64,000 nucleotides of DNA from Raillietiella orientalis (Eukaryota): the NCBI GenBank assembly GCA_036172245.1, contig JAYWIR010000040.1, forward strand, positions 248,001 to 312,000, read 5' to 3'. The notes beneath the pieces are model-generated. The model was given only the letters and a program-made list of their open reading frames with translations. It ran no database searches and had not been told where the DNA came from. This document shows, in pieces, positions 1-64,000 of this stretch (positions within the stretch are counted from its first letter, which is position 1; each line of letters begins with the position of its first letter). The position numbers and the translations under genes were made by a program.

Positions 1-733
1 GAGTAGATCATCAGCGTATGCCAGATGGGTAAGATGCTGGCCATCGATTGTTATGCCTTGCAGTCGTTCGCTCTTCTCGATAAAGGACGACAACGCCTCC
101 ATGTCAGTGAACACCAGCGCCAGGTTCTCGCCGGCGTATCGGCTGAGTCCGACGGTGGCTTGGGCACACTTGACATTGTCCGACATGTGACGTCCAGGGA
201 CTGCACACGTTTGGACCGGAGAGATGAGCCTCGACATGACCTTGCCTAAGCGGTTGGACCAGATCTTCGCCAACCACTTGGCATCGGAGTTCAGGATCGA
301 GATTGGCCTCCATTGAGCGACCTGCGTAAGGTCGCCTCCTTTTGGCAACAATCTCATCCGACTCTCGTAGAAGGACTGTGGAAGTCTTCCTTCTTCGCGG
401 ATGCAGAGGGTCAACTGGTGAAACAAACGCACGTAGGCATGCAGGTACCGCTGATAGTGCGTGATGGGTACACTGTCAGGGCCCGCCGCCACATCCTTGC
501 GTAGTTGACCAAACGCAGTCTTCACCTCATCTTCGGAGAACTCCTCCTCCAGTCTGTTTCGCTGGACATCGTCGGTCCTCTTCTCGAGGTAGCTCAGAAA
601 GGCCTGTTGACTAGAGCGACAGAGATGTTGTCGCCTGAAGTGTTTCGTGTAATGCCTGTGAAAGGCATCCACGATGTCCTCAGACGACTGTCGCTTTTGA
701 CCGTCGTACTGGATGCAGAAGATATCTGTTGCC
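1..733 (-). mobile_element. Family B non-LTR retrotransposon, 5'-truncated fragment (linker/RT part of ORF2), runs off window edge
   Basis: Reverse complement matches ORF2 of the B copies at 56.1-57.1 kb and 61.8-62.7 kb (TDIFCIQYDG...RLLPKGGDL...HLAYADD); has an internal deletion at ~97-104. Confidence 0.9.
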
Positions 734-1402
734 GACTCGGCAGGAGAGGAGCAATCTCCCGACTGTCAAGAAGGTGACTCCGTTGCCGCCTTTTAAAGGC
801 GTAGCGAAAGCAGCGCACCCAGAGAACGCAGCGAAAATTCCGGAGGTTTCCGCAACTACTGTCGCGGAAGCCTCCGAAAATCGCGAAGGCGAATGGAAGG
901 TTGTGGAGAGGAGGAAAGAAAGATCTCCCCAAAAAGCTTCGCAACATCCATCTCTGAGCTCTTCCAAACTAAAAAGCAGTCGCGCGAATACGAAAACACG
1001 CGCGGCTTGTGCCTCTTCCCAGGAAAAAGCCAGCGCCTTCAACGCGTGCAAGTCCGCTTCTGTGACCGCCGAGAAGACCATTCCGGTGCAATCGGACGGA
1101 TGCAAGCGCACGTCGATCGTGCGAGCATCAGACTCCGCAAAGGAGTCCGATAGCGCCGCTGAACGACGCGTAACTCGCGCGGGAGCGAGCGCCCGCAGGG
1201 CTGAAACCCTGAGGCGTGACACACTCGCCGCAAAACGGCGAGTGCTCACCCCGGAACCAACAGGTTCTGCACCCGGGGAGGAGCACTCGATTGCGTGTAG
1301 CACAGTTGAGGCCGGTGGCGACCGCGCCCTCCAGCCCGTCGTACTGCTTACTGCCCGCTCGCCGGGTGAGGCGAGCACCACGGTCTCGCTTTCCCAGCCG
1401 TG

Positions 1403-4400
1403 ATGAGGGCAATCGCGTCTTCTCGTCGTGTTGCCGTCACGTCTTGGAACGTCAACGGGCTCCAACACGAGGAGCAGAGGCGACTAGTCGCTGATGCTCT
1501 GCGCTCCTTCGACTTGACGCTCCCGCAGGAGATTCACAGGATCTCCGAAGAGCAGGCTGCCGAAATCGAACGGAGCGCGGGCGGAACGCTACTTTATAGG
1601 TGCGGCGTTGCACGTACGTGCGGCGTCGCTTTCCTCGTGCGAGGAACTTTGGTGGGAGCGGTGCGCAGCGTTCGTTTCGACACGGAAGGCCAAGTGGGAC
1701 AGCTTGTACTCAAGTGGTCCGACTCGATCGACCTTGTCGTAACCAACGTGTACGCGCCGAGCGGTGCTGGACGATGGGCCGAAAGGATTGAGTTCTTCGG
1801 TACCCTTCAAAGCCAGTGGCTCACTCGATCTCACCCTACTGTGGCCCATCTCATTGCGGGGAACTTTAACGTCCACCTGTATTCCGCGAATAGATCCCAC
1901 AAAAGGGAAAAGTTGCTAGCGGAAGAGATGTGCGCGTCCGTGCACGCGTGCAACTTGTTCGCTAGCGACCTTGTTATTGCAGCAACGCCGGACCACGTCT
2001 ACCTTGATAAACACTTGCTCTCTCGAGTGGGTCGGAGAGGTACCGTGCCGTCCGTGCTTTCAGACCACAACAGGCTCGAATTCGAGTTGCTCCCGCCAGG
2101 CAAGGGGCCTCCAAACTGTTTTTGGAGGATGCCGGCAGGCTGGCTAAACCACTTGGAGGCGGCTGAGCATCTTCGCCAGTACCTCCTCGGCTTTGCCATA
2201 AGTGAGCTCGAGGACTGGGACGATCTGAAAAGATCGATCCGCGAGTTCTGCTGCCGGTTTCCCTTGCACCAGCTTCCCCGCGGCTTCGGAGAGGGCATAT
2301 CCAACAGCGGAGATTTTCTGCAGGCCCGCTCCTTTTCCAGGCGCACGGACGTTAGTCGATTATCCGAGTACAAGGCCAAGGCCGAGCGCCAGGTCTGGCA
2401 CTCAGGGGCGACAGTTCTGCTCGACGACCAGGACCGGGAATGCTCGGCTCCAGCCGACGTGCGACGGATAGTCAGGCGCTATTACTCTTCTCTGTATGCA
2501 GAGGCACCGACGGAACGCAGCCTCTCCCGGCTGCTTCTGCCGATTGATGCACCTGTTGTAGACGAGGTGGAACGCGCGCGTCTTGATGAGCCCTTCACGG
2601 CAGAGGAAATTTCCTCGGCCATCTCTTGGCTCCAAAGACGAAAAGCACCAGGCGAAGATGGGCTCCCTGCGGAATTCTTTTAGTGTTTTGCGGCGGAGCT
2701 CATCTTCCTGGTGCTCCAACTGTCGTCGCTGATGCGAGACTCGGGCGATGTCCCCGCCTCGTTTCGATCAGCGAAGGTGCGTCTACTGCCGAAAGGCGGA
2801 GATTTGCGCCAACTGAACAACTGGCGTCCGATCACATTAGTGAATTCAGTCGTCAAGTTGTTCTCGAAACTTTGGGTGGCGCGGATGGGTAGGATCGCAA
2901 AATCCTTGGTAAGTCCGGAGCAGACGTACGCTGTTCCTGGGCGGTCCATGGACGCGAATCTCCTGTTCATCCGCACATGGCTGCAATTGCAGCATCGTTT
3001 GGCGGTGGATTGTCGTGCGGAAGCAACGCCTTCGATCTCTCACCGACGGAGGCGCGGGACGAAAAAGAAGACACCGGGAGCCTTGGCGGTTGCAGTCGAT
3101 CTGCACAAAGCTTTCGATTGCGTGAACCAAAAGCTTCTTCTTAAGCTTTTGGAATGTCTGGGTCTTTCGGCATCCCTGTTGGCGTACTTGCGCTCCTGCT
3201 GGCGCCACGCGATTACATCCATTGTTTTCAGTGGCTGTCGCGTGTACGGCGTGCCGGTACGACGAGGAATTAGGCAGGGTGATAGCTTAAGCCCGCTGCT
3301 CTTCAGCATCTATTTTGAACTGGTGCTGGAATCTTACAGGCTGACGCTTGCCAACCTGCCGAGCTCCTGTCCAGGTACGCCGGCCGTGGCAGCCTATGCC
3401 GACGACCTGCTTCTCCTGTTGCCCATGTCCACCCCGGCGACATCGCTTGAAGACTTCTTTGAGTTGATTCGTCGCGGTGCGTGCGTGAGCGTTAACAGGA
3501 GTAAGTGTATGGTTGTTCCGGTGGGTGCGACGTGAGAGGGGCAGTCCGACTGGATCGGCCTGGGGATCCCCACGGGCAGGTACCTCAGGTACCTTGGCGC
3601 GCCGTTGGGCGACTTCTGCATCTCAGAAGCGTGGTCGGACTGCCTTCGGAAGGCAGAGCGTGCACTTGGCCCGTTTTCAGGAGGCGAGTTCGTCTTGCCG
3701 GAACGGGCCTGCATCTGGAACACCTTTGTTGCCCCCCTCCTCCGCCCCTGTTTTTTGTTTGTCCATCCCCCCAGGAAGTCAAAGTCTGAGCGCAGCGCCT
3801 TCTACGCAAAGCGTTGTGGGGCGCTGCAAGGTCCCGTGTTAGACTTAAAGACTTGGTGGCGCCGCGTCAGGATACAGGCTTGGGCATCCTGGACTTAAAA
3901 AGCATCGAACTGCAGGTGCAGTTTCGCATGCTGCGGCTCTGTGCCAAGCTGTGGTGTACGCCGTGGTGCTTACCCGCACGCCTTATACTGAGGCGCTGCA
4001 CGGGAAGCGAGGGACTGCTTTCGTTGCTACCCCACTTTCGGCACACCAGAATAGGGTTTGAATTCCCACCGAAACAGCTGTCCTCACTGCTGGAAGCCTA
4101 AAGCTGGATCTCCTGCCGCCCCATGAGCATTATTGCATGGCGGCAGGAATCTTTTTCATCGTGGGCAGCTTCCGAAGGAACGCGCCCGGAAGATCTTCGA
4201 CGCCTGCTACTTCTCCTCAGTCATCAAATAGACGAAGTCATGCAGGACAAGAAGTTGTCGGATCGTCTGGCCACCACACCAATCGCCGCCGCGCTGTCTG
4301 CCCTCAGGGCGAGCAACGACGGTTGCCTACCGGCGGAATGGGAGTTCTCCTGCAAAATAGCGGGAGTCAGTAAGCTCCTCGGCAGCTGGACGACAAAGGA

Positions 4401-4971
4401 GCTGGTGCAAGCCGCCACTCCTCGGAATCGGGCGAAGGGCCTGCTTCGGTGGAGCGAACATTTAAGTGTGCCCCCCGGAGAGACAGTGCCCCCCGTTTGT
4501 TTGGACAGCTTCGTGTTCCCCCTAAAGTGGAAACAAGATGTGCTGCTCTTTTTACATTGTGCATTACACTGTAATAGGCAGCGAAGCATCGTTTCCGGGG
4601 GAGCTGCTTTGCCAAACTGTTTAAAGTGCGGAGAGATCGAGTCTTTTCCGCACCTTTTGCTGGACTGCGGTGACCTCCGGGAACTGTGGCGAAGGCTCAC
4701 TTCGGCCATCATGCCACAAAGAGGCCCTGCCATTGATGTGCTGCGGCGCTTCTTCAGCAGAAATGGACTTTCGGTTTGCGCGATTGTCGCAACCATGTGT
4801 TGCGTTCGCGCCATCGTGATGGCCGGCTACGCCCTGGAGTTGTCAGCGCAGCGAAGGGAGGCTCACCTGCTTGCAGCTCAATTCATGAAGAAGGCTTCAA
4901 GGTGGTCTCATCTTCGTGACAAGGTGAATGAGGACATCACCGGCATACATCGCCGGTTTACACAGCTTTGA
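1403..4971 (+). pseudogene. ORF2 (APE endonuclease-reverse transcriptase-CCHC), disrupted
   Basis: Collinear ORF pieces 1400-2683, 2711-3535, 3605-3898, 3814-4101, 4123-4971 separated by stops/frameshifts. Confidence 0.9.
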
Positions 4972-5294
4972 GAACGGCGTAATCCGGTGACCCCTGCGAC
5001 CTCTCGCCCACCCATACTTCGTCCCCGTTCGCTCGGTAAAATTTCCGGTGCCTATGCTTTTATCCCCGTGTCTTCCAGAGCGATCCCAAAGACCCTTATC
5101 CCGTCCTCCTTATTCATTGTTTTTATTTTATTTTGGTTTCTTTGTGTTCCACGCCCCCCCACACCGTTCGCAAAACTGTTACTCTGGCCTGCGTGCCAGC
5201 AATATTCTCTTCATTCTTGTTCAGTCGTCGGTGTGGAGTTTGGTTCTTAACTGGTTTATTTTGTAAAATTGCTTTTTTTGGTTATGTTATATGG

Positions 5295-5320
5295 AATAAA
5301 CGCCCCGGCGTGTCCGGGTG
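5295..5320 (+). terminator. Representative 3'-terminal signal: AATAAA + CGCCCCGG-N5-CCGGGTG hairpin (14 copies in the window)
   Basis: Follows every non-B ORF2 stop + U-rich UTR and precedes an abrupt switch to another element; function is inferred. Confidence 0.7.
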
Positions 5321-5324
5321 AGAA

Positions 5325-5870
5325 ATCTCCTGCGCTTGTTCTGCAGAGATCACATGGATCTCCTGCAGCAGCGCAAGGTCGAACGATCCTAGAATGGCGG
5401 CCATGTCTCGCCTTCTGCCGGCGTCTGTCATGCCGTTCACGTTCCAAACGGCGATGCGCAGACGACGGCGTGAGGGGATTACCGGCAATACTGCCGGGAA
5501 GATGACGGTGTGGGGAAACCCGCCTCTTCCGAGGCGGGTGAAATGACCATTAGGATTTCAGCCTCCTCAGGCACCTTGGGTACCTTTCCGGCTTCAACCC
5601 CCTCCATCTCCTCCGTGTCTGTGCGTGGTGGTCTCTCGGGTGACGATTCCTGGGATTCTCACACGCTCATTGCACTCTCGCAGTCCGAAGTCATCTCCAC
5701 GCCTTCAGCCTGGAGAGGGGCTATCCGGGGTTTGCTGGACTTCCTTCCAGCCTTCCGGCGGGGTGCCGCGGAGATGGAAACTTGGTTTCCGGCCTGCGCT
5801 TCGGGGTCGGAAGTTACCGACTCCTCGGTGGAGGCTGGACGCCTCACTGCCTTTTTGCAAGTCTTGAAGG
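5325..5870 (-). mobile_element. ORF1 C-terminus / ORF2 start of a D-like element, bounded by two insertions
   Basis: KKAVRRPAS...PRRKAGRKS, then RRRLRIAVWNVNGMTDAGRRRD...EQAQEI; similar to 12067-12620. Confidence 0.85.
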
Positions 5871-7977
5871 TTTACACCCGGGTACGCCCGGGGCGTTTAT
5901 TGTTAAAACTCTACATCCAAAGTACAAGGCCCCGCTCACGGCCATATACACTGGACCTGCCAGGACGCCAAGACGCAGCACAGCGTAGCGTTCCTCAGCA
6001 GCGAAGGGGGATGGGGATAAAACAAAAAGAAAAATAAAAAATAAACAGACAAAAAGAAGTTGGAGGGCAGGGAAGGGATCACTGAACGCTGTGAGGAGGA
6101 CTCATCCGTTGAAGGAAGCCCTCGAGGTCATTCCGTATATTCCCCAGTTGGGGCCATCCGGCAGCTCTCCGCATGAAGCGTTGGGCGTATGGGATGACAT
6201 CCCTCGCGTGTGGACCCACTCCTTCGTTATTGGCGTCGCTCCATGCCGCCACGATGCCACGGACACAGCACAAGGCTGCGATGGCTGCGGATGGGTGCAG
6301 TGCGTCCTTCACGAAGAGGGGCCGAAGAACGTCTCTGGGGGTGCTGCCCGTAGGGAGCCCGAGGGTCGCCCCGAACCGTTCCCAGCGGGGTCGGATGGCA
6401 GCACAGTCCACAATAAGGTGGCAGAGCGATTCCCGCTCTCCGCATTTGACACACTCAGGATCCACAGCTCCCCTTGTCCAGTAGAAGCGGCGTGCGTTGC
6501 AGGGTAAACCCAAGTGCAGCAGTAGCAACGCCGACTCTTGCCACTTAAGGGGCAGGATCCTGGATTCCTTCAGTACCGGGGGCCACTTCAGCACATCCGT
6601 AGGGATGGCGAGCAGCTCGCCCCATCTCATCAATCCACGCGGCTGGACCCTCGGGGTCGTGGCGTCCGCCAGTTCTCCTGTGGTCCAGCCGCTTAACATC
6701 TTCTCCCTGCCTGCAATCTGGCAGGTGACTTGCCACCTCGGCTTCTGGCGATCCTGAAGCGCCCTCAGGAGGTAGGGCATCGCCTTTGCAAGGGGGGTCG
6801 TCAACGCCCACCTCCGACTTCGGGGAAATCCCAGTATTTCCCGCAGGGTGCGGATGGCGTATGGGCCGATTCGCAGGCAGTTCATATTGTTTTCACTCCT
6901 CCGGTTCTGCTTAGCCCATGTGCCAGCAGACTCCTCCAACCAGGCGGAGGAGTTGACGGGGCCACAAATCATCCAATCGTTTGTCTTCGCCAGGGTTGCT
7001 ATGCGTCCGAGCATAAGGCCGCATATTCGGATCTTCCGGCCAGGGCACAGAAGAAACGACGCGAGTCCTTCGCATCGGGACAGACGCCTGGCGAGGAGGC
7101 ATGCCGGAACGCACCAAGGGGTGCTCCACATCTTCGCTGCGATGGCAAGGGTTCGCCACCGCAGCTGGATTTCCACGCGCTCCAGCGTCAGGAGGCCAAG
7201 GCCGCCGTCCCGACGCGGAGCGCACAAGTCCTTCAGAGGGACTCGGGGCCTACCCTTGCCCCAAAGGGCTATGCGGAGGAGGTTCCTTGTCCTCTTTTTG
7301 CATTCTCTGAGGGCGGAGCAAACAAAAAGCAAGAAGCGGAGGATGGGGGCCGCAAAAGCGTTCCAAAACGCGGCCTGTTCCGGCAAGTGAAACTTCCCTT
7401 CCAAGAACGGGCCGATCGATGTCTCAACTTTTTGAAGACAGCTGGACCACGCTTCCGCAGGGGAGTGGTCACCCAACGGCACACCAAGGTACTTGAGGCA
7501 CCTCGCCGTGGGGATCCCCAGACGGACCCAGTCCTGCTGCCCTGCAAACGCTGCACCTACTGGCACCACCAACGACTTCGCCCTGTTGACCTGCAGTCCG
7601 GTCCCACGGCTGAGCAGATCGAAGAAGTCTCCGACCGCCTTCGCCGGGGTAGACATAGGTAACAGGAGAAGAAGGTCGTCGGCATAGGCTGCTACGGAGG
7701 GCGTGCCGGGACACGAGCTCGGCAAGGACGCCAAAGTCACCATGTAGGCTCTCAGAACCAACTCAAAGTAGGTGCTGAAGAGCAGGGGACTCAAGCTATC
7801 TCCCTGCCTGATGCCCCGCCGCACCGTCACGCCATACACCTTCTGACTACTGAAAAAGATGGAGATAATCGCATTCCGCCAGCAAGAGCGCAGGTAGGTA
7901 ATCAAGGAGGGTGGGAAGCCCATGCGACCCAGGAGATTCAACAAAAGCCCCTGGTCAACACAGTCGAACGCCTTGTG
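5871..7977 (-). mobile_element. Family C, 3' half (RT from KAFD to 3' terminus); uninterrupted frame 7944-6079
   Basis: RQGDSLSP, YADD, CVKC..HLIVDC; AATAAA+hairpin at 5901-5875; very similar to 10000-12066. Confidence 0.92.
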
Positions 7978-8090
7978 CGCTCTAAGGTGGACGTGTTTTT
8001 TTGGTGCTCCTCGTGCCAGGAAGTCTCCCCCAGTGCAAGCGTCGTGTGGTTCGGTGGTCGATCAGGCAGCGATGCCTGACGCGATCGACG
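7978..8090 (+). mobile_element. Family D 5' terminus (5' UTR and first ORF1 codons MPD)
   Basis: ggacgtgttttt...ggtgctcctcgtgcc...ggtggtcgatcaggcagcgatgcctgac matches the reverse complement of 23600-23700. Confidence 0.85.
7989..8000 (+). promoter_or_regulatory. Representative 5'-terminal motif GGACGTGTTTTT (candidate internal promoter; 8 copies/variants)
   Basis: Lies within ~5-12 nt of the 5' junction and upstream of the ORF1 ATG in families C-G; function is inferred. Confidence 0.5.
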
Positions 8091-8754
8091 GAGTCGATTC
8101 CGGACCTACTTCTGGACTGCGGTGTCCTACAAGGACTGTGGCGTAGGCTGGCAACAGCACTAATGCATCCCGTGGACACCTCAAGAGACTTGCTGCGACG
8201 ATTTTTCACGCCGAGCGGGCTGTCACTAAGCGCAAGGATTGCAACCATAGGTTGCATACGCGCGATAGTTTCCGTCCGCCAGGCGTTGGTAATCAACGGA
8301 CAGCACCATGAGGTCATCAGCAAAGCATCCTTCTACATGGGAGCATCCGCTAGATGGCCTCATTTGACAGAGGAGACAAAAAGGAATCTCGCCGCAATAC
8401 ACCGCCGGTTTACACACCCTCAGCAGCGGCGAACCCCGTGATCATTGCCCTACCCTCCATAAACTAATTTTGTATTTTCTTTTTACACCCGCGTCCCCAT
8501 AGGCTCCGGAACATTTGAGGTGCTCATCGTTTAAATCCCCGTGAGTACGGAGCCTAACCAAAAACCCGTTACCCTTCCCTCCAGTTTTTGATTTTTGTTT
8601 GTTTCCCCTCATTCCTCCCACGCTGCGAGCGGTTTGTTTACCAGGCCTGCGTGCCGGTAATTTTTCTATGTTCTCTGTCGTTCTGTTGGTTGGGGACATT
8701 GTCCCTGACCAGTTTATTATTATTAATAAACGCCCCGGCGTGACCGGGTGATAA
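8091..8754 (+). mobile_element. 3' terminal fragment of an A/E-like element
   Basis: LLLDCG.LQGLWRRL...IHRRFT C-terminus, U-rich UTR, AATAAA+hairpin 8725-8750. Confidence 0.85.
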
Positions 8755-11700
8755 ATTTCAATCTCCGCCGGCTAACATGTGAGCCGGAAACACAGGTGAA
8801 CGCGATGAACAAGTTGTGCGCCGCCATGCGTGCGCGCAACTTGTTCGCGGGTGAGAGAGGAATGGTCCGCAGCATCGACCACGTCTTCCTCGACGCTGAC
8901 CTGTGTTCATGGGTCGGCAAACGGGGGAGGGTTGCGTCAACCTTTTCGGACCATTCCCGGTTAATTTTCGAGATGCGGCTTTGCGACAAAAAACCGCCAT
9001 CCAGGGACTGGCGTCTGCCAGGGGACTGGACGCGACTCTCAGGTGCGAAGGAACACCTTCGCGAATACCTGAGAGGCGTCACGCTCCGGAATCTCCAAGA
9101 CTGGGACCTTTTTAAGGAATCGGTCCGGGAATTCTGCGAGCAGTTCCCCCTGGACCGCCTGCCCTCCGGATTCGGCGAGGGTCCTCGCAACCATTCGGCC
9201 TATTTACAGGCCCGAAGGTACGAGCGAACCCCTAATGTCCGTCGCCTGGCCGAGTACCGCGCCGGGGCCAAACGCCAAGCCTGGCAATCCGGGTCGGTCA
9301 GCTTGCTGGACGACCAGGGCCGGGAATGTTCGTCCCCGGCGTCGGTACGGCATCTCGTGCGGAGTTATTATTCCTCCCTTTACGCCAGGGCGCCCCCGGA
9401 TCAAGATGCCTCTCGGCTATTGCTTCCGGATGGTGCCCCGGCAATAGGGGAGGAGGAGTCGTTAAGCCTCGATGAGCCTTTTACCACCGGCGAAATTCTC
9501 GCCGGTATCAAAAGGCTCAAGAGGCGGAAAGCTCCAGAGGAAGACGGCTTGCCCGCGGAGTTCTATCAGAGCTTCGCGGAAGAGCTGGCACCCCTGCTGC
9601 TTCAGCTGACAAGGCTGATCCGAGACGAAGGCGATGTTCCCGCCTCGTTTCGGTCAGCCAGAGTGAGGCTCCTTCCGAAAGGGGGAGACCTTAGGAATTT
9701 GAACAACTGGCGTCCGATCACGATTGTGAATACGGACGGCAAGTTGGTTGCCGGGCTATGGGCTTCGCGTCTGGGGCAGGTGGCAGACTCCATTATTAGT
9801 CCGGAGCAGACATATGCTGTTCCCGGGCGAAGTATGGATGCCAACCTCTTCTTCGCGAGCACATGGATGCACGCGCAGAGGTGTCAAAAGGAAGGGAAAG
9901 GAAAAATCGGCAACCCCACTTTGGGGCCGCCAGCAGGGCAGGGAATGGACTCCCGGGCGGGGAAGGGGGCCTTAGCGCTCGCAGTCGATCTCCATAAGGC
10001 GTCCGACTGTGTTGACCAGGGGCTTTTGTTGGAGCTCCTGGTTCGCATGGGCTTCCCACCCTCCCTGATCAACTACCTGCGCTCCTGCTGGCGCCATGCC
10101 ATCATTTCCGTCTCTTTCAGCAGTCAGAAGGTGCATGGCGTGCCGGTGCGGCGGGGCATCAGGCAGGGAGTTGGTGCTGAGAGCCTACAGGGTGACTTTG
10201 GCCTCCTTGCCGAGCTCGTGTCCCGGCACGCCCGCCGTAGCAGCCTAGGCCGACGACCTTCTGCTTCTGTTACCTATGTCCACCCCGGCGAATGCGGTCG
10301 GAGACTTCTTCGATCTGCTCAGCCGTGGGACCGGACTGCAGGTCAACAGGGCGAAGTCGTCGGTGGTGCCAGTAGGTGCGGCGTGGGCAGGGCACCAGGA
10401 CTGGGTCCGTCTGGGGATCCCCACGGCGAGGTGCCTCAAGTACCTTGGTGTGCCGTTGGGTGACTACTCTTCTGCGGAAGCGTGGTCCAGCTGTCTTAAA
10501 AAGTTGAGACGGCGATCGGCCCGTTCCTGGAAGGCAAGTTTCACTTGCCGGAACGGGCCGCGGTTTGGAACGCCTTCGCGGCCCCCATCCTCCGCCCCTT
10601 GCTTTTTGTTTGCCCCGCCCCCAGAGAATGCAAAAAGAGGACGAAGGACCTCCTCCGCATCGCCCTTTGGGGCAAGTGGAGGCCCCGAGTCCCTCTGCAG
10701 GACTTGTGCGCTCCGCGTCGGGACGGCGGCCTTGGCCTCCTGACGCTGGAGCGCGTGGAAATCCAGCTGCGGTGGCGAACCCTCGCCATCGCAGCGAAGA
10801 TGTGGAGCACCCCTTGGTGCGTTCCGCCCCGTCACCTCGCCAGGCGTGTCCCGATGCGATGGACTCGCGTCGTTTCTTCTGTGCCCTGGCCGGAAGATCC
10901 GAAGATGCGGCCTTATGCTCGGACGCATAGCAACCTTGGTGAAGACGAACATTTGCATGGTTTGTGGCCCCGCCAACTCCTCCGCCTGGTTATGAGTCTG
11001 CTGGCACATGGGCTAAGCTGAACCGGAGGAGGTTAAACCACATAAACTGCCTGCGAATCGGCCCATACGCCAACCGCACCCTGCGGGAAATACTGGAATT
11101 TCCTCGGAGTCGCAGGTGGGCGTTGACGACCCCCCTTGCTACGGCGATTCCCTACCTCCTGAGGGCGCTTCAGGATCGCCAGAAGCCGAGGTGGCAAGTC
11201 ACCTGCCAGATCGCAGGCAGGGAGAAGATGTTAAGCGGCTGGATCACAGGAGAACTGGCGGACGCCACGACCCCGAGCGTCCAGCCGCGTGGATTAATGA
11301 GATGGGGCGAGCTGCTCGCCATCCCTACGGATGTGCTGAAGTGGCCCCCGGTACTAAAGGAATCCAGGATCCTGCCCCTTAAGTGGCAAGAGTCGGCGTT
11401 GCTACTGCTGCACTGGGGATTACCCTGCAACGCACGCCGCTTCCACTGGACAAGGGGAACTGTGGATCCTGAGTGTGTCAGGTGCGGAGAGCGGGAATCG
11501 CTCTCCCACCTTATTGTGGACTGTGCTGCATCCGACCCCCCTGGGAACGGTTCTGGGCGACCCTAGGGCTCCCTACGAGCAGCACCCCCAGAGACGTTCT
11601 TCGGCCCCTCTTCGTGAAGGACGCACTGCAGCCAGCCGCAGCCATCGCAGCCTTGTGCTGTGTCCGTGGCATCGTGGCGGCATGGAGCGACGCCAATAAC

Positions 11701-12066
11701 GAAGGAGTGGGTCCACACGCGAGGGATGTCGTCCCATACGCCCAACGCTTCATGCGTAGAGCTGCCGGATGGCCCCAACTGGGGAATATACGGACGGACC
11801 TCGAGGGCTTCCTTCAACGGATGAACCCTCCTCACAGCGTTCAGTGATCCCTTCCCTGCCCTCCAACTTCTTTTTGTCTGTTTATTTTTTTTTATTATTT
11901 TTTTTTTTGTTTTATCCCCATCCCCCTTCGCTGCATAGGAACGCTACGCTGGGCTGCGTGTCGGCGTCCCGGCAGGTCCAGTGCATATGGCCGTGAGCGG
12001 GGCCTTGTACCGCGGATGTAGAGTTGTTTTTTAAAAATAAACGCCCCTGGCGTACCCGTGTGTAAA
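8755..12066 (+). mobile_element. Family C ORF2 from endonuclease (D)FNL to 3' terminus, frameshifted
   Basis: IDHVFLD, SDH, KAPEEDGLPAEFY, NNWRPIT, CVRC..HLIVDC; AATAAA 12036-12041 + degenerate hairpin. Confidence 0.92.
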
Positions 12067-15000
12067 CCCCCAAGGCTGGCAAGAAGGCCGTAAGGCGTCC
12101 GGCCTCCCCTCAGGAGTTCCCCACTTTCGACCCCGAGGTGGAGGCCGGAAGCGCAGCCTGCGTTTCCACGGCACCGCGCAAGAAGGCTGGACGTAAGTCC
12201 ACAAAGCCAAGGAAGCTCGTCTCCCCCGTCGAAGGGGAAGAGATGGCTTCCGCGAGCGAGGGCGCCATGAGCGTGGGAAACTCTCGGGACCCGTCGACCG
12301 AGAGACTCCCACGCGCGGACACGGAGGGGATGGAGGGGGTGGAGGCCGAACAGGTGCCTCAGGTGCCTGAGAAGGCCGAAACCCCCATGGACATCCCGCC
12401 CGCCTGGCAAGAGGCGGGCTCCCCCACACCTTAATCTTCCCAGCAGTAATGCCGGGAATCTCCTCCCGCCGTCGTCTGCGCATCGCCGTTTGGAACGTGA
12501 ACGGCATGACAGACGCCGGCAGGAGACGAGACATGGCCGCCCTTCTCGAGTCCTACGACCTTGCGCTGCTGCAGGAGATCCACGTGATCTCTGCAGAACA
12601 AGCGCAATAGATCGAACGGATCTCCGGAGGGCGGCTATGGTACAGGCGTGGGAGAGCGAAAACTTGCGGTGTCGCCTACCTGCTTCGGCCAGCCGTCGAG
12701 GCCGCGGCTAGGGGCGTGCGGTTCGACGATCACGGTCGTGTCGGCCAGCTGACTCTCAGGTGGTCCGAGTCGATTGATCTGATCGTCACGAACGTGTACG
12801 CACCGAGCGGCAAGGACCTGATGAACAGAAGGGCGAGGAAAGAGCTTTTCCTTGCCCTCCGGCGAGACTGGCTGAGCGAAGCAGGCGTGCGGAATGCCCA
12901 TCTGGTTGCTGGCGATTTCAACGTTCTCCTGAAACCAGATGAGCAGAATCCTGTGCGTGACCTGGTCAACGAGGTGTGCATGGCGGTGCACACCTGTAAT
13001 CTGTTGGCCAGTGCACCGGGGATGGAAGGCAGCATTGACCACCTGTTTCTTGACGAGCACCTGTGCCCTCGCGTGGACAGGCGCGGGAAGTTACCGTGCG
13101 AGCTGTCCGACCACCGCCCGCTAGTCCTCGAAATCCATCCGCGCGACAGGGGTCCCCCTCGTCAGCGTGGCGTCTCCCAGGAAAATGGCTGAAGCTCCCG
13201 GACGCGGCGGAACATCTCCGCACGTTCATACGGAGCTTCAGGCTGCGGACACTCCAGGATTGGGACCGCTTCAAGCGGTCGGTCCAGGAGTTTTGCGACC
13301 AGTTCCCTCTGCACCGCCTACCTACGGGTTTTGGGACCGGGGTCCTTAAGGAACGAGCCTACCTGCAGGCCTGTCGTTACGCCAGGACCCTCGACATCCT
13401 CAGGCTGGCGGAATACAAAGCGGGAGCCGAGAGGCAAGCATGGCACTCCGGATCGGCCAGCTTACTGGACGATCAGGGCCAGGAGCACACGGCACTTGCT
13501 TAAATCCGCGGCCTGCTGCGGAGTTACTACTCCTCCCTGTATGCCAGGGCACCTCCGGATAGAAACGTCTCACGACTCCTGCTTCCGGAAAGCGCTCCAG
13601 CGATCGCAAAGGAGCAGAGAAAGACCCTCGACGAGCCTTTCACGATGGACGAGATCCTCTCGGCCATCGGAAAGCTCAAAAGGCGAAAGGCTCCAGGGGA
13701 GGACGGCCTGCCCGCGGAGTTTGATCAAACTTTCGCGGCTGAGCTTAGCCCCCTGGTACAGCAACTCACCTTGCTGATACGCGAGACAGGTGACGTTCCC
13801 GCCTCGTTTCGTTCGGCAAAGGTGCGGCTCCTCCCTAAGGGAGGAGATCTGAGAAGCGTGAACAACTGGCGTCCCATCACAATAGTGAATGCGCACGCGT
13901 AGTTGATAGCCAAGATGTGGGCAGAGCGTCTGGGACGGGTTACCAACATCTTCATCAGCCCGGAACAGACATATGCTGTTCCCGGGCGAAGCATGGAGCC
14001 GAACCTGTTACACGCTTCCACCTGGCTAGAACTCCAACATGAAAGGAGCTTGGTGCGCAACCGGAATTCCGGTGCGTGCGCCGGCAAGGGGTTGGATGGT
14101 CGGGTGGGGGAGGGAGCCCTTGCGGACGCAATCGACTTGCGAAAAGCATTCGATTGCGTCGACCAGCATCTCCTTCTGGAGATTTTGGAACGCTTGGGCT
14201 GAACGGCCTCATTAGTAACCTATCTGCGCTCCTGCTGGCGCGAAGCGCTCAACAATGTTACTTTCAGCGGGCAGACCGTGCACGGCGTGCCGGTGCGGCG
14301 TGGGATCCGGCAGGGAGACAGCCTGAGCCCCTTGCTCTTCAGTACCTGCTTTGAGTTGGTACTGAGAGAGCACAGGGGAACTCTGGCGCACCTACCGCCC
14401 GACTGTCCCGGTACGCCGGCCGTTTCAGCATACGCGGACGACCTTCTGCGGCTGCTCCCTATGTCCACCCCGGCTGCGGCGGTCGAGGAGTTCTTCGACC
14501 TGCTGCATAGGGGAACCGGACTTACGGTGAACAGGGCGAAGTCGTCCGCGATGCCAGTTGATGCGGCGTGGGCAGGGCAGCAGGACTGGGTCCGTTTTGA
14601 GATCCCCACGGTGAGGTACTTCAAGTACCTTGGTGTGCCGTTGGGGGACTACTCCCTTGCGGAAGCGTGGTCCAGCTGCCTCCAAACAGTAGAGACGGCG
14701 ATCGGCCCGTTCCGACGCGGCAGGTTTTTCCTGCCTGAACGGGCCGCGGTTTGGAACACGTTCGCGGCTGTTCTCCTCCGCTTCCTTCTTTTTGTTTGTT
14801 CCCCCACAGGGAGGGACAAAAAGCGGACGAAGGACCTCCTCCGTATCGCCCTTTGAGGCAACGGGAGGGCCCGAGTCCGCCTAAAGGACTTGTGCGCTCC
14901 TCGTCGGGATAGTGGTCTGGGCCTTCTGACGCTGGAGCGGCTGGAGCTTCAGCTCCAGTTCCGCTTGTCGGCACTCGTTCCAGAGTTGTCATGCACCTGT

Positions 15001-16246
15001 TGGTGCGTCCCTGCACGTCTCCTACTTCAGCAAGCCACCGGCAAGACGGGACTGACGTCGTTTCTTGCACTCCCTCTCCGCGTCAACCGATGCGGACTCC
15101 AGCTACAAAGGGTGGCTGCGCTGTATCGGAAAAACCCAGGATTGCTCACCTGTCGCCCGTTTAACGGTAGTGCCTGGTTGCAGTAAACCGTTCGAACGTG
15201 GGGACAGTTCGGCATGCAACGCTCCCAACAGGAACGAAGGTTCCAGTTTGGGGGTTACAGAAGTTGCACGCTCGGCGATATCCTGGAGGATCCAAAGAAG
15301 AGAGCGTGAGCAGGTAGAACCATCCTCGCTGCTGCGCTGCCCTCCCTGATGGAAGATCTGGACAGCGATGTTGCGGCGAAGTGGGTGGTTACAGCAACAA
15401 TCTCCGGAAAGGAGAAGAAGATGGAAGAGTGGAAGACGAACCAGTTAACAGACGCTGCGACCCCGTGTACGCCTCCCAATGGACTTCTGAGCTGGGGCGC
15501 GCTGCTCGATGTTCCCATTGAACATCTGAAGTGGCCCACGGTGCTCATGAACACTTCCGCCCTCCCCTTAAAATGGCAGGAGTCGGCTCTCCTGTTGCAG
15601 CACCTGGGACTATCCTGCAACGCCCGGCGACACCACTGGACCTCGGAAGCGGTGGACCCCAATTGCGTCAGGTGTGAGGAACGGGAGTCCCTCACCCACC
15701 TGCTAGTGGATTGGGTTGCCTTTCGGCCCCTTTGGTTTCGCTTTGCCGCAGCCATCGGAATCCCCTGCGGCAACCCCAGGGATGCACTGAAAGCCCTCTT
15801 CTTTGCCGACGCCCTTCGGCCAGCGGCCTCGTTAGCAGCTTTGTCCTGCCTACGCGGGATTGTCACCACTTGGAGCAAGGCGACGGGAGGACAACGCGAC
15901 CAGGGTGCCATCCAGCCAGCCTCTTAGTTCCTGAGGAGGGCCTCCCGATGGCCCCACCTGGATCCAGGAATACAGAAGAAGCTTGCCGGCATCCTGAAAA
16001 GGATGCAACGGCCCCACATGCAACTGTGATCCCTCCCTTACCCTCCCAAGTTTTCTTTTCTTTTTTGTTTTGTTTTTTGTATTTCCCCCTTCCTCCTGCT
16101 GCCGTGTTGGACCGTACTGGTCTGCGAACCGGTGAAACGGCAGGCTCTGTGTTTCTTCGTGCGTAGCTGGAGCAATGGTCCAGCCACCGCACGTCGTTGT
16201 AAATGTTTATTTTACAATAAACGCCCCTGCGAAATCCGGGTGAAAA
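12067..16246 (+). mobile_element. Family D: ORF1 C-terminus, decayed ORF2 (12449-~16029), 3' terminus
   Basis: TAATG 12447-12451, WNVNG, GDFN, DLRKAFD, YADD, CVRC..HLLVD; many stops; AATAAA+hairpin 16216-16242. Confidence 0.92.
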
Positions 16247-19200
16247 TCGAACGCCTTGTGGAGATCGACTGCGACCGCCAAGGCACCTGGCGTTCCCTCC
16301 TGCCGTCGGCGCCTGTTCTTCTTGCCTGCGGCAGTGACTTTCTGAGCAGCCTGGCTCTGCTGCGCCACAACTTCCTTCAGCTGCATCCATGTACGCGCGA
16401 AAAGGATGTTCGCCTCCATGGATCGTCCCGGAACCGCGTAGGTTTGTTCCGGGCTCACCACAGATTCCGCGATACTTCCTAACCGCGCGACACACAGCTT
16501 GGAAAACAACTTCACGTCCGAGTTCACCAAGGTGATCGGACGCCAGTTGTCAAGTTGACGCAAGTCTCCGCCTTTTGGCAGGAAACGCACCTTTGCTGAG
16601 CGGAAGGAATCCGGGACATTCCCGGATTCACTCATCAGCGTCGCGAGTTTCAGCATCAAGGGAATGAGCTCCTCTGCGAAGCACTGATAAAACTCTGCAG
16701 GGAGCCCATCCTCGTCTGGCGCCTTTCGTCTCTTCAGCCCAGCGATTGCGGACGAAAATTCATCCGTCGTGAAGGGCTCGTTGAGACGTTCGCGTTCCTC
16801 CTCGCCGAAAAACCGAGCATTCTGAGACAGTAGTATCTTAGAAAGAATATCCTCCGTTGAAGATTCCGCGTACAGCGAGGAGTAGTAGCGTCTCACAATG
16901 CGGCGTACTTCGGCTGGGGCCGAACATTCTGGCCCTTGTCGTCCAACAGGCATGCTGCTCCGGTCTGCCAGACCAGGCGCTCGGCCCTCGCCTTGTACTC
17001 TGCGAGACGCCCGACATCCGCGCGTCTTGAAAACGTGCGGGCCTGCAGAAAGTCTCTACTGTTGGCCACGCCCTCTCCGAAACCGCGTGGAAGCCGGTGC
17101 AAGGGGAATTGTCAGCAGTACTCGCGGACAGATCTTTTGAGATCGTCCCAGTCCCCAAGTTCTCGAATGGCAAAGCCTCGGAGGTATCCACGTAGATGCT
17201 CCGCAGCCTCCGGTTGGCTAAGCCAATCCGCCTGCATCCTCCAGCTTTGCAACGGAGGCCCCCTGCCTGGCGGAAGAATCTCAAACTCCAACCTGTGGTG
17301 GTCAGAAAGCTCAGTCAACAATCTTCCTCTCCTACCCACACGCGAATGCAGGTTTTCATCGAGGAAAACGTGATCGAGCGATCTTTCCATTCCAGGATCG
17401 CTGACCATCAAGTTGGCGGCGTGCACGGACGCGCACATCTCGATGGGCAGCGCGCGCTCCCTCGGGCGGCTCCAATCGTCGGAGAGCAGGCGGACGTTGA
17501 AGTTTCCAGCGACGAGGTGCGCCACTTGGAAGCCGGAGTTGTTGAGCCACTGGCTCTGCACCTCACCAAAGAAAGCTACTCTTTCTTCGAGGTAGCGAGA
17601 GCCACTCGGCGCGTAGACGTTTGTAACGACGAGATCGATGGACTCGGACCACTTGATGACAAGCTGGCCTATCCGTCCGTCGTCATCGAAACGAACACTA
17701 CGCACCGCTTCCGCCATTTTTCCTCTTACGAGGAACGCGACGCCGCACGTGTGTGCGCCGCCGCACCGCCAATGTAGCGTTCCGCCTGCGCGCTCCTCGA
17801 TTTCGGCTGCCTGCTCGTCGGAGATTACGTGAATCTCCTGCAGGAGCGCGAGGTCGAAGGGGCGCAGGGCGTTGGCTACTAATCGCCTCTTCTCGTCGTT
17901 CTGTAGTCCGTTCACGTTCCAACACGTTACGGACAGACGACGAGAAGACGCGATTCCCCGCATTACTGCTGGGAAGGTGGCGGCTTTTTGCTCGCTTTAT
18001 CCGGCGAGCAGACGGCGAGCAGCACGACTGGCTGGAGGGGACGGTCGCCACCGTCCTCTGTCGTGCTGCATGCATGTAATGCCTCCACGCCAGGCTTAAC
18101 CCCGTTGGGTTTCGTGGAAACTTCGCGTGGCTTTGTGGCTAGCGTTGCCTGGCTGCCTACTTTTGATCGGCGCGCACGCGCTTTCGAACGAGTTGTCCTC
18201 GTCTCGGTGATCGGAACTGCATCCATTTCGGAGTCCGACCGGCGCATGTTCGATCGGGTTTCGGTCTTCCACGAAATAGTGACAGGTTCTGCTGGATTGA
18301 CAGCTGTCCTGTTGTTTTTTCCGTCTCGAGAGCATCGCTTTTGGTGACGGTTGCTTTCATGGCGCGCGCGTTTTCAGCGTGCTCACGCGAAGTTGCACGA
18401 GAGACCTTTGCTGAAGACTTCTTTACTTCATTACAATTCCTCACTTCGCGTGGCGCCGTAAATGGAGATTGTGCTCCATTGCCATCTTTGAAGCCATCCG
18501 CGTCTTTGGACAGGAGCACTTTCCATGGCTCCGACACGCTTGTCATGGACGCTGCCTTCGGTAGGGCTTTTAATCCCTTCGTTGGCATGGCATCCGCGTC
18601 AGTCGAGAGCTTGCTCTCCGACTGCGTCGGCGTGAGATTTTTCTCCGCTTTCGCGGTGTTGGATCGCGACGCAGATTTTTTTTTGCGGACTTTCGAAGTC
18701 GACACGGCACAACCCTTCTTACGCGATTTGGGCTTCTCAGCCACTGCGGGAGTTGAAGGAATGGATCTGACGGTACTGGAAGTGTCCTTAACGCCGTTCT
18801 CCATTGGCGTCACCGCCGGCTGCTCGAACTCCGAGAGAGCCGGGCGTGCTTGGGAAAGACCGCTATTGCGCCTAGGGGGACTTACCTTTGCCCCGGATTC
18901 CCTGCACCCTTTTTTTTGCGGCTCCCCTGCCGCGAGAGGGGGCGCGCAGGCCTTCGCATGCGAGGTTTCCTGCTGCTTTGGGGCGACATTCCGCCTCGCG
19001 TTTTTTCGGAATTTCTGCCGTGGGGTCTCCAGGTTTTTCGCAGAATTTTTCTTTTTATCCGCGCTTTCTTTTTTAAAATGGAGCTCCGCGGCTGCCTTTT
19101 TTCGCAAAAGATCCGGGCAATTTTTCAATTGGTGCCCTGATAGTTTGCAATAACGGCATTTTCCAGAGGGGCATTTATCCAAACAATGCCCCTCCTTCCC

Positions 19201-19962
19201 GCATTGCTCGCATGTTCTTACTTTGCCCACGAACCACAGGTGAACGACCGTGTCTTTCAGCTGTAGTTTGGTGGGCAGCAGACGGCGGTCCGGCATTGTA
19301 AGCCGGACTCCAGCGAATCCGCTGTGTATGGACGGGAAGTCATTGAGGTTGCTACGCACCCTCCACAGCGCATGGACCGTGGCGAATTTCGCCAACGCGT
19401 TCCGAATATCAATAACGGAGATTTGCGACTCGATGTCGAAAATCTCCGCAACAAATGAGTCGTCCATGGCGGCCGGGAAGTCCTTCTGGCCACGGATCGA
19501 CAACGGGGTGCGCAGCAAGCGTTGCACAAGTGCAGCGTCTTTGCAACGCACCTTTAAATAGCCCATGTCTTTTACGGACATAATGGCGAGAAGGTCCTCC
19601 TCCCGCACGCCAACATGGGTCAGTTCATCGTTGAACTGATTTCCGTCGCGCGCAGAAAGAAAACCACTCACCTTATATCGGAGAGCAGGTCTATAGCCTT
19701 GGGCTACGTATGCCCGCAACTCCGACTCGTCGAGTGGTTTCCCTTTGACGGCTGCTGTGGCGGCAACGTCAGCAAAACTCCTCTCCATTGGCGACAAAGA
19801 CGAAGTGGAGGCGGCCGTCGGTTCCGCGATTGCAGATCCGGATGCTGTTCCTCCAACTTCAGTAGCTTCAAGTTGGGTCAACATCGTCGTCAAAATGTAC
19901 GACGCCAAGATGAAGCGGATGAAAGCACGGAGACGAGAGCGAAGAAAAACACGTCCGCACTC
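16247..19962 (-). mobile_element. Family E, 5' part (5' UTR, ORF1, endonuclease, RT up to KAFD)
   Basis: 5' motif at 19956-19945; ORF1 with two CCHC knuckles; TAATG at 17965-17961; ORF2 CWNVNG...DLHKAFD. Confidence 0.92.
17963..19884 (-). pseudogene. Family E ORF1 (gag-like, 2x CCHC zinc knuckle, long K/S/A-rich tail), probable frameshift near 18340
   Basis: CEQCGKEGHCLDKC and CRYCKLSGHQLKNC; C-terminus (LQPVVLL..PPSQQ) lies in another frame. Confidence 0.8.
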
Positions 19963-22270
19963 GATTGAAATCTCCCGCTATCAGGTGAGGCTACCGCACG
20001 CTCGTGTTCGCCAGCCAGTCTCCCTTCAGGGATTCAAGCAGCCTGCTACGGTTGCTGTATCCCTTTTTGACCGGTTCGGACGTACACATTCGTGACGATC
20101 AGATCGATCGAGTCGGACCAGCCGACAGTCAGCTGACCGACCCGAGCGTCGTCATCGAAGCGCACGCCCTTCACGGCAGCGTCGATGGCCGGCTTGACGA
20201 AGAACGCGACCCCGCAGGTGTTGCGGATGCCGCATTGCCAGTACAGCCGACCCCCCGCGATCGCCTCGATCTCCTGGACGTCTGCCGCGTTGATCACATG
20301 GATCTCCTGCAACAGGGCCAGGTCGAACTCCCGCAGGGTGTCGGCTGTATCTCGCCTGTTACCCTCGTCGCGCAGCCCGTTGACATTCCAACAGGCCGCG
20401 CGAATCCGACGGCGACTGGCGAGCCCAGGTGTTACTCCTGGGAAGATGGCGATGAGGCGTCCGCCACCTGCTTGGGCAAGACGCTAGGTGGAGGAGGAGG
20501 GTCAGGTGCTGAAGGCACCTCGTCCCCCTCCTCCATAGGTAACGGCGCGTCGAGCCGATCAGCCACAGGTGGTGTCGCCTACCTGTTCGCCCTCCTCCAC
20601 GTGGGCGGGCTGTTCAGGCTCGGCGACTGCAGGAAGGACTTCGCCCCCCTGCTCACCCTCCTTCATAAAGGTGGCTGGCTCGACGGCTTCCGAGCGTGGG
20701 AGTTCCCCCTCTGGGATTCCCACGCTAGCGCTACCTTCCTGCTTCTCCTCCTCGCTGGTGGAAGGGAGGCGCCTCCTGGGTTTCTGGGACTTGCGTCCCG
20801 ACTTCCTGGGGGGTGCCTCCGAGGAGAAGGATGTACTTCCGGTCCCAGGTCTAACTCATCTGTGGGGGCCTTCTTCGCCGGAGCCGGCCTTCGCACGGCC
20901 TTGCGCGATGGGTTCTCACGCTCGGCCAGCGTGACCGCGAGCTCCTCCGTTGCCTGCGCGAACGCGGCGTCCGCGGCTTCGACCGCCGCTTTGTCGCGCG
21001 GCTCACCCTCTGTGTAAACAGAGGGTTCGCCGTCGCGAGCCTCGGGCGCAGCGGAAACGGCAGGGGGAGGATCGTCGCTCCGGGTGGCAACCTCGGGAAC
21101 GACGCTTCGTTCCAGTGCCACCGTGCACTCGCCAGAGTTTTCGAGCGCGGACCGGGTTTTTTCGGCTTACCGGCCGTCTTGCGCTCTTTGCTCTCCGCGG
21201 ATGGGAGTTTCTTTGGCTTTCTGGCCTCTACAAGCTGCCATCCCTCTTCGCCTTCCACCGTTTCAGAAGGTTTATCCTCCGAATTACGCGCCGGAGGTTG
21301 AGGTGTTTGCAGCTTGTGCTGGCCCTTTTCCACTTTAGGTCTAGAGACCTTTGAAGCGCGTTTCCCCTGCGCTTTTTTCGCGGCAGGGGGAACCGGGGTG
21401 GGGCGTTTGGGGCACACGCGCCGAACGTGGCCCCGCTCCCCGCACAAATGGCATTGTATATTGGGACACCTTTTACGTAGGTGTCCCACGGTATCACAAT
21501 GCCCGCAATACCGGGGCTTCCCTACATACCACAGGTCGACGTTTTCTTGCGCCACCTGTAGTTTGTGGGGAAGCCCACAATTCTCCCTTACGGTGATCCG
21601 CGCTGCAGCCTGCCCACCAAAAAGGCTATCGAAGCCGTCGAAAATGGAGGGTTCCGGCCACAGTGCGTGCACCTCACCGTTCTTTCGCAGTTCTTCACCA
21701 ACCGCTGACCGCGTCTTGCGGCTGGTGATGCCAGTCATGTGGACCACCACGGAGCGGTCCACTGATACTGGCAGGATCTTGCGGCCGTCTACGTTCAGCG
21801 GCGCATGGATTAGGCGGTGAGCCAAGGTGACATCTTTGGAGACCACCTCGACCCGCTGCCCGCCGCTGAGGACAGAGAGGCCGTCCAGATCCTTCTCAGT
21901 GACATTCGCGTCCTTCAACGCTTTGGTGAAGGCGCGCGCTGTCCGGCCGTCGAACAAGTTGCCTACCTGGTAGACCAGCGATCTCTTGTACTCAGAGGCC
22001 TTGTATGCGGCCATCTCGGCCATGGTTTCTGCGCTGGGCGCGTCCACCATGGCGCTCCATGTCCTCGGCGTGGCCGGGGATGATTCCGGGGCGGCTGCCC
22101 CTGCTCCAGTAGGCTGTGGGGGCGAACTAGCCTCCCCCAGTCCCACCTCCATCGCGGTGTCCTCTGGCGTCGTGGCCATTGGACACCGACGATGTACACA
22201 AAACACCACACACAAGAAAGCGCTTTCCTACTACCCTTTGAGGAGTGAAGGAAAAACACGTCCTCCAACT
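19963..22270 (-). mobile_element. Family C, 5' part (5' UTR, ORF1, endonuclease up to GDFN)
   Basis: Starts AGTTGGAGGACGTGTTTTT; ORF1 MATTPEDTAMEV..CGHCDTVGHLRKRC..CHLCGERGHVRRVC; ORF2 CWNVNGLRDEG..HLIAGDFN. Confidence 0.92.
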
Positions 22271-23705
22271 GGCCTTGGAGGGGGCTGGCTGCAACGATGC
22301 TGCCAGCTCCTCCGCCGCACGCTCGAAGGCGGCGTCATCGATCACCGTCTCGATTACGGACGCTTCCGCCGGTTCGCTCCCCACGCTGTTGACATTTTCA
22401 ACAGTGGATTGCTCGTCGGAAGCAGCGATTTCTACCTTGCGGCGTTCGACGAAGACGAGTTCCACGACGACACTGCATTCTTTTAAATTCTCGCTAACCT
22501 GCTGTTTTTTATTTTGGTAGGCGAGCTTTTTTTCAATTCGTCGTTCTTTCTTTGACTTTTTCTTTTTCGCTGTGGCTTCTTGCCATTCCGACACCTGACC
22601 GCTTTTGTCGATCTTTTCGGCATTCGTTGCCGGGGTGTCGGCTGAGGCCTGGAACACGGGAGTGGGTGGCACAGCTTGAGCGGCAGCCTTCGCCGCCAGC
22701 CTTTTCTGTAGCAGCCGCGCGCGTTTTTTTAGGTTCCTCGCGGAATCCACGCGCACAGCGGATTGTGGACACACTTTCTTCGTGTGGCCCATTGTCCCGC
22801 ATACCAGGCACTGTACGTTGGGGCACCTCCTTTTGAGGTGTGCCGACGTGTTGCAGAAGCCACAGTATTTGGGCTTCCCCACGTACCAGAGGTCGACGCT
22901 TTCTCCGCCGACCACCAGTTTGTGGGGATGGGTAGAGCCCTCCCGAACGGTTACACGGGCAGCCGTGAGGCCGCACTGAACTGTGGTATAGTCCTCGAAA
23001 GGACTAGGCTTGGTCCATACTGCATGGACCGTGCCTTCTTTTCCCAACACGGCGCGTAACTGTTCTTTCCGCATCCGCGCGGTAACTCCTAAAAGGTAAA
23101 CCACCATACTGTGGTCCGCCGCAACGGAAAGGAGCCTGCGTGTCCCCATTACCACGGGGGTTTTAAGCAGACGTTGGGACAGATCTGCATGTTTGCAGAT
23201 CACCTCTACGTACTGCCCCCCGCTACGAATGGTCATAGCGCACAGCTCCTCTTTAACATCGAGAGCGCGCATCCCCTTCGAAAAGGCGCGCGCACTCTCA
23301 GAAGAATACAAATTTCCTACCTTGTAGAATAGTGATGGGTTATACCCCTCTTCCACATATGCAGATAATTCCGCCGCGGCTGCAGGAGATGGCGCCGACA
23401 CGACGGCGCTCCACGCCCGCGCTGCAGCGGGGACCGGTTTTGTGGGGGCGGACGTCCCCACCTCCTTCGCCACTGAAGGCGACGTTGCCGCCGCCCCCTG
23501 GCACTTCAACATTTCTAGAGGCGACGTTGCCGCCGCCACTTGGCACTCAATTTCTTCAGGAGGCGACGTTGCCACCGCCCCCTGACACGCACTGGTGGTC
23601 GTGTCAGGCATTGCTGCCTGATCGACCACCACCACACACGAAGCCTACACCTATGGACCGTTCCCGGCACGAGGAGCACCGAGAAAACACGTCCGCTCTA
23701 GCCGA
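22271..23705 (-). mobile_element. Family D, 5' part (5' UTR and ORF1 up to LQPAPSKA)
   Basis: 5' motif ggacgtgttttc at ~23694-23683; ORF1 MPDTTTS..CGFCNTSAHLKRRC..CLVCGTMGHTKKVC. Confidence 0.9.
23478..23590 (-). repeat. Three 42-bp tandem repeats in the family D ORF1 N-terminus (CQ.AAATSP)
   Basis: ggcgacgttgcc recurs at 23478, 23520 and 23562. Confidence 0.85.
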
Positions 23706-25820
23706 CGTAAAGCTTTCGACTGCGTCGACCAGGAACACCTTTTGGAGCTCCTGGAACGCATGGGTTTCCCGGCCGTGCTCCAGTCCTACCTGCGCTCCTG
23801 CTGGCGCAAAGCGTCAATAAATATTGGTTTCAGCGGCCGGCACGTGCACGGCGTGCCAGTGCGCCGCGGTATCCGGCAGGGTGACAGCCTGAGCCCCTTG
23901 CTCTTCAGCATCTACTTCGAGTTGGTGCTGAGGGCATACAGGGTAACTCTGGCAACCCTACCGAGATCGTGTGTCGGCACGCCTGCCGTGTTGGCCTATG
24001 CAGACGATCTTCTGCTGCTGCTTCCCGGGTCCACCTAGGCGAGTGCGCTCGAGGACTTCTTCGAGTTGCTGCGCCGCGGAACGGGCCTGGAGGTGAACAG
24101 GGCGAAGTCGTCCATGGTCTTTGTGGGTTCGGCGTGGGCTGGACGGTCGGACTGGATCCGCTTGGTGATCCCCACGGGCAGGTGCTTCAAGCACCTCGGC
24201 GTACCGTTGGGGGACTTCTGCGCAGCAGAAGCCTGGTCCGACCGTCTCCAAAAGGCAGCGTTGGCGATCGGTCCGTTCCAAGAAGGCAACTTCTACTTGC
24301 AGGAACGGGCCGCGGTGTGGAACGCGTTTGCGGCTCCCCTCCTTCGCCCCCTACTTTTTGTTTGCCCCGTTCCTTATTTTATTTGGAAACGAGCAGCGGG
24401 CCTCCTGAGGACAGTCCTTTGGGGCAAAGGGAGGTCCCGTGTGAGGATCAAAGACTTGTGCGCTCCACGTAAGGACGGTGGACTTGGCGTACTTACGTTG
24501 GAGCGCATGAAACTGCAGCTTGGTTTAAGGACTCTCGCCCTCGCGGCTGAATTGTGGGACACGCCTTGGTGCGTTCCAGCACGCCTCCTGGCCCAACAAA
24601 CCTGCGGAATCGGTGGACTTTTGTCGTTTCTGTCTGCGCGCGTCTGCAGAAGAGCATACTGTGGCTCTATGCTGCGACGCATCTTCGTTGCGGTTCGGGA
24701 GAACGCCTCGATCTCCTGCCACCCAGGGAACTACTCCGCCTGGTTGCACGAGTCAGTCTCCACCTGGGAAAAGATCCACGTTCCGGCGGGCACAAGGATC
24801 ACTTGTATGAAAAGGCACGCCCGCTGGACGCTGCAGGAGATCGTGCAGTCCCACGACAAGCTTCTGTGGGCCTTGATAATCCCCCTCGCCTCAGTGCTGC
24901 CCTTCCTTGTGGATGCCAGGGACAGTAGCGAGCAGGGGAAATGGACCGTGTCCTGCACTATAGGCGGCAGGACACAATCGATAAAGGCGTGGACATCTCG
25001 GCAGCTAGCTGACGCTGCGACGCCGAGTGTCCCGCTCAACGGAATTCGACGGTGGGGCGAGCTACTCGGACTATCTCCGGAGGAGATGAAGTGGCCCCCA
25101 GCGTCCTGGAACAGTGGATCCCTCCCCCTGAAATGGCAGGATGTGGCGTTGCTTGTGGTACTCTGGGGATTACCATTCAAAGCACGCCTGCACCACACCA
25201 CCCGGGGGGCTGTGGATCCCCAGTGCGACCGCTGCGGGGAAAAAGAGACCTTCCCCCACCTTCTCATTGAGTGCAGTGCCATCCGCCCTTTATGGGATCG
25301 CCTTACGGCGATCCTGGACTTCCGCGGATGCGGCCCCAAGGACGTTTTTAGGCGCCTCTTCTGTAGTGACGCCTTGTTCCCCCCCGCTTCTGTAGCAATC
25401 CTCTGCTGCATTCGAGGGATCGTGGCGGCTTGGAACCCCACCAGGAGAAGACGTCAGCCAACTGGCAACGCCTTACGATGGACTCGCATTTTCGCGCTCA
25501 GTGTCTGCAAGTGGAGCCACTTGGGCTCTGAAAGGACTCAGCTTGTCCGGATCGTGGATAGGATCTAGAGGACCTGCCCACGCGCAACGTAATCCCTTCC
25601 CTGCCCTCCCACCCCTAAAACATTTGTTCCCCCCCCCACATTTGAACTTTTTGTTTCTTTTTGTTTGTTATTTCTCATCCCCGCGCATCGCAAGGACCTC
25701 TCCGGCATGCAGCCGGTAACCAGCAAGCTGTTTTGGAGTGGTGAACCTTCGGGTTTGCCATGCGACATTTCTATGTAATTTTATTTCTAAGAAATAAATG
25801 CCCCGGAACATCCGGGTGTG
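23706..25820 (+). mobile_element. Family J, 3' half (RT from KAFD to 3' terminus)
   Basis: KAFDCVDQ, RQGDSLSP, YADD, CDRC..HLLIEC; AATAAA+hairpin 25793-25818. Confidence 0.9.
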
Positions 25821-28800
25821 AATCGCGACGGCGCGCGTCACCATGGATGACCGGAGGCTCATGCCTTCGCAGATCCTCCTCAATGACGTCGTCGTCTATC
25901 TCCGGTTTGCCGGGCAAACCCCCGCTTGCGGCAACTGCGGGAAGGAGGGCCACCGTCCGCGGAAGTGCCCAACACGCAGTTGCCGATACTGTAAGCTGCT
26001 CGGCCACTCGATTAACGAGTGCGCCGAGCTAAAACGAAAGAGGAGGACGAGAAACCTCCTTACAACATCGCGGTCCGTGCCGACTCCATCCGCCCCGTCG
26101 TCGGGGAACTAATCCGGCGCGAACGAGGTTCCGTAGGGGACAAGCACAAAGTCCGATTGCGGGGGCGTGTCTGGGAGCAATGCTCCTCAAAAGCCCTCGC
26201 AAAAGGACAAAAAGCTTCTCCAAGCTGCTAAAAAGGAGCCCCGAGCAAAGTAGTCTGGAAAAAACCTCGGGTAGACTGCAACACCGCCGCTTCCGTTTGC
26301 TCTCGCTCGGGAACGAAATAGCGGTGGCACGCCCGGGAATTCCACCGGAGCGTCGCAAAAGCGGTCGCGCGCACCTTTGCCCGCGACAGGCAAGACGGCC
26401 TAGGCGGGCTGAACGCCAGAAAAGGCTGAAAAGCCTCGCGCGACCCCCGAGAATCCCGCCACTCTGCCCGCACCTTCCGGTAAGGAGGTGCAGAAGGCAG
26501 ACGTGGCCAAGGAGACACTGGCCTCCGTCGCCGTATCCGAGGCCTTGGAAAGGATGCGAAGGACCCTGGAAGCCCTCGCGCCCAACCGGGGCAAACAGGA
26601 AGGCGGCGAGGATGGCTGGACCTTCGTCGGGGGGAAGAAGGAGCGCAAACCGCGCGATCCTTCCCACTTCCCGATCAAAAAGGTAGGCGCGGTGAAGAGG
26701 CAGCCCCGCGCGCCAAAGAAGGCGCAAGGAAAAGCCTCTACTGCCGCCGCGCGCGCCGTCGCAAACACCCGCGGCGAGAGGAGAGCTGCCGAAGCCGTCA
26801 CCCCGAAAGGGGGATCTGCGACGAAGGCACCCTCTAAGAGTGCTGTACCAGTTCCGGGCTGCCAGCAAAAAAAGAGGCAGGCGAAACGCCCGCCGCGCGC
26901 GCGGAATTCGGACTCCGAGGTGGAGCACGAGGGCAGCGCTAAGGCTCGCCAAGCCCCGGTCAAGGCCAGGGCTGCGCGCAAGCCAAAACTTGCCAGGCAA
27001 GAGCCTGATGCCGGGAACGGTTTCCGATGCTCCTCGGAGCCCGAGGCAATGGTCCTCGACTCCACCGAGCCGGCCGCGAGCGGCGCGGCGGGGACAGGAA
27101 GCGCTTGTGCTTCCTCATCCGCCGTGCTCCCGGCTGATGCCTCGCCGGACGGGGCGAGGAACGCACCTCCATGTCCGTAGCAGCAATGCGCGGTCTCGCT
27201 TCTTCCCGTCGCGTCCGAGTGGCCTGCTGGAACGTCAACGGGCTGCAAAACAACGCGAAGAGGCGATTGGTTGCCAACGTCTTGCGCGACTTCGATCTGG
27301 CCCTGCTGCAGGAGATTCATGCACTCTCCGAGCAGCAAGCGGCCGATCTGCAAGCTCGCGCAGGCGGGACGCTCCATTGGAAGTCAGGCTCCCAGAATAC
27401 CTGCGGAGTCGCATTCCTTTTTCGGGGCAGGGTGGCGGGAGCGGTGCGGAACGTTTGTTTCGACGAGGGAGTTCGTGTGGGCCAACTTGTTCTCAAGTGG
27501 TCCGAATCGATCAACCTTGTCGTCACGAACGTGTACGCGCCGAGCGGCTCCGCGCGTCACACCGAGAAACTGGAGTTTTTCGAGAGACTGCGCGACCGCT
27601 GGCTCAGCAACTCCGGCCCCGACGTGGCTCACCTCGTAGCCGGGGACTTCAACGTCCACGCGTTATCGGAGGAGTCTCACCGTCGCCGGGAGAAACGGCT
27701 GGTGAACGAGGTGTGCGCGTCGGTGCACGCCTCGAATTTGCTGGCCGACGATCCCGGAATGCGTGCTTTGCCGGACCATGTGTTCCTCGACGATCACCTG
27801 TATTGTCGAGTGGGTCGAAGAGGTCCCGTGCCGTCCGAACTTTCCGACCACTACAGGCTGGAGTTTGAGCTAGTCCCGCCTGGCAAGGGCCCTCCGACGC
27901 ACGTCTGGAGGTTGCCGGCCGACTGGTTGAGAAATCCGGTGGCTGCGGAGCACCTCCGCCAGCATCTCCGTTCCTTTGCCGTTCGAGAGCTCGTGGACTG
28001 GGACGATCTGAAAAGATCGGTTTGCGAGTTCTGCAGCCGGTTCCCCTTGCGCCTGCTTCCCCGTGGCTTCGGGGAAGGCGTGGCCAACAGCAGAGAGTTT
28101 CTGCAGGCCCGCCAATTCTTTCGATGCCCGGACGTCCGGTACCTTGCGGAGTACAAGGCCAAGGCCGAGCGCCAGGTCTGGCAGTCAGGAGCAGCTTGTC
28201 AGCTCGACGACCAGGGCTTGGAGTGCTCGGGCGCGGCCGAAGTTCGCCGCCTCCTAAAGCGCTATTACTCCTTGTTGTACGCTAGGGAGCCGACGGAACG
28301 CAGTCTCTCGGAGCTGCTTCTGCCGGCGGATTCCCCGGCGGTCGACGAGGAGGAACGCGCCACTCTTGACTTGCCCTTCACGGCGGAAGAAGTGTCTTCC
28401 GCCATAGCGGGCCTCAAGAAGCGCAAGGCGCCAGGTGAGGATGGTCTGCCTGCGGAGTTCTTCCAGTGCTTCGCGGCGGAACTCATCCCCCTGGTGCTGA
28501 GGCTTTCTGCGCTGATGCGAGAGACGGGCAATGTCCCGGCCTCGTTTCGCTCAGCAAGGGTGCGTCTGTTGCCGAAAGGCGGAGACATGCGCCATTTAAA
28601 CAACTGGCGTCCCATCACCTTGGTGAATGCGGACGTCAAGTTGTTCTCCAGGCTGTGGGTCGTGCGCCTGGGCAGGATCGCTGGATCCGTGGTAAGTCCG
28701 GAGCAGTCTTACGCTGTTCCCGGGCGGTCCATGGAGGCGAACCTGTTCTTCGCGCGCACGTGGCTCGAGCTGCAACGCTGCGTGGCGCACGACAGCCAGG

Positions 28801-30973
28801 CAACCGCGTCTGTGGCTGCCGAGGCTAGGCGTCGCTGCATTCGGCCTGGGGAAGCGCCGGGTGCCTTGGCGGTCGCGGTCGATCTCCGCAAGGCGTTCGA
28901 TTGCGTAAATCAGGATCTCCTGCTGGAGCTCCTGGAACGCCTCGGTCTCCCGGTGCACCTCGTGACCTATTTGCGCGCTCGCTGGCGCCACGCGCTCATT
29001 TCCATCTCTTTTAGCGGCTGCCACGTGTACGGCGTGCCGGTGCGGCAAGGCATCAGGCAGGGCGACAGTTTAAGCCCGTTGCTCTTCAGAATCTTCTTTG
29101 AGCTGGTGCTGAGGGCGTACAGGCTGACGCTGGCCAACCTGCCGAGCCTTTGTCCAGGAACGCCGTTCGTGGCGGCCAATGCTGACGACCTGCTTCTCCT
29201 CTTACCCATGACCACCCGGGCGTCCAGTCTCGAGAATTTCTTCGAGCTGATTCGCCGTAGAGCATGCATGAGCGTAAACAGGAGCAAGAGGGTGGTCGTA
29301 CCCATTGGTGCGGCGTGAGAGGGGTAGTCCGACTGGATCCGCCTGGGGATCCCGACCGCTTCGTCCACCCAATATCTGGGCGTTCCGCTGTGGAACAACA
29401 GCCTAGTGGAAGTGTGGTCGGACTGCCTTCGGAAGGCTACGAGTGCTCTGAGCCCGTTCGAGCATGGAAGGTTCCTACTGTCGGAACGGGCCGCGATATG
29501 GAACACCTCCGTTGCCCCCTCTTGCGCCCCCTGTTTTTTGTTTGCCCGACCCCCTACTCGGCGAAGCTCCAGGCGCACAGACTGTTGAGGAACGCTCTCT
29601 GGGGTCCTGCGCGGTCCAGGATCCTCCTGAAAGACTTAGGCTCCGCGTCGGAATGCTGGCTTAGGCATCCTGACGCTGGAGAGAATCGAGCTGCAGGTGC
29701 AGCTTCGGATGTTGGCCTTGTGCGCCAACCTTTGGTCCACTCCGTGGTACGCTCCTGCGGGCTTGCTCCTACGGCGCTGCACCGGAAGCGACGGACTTCT
29801 GTCGCTGCGTCCGCACACGGAGCTCCCCACGACAAGTTTCGATTTCCCCTTGAAACCCCTATACCTGCTCCTGGCAGCCCAGGAATGGATCTCCTGCCTC
29901 CCAGCGAACTTTCAAGCCTGGCGGCAGGAACCGTTGTATGGCTGGGCAAAGCGCCAGCATGTTTCCCTCCTGCAACTCCGTTGCGTTAACCTCTCCCCGT
30001 ACTGCACGGTGGAAGAGGTCTGCAGCAGCCAGGAGAAGTGGACCGGCCTGGCACTCACCCCCTTCGCCGACGCACTGTCAGCCCTCAGGGCAAGATATGA
30101 CAGCTGCGAACCGGCGAGATGGGAGGTCGCCTGCACCATTGCAGGAACAACACGACCTATTGGCGGCTGGAGGACTTGCGAGCTGGCAGACGCCGCCACG
30201 CCTCGCCACATCTCGAAGGGACTCCTTCGGTGGAGCGAACACTTGAGTGTGCCCCCCGAAGAACTTGTGGTCCCTGCCTCCTGTTTGAACACTTCTGTGT
30301 TCCCCCTTTCGTGTAAGCAGGACGTCATCATGCTGGTGCATTGGGGTTTTCACTCCAACCAGCGAACGAACCGTGTTTCCGGGGGAGATGTCTCCCCAAA
30401 CTGTAAGCGGTGCGGGGAAGTGGAAACGCTCCTGCACCTGCTTTTGGACTGCGGTGCCCTCCAAGGACTTTGGCGGAGGCTGGCCTCAGCTCTTCGGCTC
30501 CAGGGGGACGCCGCGAGGGACTTGATGCGCCGCTTCTTTACGCCAGGCGGCCTGTCTTTGGGTGCTATCGTTGCAACCGTGTGTTGCACCCGCGCCATCG
30601 ACAAGGCCCACCGAGAGCTGGAGAAGCTGGCCATCGTTCGTCAGCCCACCGGATTAGCCAGCGCAAGCATGTCGTCGGCTGCCGAGTGGGCCCATGTTCC
30701 ACAGGACGTAAGGAGAGAGATCGCCGCATCCATCGCCTGTTTTGAAAGGAAGGAACGGACTCACCAAAGACCCCTGTCCCCTGCCCTCCATATTTTTTAT
30801 TTTTATTTTTTATAGTAGTGTATTTGTGGTCCCCTCCCTCCCGTTCCGCACTTTCAGCATACCGACCTGCGTGTCGGATATCCCATCCCCTTCGTTTCTT
30901 TTTTTCCCCTTTGTCCGGGAACTCTGTTCCCGGATAGTTTGTAATAGATGCCCCGGCGCACCCGGGTGACAAA
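25821..30973 (+). mobile_element. Family K (A-like): partial ORF1, ORF2 27186-~30815, 3' terminus
   Basis: CGNCGKEGHRPRKC knuckle; 715-aa EN-RT frame 27171-29318 with NADD instead of YADD; AATAGA+hairpin 30943-30968. Confidence 0.9.
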
Positions 30974-33005
30974 CAAACAGGCGACCTCCCGCGATCGTTT
31001 CGATCTCCTGGACGTCTGCCGCGGTGATCACGTGGATCTCCTGCAACAGGGTCAGGTCGAACTCCCGCAGGGTGTCGGCTGTATCTCGCCTGTTACCGTC
31101 GTCGCGCAGCCCGTTGACATTCCAACAGGCCGCGCGAATCCGACGGCGACTGGCGAGCCCAGGTGTTACTCCTGGGAAGATGGCGATGAGGCGTCCGCCA
31201 CCTGCTTGGGCAAGACGCTAGGTGGAGGAGGAGGGTCAGGTGCTGAAGGCACCTCGTCCCCCTCCTCCATAGGTAACGGCGCGTCGAGCGGATCACCCAC
31301 AGGTGGTGTCGCCTACCTGTTCGCCCTCCTCCACGTGGGCGGGCTGTTCAGGCTCGGCGACTGCAGGAAGGACTTCGCCCCCCTGCTCACCCTCCTTCAT
31401 AAAGGTGGCTGGCTCGACGGCTTCCGAGCGTGGGAGTTCCCCCTCTGGGATTCCCACGCTAGCGCTACCTTCCTGCTTCTCCTCCTCGCTGGTGGAAGGG
31501 AGGCGCCTCCTGGGTTTCTGGGACTTGCGTCCCGACTTCCTAAAGGGTGCCTCCGAGGAGGAGGATGTTCTTCCGGCCCCCAGGTCCAACTCACCTGTGG
31601 GGGTCTTTTTCGCGGGAGCCGGCCTTCGTACGGCCTTTCGCGAGGGGTTCTCACGCTCGGTCAGCGTGGCCGCGAGCTCCTACGCCGCCTGCGCAAACGC
31701 GGCGTCCTAGGCTTCGACCGTCGCTATTTCACGCGGCTCACCCTCTGTGTAAACAGAGGGTTCGTCGTCGCAAACCTCGAGCGCGGCGGAAACGGCGAGG
31801 GGAGCCTTGTCGCACCGGGTGGTAGCCTCGGGAACGACCATTCGTTCCAGTGCCACCGTGCACTCGCGCAGAGTTTTTGAGCGCGGACCGGGTTTTTTCG
31901 ATTTACCCGCCGGCCTATGCTCTTTCTTCTCAGCGGATGGTCTTTTCTTAGCCTTTCTGGCGGCAACAAGCTGCCAGCCCTTTTCTCCTTCCATTACTTC
32001 GGAAGATTTATCCTCCGGCTTTTGCGCTGGAAGTTGAGGTTCTGGCAGCTTCTGCCGGACACTTTCCACTTTAGGTCTTGCGACCTTCAAGGCACGTTTC
32101 CCCTGCGCTTTTTTGGCGGCAGGGGGAACCGGAGTGGGGCGCTTGGGGCACAGACGCCTAACTTGGCCCTTCTCCCCGCACAGGTGGCACTGGATGTTAG
32201 GACACCTCCTACGGAGGTGTCCCACGGCATCACAGTACCCGCAGTATCGTGGTTTCCACACGTACGAAAGGTCCACGCTCTCTTGCGCGACCTTCAGTTT
32301 GTGGGGAAGTCCGCAATTCTTTTTGACGGTGACCCGCGCTGCAGCCTGACCACCAAAAAGGCTACCGTAGCCGTTAAAAATGGTGGGTTTGGGCCACAGT
32401 GCGTGCACCTCCCCGAACTTTCGTAGTTCTTCTCCGACCGCAGAGCGAGTCATGCGGCTGCTAATGCCGGTAATGTGGACCACCACGGAGCGGTCCATTG
32501 ATATCGGCAGGATCTCGCGGCCGTCCACGTTCAGCGGTGCATGAATCAGGCGGTAAGCCAAGGTGACGTCTTTGCACACCACCTCGACCCGCTGCCCGCC
32601 GCTGAGGACAGAGAGGCCGTCAAGATCCTTTTCTAATATATTCGCCTCCTGCAGCGCCCTGCTAAATGCGCGTGCAGTCCTGCCGTCAAACAAGTTGCCT
32701 ACCTGGTAGACAAGCGATGGCTTGTACCCGGAGGCCTTGTATGCGGCCATCTCCGCCATGGCTTCCGCGCTGGGCGGCCACCATAACACTCCATGTCCTC
32801 GGCGTGGCCGGGGATGATTCCGGGGCGGCAGCCCCTGCTCCAGTAGGCTGTGGGGGCAAACTAGCCTCCCCACGCCTACCTCCATCGCGGTGTCCTCCGA
32901 CATCGTGGCCATTGGACACCGACGATGTACATAAAACACTACACACAAGAAAAAGCGCTTTCCTACTACTCTTTGAGGAGTGAAGGAAAAACACGTCCTC
33001 TAACT
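30974..33005 (-). mobile_element. Family C, second 5' part (5' UTR, ORF1, endonuclease up to GGRL)
   Basis: Close paralog of 20240-22270; starts AGTTAGAGGACGTGTTTTT. Confidence 0.92.
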
Positions 33006-34352
33006 GGCCTTGGGGGCGGCCGGCTGCAACGAGGCAGCGAGTTCCTCCGCGGCGCGCTCGAAGGCGACGTCATCGAGCCTACGCTCGATGACAAACGCCG
33101 CCGCCTCGCTCCCCTCCTCGTTGACTTTGTCAATGGAGGGTTGAGCAGGGGCAGCAGCGAGTTCTTTAGCGCCGCATTCGTCGATGGCGAAAATCCGCTC
33201 TACGACGACGCAGCAGCTTTTTGTTTTTTGGCGGCGCGGAGCGGTTTCGCTCCGTTTCGCGATTTTTTGTGCCTGTATGGCACTTTTCTTTTTAGAGTTG
33301 ACCTCCTACCAACCAGACTCTTGGCTGACGTCCTCAACCTCTTCGACGTTTTTAGCCGTGGTCTCGGGGCTGGCCTTCGCCTCGGTGGCGGAGGTTATCT
33401 CTTAAGCTGCAGCTCGCGTTGCCAGCTTCTTTCTTTTCTTCGCCGCGCGCTTCCTTGGGTGTTTTGCGGACACGACGCGGACTGAGTTTTGGGGGCACAC
33501 CAGACGGGTGTGCCCAGCTTGTTGGCACTGCTGGCACTGCACGCTCGGACACCTCATTTTAAGGTGACCAAAGCTGCTGCAGCAGCCGCAGAACTTGTGT
33601 TTCCCCACGTACCAAACGTCAACGGATTCACTGTTGACGGTGAGTTTGTGGGGAAACTCACACCCTTCGCGAACCGTCACTCGCGCTGCACCCAGGCCGC
33701 AAAGCACCCCGTCGTAATCAACAAAAGTAGTAGGCTTTCCCCACAGCGCGTGGACAGTTGCAAATTTTTCTAGTTCGTTCCGGACGGTTTTTTTCGTCAT
33801 CCGGAACGTAATACCGGTCAGGTGAATGATCACCGACCGGTCTTCTGTAATTGGGAGAAGCTCTGGCTGCCCATAATTACCGGGGTTCGCAAAAGTCTCT
33901 GCGCAAGAGTTGCCTCCTTGCAGATAACTTCCACAAATTGACCCCCGATTCTGACGGACATAGCCAGAAGCTCCTCCTTTTGTACGCTGAGAACGCGTAT
34001 CGCCTGCAAGAAGGCGCGCGCGTTCACGGGAGAATGTAGACCGCCTACCTTGTATAGGAGGGGTGGGTTATACCCCTCTTCCAGGTAGGCGCGCATCTCC
34101 GCCGTAACCGCTGGCGTAGGTGCCGCAGCCACGGCGTTCCAAGTCCTGGGTAGGGCCGGGCGCGCATCCGTGCTGGCGGGAGCGCCCACTGATGCGTAAG
34201 CCCCCACCTCCATTCCCTCCGGGGGCAATGGGGTCATCGCCCCCGGATCCTCACCGGTGGTGGTATCAGGCATTGCTGCCTAATCCTCCACTCACACCAC
34301 CCAAAAGCACCAACGCAAACCAAACTCAGGGGCAGCGAAAAGACACGTCCAT
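33006..34352 (-). mobile_element. Family F, 5' part (5' UTR and ORF1 up to QPAAPKA)
   Basis: ORF1 MPDTTTGEDPGAM.. nearly the same as 37554-38820; 5' motif ggacgtgtctttt at ~34350-34338. Confidence 0.9.
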
Positions 34353-37300
34353 ACGACGCTCCAGAGTCTTCCGGATTGGGACCTATTTGAGGACTCGGTC
34401 CGGGAGTTCTGCGAGCAGTTTCCTATGGAACGTCTGCCCCGGGGATTTGGCGTACGGGCTTGGAACGAACGCGCGTATTTGCACGCGCGTCGTCACGAGA
34501 GGAATCCCAATGTCCGTCGCCTGTCCGAATACCGCGCCGGAGCCGAGCGGCAAACCTGGCAATCCGGGTCAGCGAGCATGCTGGATGACTTGGCCGGGAA
34601 CGTTCGTCCCCGACTGCGGTACGGAATCTCGTGCGGTGTTTTTATTCCTCCCTATACGCCAAAACACCACCCGAACAAGACGCCTCAAGGCGATTGCTCA
34701 TGAGTAGTTCCGTAGCAATAGGGGAGGAGGAGAGAGAAAGCTTCGATGAGCATTTCACGACCGGTGAAATTCTCGCCAGTATCAAAAGGCTCAAGAGACG
34801 TAAGGCGCCAGGGGAGGACGGCTTGCCCGCGGAGTTCTTTCAGAGTTTCCCGGAAGAGCTGGCCTTCCTGGTGCTCGAGTTGAAAAGGCGAATCCGAGAC
34901 GAAGGCGATGTTCCCGCCTCGTTTCGGTCAGCCAGGGTGAGGCTCCTCCCGAAGGGAGGAGACCTCAGGAAACTTAGCAACTGGCGTCCGATGATGATTG
35001 TAAACACGGACGCCAAGTTGATCACCGGGCTGGGGGCGTCGCGATTAAGACAGGTGTCCAATTCCATAATTAGCCCGGAACAGACTTACGCTGTTCCCTT
35101 GCGAAGTATGGAGGACAACCTCTTCTTCGCGAGCACATGGATGCACGCGCAGCGGAGTAGGAAAGAAGGCAACGGGAAACTTTGCAACCCCACTTTGAGG
35201 CCGCCAGTGCGACAGGGTAGGGACACCCATGCGGGAAAATGGGGCCTTAGCGATCGCAGTCGACCCCCATAAGGCGTTCGACTGTGTTGACCAGGAACTC
35301 CTCTTGGAGCTCCTGGGCTGCATGGGCTTCCCACCCTCCTTGATTACCTACCTGCACTCTTGCTGGCGGAACGCGATAATCTCGATTACTTTCAGTGGTC
35401 AAAAGGTGTATGGCGTGCCAATGCGGCGGGGCATAATGCAGTGCAACAGCCTGATCCCCCTGCTCTTTAGCATCTACGCTGAGTTGGTGCTGAGAGCGTA
35501 CAGGGTGACTTGTGCCCCCTTGCCGAGCTCGTGCCCCGGAATGCACGCCGTAGCGGCGTATGCCGACGATCTTCTGCTCCTCTTACGTATGTCCACCCCG
35601 GCGAAGGCGGTTGGAGATTTCTTCGACATGCTTAGCCGTGGGGCCGGATTATAGGTTAACAGGGCGAAATCGTTGGTGGTGCCAGTTGTAGCGGCGTGGA
35701 AAGGGCAGCAGGACTGGGTCCGTCTGGGGATCCCAACAGTGAGGTGCATCAAGTACCTTGGTGTGCCGTTGGGGGACTTCTTCCCTGCGGAAGCGTGCTT
35801 GAGCTGCCTCCAAAAAGTCAAGACTGAAATCGGTCCCTTCCTGGAAGGCAAGTTTTACTTGCCGGAACGGGCCGCGGTTTGGAACGCCTTCGCGGCCCCC
35901 ATCCTCTGCCCCTTGCTATTTGTTTGCCCCGCCCCCGTGGAATCTAACAACCGGACGAAGGACCTCCTCCGCATAGCCCTTTGGGGCAAGGGGAGGCCCC
36001 GAGTCCCTCTGAAGGACTTGTGCGCTCCGCGTCGTGACGGCGGTCTCAGCCTTTTGACGCTGGAGCGCGTGGAATTCCAGCTGCGATTGCGAACCCTCGC
36101 CATCGCAGCGAAGATGTGGAGCACCTCTTGGTGCATTCTAGCCCGCCTCCTGGCCAGGAGTGTGTCCCGATGCGAAGGACTCGCGTCTTTCCTTCTGTGC
36201 CCCGGCCGGAAGTTCAGGAGATGCGGCCTTCTCCTTGGACGCTTGGAAGCCCTGGTGAGGGAAAACGGCTGGACGATATGCAGCCCCGCCAAGTCCTCCG
36301 CCTGGCTGGAGGAATCCGTTGCGGCGTGGGCCAAGCTGAACAACCCAGGTTCTGAAAATTGGAACCGCTTGCGATTGGGCACCAACGCTTGCTGCACCCT
36401 ACGGCGCACTCTGGAGTGTCCCGCCAGAAGCACGTGGGCGGAGACCACCCCTTTAGCTTCGACGCTGCCCTTCCTACGTAGGGCACTGACCAGCGGCCGG
36501 ACGCCAGAGTGGCAAGTCTACTGCCGAATCGCAGGAAAGGAAAAAAAGATGATCGGCTGGACCTTGGGAGAACTGGCAGACGCCACGACCCCTAGTGCCC
36601 TTCCGCGTGGACTTCTGAGATGGGGCGAGCTGCTCGGCATCCCGAAGGATGACCTGAAGTGGCCCCAAGTTCTTATCGGATCCAGGCTTCTTCCGTTAAA
36701 GTGGCAAGAGACGGCGCTGCTGCTGTCGCACTAAGGTCTACCCTGCAACGCGTGCCGCTTCTACTGGACGCGGGGAAGTGTAAGGTCTGAGTGTACCCGG
36801 TGTGGGGAGCGGAAATCGCTCCCCCACCTTACAGTTGACTGTGTTGCCCTCCGACTTCTATGGAAACGGTTTCGGGTGACCCTCGGGCTCCCGATGGGCA
36901 GCGCACCCAGAGACGTTTTTCAGCCCCTCTTCGTGCGGGACGCCCTGCATCCCGCCGCAGCTCTCGCAGCCTTCTGCTGCATCCGAGGCATCGTGGTGGC
37001 CTGGAGCGATGCCTGCGTCGGAGGAGTGGATGCCAACGAGAGGGAAGTCATCCCGTATGCTGTGAGCTTTATGCGAAGAGCTGTGAGATGGCCCCACCTG
37101 GGACAAATACAGAAGGACCTAGAGGGCATCCTGCGAAGCATATGCCCTCCTCCTAGTGGATAGTGATCCCTTCTTCCTCCAAACTCTTTTTGTTTTTTCC
37201 TTCATTTTATTTTCTGGTTGTTTTTCTCCCCCATCCCCCTCCACTGCCGGGGAGCGTCACGGCGGGCTGCGTCCCGGCGTCCCGGCAGGTCCGGTGTTGT

Positions 37301-37373
37301 GCGGCCGTAAGTGGGGCCTCGTACTACGTTTTTGTAAAGTTTCAATAAACGCCCCGAGCGTACCCTGATCGAA
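34353..37373 (+). mobile_element. Family H (C-like) ORF2 from EN-RT linker to 3' terminus, decayed
   Basis: KAPGEDGLPAEFF, HKAFD, YADD, CTRC..HLTVDC; AATAAA 37344-37349 + degenerate hairpin. Confidence 0.9.
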
Positions 37374-37472
37374 ACACCAAATTCCCGGGGCGGGCGGTGC
37401 ACGGGGAACTCCTCGCACAACTCCCGCACCGAGACTTTCATGCGGTCCCAGTCATGGAGATTCCGGAGCGTC
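37374..37472 (-). mobile_element. ~100-bp remnant of family G ORF2 linker (continuation of 43007-45611)
   Basis: TLRNLHDWDRMKVSVRELCEEFPVHR..FG; shares the target duplication with 43007. Confidence 0.8.
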
Positions 37473-37553
37473 GAGCGGACCTGTCTTTTCGTTGCTCCTG
37501 AGTTCCATTTCCGTTGGTGCTTGTGCGTGGTGTGGGTGGAGGATTAGGCAGAA

Positions 37554-39212
37554 ATGCCTAATACCACCAACGGTGAGGATCCGGGGGCGATGACCTCATT
37601 GCCCCCGGAGCAGATGGAGGTGGGAGCTCCCGCATCAGTGGAGGCTCCCGCCAGCACGGATGCGCCCCCGGCCCTACCCAGGGCTTGGAACGCCGTGGCT
37701 GCGGCACCTACGCCAGCGGCTATGGCGGAAATGCGCGCTTACCTGGAGGAGGGGTATAACCCACCCCTTCTATATAAGGTAGGCGGTCTATATTCTCCCG
37801 AGAACGCGCGCGCCTTCTCACAGGCGATGCGCGTTCTCGGCGTACAGAAAGAGGAGCTTCTGGCTATGTCCGTCAGAAGCGGGGGTCAATTTGTGGAAGT
37901 TATCTGCAAGGAGGCAACTCTTGCGCAGAGACTTCTGCGAACCCCCGTAAGTATGGGCAGCCGGAGGCTTCTCCCAATAACAGAAGACCGGTCGGTGATC
38001 ATTCACCTGACCGGTATCACGTTCCGGATGACGAAGGAGGCCGTCCGGAACAAATTGGAAAAATTCGCAACTGTCCACGCGCTGTGGGGCAAGCCTACTC
38101 CTTTTGTCGATTACGACGGGTTGCTTGGCGGTTTGGGTGCAGCGCGAGTGACGGTTCGCGAGGGATGTGAGATTCCCCACAAACTCACCGTCAACGGTGA
38201 ATCCGTTGACGTGTGGTACGTGGGGAAACCCAAGTTTTGCGGCTGCTGCCGCAGCTTTGGTCACCTTAAAATGAGGTGTCCGAGCGTGCAGTGCCAGCAA
38301 TGCAAACAAGCGGGGCACACCCGTCTGGTGTGCCCCCAAAACACAGTCCGCGTCGTGTCCGCGAAAAACGCGAGAAAGCGCGCGGCAAAAAAGAGAAAGA
38401 AGCTGGCAGCTCGTGCTGCTGCTAAGGAGGTCACCTCCGCCACCAAGGCGAAGGCCAGCCCCGAGACTTCGGCGAAAGACGCCGAAAAGGTCGAGGGCGA
38501 GGGTCAAGAGCCAGGGTGGCAGAAGGTCGACCCCAAGAAAAACTCCCATAAGAAGGGAAAGAACGTGGCGAAACGGAGCGAAACCGCTCTGCGCCGCGAT
38601 AAAATTAAAAGCTGCTGCGTCGTTGTAGAGCGGATTCCCGCCATCGACGAATGCGGCGCTAAAGAACTCGCTGCTGCCCCTGCTCAACCCTCCGTTGACA
38701 AAGTCAACAAGGAGAAGAGCGAGTCGGCGGCGTCCGTCATCGAGCCCACGCTCGATGACGTCGCCTTCGAGCGCGCCGCGGAGGAGCTGGCTGCCTCGTT
38801 CCAGCCGGTTGCCCCCAAGGCTGGCAAGAAGGCCGTCAGGCGTCCGGCTTCCCCTCAGGAGTCGGCCACTTCCGACCCCGAGGTGAAGGCCGGAAACACA
38901 GCATCCATCTTTGCGGCACCCCGCAAAAAGGCAGGACGAAAGTCCACAATGCCCCGGAAGATCGTCTCCCCCGACGAAGGGGAAGAGATGGCTTCCGGTA
39001 GCGAGGGTGCCATGAGCGTGGGAAACTCCCGGGACCCGTCGCCCGAGAGAATTCCACGCTCGGACACGGAGGGGATGGTGAGGATGGAGGCCGAACAGGT
39101 ACCCCAGGCGCCTGAAGAGGCCTCCGTCCTCGTTCCGATGGTCCTCGTACCGATGGACCTTTCGCACACCTGCCCCGCGGCAGGTGCCGCGACGCCACTT
39201 TCCCAGCCATAA
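37554..39212 (+). CDS. Family F ORF1 protein (552 aa, nucleic-acid binding, 2x CCHC zinc knuckle)
   Basis: Uninterrupted ORF; CGCCRSFGHLKMRC and CQQCKQAGHTRLVC; stop overlaps the ORF2 ATG. Confidence 0.88.
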   Translation: MPNTTNGEDPGAMTSLPPEQMEVGAPASVEAPASTDAPPALPRAWNAVAAAPTPAAMAEMRAYLEEGYNPPLLYKVGGLYSPENARAFSQAMRVLGVQKEELLAMSVRSGGQFVEVICKEATLAQRLLRTPVSMGSRRLLPITEDRSVIIHLTGITFRMTKEAVRNKLEKFATVHALWGKPTPFVDYDGLLGGLGAARVTVREGCEIPHKLTVNGESVDVWYVGKPKFCGCCRSFGHLKMRCPSVQCQQCKQAGHTRLVCPQNTVRVVSAKNARKRAAKKRKKLAARAAAKEVTSATKAKASPETSAKDAEKVEGEGQEPGWQKVDPKKNSHKKGKNVAKRSETALRRDKIKSCCVVVERIPAIDECGAKELAAAPAQPSVDKVNKEKSESAASVIEPTLDDVAFERAAEELAASFQPVAPKAGKKAVRRPASPQESATSDPEVKAGNTASIFAAPRKKAGRKSTMPRKIVSPDEGEEMASGSEGAMSVGNSRDPSPERIPRSDTEGMVRMEAEQVPQAPEEASVLVPMVLVPMDLSHTCPAAGAATPLSQP

Positions 39213-42200
39213 TGCCGGGAATCGCCTCTCGCCGTCGTCTTCTGATCGCCTGTTGGAACGTGAACGGGCTAAGCGACGACGGCAAGAGGCGTGACGTGGC
39301 CGCCACCCTGGCATCCTTCGACCTGGTGCTGCTGCAGGAGATCCACGTGATCTCCGCAGATCAAGCCCGGGAGATCGAACGGATCTCGCGTGGGCGGCTG
39401 TTGTGGCGTTGCGGCACCGCGAAATCAAGCGGTGTCGTCTTCCTGCTTCGGCCAGCCATCGAGACCGCAATAAAGGACGTTCGGTTCGATGACGCAGGTC
39501 GCGTCGGTCAGCTGACTCTCAGCTGGTCCGACTCTATCGACCTGGTCGTCACCAACCTATACGCTCCTAGCGGAAATAACGCGTTGAAGGCGAAGGCAAG
39601 AAGGGAATTCTACCTTGCCCTGAGACGCGATTGGCTGACCGATGCAGGAGTTCGCAAAGCGCACCTGATCGCAGGTGATTTCAACCTGCGCCTGCTTTCA
39701 GGTGCGCCGGATACGCTGAACGACCGCGTCAACGAGTTGTGCGCAGAAATGAACACGCGCAACTTGTTGGCAGGGGACACGGCCATGGAAAGCAGCATCG
39801 ATCACGTGTACCTTGATCAGCACCTATGCTCTCGGGTGGGCAGGCGCGGCAAGGTACCACCCGAGCTGTCGGACCATGGTCGGATCATGTTCGAAGTGCG
39901 TCCGCGCGACAAGGGCCCCCCCTCGTCAGCGTGGCGTCTGCCAGGGGACTGGCTGAAGTTTCCCGACGCGGCGGAGCACCTCCGCGCGTTTATTCGGAGC
40001 TTCAGGATGCAGACACTTCAGGACTGGGACCGCTTCAAGCGGTCGGTCCAGGAGTTCTGCGATCAGTTCCCCCTGCATCGCCTACCTGCGGGTTTTGGGG
40101 AGGGGCCGCGTAACGACAGGTGCTATCTTCAGGCCCGACGTTACGCGAGAACCCCCGACATGCGCAGGTTAGCAGAGTACCGAGCGGGAGCCGAGAGGCA
40201 AGCCTGGCAATCCGGATCGGCCAGCTTGCTGGACGACCAGGGCCGGGAGCACTCGGTTCCCGCTCAGAAACGCGGGATAGTAAGAAAATTTTACTCCTCC
40301 CTGTACGCCAGGGCGCCTCCGGAGCGAGACGTCTCACGAATTCTGCTTCCGGAAGGTGCTCCAGCGATCGGGGAGGAGGAGAAAAGAAGCCTCGACGAGC
40401 CTTTCACGATGGACGAGATCCTCTCGGCCATCGGAAAGCTCAAGAGGCGGAAGGCTCCAGGGGAGGACGGCCTGCCCGCGGAGTTTTACCAAACTTTCGC
40501 GGCTGAGCTTACTCCCCTGGTACATCAGCTCACCTTGCTGATCCGTGAAACAGGTGACGTACCCACCTCGTTTCGTTCAGCAAAGGTGCGGCTCCTCCCG
40601 AAGGGAGGAGACCTAAGGAGCATGAACAACTGGCGTCCCATCACAATAGTGAATGCGGACGCCAAGTTGATAGCCAAGATGTGGGCAAAGCGCCTGGGAC
40701 GGGTCGCCAACATCTTCATCAGCGCGGAACAGACTTATGCTGTTCCCGGGAAGGAGCATGGAGGCGAACCTGTTCCACGCTTCCACATGGTTAGAGCTCC
40801 AACAAGGAAGGGGCTTATTGAGCAGCCGGAATTCCGGTGCGTCCGTTGGCGGGAGACGGAACGGTTGGGTGGGGAAGGGAGCCCTTGCGGTCGCTGTCGA
40901 CTTGCGTAAAGCATTCGACAGCGTCGACCAGAATCTCCTGCTGGAGCTTCTGGAACGCGTGGGCTTCCCGGCCTCTTTGTTGGCCTACCTGCGCTCCAGC
41001 TGGCGCGACGCGCTCATTAATGTTCTTTTCAGCGGGCAAACCGTGCACGGAGTACCGGTGCGACGCGGCATACGGCAGGGAGACAGCCTGAGCCCCCTGC
41101 TCTTTAGCGCGTTTTTCGAATTGGTGCTGAGAGCGTACAGGGAGACTCTTGCGCACCTGCCGTGCGATTGCCCCGGTACGCCTGCGGTTTCGGCGTACGC
41201 GGACGATCTTCTGCTGCTGCTGCCTATGTCCACCCCGGCCTCGGCGGTCGAGGACTTCTTCGACCTGCTGAGTCGTGGAACAGGACTGACGGTGAACAGG
41301 GCGAAGTCGTCCGTAATGCCAGTCGGAGCGGCGTGGGCAGGGCAGCAGGACTGGGTCCGTTTGGGGATCCCCACGGTGAGGTACTTCAAGTACCTTGGTG
41401 TGCCGTTGGGGGACTACTCCCCTGCGGAAGCGTGGTCCGGCTGCCTTCAGAAGGCTCAGGCGGCGATCGGCCCGTTCCAGGACGGCAGGTTCTACCTACA
41501 GGAACGGGCCGCGGCGTGGAACGCGTTTGCGGCCCCCCTCCTTCGCTCCTTGCTTTTTGTTTGCCCCCCCTCAGCGGAGTCAAAGAAGAGGACGAAGGAC
41601 CTCCTGAGGATCGCCCTTTGGGGCAGAGGGAGGCCCCGAGTCCGTCTTTCGGACTTGTGCGCTGCTCGTCGGGATGGTGGTCTGGGCCTCCTGACGTTGG
41701 AGCGGCTGGAGCTACAGCTCCAGTTCCGAGTTGTTGCCTTTATGGCAGGAAATTGGTGCACCCCTTGGTGCTTCCCTGCACGTCTCCTCGTCGAGCGGGC
41801 CACCGGCAATGCGGGACTCTCGTCCTACTTTGCACTCCGAAGCCCCATCTGCCACTGCGGACTTCAACTTCGGAGGGCGGCCAAGCTCGTGAAGAACAAC
41901 TCGGCGCGGATCCTCGTACGCCCCGCGAACGGTCCTGCCTGGTTGCAGGAAACCGTCCGCACGTGGGCGATGATTCAGGAGCAGAGCCCGCAACACGAGC
42001 GAATAGCTCTGTTCGGGCCGCATGCCCGCCACACGCTCCGAGAAATCATCGAGAATCCCCGAAGGAGAGCGTGGGCACAAAGAACCTCCCTTGCTGCGGT
42101 ACTGCCTACCCTACGGGAACATCTGGGCAGCGACGTCGCGGCACAATGGGAGGTAACTGTGAAGATCGCCAGCAGGGCAAAGAAGATCGGGGATTGGAGA

Positions 42201-42794
42201 ACGGGTCAGCTCACCAACGCTGCGACCCCGAGGACCACCCCAAATGGACTTTTGCGCTGAAGAGAGCTACTGGATGTTCCAGAGGAACATCTCGAGTGGC
42301 CTCCGGTGCTCATGGACTCGCGCACCCTCCCCATGAAGTGGCAACAGTCGGCACTGATGGTGTTGCATTGGGGGCTTCCTTGCAACGCCCGCCGACACCA
42401 CTGGACGCGGGGGGGTGTCAACCCTAATTGTGTCAGGTGCGGGGAGAAGGAATACCTCCCCCACCTGTTAGTGGATTGTGTTGCCCTCCATCCCTTGTGG
42501 GAACGCTTTGCCGCAGCCCTGGGGATCCCCGGAGGCAACCCCAGAGACGCTTTGCGCCCCCTCTTCGTCCGTGACGCCCTGCCTCCAGCGGCCTCGCTTG
42601 CAGCCCTGTGCTGCCTACGCGGGATCATCGTGGCATGGAGCAAAGCGACGGGAGGATCCAGCGACAGGGATGCCAACGTGTATGCTGCCCGTTTCCTCAG
42701 GATGGCGACGCGATGGCCCCATCTGGAACCACACAAGCAGAAACAGCTTGCCGGCATCCTCCAGAGGATGACGGACCCTCCCAGCAGACTGTGA
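39212..42794 (+). pseudogene. Family F ORF2 (APE-RT-CCHC, ~1190 aa), one frameshift near 40750 and one stop at 42258-42260
   Basis: ORF pieces 39212-40909, 40737-42260 and 42306-42794 carry all motifs in order. Confidence 0.9.
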
Positions 42795-43006
42795 TCCCTT
42801 CCCGCTCCCTCCCTGATTTTTGTTTATTTTTTGTTTTCTTTTTGTTTCGTTCCCCCTCCCCTCTGCTGCCGAGGTCGACCGCGCAGGTCTGCGCACCGGT
42901 AGCCCGGCAGGCTATATCTTTCCAGGGCGTGGCTGGACTACTGGCCCAGTCACAGATTGTATAAGTTTATTCGTTAGAATAAACGTCCCGGCGCACCCGG
43001 GTTTCA

Positions 43007-45611
43007 ATGGAGATTCCGGAGCATGACGCCTCCCAGTACTTGGCTGAGATGTTCCGCCGCACCTGAGATGCGCGTTTAGTCCCCGGGGAGACGCCATGCC
43101 CTGGATGGTGGTCCTTTGTCGCAAGGCATAACCTCGAATATCAACCGGAAGTGGTCCGATAGCGTCGACGGAAGTTTCCCTCGTCTGCCGACCAGTGGGC
43201 ACAGGTCGGCGTCAAGGAAGACGTGGTCTACTCTTTGGACCATTCCCAGTAGGTCCCCCAACAAGTTGCGCGTGCGCATAGCAGCGCACAGCTCATTGGC
43301 TGCGTCTTTTTGCCCGCAAGGCACACCTGAGAGCAGGCGGATGTTGAAATCCCCACCGATCAGATGCACTTTGCATACGTTTGTATCCGCCAGCCAGTCG
43401 CGTTTAAGGTTTGCGAGGAACCGGGAACGTTCCCCGTACCCGCATCCTCCGCTCGGAGCGTACACATTGGTCACGACAAGGTCGATCGAGTCGGGCCACC
43501 TAAGGATGAGCTGGCCAACCCGACTGTGGTTGTCGATGCGTACGTCCTTGACGAAGGCGGCGACTGCTGGCTTCATAAAAAAGGCGACGCCACAGGTGTT
43601 GCGAGCGCCGCATTGCCAAAACAGACGACCCCCTGCGATCCTCTAGATCTCCTGGGCGTTCTCCGCGGTGATCACGTGGATCTCCTGCAGGAGCGCCAGG
43701 TCGAAGTCGCGCAGGGTGTCGGCCGTATCCCGCCTGTTGCCGTCGTCGCGCAGCCCGTTGACGTTCCAGCAGGCTACGCGGATCCTACGGCGACAGGCGA
43801 GCCCAGGTGTTAATCCTGGGTAAGTGGCAATGGGACTCCCGCCACATTGTCGGACTGGACGCTAGGAGAAGGGGGTGCGTCGCGCACCGCTTCTCCCTCC
43901 TCCACGGGGGCCGAGTCTTCGTCAGGGCGTGCAGAGGAAGGGGGGTTTCACCCACCTGTACTTCCTCCTCCATGGGAGTCGCCAGCTGCAAGGTGTCGGG
44001 GAATGAGATATTCCCACCCTCGCCTCCCACGCTGCCAACTTCCCCCTCGGGGGCCGATTCATCCTCCTCCTTATTGATCCGGATGCGTTTCCTGGGATTC
44101 TGCGACTTGCTTCCCGTCTTCTTTGGTGGCGCCTCCGTTGAGGAGGAAGCACTTCCGGCATCCGGTTCGGCCTCACCTGCATCCGGAGCCTTCCTCGCGG
44201 GCGGCCTTCGTAAGCCTTTCCGGGAGTTCTTTTCACGGCCTTGCAGTTCAGCCGTGAGTTCTTCCACCGCCTGCTGGAAGGCGGCCTCCTCGATCGCGTC
44301 GAGCGCAGCGCGCGGTTCCCCCTGTTTCCCCAGAGGGTTCGCCATCGACCGTCGCGGCTTCGGCGGACGCGAGGGGTGGATTGCTCCCCCGGCGGCGGCA
44401 CCGGGTGCCTCCACACGTTCTAATTTTACCGAACACGCGCGGAGCTTTTCGCGGCACGGTTTTTCGCTCTGCGTTTTTGTTTTCACCGAGTTTCGTTCGG
44501 GACTCCCGGGTTTTCTTCGTGGCTGTACCGTCTGCCAGCCTTCGCCGTCACCAGCATCGTCGGGAGTGTTCTCAACCGACGTTTGCTGTGAGGGCTTAGG
44601 GACTGGCATCTGGGTGTTTACAGCCTGTTTCTGTTTATGCGTCTCTCCCGTGCGTTTCCCCTTTGCCTTTTTTGCAGCGGATGGGGGCGGGATTTCTCTT
44701 CTTGGGCACACCTTACGGATGTGGCCCTTATTTCCACATAAGTGGCATTGGATGTTAGGGCACCGCTTTTTTAGATGTAGCATCGCAATGGCCACAATAC
44801 TTGGGCTTACCCACGTACCAAACATCGACTTTTTCTTCGCCGATATTCAGTTTGTGGGGAAGCCAACCATTCTCTGGTAGGGTGACGCGGGCTGCGGCCA
44901 TCCCACTGAATAGCCTTCCGTAAGTTCGGAAGACATTGGATTTGGCCCAATACGCGTGCACACTACTATGCTTCGACAACTCCTCATGGACGCTGGTTTT
45001 GTCCATTCGGAGTGATACACCTGTGAGGTGGACCACGACGGAGCGGTCCTCCGTCACAGGGAAGATCCTGCGGCCGTCCACCGTAATAGGGGTGTTCAGC
45101 AGTCGCTGCACCAGACTTGCCTCTTTGCATGTCAGCTCAACTCGCTGGCCCCCACTAAGGACGGATAGGCCTAAAAGGTCTTCCTCCCTCACGTTAAACC
45201 TTTGCAGCTCCATTTCGAAGGAGCGTGCAATTTTTTCATCAAACACACTGCCTACCTTATAGATCAGAGACATCTTGTAGCCGCTGTCCTTGTAGGCAGT
45301 CTGCTCCGCTACTGCATCCGGAGATGGTGCAGCAACGACGTCACTCCAACTCCTCGCCAATGGCGAAGAGGGTCGCGAAGGGGCGGTTGCCCCCGATTCC
45401 GATGGGGCAGGTGCCCCGGATTCCGTGAGGGCGGATGCCCCCACTTTCATTGGTGGAGGAGAGCATGTCGCTTCTCCTCCTCCAACTTCCATCGCGGTGT
45501 CCTCAGGCATTTCTGCCATGGGACACCGGTGCTCCCACACACCAGACAACCAACGAAAAGCTTCCCACTAACCAGTCCGTGGAGCGATGCCAAACCACGT
45601 CCGCTCCCTAG
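43007..45611 (-). mobile_element. Family G (C-related), 5' part: 5' UTR, frameshifted ORF1, endonuclease
   Basis: ggacgtggttt at ~45602-45592; MAEMPEDTAMEV; CHLCGNKGHIRKVC; CWNVNG, GDFN, SDH. Confidence 0.9.
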
Positions 45612-46233
45612 AACGACACCGGGAAGAGTAAATCCTGCGTGTGCCAGGTGTGGGGAGCGGGAGTCGCTCCCCCACCACTTATTTGATTGCCCTGCCGTCC
45701 GGATTTTTTGGGGTGTCTTAGAACGGCCCTTGGGATACCGGATAGTAGCAATCCCAGAGGCGTGTACAGTCTTCTCTTCGTGCGGGACGCCCTCAGTCCA
45801 GCCACAGCCCTGGCAGCACTTTGCTGCATTCGTGGTATCGTGGAGGCCTGGAGTGATTCCGAAGATGAAGATTGCATCGTGAGAGACGTCATCGAGTATA
45901 ATGTTCGCTTCCTGCAGAGAGCTGCCCGATGGCCCTATCTGGGAAGAATGAAAATGGAACTCCAAGGCATCTTGCAAAGAATGGGCCCTCCCAGCAGTTG
46001 TCTGTGATCCCTTCCCGGCCCTCCAAACTCCTTTTGTATTTTTTTTTTCTTGTTTTATTTTATTTTTGTTTTCTCCCCCATCCCCTTCCACTGCCGAGGA
46101 GAGACACAGGGGGCTGCGTCTCGGTGTCCCGGCAGCTCCGGTTTTGCGTGGCCGTCAGTGGGGTCTTGTACCACGTTCTTGAATGACGGAAGAAATGTTT
46201 TTTAATAAACGTCCCGGCGTACCCGGGTGGCAT
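45612..46233 (+). mobile_element. 3' terminal fragment, H-like 3' UTR
   Basis: CARC..HHLFDC, U-rich UTR, AATAAA+hairpin 46204-46229. Confidence 0.88.
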
Positions 46234-46828
46234 CGACGAAACCTATAGGAAGTTGATGGAGGGGAAACTGGTCGCAGAACTCTCGGACTGAGCGTTTTTT
46301 TTGGTCCCAGTCAGCGAGAGTCTGCAGTTCGCAACAACGCAGGAATGCACCCAGATGTTCGCGCGCTCCTGCGAGTCGCAACCAGTCTCCCGGCAGGCGC
46401 AATGCTTCGTAAGGTGGACCTCTGTCGCGCGGATGGATGGTGAACACTAGCCGAGGGTGATCGGACAGCTCCGACGCGAGGGCGCCTCGAGTCCCCACCC
46501 GCGTGCACAGGTGGTTATCGAGGAACACGTGGTCGATTCTGCGTCTCACGTCGGCTTCATCGGCCAAGTTGCGTGCGTGCATCGTCGCACACAACTCGTT
46601 GACCAGTTGTGCTCTTATGTCGGGCGCTTCCGACAGCAGGCGGACGTTGAAGTCTCCCGGTATCAGATGCGCACGCCGTACGCCTGCTTCGGCCAACCAG
46701 TCTCTTTGCAGGGCTTCGAAGGCAGTGCGTTCTCCGCGCCTGTGGCTGATGCAGGGCGAGTATACGTTCGTCAGCACGACGTCGATCGATTCGGACCACT
46801 TTAGGACAAGTTGCCCAACTCGTCAAAC
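46234..46828 (-). mobile_element. Endonuclease/linker fragment (FD..VGQLVL to LPIGFV)
   Basis: NVYSP, GDFN, IDHVFLD, SDH. Confidence 0.88.
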
Positions 46829-47243
46829 TGCAGCCAGTCGCTGTAATAGCAGCTCTCTGCTGCGTACTCGGTATTGTGGCAGCTTGGAATGGATCCGACG
46901 AACAGAAGGAATGCCATAAAGTATGCAGCTCGATTTCTGCGAATAGCATCCCGATGGCCCCACCTGGGAAATCTGCACAAGGACCTCGTCGGCATCCTGC
47001 AAAGGATGGAAGCTCCACAAAACGGAGCGTGATCCCTTCCCGGCCCTCCCAATGACCAGTGTTTCTACATTTTATTTTTTTTATTTTTGTTTTTTTCCCT
47101 CACCCCATCCGTTGACGTGGAGTGTTATGTCGGTCTGTGCACTGACCACCAGACAGCTCCAAAGAACTATTGGCCGCAGCGGGGCCTTGTACCGCAAATA
47201 CTGTTAGTTTTTAAATAAACGCCCCGGCTTGACCGGGTGAAAA
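46829..47243 (+). mobile_element. Short, heavily 5'-truncated insertion (ORF2 end + 3' terminus)
   Basis: LCCVLGIVAAW..WPHLG; AATAAA+hairpin 47214-47239. Confidence 0.85.
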
Positions 47244-47369
47244 CATCGAACTGTACACTGCGCACTGCCTTTGCGACGGCTGGCTCCAGCAGGAAGGCCA
47301 CTCCGCGGGAGTGGTCTCCACCGGATCGCCAAAGTAGCCTTCCCCTGTGAGCCTCTCCATCTCCTGCGC
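47244..47369 (-). mobile_element. Endonuclease fragment (AQE..ERL to VRSVQFD)
   Basis: GRLLWRSGG..GVAFLL..VRSVQFD; upstream continuation of 46234-46828. Confidence 0.8.
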
Positions 47370-49158
47370 TGGGAGGGGCAGTCCGACTGGATCCGCCTGG
47401 GGATCCCCACGGGCAGGTACCTAAGGTACCTTGGCGTGCTGTTGGGCGACTTCTGCATCTCAGAAGCGTGGTCGGACTGCCTTCGGAAGGCAGAGCGTGC
47501 ACTTGGTTCGTTCTCAGGAGGCGAGTTCGTCTTGCCGGAACGGGCCAGCATCTGGAACACCTTCGTTGCCCCCCTCCTCCGCCCCCTGTTTTTTGTTTGT
47601 CCATCCCCCCAGGAAGTCAAAGTCTGGGCGCAGCGCCTTCTACGCAAAACGTTGTGGGACGCTGCAAGATCCCGCGTAAGACTTAAATACTTGGTGGCGC
47701 CGCGTCAGGATGCAGGCTTGGGCATCCTGGACTTAAAAAGCATCGAGCTGCAGCTGCAGTTTCGAATGCTGCGGCTCTGTGCCAAGCTGTGGTGTACGCC
47801 ATGGTGCTTACCAGCACGACTTATACTAAGGTGCTGCACGGGAAGCGAGGGACTGTTTTCGTTGCTACCCCACTTCCGGCACACCAGAATAGGGTTTGGC
47901 TTCCCGCTGAGGCAGCTGTCCTCACTGCTGGAAGCCCAATGTTGGATCTCCTGCCACCCCATGAACATTAATGCATAACGGCAGGAATCTTTTTCATCGT
48001 GGGCAGCTTCCGCAGGAACGCGCCCGGAAGATCTTCGACGCCTGCTATTTCTCCTCAGTCATCAAATGGACGAAGTCATGCATGACAAGAAGTTGTCGGA
48101 TCGTCTGGCCGCCACACCACTCGCCGCAGCGCTGTCTGCCCTCAGGGCAAGCAACGACGGTTGCCTACCGGCGGAATGGGAGTTCTCCTGCAAAATAGCG
48201 GGAGTCAGTAAGCTCCTCGGCAGCTGGACGACAAAGGAGCTGGTGCAAGCCGCCACACCTCGGAATCGGACGAAGGGCCTGCTTCGGTGGAGCGAACATT
48301 TAAGTGTACTCCCCGAAGAGATAGTGATCCCCCCGTTTGTTTGGACAGCTCCGTGTTCCCCCTAAAGTGGAAACAAAAATGTGCTGCTCTTTTTACATTG
48401 TGCATTACACTGTAATAGGCAGCGAAGCATCGTTTCCGGGGGAGCTGCTCCGCCAAACTGTTTGAGGTGCGGGGAGATCGAGTCTTTTCCGCACCTCTTG
48501 ATGGACTGCGGTGACCTCCGTGAACTGTGGCGTAGGCTGATTCCAGCCATCCTGCCGCAGGGAGGCACTGCCATTGATGTGCTGCGGCGCTTCTTCAGGA
48601 GGAATGGATTTTCGGTAGGCGCGATTGTCGCAACCATGTGTTGCATTCTCGCCATCGTGAAGGCCCGCTACGCACTGGAGTTGTCAGCGCAGCGAAGGGA
48701 GGCTCACCGGTTTGCAGCAGAATCCATGAAAAACGCTGCTAGGTGGTCTCATCTTCGTGACAAGGTCAAAGAGGACATCGCCGGCATCCACCGCCGGTTT
48801 ACCGACTTTTGGGAACGGCTTAATCCGGTGACCACTACGTCCTGAAGCCCACCCATACCCCTACCCGCTCGCTCTGCTAAAATACCGGTGCCATTACTAT
48901 TATTCCGGAGAGAACAAGAGCGATCCAAAAGCCCCTTGTCCCCGCGTCCCCCGTTGATTTCTTTTTCTTTTGTTTTTGTTTGTTTGTTTTCCCAGTTCCC
49001 ACAAACCGTTCTGTGTAATTCTGACCTGCGTGCTAGCAGTATTCTCCTGATACTTGTGCCGTCGTCGGCTGGGGGCATAGTACCCAACTGGTTTATTTTA
49101 TATATTTATTTCTGTTGTATTTATATGAAATAAACGCCCCGGCGTGATCGGGTGAGAA
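47370..49158 (+). mobile_element. Family A, 5'-truncated copy with 3' terminus
   Basis: Close paralog of 3535-5324; AATAAA+hairpin 49129-49154. Confidence 0.92.
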
Positions 49159-50459
49159 ATCTCCTGGACGTCCTTTCCCCTGAGGGCGTGAACCTCTTAG
49201 AGAACTGCCAGGTCGAAAGGTCGCAGGGTGTCGGCCACGCTACGCCTCTTGCTTTCGCTACGCAGCCCCTTGACATTCCAACAGGCTATACGCAGTTGCC
49301 GGCAAGAGTTGATTCCACGCATCATGCTAATGATGGTGGTGGCGATTGTGTAGCCGCATCCTGTTCGGGAGGCGGCTGGTCGATGTCCACCTGCATGGAC
49401 GGCGTTTCGGCAACGACCGGAAGGTCGGCAGCCGGACTGAGGTCGATCAGAAGATCGGACCGGGCGGTTTCCACGTAGGAATCCCGCGACCTCGCGGACA
49501 TCGGCTCCTCGCTACACGAGCGCATTTCCTCCTCCTCAGCCTGAGGGGGAGCGACGCGCATAGGGTTGCGGGACTTCCGGCCCGCCTTCCTCTTCGGGAG
49601 GGCGACGGTGGGAGCGTTTCCGGTTTTCGCCTCGAACACTGAAGTTTCCGGTCCTTTGGCTTCCGCCGGTCATCTCACGGCCTTCTTTGCAGCCTTAGGC
49701 GGCTGCATTAAGGTGGCCGCAAGTTCCTCCGCCGCCTTCGCGAAGTTTTTCTCGTCGCTGCTGCTCGCGTTCTTGTCGCAGATTTCCTGCGGCGGTTCCG
49801 CGGCGTTTGCGACAGTTGCGGAAGTCGCGTTTGCCGATCGACGTTCGATCGACGGAACGCGCTCGATGTTAACGCGGCATTCCTTTCTTATTTCGCGCGG
49901 CGTAAATTCTTTTGCGCCGTTTGCGGTTTTTATTGATTTGCTCGCGTTCTGATCTGTAGATTTTTTAGGTTTTTCATTATTGGAATTTTGATTTTTTGTT
50001 TTTTCGTTTGCGACTAATTTCCAGCCTTTTTCGCGGACGGTTAGATCAGAAGTCTCCTTTTGATTCTCCTGTTCCTTTTGTTTGGCTTCTGATTTTAGCT
50101 GTTGGTCGCTGTATGTTTGTTTTTCTGCCTTCTTCGCCTCTTTTAAAATAGCGGTTTGAAGCGTTGTAGCGGCCTTTTTCTGGCACACAACGTTTATGTG
50201 GCCCTTAGCGCCGCACGTTGGGCATGTGGCGTCCGGGCATCTCTTTTTGAAATGACCAAACGTGTTGCACAGCCCGCAGTATTTTTCTTTCCCTACGTAC
50301 CAGAGATCAACGAGCTTGTCGTTAATCTCCAGCTTGTGGAAAATTTCAATGTTTTCGCGGAGAGTTACGCGAGCGGCAAGTTGCCCATTAAATGCGCCTC
50401 TATATGTGAAGGCGTTGCGCTTCTTCCACATCGCGTAAATCTCTGCGAATTTATTGATT
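49159..50459 (-). mobile_element. Family I: ORF1 (AT/lysine-rich, 2x CCHC) and ORF2 start
   Basis: CGLCNTFGHFKKRC, CPTCGAKGHINVVC; TGATG at 49324-49320; CWNVKG. Confidence 0.88.
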
Positions 50460-51415
50460 ATGTGGGCTTTGATAACCCCCCTTGCCCCAGTGCTGCCCTT
50501 TCTCATCAGTGCCAGGGACACTAGGGAGCTGGGGAAATGGACCGTGTCCTGCACCGTAAACGGAAGGACACAACCGATAAAGGCGTGAACATCTCGGCAG
50601 CTAGCGGACGCTGCGACGCCGAGTGTCCCGCCCAAAGGAATTCGACGCTGGGGCGAGCTACTCGGACTATCTCCGGAGGAGATGAAGTGGCCCCCAGCGT
50701 CCTGGAACAGTGGATCTCTCCCCCTTAAATGGCAGGAGGTGGCGTTGCTTGTAATACATTGGGGTTTACCCTGTAAAGCACGCCTGTATCACAACACCCG
50801 GGGGGCTGTGGATCCCCAGTGAGACAGGTGCGGGAAAAAGATACCTTCCCCTACCTTCTCATTGAGTGCAGTGCCATCCGCCCTTCATGGGATCGCCTTA
50901 GGGCGATCCTGGACTTGCGCGGATGCGGCCCCAAGGACGTTTTCAGGCGCCTCTTCTGTAGTGACGCCTTGTTCCCCCCCGCTTCTGTAGCAATCCTCTG
51001 CTGCATTCGAGGGATCGTGGCGGCTTGGAACGCCACCAGAAGAAGACGTCAGCCAACTGGCAACGCCTTACGACGGACTAGCCTATTCGTGCGAGCTGTA
51101 TGCAAGTGGCGCCACTTAGGCGCACATAGGACTCAGCTTGTCCGGATCCTGAATAGGATCTAGAAAACCTATCCGGGCGCATAGTGATCCTTTCCATGCC
51201 CTCCCATCCCTAAAACATTTATCCCCTCCCGTATTTAAACTTTTTGTTTGTTTTTTTTTTTCTGTCCCAACCCCCGCGCATCGGAAGGACCTCTCCGGCA
51301 TAGCGCCGGGAACCAGCAAGCTGTTTTGGCGTGGTGCAGCTTCGGGTTCTCCACTCGAAAAATTAATGTATTTTTTATTTTTTGAAATAAATGCCCCGGC
51401 ATATCCGGGTGAAAA
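50460..51415 (+). mobile_element. Family J, 5'-truncated copy with 3' terminus
   Basis: Paralog of 24865-25820; AATAAA+hairpin 51386-51411. Confidence 0.9.
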
Positions 51416-52094
51416 CGCAAACGCCGCGGAACCGCCGCAGGAAAGCTGGGACAAAGACGCGAGCAGCAGCGACGACAAAAGTTTCGAGAAGGCGACGGAG
51501 GAACTCGCGGCCACCTTAATGCAGCCGCTTAAGGCTGCAAAGAAGGCTGTGAGACGTCCGGTGGAAGCCCAAGGACCGGAAACTCCAGTGTCCGAGGCGG
51601 AAACCGGAAATGCTCCCACCGTCGCCCTCCCGAAGAGGAAGGCGGGCCGGAAGTCCCGCAACCCTATGCGCGTCGCTCCCCCTCAGGCTGAGGAGGAGGA
51701 AATGCGCTCGTGTAGCGAGGAGCCGATGTCCGCGAGGTCGCGGGATTCCTACGTGGAAACCGCCCGGTCCGATCTTCTGATCGACCTCAGTCCGGCTGCC
51801 GACCTTCCGGTCGTTGCCGAAACGCCGTCCATGCAGGTGGACATCGACCAGCCGCCTCCCGAACAGGATGCGGCTACACAATCGCCACCACCATCATTAG
51901 CATGATGCGTGGAATCAACTCTTGCCGGCAACTGCGTATAGCCTGTTGGAATGTCAAGGGGCTGCGTAGCGAAAGCAAGAGGCGTAGCGTGGCCGACACC
52001 CTGCGACCTTTCGACCTGCCACTTCTCCAAGAGGTTCACGCTCTCAGGGGAGAGGACGTCCAGAAAATCGAGAGGCTCACAGGGGGGAGGCAAA
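51416..52094 (+). mobile_element. Family I: ORF1 C-terminus and ORF2 start
   Basis: Inverted paralog of 49159-49810; TGATG 51903-51907. Confidence 0.88.
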
Positions 52095-52704
52095 TTGTGC
52101 GAGGTGTGGAGCCCTAATTGTGCGAGTTGTGGAGAACGGTATTCCCCTCCTTTTGCATTTTGTGGCTCTTCGGCACCCTTGGAACCGTTTTGCCGCGTCA
52201 ATTCGTATCCCCTGTGGCAACCCCAGAGACGGAGTTAGATCTCTCTTCTTTTTCGACGCCCTTCGGCCTTCGACCTCGTTTGCAGCCCTGGACTGCTTTC
52301 GCGGGATAGTCGCTGCATGAAGCAAGACAACGGGAGAACCACGCGATAAAGTTGCCGTCCAGTGCGCAGCCAAATTTAGGGAGACGGCGACAGGATGGAC
52401 CCATCTGAATTCAACAATCCAAAAACAGCTTGCCGGCATCCTGCAAAGGATGAAACGGCCCCACAGCAGACTCTGATCCCTTCCCGAGCTCCCCAGATCT
52501 TTTTTTTATATATTTCTCATTTTTCGTTTTATGTTTTTGTTTTGTCCTTGCCCCCTCTGCTGTCGTGGTGGACCGTACCGGAATACGAACCGGTGACCCG
52601 GCAGGCTTAATTTTGTGTACCAGTGCGTGGCCGGACCACCAGGTCAGCCACCAACGCTTGTTTTATTCGAAAGAATAAACGCCCCGGCGCAACCGGGTGA
52701 AAAA
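52095..52704 (+). mobile_element. 3' terminal fragment with F/D-like 3' UTR
   Basis: PNCASCGER..; AATAAA+hairpin 52674-52699. Confidence 0.85.
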
Positions 52705-54202
52705 CGAGCTCACTTATGGCTAAGCCGCGGAGGTACTGGCGCAGATGCTCCGCCGCCTCCAGGTAACTTAGCCAGTCTGCCGGCATCCTCCAAACACAAT
52801 TTGGAGGCCACTTGCCTGCGGGGAGCAACTCGAACTCGAGCCTGTTGTGTTCTGAAAGCACGGACGGCATGGGACCTCTCCGACCCACTCGAGAGTGCAA
52901 GTGTTCGTAAAGGAATACATGGTCCGGTGATGTTGCCATAACAGGGTCGTTAGCGGACAAGCTGCACGCGTGCACGGACGCGTACATCTCTTTTACTAGC
53001 AACTTTTCCCATTTGTGTGCGCTATTCTCGATCAACAGGTGGACGTTAAAGTCCCCCGCAATGAGATGCGCCACAGTAGGGTGAGATCGAGTGAGCCACT
53101 GGCTTTGAAGGGTACCGAAGAACTCAATCCTTAGGGCCCATCGTCCAGCACCGCTCGGCGCGTACACGTTGGTTACGACAAGGTCGATCGAGTCGGACCA
53201 CTTGAGTACAAGCTGTCTCACTCGGCCTTCCGTGTCGAAGCGAACGCCGCGCACCGCTCCCGCCAAAAATCCTCGTACGAGGAAAGCGACACCTCACGTA
53301 CGTGCGACTCCGCACCTATAATGCAGTTCTCCGCCGGCGCGTTGTTCGATTTCAGCAGCATGCTCTTCAGGTATGCCGTGAATCTCCTGCAGGAGCGTCA
53401 ACTCGAAGGCGCGCAGAGCGTCAGCCACTAGTCGCCTCTTCTCCTCGTGTTGGAGCCCGTTGACGTTCCAAGACGTTACGGCAACACGACGAGAAGACGC
53501 GATTGCCCTCATCACGGCTGGGAAAGCGAGGCCGTGGAGCTCGCCTCACCCGGCGAGCGGGCAGTAAGCAGCACGACGAGCTGGAGGGCGCGGTCGCCAC
53601 CGGCCTCCACCGTGCTGCGCGTAATCTAGTGCTCCTCCCTGGGTGCAGAATCTGTGGGTTTCGGGTTGAGCACTCGCCGTTTCCCGGCGAGTGTGTAAAG
53701 CCTCAGAGCTTCCGCCCTGAGGGCGATCGCTCCCGCGCGAGTTACACGTCGTTCAGCGTCGTTATCGGACTCCTTTACGGAGTCTGACGCTCGCACGATG
53801 GACGTGCGCTTGCATCCGTCCGATCGCACCGGAATCGTCTTTTCGGCGGTCACAGCGGCGGAGTTGCACGCGTTGAAGGCGCCGGCGTTTTCCAAAGCAG
53901 AAAAACCCTCCGCGCGTCTTTTCTTGTTCACGCGGCTGTTCTTTGCCTTCAAAGAGCTAACGGATGGAGGTTGCGCAGCCTTCTTGGGAGATTTTTCTTT
54001 TCTCCTCTCCACAACCTTCCATTCGCCTTACCGATTTTCGCACAGTTCCGCGACTTTCGTCTCCGAAACCTCAGGAGTTTTCGCTACCGCCTCTGAGTGC
54101 ATCGCTTTTGCCACGCCTTTTAAAGGAGGCATCGCAGTCACCTTTGTGGCAGACGGGAGATTGCTCCTCTCTTGCCGAGTCCGCGACCTTGCTTCGCGGC
54201 TC
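52705..54202 (-). mobile_element. Family A: ORF1 C-terminus and endonuclease
   Basis: Paralog of 731-2210; TGATG at 53514-53510. Confidence 0.9.
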
Positions 54203-57200
54203 ATTGCATTTTATAGCGACATGATCGCCAAGATGAAGATGAAGGAGGGAGCTGTTATACCTGGGTTGGCGTTCATTGACGAACAATCCCAGGGAGTGAA
54301 CGTGCGCTACCAATAACAGCCGGTATTCTGCACCGGGTGCAAGCAGTTCGACCACAGGGCGGGCACTTGCCCAACATGCCGTTGCTTCCGCTGCGGCAAA
54401 GAAGGACATCAAGTCCGAAACTGCCCGCAACCGAAGTTGGCTCCTCCTGCAAGAAGCACAGACATGCTAAATGGAGCTGTCCGGAATTCGCCAATTGCAG
54501 AAGGATTCGAGGACTCTCCCGTGACAGAAACATCAAGGCGGCCGAACAGCCTCAGAAGTTGGCAGCAAGTCCGAACAAGGTGAAGGAAGCCGTCCATGTA
54601 TCGACGGACGGCTTCATTGAGGTAGGAACGAAAGGAAATAGGAGGATGCTCGTCAACGAGAAAGAAACCCCTCTTATTCTAGAAGGAGCAGCGCAGGAAG
54701 GCGTAAAGATGGAGGTAGCGCAGGAACGTGCGAAAGAAGGAAACCAGGAAGCCACTCCAGTGTCGCAGGAGGACCTGCAGTCCACGGAGGAGTTGGCAAC
54801 ACTAGCGGAGGAAGTTAAGGAGGTGCAAAGCGGGCCTCAGCAAGAGAAAATCTTGAGAACATCTGCAATGCACACGAGAAGGTGAACCGGGTTGTGGAGG
54901 TCACCGGCGCGAGACCTTAGAAGAACAGCTTCTCGACGTAAAGGCGAACTTCTGCGCAAAGGTCGAGATAGAGGCGCTATCTCGAAAATTGATCGGGCGG
55001 GCCGAACACTTTACGGAGGAGGCGGAAGTAACCGACCTCACCGGAACGGAGAGTGACGCCGGCAGCGAGAAGCCCGCTGCTTCTTCATCGTCTGGAAGAG
55101 CACGCTCTTTCAGACAGAAGAAGCTCAGGAAGGCCAGGAAATAGGTCTTCCCCTTTTATGGCCTCTTGCCTATCGACCGCCAAGAGGCTGAACATCGCCT
55201 CCTGGAATGTAAACGGTGTGGTCGACCAGGGAAAAAGAAAAAGGATTGTGCGGACCATCGCACAACAAGACCCACAAGATGGATCTCGAGATTAGTCAGC
55301 GAATGGAACGGCGATTCAACGGGCAGATGTTCGTCAGCGAGGGAGAACGGAACACGCAGGGTGTGGCGGTCCTAATGAAGAAACACTTTGCCACCACTAT
55401 TCTGGAAGTGTTCTGTCCCCAACCCGGACGAATCATCCGCGTGCGACTGGCCTGGTCCGCGACTGTTCCCCTTATCCTGGTGAACGTGTACGGGCCCCAC
55501 AGGCTAAAACATCGTTGTGCGGAGGCGCTGCATGCAGCACTCCGTGAAAAGGTCGCCCCCAAGGACGTCGTGATTGTTGCTGGCGATCTCAACATATTGG
55601 ATGAGATCACTCATTCCCAAGAAGCCAGAGGAAGGACGGCGTATCGGCGGCTATCCGACGAGTTCGGACTGGTGTGGCGGACAGCAAGTCGCAAGCTGAT
55701 CGATCACGTACTCCACAGCACCGAACTAGGGAATCGCATTCAGGGTTTTCGAGACACATTGACCACTCTGTCCGATCGCCCGTTGATGCGGTTTTCCCTA
55801 AGAACGGAAAATCCTCGGCGGAGGCAAGGCACCAGGGCGGCGCTCATCAGCATGCCCGCCTGGTTCGAGACACATCCTGGACATCAGCAGGTCCTGGAGA
55901 CGATTCTGAAGACCACAAAAAATCATAAGAGTCACCGACTGGGACAGCTTGAAACACAGGATACACCTGTTTGCAAATATGCAATTCGGGGATAGGCACT
56001 TGAGGCAGGAGGCGAACCGGGAGCTGAACATCCAAGATCCCTCACTCTTAAAGTACTTCGAACAGTACGAGAGTCGGTACGTATTCAACAACATAAAAGA
56101 GGAACTCGGCGTGCTGGAGAAGAGAAATCTGGCAACAGATATCTTCTGCATCCAGTACGACGGTCAAGAGCGACAGTCGTCCGAAGATATAGTGGAAGCC
56201 TTTCACAGGCATCACATGAAACACTTCAGGCGACAACATCTCTGTCGCTCTAGTCAACAAGCCCTTCTGAGCTATCTCCAGAACAGGACCGACGATCTCC
56301 AACGAAACAGACTGGAGGAGGAGTTCTCCGAAGATGAGGTGAAGACTGCGTTTGGTCAACTACGCAAGGATGTGGCAGCGGGCCCTGACAGTGTACCCAT
56401 CACGCACTATCAGCGGTACCTGCATGCCTACCTGCGTTTGTTCCACCAGTTGAACCTCTGCATCCGCGAAGAAGGAAGCCTTCCACAGTCCTTCTACGAG
56501 AGTCGGATGAGATTGTTGCCAAAAGGAGGCGACCTCACGCAGGTCGCTCAATGGAGGCCAATCTCGATCCTGAACTCAGACGACAAGTGGTTGGCGAAGA
56601 TCTGAATCCAACCGCTTAGGCAAAGGTCATGTCGAGGCTCATCTCTCCGGTCCAAACGTGTGCAGTCCCTGGACGTCACATGTCGGACAATGTCAAGTGT
56701 GCCCAGGCCACCGTCGGACTCAGCCGATACGTCGGCGAGAACCTGGCGCTGGTGTTCACTGACATGGAGAATGCTTTCGACTCCATAGACCATGGGATGC
56801 TGCTGAAGGTTCTGGAGAAGCTAGGCCTTCCGGAACACTTCAGCAACTTCGTGGGGGTGGTACTCCAGAACTAGTACTGCCGAATCAAAATCTACGGCCA
56901 GGAGACGGCAGCAATCCGGATGGAATTCGGAGTCCGGCAGGGCGATTCGCGAAGTCCGATGCTGTTCGTCATCTACATGGAGGCGTTGTCGTCCTTTATC
57001 GAGAAGAGCGAACGACTGCAAGGCATAACGATCGATGGCCAGCGTCTTACCCATCTGGCATACGCAGATGATCTACTCTTCTTTATCAAGGGAGAGAGAA
57101 ATCAACGAGCGTTTCTGGATGTGGTAGACCTGATGGATCAAGGCCTCGCTCTAAAGATCAACGCCCAGAAAAGCCAGCTCTTGCCCGTTGGAATCCTCGA

Positions 57201-58792
57201 TCTCTCCGCTCTAGCGGAAAGAGGATTCCGAACGGTGGACAAGGCCAAGTACCTGGGTGTCTACATTGGCGACGTCTCCGCGTCGAAGCTATTGTGGACC
57301 GAGATCCTAGGGAAAACGGCCAAGGAAGCAGCCAAGTACACCCGAACGGACCTTGGAATGAAGCGAAAGGCCAACATATGGAACGGAGTACTCCTTCCAA
57401 AAGTGCTCTTCGGGGCGGCCTTCGCGAGGATGAACAAGGAAACCACGAGGGAGTTCGACAAGCTGCAGAGAAAAACACTGTGGGGCCACTATCGCCCAAG
57501 AGTCCGACTAAAACCCCTGTGTCGTCCCAAGGAAGAAGGCGGTTCCGGGATGAAGTCGCTTGCACATTCCATGGAAATCATGGATACGCGACACATCCTG
57601 GACATTGCCACTTACTGGGATGACTGGCCGTATGCGGCGCACAGGGCCTACGCGTTGTTGCTTAACAACTCGAAAGGCCTGATGACTGCGCTGCTAGGCA
57701 TAGCAGGCAAATGAAACAAAATCGACCCCACCTGGACGAGGAAGCAACGGCTGGTGCGGAAGCACCAAATCAAGATCGTGCCGCGAAGCAGGGAACTCTG
57801 GCAGGACGAGTCCATCCTGGTGATCCCTTGGTTGCTTCCTGTCCCGCCGGACACGAGAAGCTGGATCTACCAGCGATCCAGAGTTACCCTACTGCAAATC
57901 CAGGAGTGGAGGCGAGGAGGCTACCTAAATCAAACACGTATACTTCGGTATACAGAGATGATATTAGGAAGGTTTACCCACAGGACCTGCGAAGTGTGGT
58001 TCAACCACAACGACTTCGCATGGTCGAGGGTAACCAGAACAAACCTCCGAAGGCTTATCCAAGAAAACGACCGTGACACCAGTGCCCTCCAGGAAGCCAC
58101 CGAACGCTACGGGAGTGAACGGTTCAACCTGTTAGCGATCGGCACGACGCTCTGGAGGAGTGACCTTCAACCGGGCACCCAGGATGACCTCCTGATGTTT
58201 TATCACGGAGGAATCCAGAGTGGGTCCCGATTGCAGCACATCACAGGAAGACGGGAAGACCGAGACTGCGCAGCATGTGGAGACGACGACACGAGACTTC
58301 ACGTCTTGACGTGTCCACACTCCTGCATGACTAGCTGATCCTGAAAAGGATCATAGGACTTACCAAGAAGTCCGTTATGAAGATCCTCGCCGGGATGTTT
58401 CATGGGGATGGTAATGTTCCCTGTTACAATCCCATGGTGAGGACGACCATAGCCCTCTTCATCAACGCCATACTTGTGCGATGGTGAAAAATGAGGAAAG
58501 CCAGGAGAGTCGCACCACCGATGGAGATCCAACAAGGGTTCTTGAAGAGGGAAATCGGCATCACGAACTGCGGGAAGATCCACGCCTGGACGTACCGATT
58601 CATCCTGAAGAGGATTTAGGACGACGCCCGGGACCATCCAGCTGGAAGTCCCCCCTGAAAAGCAGAGCTCTAGTGCAACCCCAGGACCCCCAAGTGCAAA
58701 AGGTTTGTATTGAGTGAATGAGAGTGCGAATGTAAATTTTGTATTTTTGTAGAAAAATAAACTTACCCCACCCCTTGTGGGACTTGGAGAAA
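54203..58792 (+). mobile_element. Family B (more divergent L1/Tx1-like), 5'-truncated decayed copy with 3' terminus
   Basis: ORF1 knuckles, ASWNVNG, NVYGP, GDLN, AFDSIDH, RQGD, YADD, CAAC..HVLTC; AATAAA 58756-58761. Confidence 0.92.
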
Positions 58793-58976
58793 CCTGCCGA
58801 GTCGGTGAACTTGCTTCGCGGCTCCAAGTATTGTGCGCTCGACAACATAATCTGTTAAATTGTGCTCGTGTGTGCCCGAAGAGGGAAGTTTTCCAGACGA
58901 AACTACAAAAGAAGCGGCGAGGAGACCGCGGCAAAAGACCTGGCAGTGGTCCCGTGCAGCAAGACCAGCTGCCAGG

Positions 58977-60764
58977 ATGCAGGCACATGGAGGAGGAGTG
59001 GAGAGACCGTCGTCCCCCATGGAAGCCAGGGAGGTAACGTGCGGCAACGGCGAGGCGGTGGCAGGCATGCCAAGGATCGCGCCCGCGGCGGGCTTTGCTG
59101 CGCCGGCGGCGGCGATGCCAAGGGTCGTGCCCGCGGCGACGACGGCGGAGGTCGTGCCCGCGGCGGCGACGCCGAGGATCGTGCCCGCGGCGGGGAAGGT
59201 CGCGATTGCGGCAGCGATGCCGAGTGTGCCGCCTGCGGCGGCAACGGTGGCGACGTCGAGGGTTGCGCTCGCGGCGGCGGCGTCCCAGGCAGGACCCGCG
59301 GGCGTCGACGCGGTTCAGGGCGAGACGCCATCTTGTTCGGCTGCGGCGGCGCAGCCCTTTTGCTATGCGTCGGTGGCGGCTGGACAAGCGAGTGTCCACA
59401 CACCAAGAAAATTCGGGAAGCCGCTATGCGGTAAAGTCCATAAGGTCGATCGGCCGATCGTGGAGTTAGGGCCCAATGTGAAGCCCATCATTTTTAAGAC
59501 TGGGCTGATCACGTTCAGTAATACCAGGGAGGTGTATCTGTCCCTCGATAAGACGGATATCAATTTTGATCGCATACAGGCGATCATACCGGCAAATAAC
59601 GGGTTCACAGTCTTCACAGACTGTGAAAATATTAGAGAGCGATTGATCCTGAAGGGGATCAATATACAAGGGAGGATGGTTTGTGGTATTGGCGAAATGC
59701 CATACACAACCGTCTTTCTGAACGGCATCTCCATCCTCACACCGCAACTAACGGAGTGGAACTTTTTGGAGCAGTATGGGGAAGTTCTGGACCTTGAATT
59801 CCATAACTTCTCTGGAAATATATTTTCTGGCGACATGATCGCCAAAATAAAGTTGAAAGAGGGAGCTGTGATCCCTGGATTAGCCGTTCTTGACGAACAA
59901 TCTCAGCGAGTGAACGTGCATTACCGGCAACAGCCGATATTCTGCACCAGGTGCAAGCAGTTCGGCCACAGGGCCGGCGCTTGCCCAACGTGTCGTTGTT
60001 TCCGCTGCGGCAAAGTTGGACATCAAGTTCGAAACTGCCCGCAGCCGGAGGTGTGCTCCTTCTGCAAGAAACACAGACATGCCAAATGGAGCTGTCCGGA
60101 GTTTGCAAACTGCAGAAGGATTCGAGGTCTCTCTCCCGTGAGAGAGAGAAACACCAAGGAGGCGGAACAGCCTCAGAAGGCAGGAAGGCCGAAGAAGGTG
60201 AAAGAAGCCGTCCCGGTATCGGAAGACGGCTTCATACAGGTAGGGAAGAAAGGAAAGAGAAGGATGCTCGTCAAGGAGCAAGAAACCCCTCTTATCCTGG
60301 AAGGTGAAGAGCAAGTAGGCGAGAAGATGGAGGTAGCGCAGGAAGGCGCGGAAGAAGAAAAAGCCGAAGCCACTCCGGCGTCGCAGGAGGCCCTGCAATC
60401 TACGGAGGAGTTGGCATCACTAGCTAATGAAGTCTTAGAGGTGCAGAGCGGTCCCCAGCAAGAGAAAATCTTGCAGAAAAGCTGCAATGCACAGGAGAAG
60501 GTCAACCAGGTTGTGGAGGTCACCGAGCGCGAAAAGCTAGAGGAACAGCTTCTCGACGTAAAGGCGAACTTCTGCGCCAAGGTCCAGATAGAGACGCTAT
60601 CTCGAAAACTGATCGAGCGGGCCGAACACTCGACGGAGGAGGCGGACGTAACCGACCTCACCGGAACAGAGAGTGACGCCGGCAGCGAGAAGCCCGCTGC
60701 TTCTTCATTGTCTGGAAGAGCACGCTCTCTCAGACAGAAGAAGCTCAGGAAGGCCAAAAAATAG
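58977..60764 (+). CDS. Family B ORF1 protein (Ala-rich N-terminal repeats, 3x CCHC zinc knuckle, Glu-rich tail); start codon uncertain
   Basis: CTRCKQFGHRAGAC, CFRCGKVGHQVRNC, CSFCKKHRHAKWSC in an open frame 58860-60764; first ATG at 58977. Confidence 0.8.
   Translation: MQAHGGGVERPSSPMEAREVTCGNGEAVAGMPRIAPAAGFAAPAAAMPRVVPAATTAEVVPAAATPRIVPAAGKVAIAAAMPSVPPAAATVATSRVALAAAASQAGPAGVDAVQGETPSCSAAAAQPFCYASVAAGQASVHTPRKFGKPLCGKVHKVDRPIVELGPNVKPIIFKTGLITFSNTREVYLSLDKTDINFDRIQAIIPANNGFTVFTDCENIRERLILKGINIQGRMVCGIGEMPYTTVFLNGISILTPQLTEWNFLEQYGEVLDLEFHNFSGNIFSGDMIAKIKLKEGAVIPGLAVLDEQSQRVNVHYRQQPIFCTRCKQFGHRAGACPTCRCFRCGKVGHQVRNCPQPEVCSFCKKHRHAKWSCPEFANCRRIRGLSPVRERNTKEAEQPQKAGRPKKVKEAVPVSEDGFIQVGKKGKRRMLVKEQETPLILEGEEQVGEKMEVAQEGAEEEKAEATPASQEALQSTEELASLANEVLEVQSGPQQEKILQKSCNAQEKVNQVVEVTEREKLEEQLLDVKANFCAKVQIETLSRKLIERAEHSTEEADVTDLTGTESDAGSEKPAASSLSGRARSLRQKKLRKAKK
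59060..59250 (+). repeat. Degenerate GC-rich ~27-bp repeats encoding (M/T)PR(V/I)VPAA
   Basis: tcg(t/c)gcccgcggcg recurs four times. Confidence 0.75.
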
Positions 60765-60777
60765 GTCTTCCCCTTTT

Positions 60778-63700
60778 ATGGACTCTTCCCTATCGACCGC
60801 CAGGAGGATAAACATCGCCTCCTGGAACGTAAACGGTGTGGTCGACCAGGGAAAAAGAAGAAGGATTGTGCGGACCATCGCACAACAAGACATCGTGTGC
60901 CTGCAGGAGACCCACAGGATGGGTCTCGAGATAAGCCAGCGAATAGAACAGCGATTCAACGGGCAGATGTTCGTCAACGAAGGAGAACGGAACACGAAGG
61001 GTGTGGCGGTGCTAATAAAGAACAACTTAGCCCCCACTATTCTGGAAGTGTTCTGTCCCCAACCCGGACGAATCATCGGCGTGCGACTGGCCTGGTCCGC
61101 GACTGTTCACCTTATCCTGGTAAACGTGTACGGGCCGCACAGGCTAAAACATCGTTGTGCGGAGGCGCCGCATGCAACACTCCGGCAAAAGGTCGCCCCT
61201 AAGGACGTCGTGATTGTTGCTGGCGATCTCAACATCTTGGATGAGATCATTCATTCGGAAGACGCCAGAGGAAGGACGGCGTATCGACGGCTATCCGAGG
61301 AGTTCGGACTGGTCTGCGAACAGCAAGCCACAAGCCATTCGATCACGTCCTGCACAGCACCGAACTTAGGAACCGTATCCAGGGGTTTCGCGACACTATG
61401 ACTACGGTGTCCGATCACCCCCTGGTGCGGTTTTCCCTAAGAACGGAGAATCCTCGGCGGAGGCAAGGCACCAGGGCAGCGCTCATCAGCATGCCCGCCT
61501 GGTTCGAAACCCATCCCGGACATCAGGCTGTCCTGGAGGCGATTCTGAGGGCAACAACAATCCGAAGAGTCGCCGACTGAGACAGCCTGAAACACAGGAT
61601 ACACCTGTTTGCAAACATGCAGTTCGGGGATAGGCGCTTGAGGCAAGAGGCGTACCGGGAGCTGAACATCCAAGATCGCTCCCTCTCAAAGTACTTCGAT
61701 CAGTACGAGAGTCGGTACGTCCTCAATAACATAAAAGGGGAAGTCGGCGTGCTTGAGAAGAGAAATCTGGAAACAGATATCTTCTGCATCCAGTACGACG
61801 GCCAAAAGCGACAGTCGTCTGAGGACATCGTGGATGCCTTTCACAGGCATTACACAAAACACTTCAGGCGACAACAGCTGTGTCGCTCTAGTCAACAGGC
61901 CTTCTTGAGCTATCTCGAGAAGAGGACCGACGACCTCCAGCGGAACAGACTGGAGGAGGAGTTCTCCGAAGAAGAGGTGAAGACTGCGTTTGGGCAACTA
62001 CGCAAGGACGTGGCAGCGGGCCCTGACAGTGTACCCATCTCTCACTATCAGCGGTACTTGCATGCCTACCTGCGTTTGTTCCACCAGTTGACCCTCTGCA
62101 TCCGTGAAGAAGGAAGACTTCCACAGTCCTTCTACGAGAGTCGGATGAGATTGTTGCCAAAAGGAGGCGACCTCACGCAGGTCGCTCAATGGAGGCCAAT
62201 CTCGATCCTGAACTCGGATGCCAAGTGGTTGGCGAAGATCTGGTCCAACCGCTTAGGCAAGGTCATGTCGAGGCTCATCTCTCCGGTCCAAACGTGTGCA
62301 GTCCCTGGACGTCACATGTCGGACAATGTCAAGTGTGCCCAGGCCACCGTCGGACTCAGCCAATACGTCGGCGAGAATCTGGCGCTGGTGTTCACTGACA
62401 TGGAGAAGGCTTTCGACTCCATCGACCATAAGATGCTGCTGATGGTTCTGGAAAAGCTCGGACTTACGGAACACTTCAGCAACTTCGTGAGAATGGTACT
62501 CCAGAACCAGTACTGTTGAATCAAAATCAAAGGCCAGGAGGCGGCAGCAATCCGGATGGAACGGGGAGTCCGGCAGGGCGATTCGTTTAGTCCTATGCTG
62601 TTCGTCATCTACATGGAGGCGTTGTGGTCCTTTATCGAGAAGAGCGGACGACTGCAAGGCATAACAATAGATGGCCAGCGTCTTACTTATCTGGCATACG
62701 CTGATGATCTACTCTTCTTTATCAAGGGAGAGAGAAATCAACGAGCGTTTCTTTATGTGGTAGACCTGATGGATCAAGGCCTCGGTCTAAAGAGCAACGC
62801 CCATAAAAGCCAGCTCTTGCCCGTTGGAATCCTCGATCTCTCCACTCTAGCAAGGAGAGGATTCCGAACGGTGGACAAGGCCAAGTACCTGGGTGTCTAC
62901 ATTGGCGACGTCTCCGCGTCGAAGCTATTGTGGACCGAGATCCTAGGGAAAACGCCCAAGGAAGCAGCCAAGTACACCCGAACGGACCTTGGAATGAAGC
63001 GAAAGGCCAACATATGGAACGAAGTACTCCTTCCAAAAGTGCTCTTCGGGGCGGCCTTCGCGAGGATAAACAAGGACACTACTAGGGAGTTCGACAAGCT
63101 GCAAAGAAAAACACTCTGGGGCCACTATCGCCCAAGAGTAAGACTGAAACCCCTGTGTCGTCCCAGGGAAGAAGGCGGTTCCGGGATGAAGTCGCTTGCA
63201 CACTCCATAGAAATCATGGATACGCGACACATCCTGGACATTGCCACTCACTGGGATGACTGGCCGTATGCGGCGCACAGGGCCTACGCGTTGTTGCTTA
63301 ACAACTCGAAAGGCCTTATGACTGCGCTGCTAGGCCGAGCAGGCAAATGGAACAAAATCGACCCCACCTGGACGAGGAAGCAACGGCTGGTGCGGAAGCA
63401 CCAAATCAAGATCGTGCCGCGAAGCAGGGAACTCTGGCAGGACGAGTCCATCCTGGTGATCCCTTGGTTGCTTCCTGTCCCGCCGGACACGAGAAGCTGG
63501 ATCTACCAGCGGTCCAGTGTTACCCTACTACAAATCCAGGAGTGGAGGCGAGGAGGCTACCTACATCAAACACGTATACTTCGGTATACAGAGATGATGT
63601 TAGGAAGGTTTACCCACAGGACCCGCGAAGTGTGGTTCAACCACAACGACTTCGCATGGTCGAGGGTAACCAGAACAAACCTCCAAAGGCTTATCAAAGA

Positions 63701-64000
63701 AAACGACCGTGACACCAGTGCCCTCCAGGAAGCCACCGAACGCTACGGGAGTGAACGGTTCAACCTGTTAGCGATCGGCACGACGCTCTGGAGGAGTGAC
63801 CTTCCGCCGGGCACCCAGGATGACCTCCTCATGTTTGATCACGGAGGAATCCAGAGTGGGTCCCGATTGCAGCACTTCACAGGAAGACGGGAAGACCGAG
63901 ACTGCGCAGCATGTGGAGACGACGACACGAGACTTCACGTCTTGACGTGTCCCACACTGCTGCATGACTGGCTGATCCTGAAAAGGATCATAGGACTTAC
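60778..64000 (+). pseudogene. Family B ORF2 (APE-RT), disrupted
   Basis: ASWNVNG, CLQETH, DMEKAFD, YADD; frameshift near 61330, stops near 61578 and 62517. Confidence 0.88.

Follow-up and report, generated by a model that had tools for sequence, protein, structure and literature searches.

Why does a seemingly complete retrotransposon interrupt the ORF2 of another retrotransposon exactly between its endonuclease and reverse-transcriptase (RT) parts, and does this position reflect a choice of target? The question arises in a 64,000-nucleotide stretch of DNA (contig C40, positions 248001–312000; hereafter "the window") from a eukaryotic assembly of 210 Mb in 491 contigs, which was surveyed alongside. 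Self-alignment and Pfam searches showed the window to be a pile of related elements encoding an APE endonuclease and an RT. A preliminary description of this DNA had proposed that one of them, of "family F", is present at full length, and this proved correct: the locus holds a 5.5-kb element with two ORFs, flanked by an exact direct repeat (Table 1). Very likely, family F is a sequence-specific LINE of the L1/Tx1 group that targets the ORF2 of several sister LINE families at a site within the endonuclease–RT linker.

Table 1 Coordinates of the family F element and related features (positions in the window)
Feature	Position	Strand	Remarks
Empty target site	9084–9097	+	in an intact member of the host family most often used by F
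F sister subfamily, 5′ part	33007–34358	-	88%; inserted in family H, homologous site
Host family G ORF2, short part	37374–37468	-	downstream of the F insertion; cut again by a family H 3′ end
Left target-site duplication	37455–37468	+	14 bp; antisense to the host ORF2 linker codons
Full-length family F non-LTR retrotransposon	37469–43007	+	5539 bp
ORF1 of F	37554–39212	+	552 aa; open
ORF1 stop/ORF2 start overlap	39210–39214	+	TAATG
ORF2 of F	39212–42794	+	APE endonuclease (PF03372), RT (PF00078, YADD), C-terminal CCHC
Homologue of the target site within F	40007–40020	+	8/14 bases as in the target, by eye
3′ terminus of F	42965–43007	+	two predicted hairpins, no poly(A) tail
Right target-site duplication	43008–43021	+	14 bp
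Host family G ORF2, endonuclease part	43008–43807	-	upstream of the insertion
Family E 3′ end	52106–52703	+	about 70–75% identical to F; inserted in family A, homologous site

ORF1 of F gave no Pfam match at E ≤ 0.01, and two CCHC knuckle-like motifs were spotted in it by eye. ORF2 has two breaks: a frameshift at 40751 and a stop codon at 42258–42260. One of the two hairpins at the 3′ terminus contains AATAAA and the other lies at 42987–43001 (predicted fold z −3.66); the RNA structure predicted for the 5′ end is no better than that of shuffles (z 0.40), and the 3′ fold of the related family E is weak (z −1.38). Self-BLAST detected no long terminal repeats in F. With an APE domain followed by an RT in ORF2, a C-terminal zinc motif, a separate ORF1 and a 14-bp target-site duplication (TSD) without LTRs, the element has the makeup of an APE-type non-LTR retrotransposon. 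Elements of this type usually end in a 3′ poly(A) or simple-repeat tail; F, instead, has a precise end after a hairpin. The catalytic motifs of its endonuclease align with those of the L1 endonuclease, and among solved structures its ORF2 is nearer to human L1 ORF2 (E 6e-32), the closest overall, than to R2. Protein searches retrieved no close named relative, the nearest named proteins being unclassified fish and turtle ORFs (34–37% identity) and fish and plant ORFs (25–29%). Judged by its sequence, F is an APE-type non-LTR retrotransposon of the L1/Tx1 group.

The exact direct repeat that flanks F is a 16-mer (37454–37469 and 43007–43022), for which a search tolerating up to three mismatches returned four matches (shuffles: mean 0.66, with 0/100 reaching four). 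It had been taken as a 16-bp TSD, a claim that did not survive a comparison of full-span pairs. The base preceding the right TSD copy is A, and the base following the left copy is C, in 21/21 such pairs, the window included. Of the 19 host-flanked pairs, 18 have C or T in front of the left copy—only the window departs from this—and in two pairs (L077 and L083) a host G follows the right copy; in L083, moreover, a host-specific variant is duplicated on both sides of F. Since the A and C at the margins of the 16-mer belong to F as its own ends, the true TSD is 14 bp and the element runs from 37469 to 43007. The proposal that the terminal motifs mark true element ends is supported as well. To match at two additional bases, the window requires host variants seldom seen in family G: A was found in one of the 34 empty G-type sites and C in none of them, and one empty site with C emerged from a separate empty-site search. 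We read the two extra matches as chance, added to by the selection of this repeat in the preliminary description, although local homogenization may also account for them. The two halves of the family G host, on the minus strand, join in frame across the repeat, with F inserted in antisense. The reported split of ORF2 at LRNLH/DW thus stands except for the H, which owes its existence at the 3′ junction to F's last base, given that the outer bases of the 16-mer belong to F.

Two other junctions in the window had been listed as parallels, and both needed correction in detail. The second F 5′ end, placed at about 34352 in family H, does occupy the homologous site; however, it lies at 34358 (minus strand) and belongs to a sister subfamily 88% identical to F. 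It adjoins the 14-bp equivalent at 34359–34372 in the same register as F, and no matching 3′ end was found within the window. Likewise, the 3′ end assigned to 52704 does occupy the homologous position in family A as stated, but without the supposed offset of 1–2 nt, ending at 52703 in F's codon register. This end belongs to family E, for which 3′ ends at 18 of 20 loci adjoin the homologous site in A-type hosts in that same register (the remaining two are tandem). The family E duplication measures ~5 bp at four full-span loci and two tandems, being exact in one of the four pairs and affected by substitutions or an indel in the other three. The junctions indicate that family E probably shares F's nick register, yet duplicates ~5 bp where F duplicates 14 bp.

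To what extent is the linker site recurrent? In a genome-wide pattern census, 90/90 F 5′ ends adjoined the linker site or its variants, and so did all 30 of the 5′ loci that were read out individually. At the other end, 69 of 84 matches to the F 3′ motif genome-wide, and 46 of 47 matches to its exact 19-nt form, were on target, with the last letter of the 3′ pattern slightly biased towards on-target matches. The recurrent linker site is hence supported far more strongly than could be seen from the window, and the proposed check for a site preference in other F copies came out in its favor. For comparison, target-specific insertion into a repeat is defined for the Tx1 clade by >20% of flanks in the available text of PMC4494074; in F, the figure is 90/90 5′ ends. 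Twelve of the 15 off-target 3′ matches (15/84) were fetched, comprising one copy 96% identical to F, six older F-like copies (83–89%) and five members of other families. The older F-like copies are located outside nests and have only a few leading bases in common with the target. Given the 96% copy and these six, the specificity of F is not absolute, or was looser earlier.

F occupies this position, in antisense, in several host families. Hosts that are 20–30% apart are cut at the same base, and each host type carries its own variant of the TSD. About a quarter of the sites of the main host family are occupied (48 filled versus 134 empty) as opposed to 3/37 of the G-type sites; occupancy differs among hosts.

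F itself possesses a homologue of the target and is absent from it: 0/90 5′ ends lie there, versus 139 intact F-type sites genome-wide. A Fisher test of these own-type sites (0 versus 139) against the main host (48 filled, 134 empty) yields p 1e-13, a value that is only indicative because pattern sensitivities differ, the hosts are older than F and close F-like relatives are among the 139 sites. The best explanation, from the bases at issue, is that F's own linker may have diverged enough to be unused by F. The 36 5′-anchored F loci comprise 18 full-span copies, 11 interrupted at F position 1906, three at position 2631 and four elsewhere; no break occurs at the own linker among the 23 F copies that span it (0/23). 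The insert at position 1906 is family A in 11/11 cases, and the three inserts at position 2631 (L083, L133 and L134) carry a linker type that F itself targets, so that F and one host family target each other at sites ~90 bp apart. Tandem copies are a further feature: another F, separated by one repeat, precedes 11 of the 90 5′ ends, an arrangement to be expected should the 5′ junction rebuild the target. F copies are mostly full length and they are young, at 0.8–5% from the column majority. Tentatively, and as something a little short of probable, we picture a community of sister LINEs in which each endonuclease would recognize the ORF2 site of its rivals while its own site has diverged to escape. 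Such a community would combine self/non-self discrimination with reciprocal knock-out, and even the nick stagger would differ among its members (14 versus ~5 bp).

The same pattern could, in principle, stem from a few insertions that were spread among host copies by segmental duplication or by a homing-like gene conversion of DNA. We regard this as improbable, since the flanks diverge more than F does in 169 of 173 locus pairs (median 14.4% versus 4.5%) and remain more divergent within one host family (median 9.0 versus 4.2 for F), which indicates that the loci stem from independent insertions, not from joint duplication or conversion. No co-conversion gradient was seen: set against 20 empty sites, which were selected as exact matches and are therefore biased young, filled flanks did not gain in similarity towards the junction. 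The nearest neighbor of the filled flanks was an empty copy in 8/15 and 10/13 cases, and the common cut in hosts 20–30% apart, each with its own TSD variant, likewise speaks against shared spread. Yet duplication has contributed, in that flanks are as alike as F in eight of the 173 pairs and L016 and L017 are near-identical, meaning that some F loci are recent duplicates; once the eight suspect pairs are merged, the 26 non-tandem loci fall into 20 groups. Similarly, pairs with host on both sides have flanks from one host family in 10/11 cases, whereas the exception, the full-length L134/L046, has discordant flanks—~170 nt of main-host sequence beside the 3′ end and then its own host type. This patch may have arisen by conversion, from a read-through RNA or through chimeric assembly. 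Finally, 5′ ends are about as numerous as 3′ ends (90 versus 69–76), which is unusual for a truncation-prone process and would suit copying as DNA. With flank divergence above that of F and no gradient at the junction, spread by joint duplication or conversion is largely rejected.

Independent insertion might still owe its apparent precision to a short cleavage preference, chromatin targeting to LINE-rich blocks and selection against copies elsewhere, the lack of own-site insertions then being a matter of age and not of immunity. The older off-target copies outside nests, with their few shared leading bases, and the youth of F copies are what such an account would have us see. Selection, however, is not expected to favor one base in a dead host copy, and yet 90/90 5′ ends are found at it. 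Nor does age suffice, as F is old enough to have received 11 re-hits at its 5′ junction and, at a minimum of 14 of 36 loci, insertions of other families, with the own linker broken in none of the copies that span it; we accord this account little likelihood. Least probable by far is an assembly artefact behind the repeat and the placement of F. Although the region is dense in repeats, these junctions are found again on dozens of contigs, with differing host variants, the window copy is flanked by a single host family on its two sides, and an independent sequencing run (one study, contigs, 0.42 of words covered) contains the F family together with one empty-site contig.

If F is indeed a sequence-specific LINE, how might it integrate? 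The preliminary description considered the duplication its best direct evidence for target-primed reverse transcription (TPRT). Duplications of the 13–14-bp type combined with truncated 5′ ends are the usual marks of this process. Both marks are present in two of five off-target copies examined, relatives of F with duplications of 13–14 bp, and these, together with the APE and RT domains, support TPRT as the best reading of F integration; the TSD of F fits the process but does not prove it. By analogy with TPRT as established in the available text of PMC2881922, the APE endonuclease would nick the coding strand of the host, one base ahead of the conserved Asp-Trp codons, and the RT would copy the RNA from its precise, hairpin-marked and non-polyadenylated 3′ end; cleavage, priming and hairpin use by F are all transferred from that model. 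A loop of the L1 endonuclease has been linked to target choice (PMC1950540, in the text available), and where this loop lies, the families differ in a short segment preceding the IDH motif, which is only a candidate for such a role. A second nick 14 bp away would give rise to the 14-bp duplication. As F's first bases resemble the host continuation, the 5′ junction would rebuild the target and lead to tandem copies. Nested blocks of mutually disabling families would result because sister families insert at other fixed sites within F.

Known site-specific LINEs share some of these traits. SART1 and TRAS target telomere repeats. Unlike R1, SART1 and TRAS, with their rDNA or telomere-repeat targets, F targets the ORF2 of sister LINEs. 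Endonuclease-defined insertion at a single site is nonetheless common to F and these elements, R1Bm having rDNA as its target (available text of PMC1950540), and the F ORFs overlap stop-to-start as TAATG like those of SART1, going by the title of a reference. Tx1L of Xenopus and other Tx1-clade elements have a specific endonuclease and insert into transposons, namely Tx1D, Mariner-N4 and LTR retrotransposons, according to the accessible portions of PMC1950540 and PMC4494074. Like Tx1L, Tx1-Mar, Tx1-8_Crp and Tx1-4_AMi as portrayed there, F is APE-type, target-specific and inserted into other transposons. In contrast, the Tx1-type targets given in these portions are DNA transposons or LTR elements, while that of F is the ORF2 coding sequence of sister LINEs, entered in antisense; F also leaves its own homologous site unused and is targeted in return. 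We therefore liken F to Tx1 elements by targeting habit, by which clade membership is not established.

Zepp of Coccomyxa and ZeppL-1_cRei of Chlamydomonas are LINEs of the L1 type; they enter copies already present, which produces nested clusters (PMC3446292 and PMC8226300, available parts). F, too, occurs in nested clusters of LINE copies. From the same parts, however, Zepp targets its own copies, resulting in arrays of mostly truncated 3′ ends, whereas F avoids its own site and is mostly full length; and Zepp, in green algae, forms one cluster per chromosome, located at the centromere, whereas F forms several on one contig, in antisense within other families. Within a subset of the listed coordinates, four multi-point F clusters fall on contig C26 and two each on C5, C13 and C33. 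Zepp-like self-targeting was not seen, with 0/90 F ends at the own internal site and the tandems at a rebuilt host site. A search of the assembly for a chlorophyll a/b-binding gene (PF00504) gave no match, which does not prove absence; with several clusters per contig in addition, membership of F in green-algal Zepp is unsupported. A TTAGGG-type array was not found in the assembly, and the one short match retrieved says nothing for or against an association with telomeres.

As far as the available sources go, TE-targeting Tx1 elements and self-nesting Zepp are already known; what we measured here for F are the census, the TSD length, the self-avoidance and the reciprocity. Our literature search, which left most subscription papers and Repbase reports outside its range, retrieved no account of a LINE that targets the ORF2 of sister LINEs while sparing its own site. 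F offers a countable case in which retrotransposons land in one another's essential coding sequence, seemingly avoid themselves and are targeted in turn, which makes competition between transposon families testable. Related endonucleases with differing targets and staggers, moreover, constitute a natural series for what sets the specificity of an APE endonuclease. The same series bears on the placement of the second-strand nick, described as unclear in the available text of PMC2881922.

The weakest part of the preliminary description is the suggestion that the window copy, being only two lesions away from an intact element, could serve for revival. This copy is the least diverged of the 23 full-length F copies (0.83%), and both frame breaks were confirmed as present in the assembly and private to it. 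However, the count of two holds for frame breaks alone: the copy carries 27 further private amino-acid changes, which with the stop brings its private non-synonymous changes to 28, versus nine synonymous ones, a ratio as neutral decay predicts. Both ORFs are open in 0/23 full-length F copies, and three sister copies of F have a single frame break.

Genome-wide, the 3′ ends and 5′ ends of F, a LINE family of the L1/Tx1 group, were roughly equal in number, and at its 14-bp linker target in ORF2 of sister families few of its copies seem to be randomly truncated. Away from this target, older F-like copies were found mostly outside nests (loci L122–L126 and L131), with a match to the target limited to its leading bases. 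At L134/L046, the paired ends of one full-length F copy with discordant flanks, the recipient sequence adjoining the F 3′ end was replaced by ~170 nt from one host family.

F itself harbors an additional fixed site within its C-terminal region. The break points at this site lie 14 bp apart, which suggests a further 14-bp duplication. Of the other families, one had its antisense insertion point at the RT ‘KAFD’ motif, and elements of the C/H type apparently used two sites: one in ORF1, close to ‘PKAG’ and on the same strand, and the antisense ‘PxGFG’ site in ORF2.

Many families terminated in AATAAA plus a CCCGG/CCGGG stem, without poly(A); the loop of this stem differed by family. A tandem pair from a more distant LINE family, its members 91% alike, had a different base skew.

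Insertion sites, termini and other features, by position
Feature	Window	Other loci
F C-terminal-region site	42344–42358	L099, L100, L121, L139, L140
KAFD site	16245, 23700	L023
Apparent C/H-type element sites (PKAG/PxGFG)	5901, 12036, 22263, 32998	
AATAAA-stem termini	5295, 8725, 12036, 16216, 25793, 42978, 46204, 47214, 51386, 52674	
Host-derived replacement		L134/L046 (G000:C92:11400–11700, same assembly)
Distant tandem pair	54208–64000

Follow-up and report, generated by a model that had tools for sequence, protein, structure and literature searches.

Family B, a group of LINE copies within the 64-kb stretch of Raillietiella orientalis DNA analysed here (the window), probably integrates at one fixed site in the coding region of another LINE. 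The site, T, belongs to the ORF1-tail region of a single subfamily, A1, of a second family, A. The preferred reading, to which a probability of roughly 0.7 is assigned, is that B enters T in antisense orientation by TPRT-type integration, that each entry duplicates a fixed 32 bp, and that a second B element has inserted into one of the two duplicates. The whole window is a nested LINE-in-LINE cluster.

Two copies of T bracket one B element exactly. T1 (54171-54202, plus strand) is continuous with A1 sequence and lies immediately 5' of B1, a 4590-nt plus-strand B copy (54203-58792) that is the sole B element with both flanks in view. T2 (58793-58824, plus strand) exactly fills the gap from the B1 3' end to the first base of B2, a longer plus-strand copy (58825-64000) that runs off the window end; this placement was read from BLAST within the window. 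T1 and T2 are the same at 28 of 32 positions, with mismatches at T positions 2, 12, 14 and 17. Chance was gauged from the best T1 match in each of 50 shuffled windows (mean 20.3, maximum 23/32), so that 28/32 stands far above it and 22/32 does not. When both strands of the window were scanned for matches of at least 21/32 to the 32-mer, the T1/T2 pair was joined by one stretch alone, at 24601-24632; its 22/32 agreement with T2 falls within the shuffle range and is taken as chance. The original prediction had placed a second copy of the 32-mer, with four mismatches, between the 3' end of B1 and the start of B2, and had both B 5' junctions following the same motif. Both statements are confirmed, the motif reading ...gcttcgcggctc.

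T is family A sequence. T1 is continued by 1.48 kb with 87% identity to a second A1 copy, and this second copy carries T positions 1-13 at the homologous place. The host fragment adjoining T1, A1(-), lies on the minus strand at 52706-54170 and is called A-left in B orientation. It comprises APE residues 1-269 (52706-53512) and ORF1-tail region, and is interrupted at 52705, where an A-like copy on the plus strand has its 3' end. The second host copy, A1(+), extends over 745-4449 on the plus strand and includes ORF1-tail region, an APE (1403-2944) and an RT (2936-4449); the part that is 87% identical to A1(-) is 734-2210. The A1 APE starts about 660 nt downstream of T, and intact A-like ORF1s have a basic tail at the corresponding region. 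The proposal that T belongs to the ORF1 of A holds by position only, and the A1 reading frames there are broken, both copies having stops and frameshifts in the T region. Both T-bearing A1 copies (2/2) contain a B insertion; other A-like ORF1-tail regions in the window are without B, and none reaches 21/32 to T. That the empty site holds a single copy of T is an assumption, since the 64-kb window contains no uninterrupted T or A-right flank.

The B copies in the window share this site and differ in length. With 54203-58792 as query, BLAST against the window finds three matches. One is B2, at 59822-64000 (91.3% identity over 4187 columns, from B1 nt 6); the other two belong to B0 on the minus strand, at 97-733 (95.5%) and 1-104 (97.1%). 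B0 (1-731, minus strand) is a 5'-truncated fragment that runs off the window start; it was delimited by BLAST, by reading of its junction and by tblastn to B RT pieces, and it is without about 205 nt found in B1 (nt 2568-2772). B1, too, is 5'-truncated: it begins at the equivalent of about 59817 in B2, which is about 990 nt longer at the 5' end, and its coding frames are broken at several places. There are thus three 5' ends for three copies: one full-length-like, one about 990 nt shorter and one that starts at B1 nt 1929 (B0). All three copies lie at the T site of the single A subfamily, each antisense to A1, and the combination of different 5' ends with a common site points to independent insertion events. 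The elements have no terminal repeats, B1 matching B copies alone within the window.

The 5' junctions fall after T position 32 in B1, in B2 and in a contig from another sequencing run (X1 record 8, below), and after T position 13 in B0. In the last case the first 13 nt of T (ccgactcggcagg, 732-744, minus strand) adjoin the B0 5' end within A1(+). A 2-nt GG microhomology (GG/CC at 732-733) is common to T and B at this junction; the other two lie 19 nt further along T. The third B fragment had been described as meeting A at the same motif; the site is indeed the same, but the junction comes after position 13, not 32.

One B 3' junction is present in the window, at 58792/58793. B1 ends with AATAAAC, a 5-bp hairpin and GAGAAA, with no poly(A). 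The A-like 3' ends found, 10/10, have AATAAAyG, a 5-bp hairpin and a short tail, often GAGAAA-like, and then pass directly into target DNA. The B 3' boundary is placed at 58792 because this architecture is common to A and B. A longer, A-derived spacer was considered because of a weak resemblance between the final ~20 nt of B1 and A-left 54141-54160. An equal score was reached by 59 of 2000 shuffles, and the candidate was rejected on this ground and on that of the 3'-end architecture. The predicted hairpins themselves have energies no better than those of shuffles, 33-100 of 200 folding equally well, and the sole hint in their favour is a compensatory difference between the A stem and the B stem.

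Family A provides a fully documented case of target-site duplication in the window, with a fixed length of 18 bp. A full-length A copy at 37472-43006 is flanked by an 18-bp duplication (17/18) at 37454-37471 and 43007-43024, and an empty-site paralogue at 9081-9098 has a single copy of the 18-mer. Twin-priming inversion, considered for the antisense A/A junctions, is ruled out by the clean 18-bp duplication of one copy, with host sequence on both sides.

Integration of B would proceed in the following steps. (i) At the left edge of T, the B endonuclease would nick the A-sense strand, the break falling between ...ctcctct and cctgccgag (B orientation). (ii) The nicked 3' end would prime cDNA synthesis from the 3' end of the B RNA (...GAGAAA). 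(iii) The opposite strand would be cut 32 nt downstream, after ...gcggctc. (iv) Fill-in would leave one copy of T on each side of the new B. (v) Because the duplicated T retains the nick sites, a further B could insert there, so that elements would come to lie head-to-tail as B-T-B, spaced by 32 nt. Where the nicks fall, in which order the events took place and that re-insertion built up this particular locus are proposals of the model, and the target duplicate probably allows head-to-tail stacking of B. That a long duplication rebuilds the target and permits tandem arrays had been suggested beforehand. In favour of this view are the bracketing of B1 by T1 and T2, the three antisense 5' ends, the A-T-B junction among the X1 contigs, the precedent of R1 and the 18-bp case of A; it is tempered by the single B 3' junction, by an X1 likeness that ends after 13 nt and by a third junction 19 nt short of the others.

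The X1 evidence consists of 8 of 168 contig pieces. Record 8 (519 nt) aligns over 308 nt with 58793-59098 and over 79 nt with A-left up to 54040; about 132 nt between the matches are unplaced, and the corresponding window distance is 130 nt. It represents an A-T-B 5' junction without B1, and with a full-length B 5' end that matches the start of the B2 5' UTR. Record 7 matches the B 3' end and goes on to 58805, thereby taking in T positions 1-13; its remaining 295 nt resemble nothing in 53600-59820. Had it contained all 32 nt of T with unknown A-right sequence behind, its alignment would probably have been longer. Set against the expectation that other B 3' ends are followed by T, this one contig offers a likeness over 13 nt that then ends. 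None of the 8 of 168 pieces bridges the B1-T2-B2 joint, and the tandem arrangement is accordingly taken from the assembly.

The joint could in principle be an assembly chimera, in which single A-T-B-T-A loci contributed a 'B 3' end-T' and a 'T-B 5' end' part that were fused via the shared 32-mer. Its highly repeated context fits such an artefact, as does the way in which X1 contigs stop or start in T, the record 7 match ending at 58805 and record 8 beginning at 58793. The missing bridge carries little weight, since so few pieces are concerned and short-read contigs break at repeats, and an overlap of 32 nt would not be long enough to misdirect an assembler working with long reads. That such arrays exist is, moreover, known from R1. 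A chimera is judged very unlikely, and the 32-bp duplication and the site specificity would survive it.

Divergence between the two T copies bears on where the second insertion took place. On the basis of B1-private changes (18/637 columns) and of the 8.7% divergence between B1 and B2, 1.8-2.8 mismatches are expected for the age of B1, with P(>=4) = 0.11-0.31, so the four observed are compatible with that age. T2 has the letters of the other A1 copy, and not those of T1, at positions 2 and 12. This pattern would be expected of an imported T2, and it suits an account in which the 32-bp duplication is real and the stack arose otherwise than by a second insertion here. A B-T-B dimer might have been retrotransposed as one 5'-truncated unit, or T-flanked B insertions might have undergone unequal crossing-over. 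The divergence between B1 and B2 also counts for this account, and ectopic exchange is plausible in so dense a repeat nest. It is nevertheless unlikely. The mismatches also lie within what decay in place would produce, and no second dimer is seen, with one B 3' end in the window and no B-T-B bridge in the 8 of 168 X1 pieces. An earlier re-insertion, or a T-flanked pair elsewhere, would still be required, so that the mechanism is moved and not replaced.

T2 might also have arrived with B RNA, as a 5' leader or as 3' read-through of A flank, and not as a target duplication. It would then have entered with B2 inserting beside B1, or by a template jump of the RT. T precedes every longer B 5' end seen (B2 and X1 record 8), and there are parallels among other elements: in some R2 RNAs a 28S tag survives cleavage by the ribozyme, R1 anneals by means of target sequence gained through read-through, and the R2 reverse transcriptase jumps templates. 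Against this, a full T ending at the same nucleotide also precedes truncated B1, which cannot have carried a 5' leader. The A promoter could not supply a cotranscript because B is antisense to A, and no ribozyme or other Rfam family matches the B ends (E <= 1, 52000-64000). In a blunt version, B2 would have to land precisely on the 3' end of B1, and its upstream target context would have to be replaced. Family A, whose 3' ends have the same architecture, makes a true duplication. RNA carriage is the least probable of the explanations weighed here, and target duplication at T is retained.

Judged by its predicted coding content, B is an L1-like non-LTR retrotransposon of about 5.6 kb, with a CCHC-knuckle ORF1 and an ORF2 that combines APE and RT. 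In B2, on the plus strand, the 5' UTR (58825-58976) is followed by ORF1 (58977-60764), which contains the CCHC knuckle, and by ORF2 (from 60778), in which at least two frame breaks and one stop are found. The APE matches PF03372 (E 6e-13, 60652-61401) and the RT matches PF00078 at 61581-62519 (E 2e-12) and 62520-63998 (E 6e-12). An APE with a downstream RT, variable 5' truncation and a flanking duplication are hallmarks of LINEs, and all are present in B. The best solved relatives are human L1 endonuclease for the endonuclease (E 2e-5) and L1 ORF2p for the RT (E 8e-11). At E <= 1 the solved structures matched by the endonuclease are L1 endonuclease entries and then cellular AP endonucleases/exonucleases; R1/TRAS-type entries exist in the PDB, and no R1- or TRAS-named chain is found at this threshold for either the endonuclease or the RT. 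B therefore probably lies outside the R1 clade, as far as similarity to solved chains can place it.

Relatives of both families are distant in protein searches. The B RT gives 10 matches at 24-32% identity and the A APE-RT 13 matches at 23-35%; a search of protein representatives gives 5641 matches at E <= 0.001, none of them at E <= 1e-30. Relatives above about 33% identity are absent from these protein searches. Names among the 20 top matches are plant/streptophyte L1-type or generic, and the named relatives of B are plant-type L1 RTs at 25-33% identity. The ORF2s of A and B are about 30% identical to each other. In metagenome scans the 24-nt 3' end of B has no match, and of 321 pattern stretches for its RT protein none was confirmed by tblastn.

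A broader reading, given an even chance, is that the window belongs to a LINE-only cluster assembled by a guild of related L1-like elements, each with a fixed antisense nick site in the coding sequence of another LINE. Family A would recurrently target at least two sites in A-like APE-coding DNA, one of them with the proven 18-bp duplication, and B would be a hyperparasite of the ORF1 tail of one A subfamily, with its fixed 32-bp duplication. Since such duplications rebuild their targets, the cluster would grow on itself. If this holds, it supplies a mechanism at the level of sequence for LINE clusters of the Zepp type, which may be centromeric; self-targeting A together with B would give a concrete account of how a LINE-only cluster grows without gene damage. 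Site-specific LINEs are models of target choice and target rebuilding by an endonuclease and an RNA template, and are candidates for targeted gene insertion. To these B would add an L1-like, not R1-like, element with a fixed and fairly long stagger of 32 bp, a target within the coding region of another LINE, and a second, independent case of tandem arrays formed by insertion into an element's own target duplication. Current models are not overturned by these observations on B and A.

Insertion into an element's own target duplication is already known from insect R1 elements. R1 tandem arrays in Drosophila 28S rDNA are described with a spacer that is the 14-bp duplication, and are explained by a new copy inserting into the duplication at the 5' end of the resident copy (Stage & Eickbush 2009, PMC2718515). 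R1 as described there (PMC2718515) and B, on the preferred reading, are alike as APE-type site-specific LINEs with a fixed target-site duplication, arranged head-to-tail with exactly the duplicated target as spacer. The account also gives R1 a rigid 3' junction and 5' junctions more variable than the 3', to which B, with its one 3' junction in the window, may be likened (PMC2718515). The spacers differ, 14 bp in R1 and 32 bp in B, as do the targets, which are the 28S rRNA gene as reported for R1 and, for B, the ORF1 region of another LINE, on its antisense strand.

Transposable elements as targets are described for the Tx1 group. Tx1 (Tx1L) of Xenopus is reported to target Tx1D, a non-autonomous piggyBac transposon, with the endonuclease deciding the target, and 313/347 copies of SINEU-3 are flanked by one Mariner family (Kojima 2015, PMC4494074). 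The Tx1 clade is described in that source (PMC4494074) from animals, whereas the nearest named relatives of B are plant/streptophyte L1-type at about 30% identity. On this description, Tx1 and B are alike as L1-related LINEs of the APE type that specifically target another transposable element; that target is a DNA transposon for Tx1 and a LINE coding region for B.

R9 carries a restriction-like endonuclease, unlike elements of the APE type. Duplications of 126 bp for R9 of bdelloid rotifers and of a median of ~900 bp for Dualen (Dualen-4b, Chlamydomonas), the latter having both restriction-like and APE endonucleases, are cited in PMC9977147. As cited, these and B are alike in being site-specific or active LINEs with far-apart nicks and duplications above the usual 5-20 bp. 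Beside these values the 32 bp of B are long for an APE-type site-specific LINE and not extreme, and their original description as unusually long was overstated (PMC9977147).

Zepp and ZeppL, L1-clade LINEs of green algae, are described as forming clusters that are rich in GC and in which copies, most of them 5'-truncated, are nested (Craig et al. 2021, PMC8226300; Blanc et al. 2012, PMC3446292). The window resembles them in its nested LINE-in-LINE clustering, a likeness drawn from published descriptions and not from Zepp sequence. Zepp is described as targeting its own copies, whereas B targets a different family, with an ORF2 identity of about 30%.

APE-type non-LTR retrotransposon fragments on both strands occupy the window nearly end to end; GC content is 54–63% (2-kb steps) and observed/expected CpG is 0.99. 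The resident LINE set, family A, consists of related subfamilies with mutual DNA identities of 60–90%. In each, the ORF1 product (~550–580 aa) has CCHC knuckles and a long basic tail, and the ORF2 downstream encodes APE and RT domains. The nearly intact copy at 37554–42260 has an open ORF1 of 552 aa, and its ORF2 is divided into two overlapping open frames (39212–40909 and 40737–42260), which suggests one frameshift. Family B, an L1-like LINE, shares this layout (zf-CCHC match in ORF1, Exo_endo_phos and RVT_1 matches in ORF2), with an ORF2 only ~30% identical to that of A.

Two copies of a 32-nt sequence, T, lie at 54171–54202 (T1) and 58793–58824 (T2). They share 28 of their 32 bases, confirming the original observation of a repeat with four mismatches between successive B copies. 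The only other match of at least 21/32 to either copy, on both strands, is one of 22/32 at 24601–24632. Since the best matches in 50 shuffled windows average 20.3 and reach 23, the T1/T2 pair is real, and the 22/32 match is rejected as a third copy and attributed to chance. BLAST of 54203–58792 against the window locates a B2 piece at 59822–64000 (91.3% identical to B1, the match beginning at B1 nt 6) and, on the minus strand, a third copy, B0, with its main piece at 97–733 (95.5%) and remainder at 1–104 (97.1%). These limits place B1 at 54203–58792 and B2 from 58825, so that T2 exactly fills the gap. B1 is 5'-truncated: B2 is longer by ~990 nt, comprising the 5' UTR and the N-terminal part of ORF1. 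The sequence ...gcggctc immediately precedes the 5' junctions of both, as originally observed. B0 occupies the same A site, as had been claimed, but not the same junction: its 5' end, at B1 nt 1929, meets A just past T position 13, 19 nt short, with a GG microhomology. About 205 nt of B1 (nt 2568–2772) are missing from B0 (at 97–104); several internal deletions of 74–152 nt are also seen in other B copies, in outside contigs.

The flanking DNA shows that T is part of A, not of B. T1 is continuous on its left with 1.48 kb of A sequence of one subfamily (A1); another A1 copy, at 734–2210, matches it at 87% identity and has T positions 1–13 at the homologous place. T lies ~660 nt upstream of the APE start of A1, in a region occupied by the ORF1 tail in intact A-like elements. 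The earlier placement of T inside ORF1 thus holds by position and not as a reading frame, because both A1 copies are decayed there. The ORF1 tail around T lacks conservation across A subfamilies, which accounts for the restriction of B to A1; tblastx detects nothing homologous to the T region in other A copies, and none of them matches T. Both T-bearing A1 copies contain a B insertion, and all three B copies in the window lie at T, antisense to A1.

The simplest account of these junctions is target-primed reverse transcription in which the two nicks are fixed and lie 32 nt from each other. (i) The first nick would fall on the A-sense strand at the left edge of T. (ii) The second would cut the opposite strand after ...gcggctc. 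(iii) Insertion would leave a copy of T on each flank of the new B. (iv) A further B would then enter the T copy beside a resident B, yielding a stack. The direct evidence for the two-nick reading is that B1 carries T on both sides. We put the probability that the B–T–B stack arose by duplication and re-insertion at about 0.7. The four T1/T2 mismatches are consistent with the age of B1, given 18 B1-private changes in 637 columns of a three-way alignment and 8.7% divergence between B1 and B2: 1.8–2.8 mismatches are expected, and P(≥4) is 0.11–0.31. Instead, the stack may descend from a dimer that was copied whole, or from unequal exchange, and T2 does agree with the other A1 copy at two of the four mismatch positions; either origin would preserve both the site specificity and the 32-bp duplication. 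T2 may also have been carried on RNA. That explanation is opposed by the identical full T on the 5' side of the 5'-truncated B1, by the antisense orientation of B to A, by the lack of any Rfam family in 52000–64000 (E ≤ 1) and by the true duplication that family A itself produces.

That duplication flanks a full-length A copy at 37472–43006, as an 18-bp direct repeat (37454–37471 and 43007–43024; 17/18 identical). This copy interrupts the APE-coding sequence of a minus-strand A-like host, which is present on both sides of the insertion, and an uninterrupted A-like ORF2 with a single 18-mer (9081–9098, minus strand) represents the empty site. Because of this duplication in an antisense APE-coding host and the single-copy paralogue, family A is itself site-specific for A-like ORF2. 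The same 5' junction recurs in a second full-length A copy, a minus-strand one with its 5' end at 34355. The T1-bearing A1 fragment (52706–54170, minus strand) is cut at the homologous APE position by an A-like 3' end; the empty counterpart lies near 2205–2215 in the plus-strand A1 copy. The insertions at 34355/34356 and 52704/52705 share this site, just after the conserved ...GTCCCAGTC, and the T1 fragment is therefore flanked on both sides by site-specific insertions.

All ten A-like 3' ends detected in the window (5294, 8724, 25792, 30942, 42977, 46203, 47213, 49128, 51385 and 52673) are on the plus strand; in each, AATAAAyG precedes a 5-bp hairpin, followed by a short, often GAGAAA-like tail without poly(A). 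Antisense APE-coding DNA directly follows six, at positions that recur: about residue 55–64 (three), 269 (two) and 300 (one). Minus-strand A copies are mostly 5' parts (ORF1 and APE N-terminus), which makes the two strands asymmetric. B has the same 3' architecture (58757–58792 versus 42978–43006, 52674–52704 and 5295–5325): AATAAAC/yG, a 5-bp stem capped by a 5-nt loop, and a short tail without poly(A), which reads GAGAAA in B and in several of the A copies. The predicted A stem (CCCGG/CCGGG) and B stem (CCCAC/GUGGG) show a compensatory difference at two positions; by fold energy alone the A and B hairpins do no better than shuffles. As the B1 terminus (AATAAAC, the CCCAC/GUGGG hairpin, then GAGAAA) follows this pattern, B ends at 58792 and T begins at 58793. 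A weak likeness of the last ~20 nt of B1 (58772–58792) to 54141–54160, A sequence ~10 nt upstream of T1 and collinear with T, is probably chance (matched in score by 59 of 2000 shuffles). Two different targets have the heptamer TCTCCTG at or beside their first-nick position (745–751, reverse complement, in plus-strand A1; 5320–5326; 49154–49160). It directly follows the junction of the A-like insertions near APE residue 60; the B junction is 3 nt inside it in plus-strand A1, and minus-strand A1 reads TCTCTTG.

Outside copies come from contigs of a public sequencing run (X1), found with 0.24 of sampled words and aligned to 53600–59820. Only 10 of 158 are at least 99% alike, so most represent other copies. 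One contig of 519 nt matches 58793–59098 over 308 nt (T and the B 5' end) and A-left, the A sequence left of T1, over a further 79 nt, up to 54040; its unplaced middle of ~132 nt compares with 130 in the window. It is an independent junction of A, T and a full B 5' end. Two contigs extend from 59818 or 59820 back to 54208, and the B1 start is therefore an internal point of longer copies. Another contig matches 58506–58805, the B 3' end with the first 13 positions of T; the next 295 nt resemble neither A-left nor B nor the remainder of T (53600–59820 compared). The predicted c(c/t)tgccgagtc after B 3' ends is thus found in this contig, which is at odds with a full 32-nt T there. T position 13 is both its match limit and the B0 5' junction. 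Among the 8 X1 pieces listed, of 168, none bridges T2. An assembly chimera through the common 32-mer may also account for the B1–T2–B2 joint; it would still leave the 32-bp duplication and site specificity standing. Metagenome scans found no further B copies.

By nearest match, the closest solved structures to the B endonuclease and RT are those of human L1, and plant-type L1 RTs, at ~30% identity, are the named relatives by sequence. No report of a LINE targeting another LINE's ORF1 was found in literature searches, which were not dedicated to that question and give no ground for calling such targeting unpublished. On the duplication and re-insertion reading, which we consider probable, B is a further case of known tandem site-specific LINE behaviour. 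At 32 bp its duplication counts as long among APE-type site-specific LINEs, yet well below those of R9 (126 bp) and Dualen (~900 bp), as cited in PMC9977147. In targeting another transposon B resembles Tx1 (PMC4494074), and it likewise resembles the self-targeting L1 clusters of Zepp and ZeppL (PMC8226300 and PMC3446292). Its mode of action is like that of R1 in tandem arrays: Stage & Eickbush (PMC2718515) describe tandem R1 copies with the 14-bp duplication between them, and ascribe the arrangement to new copies entering the duplication at a resident copy's 5' end.
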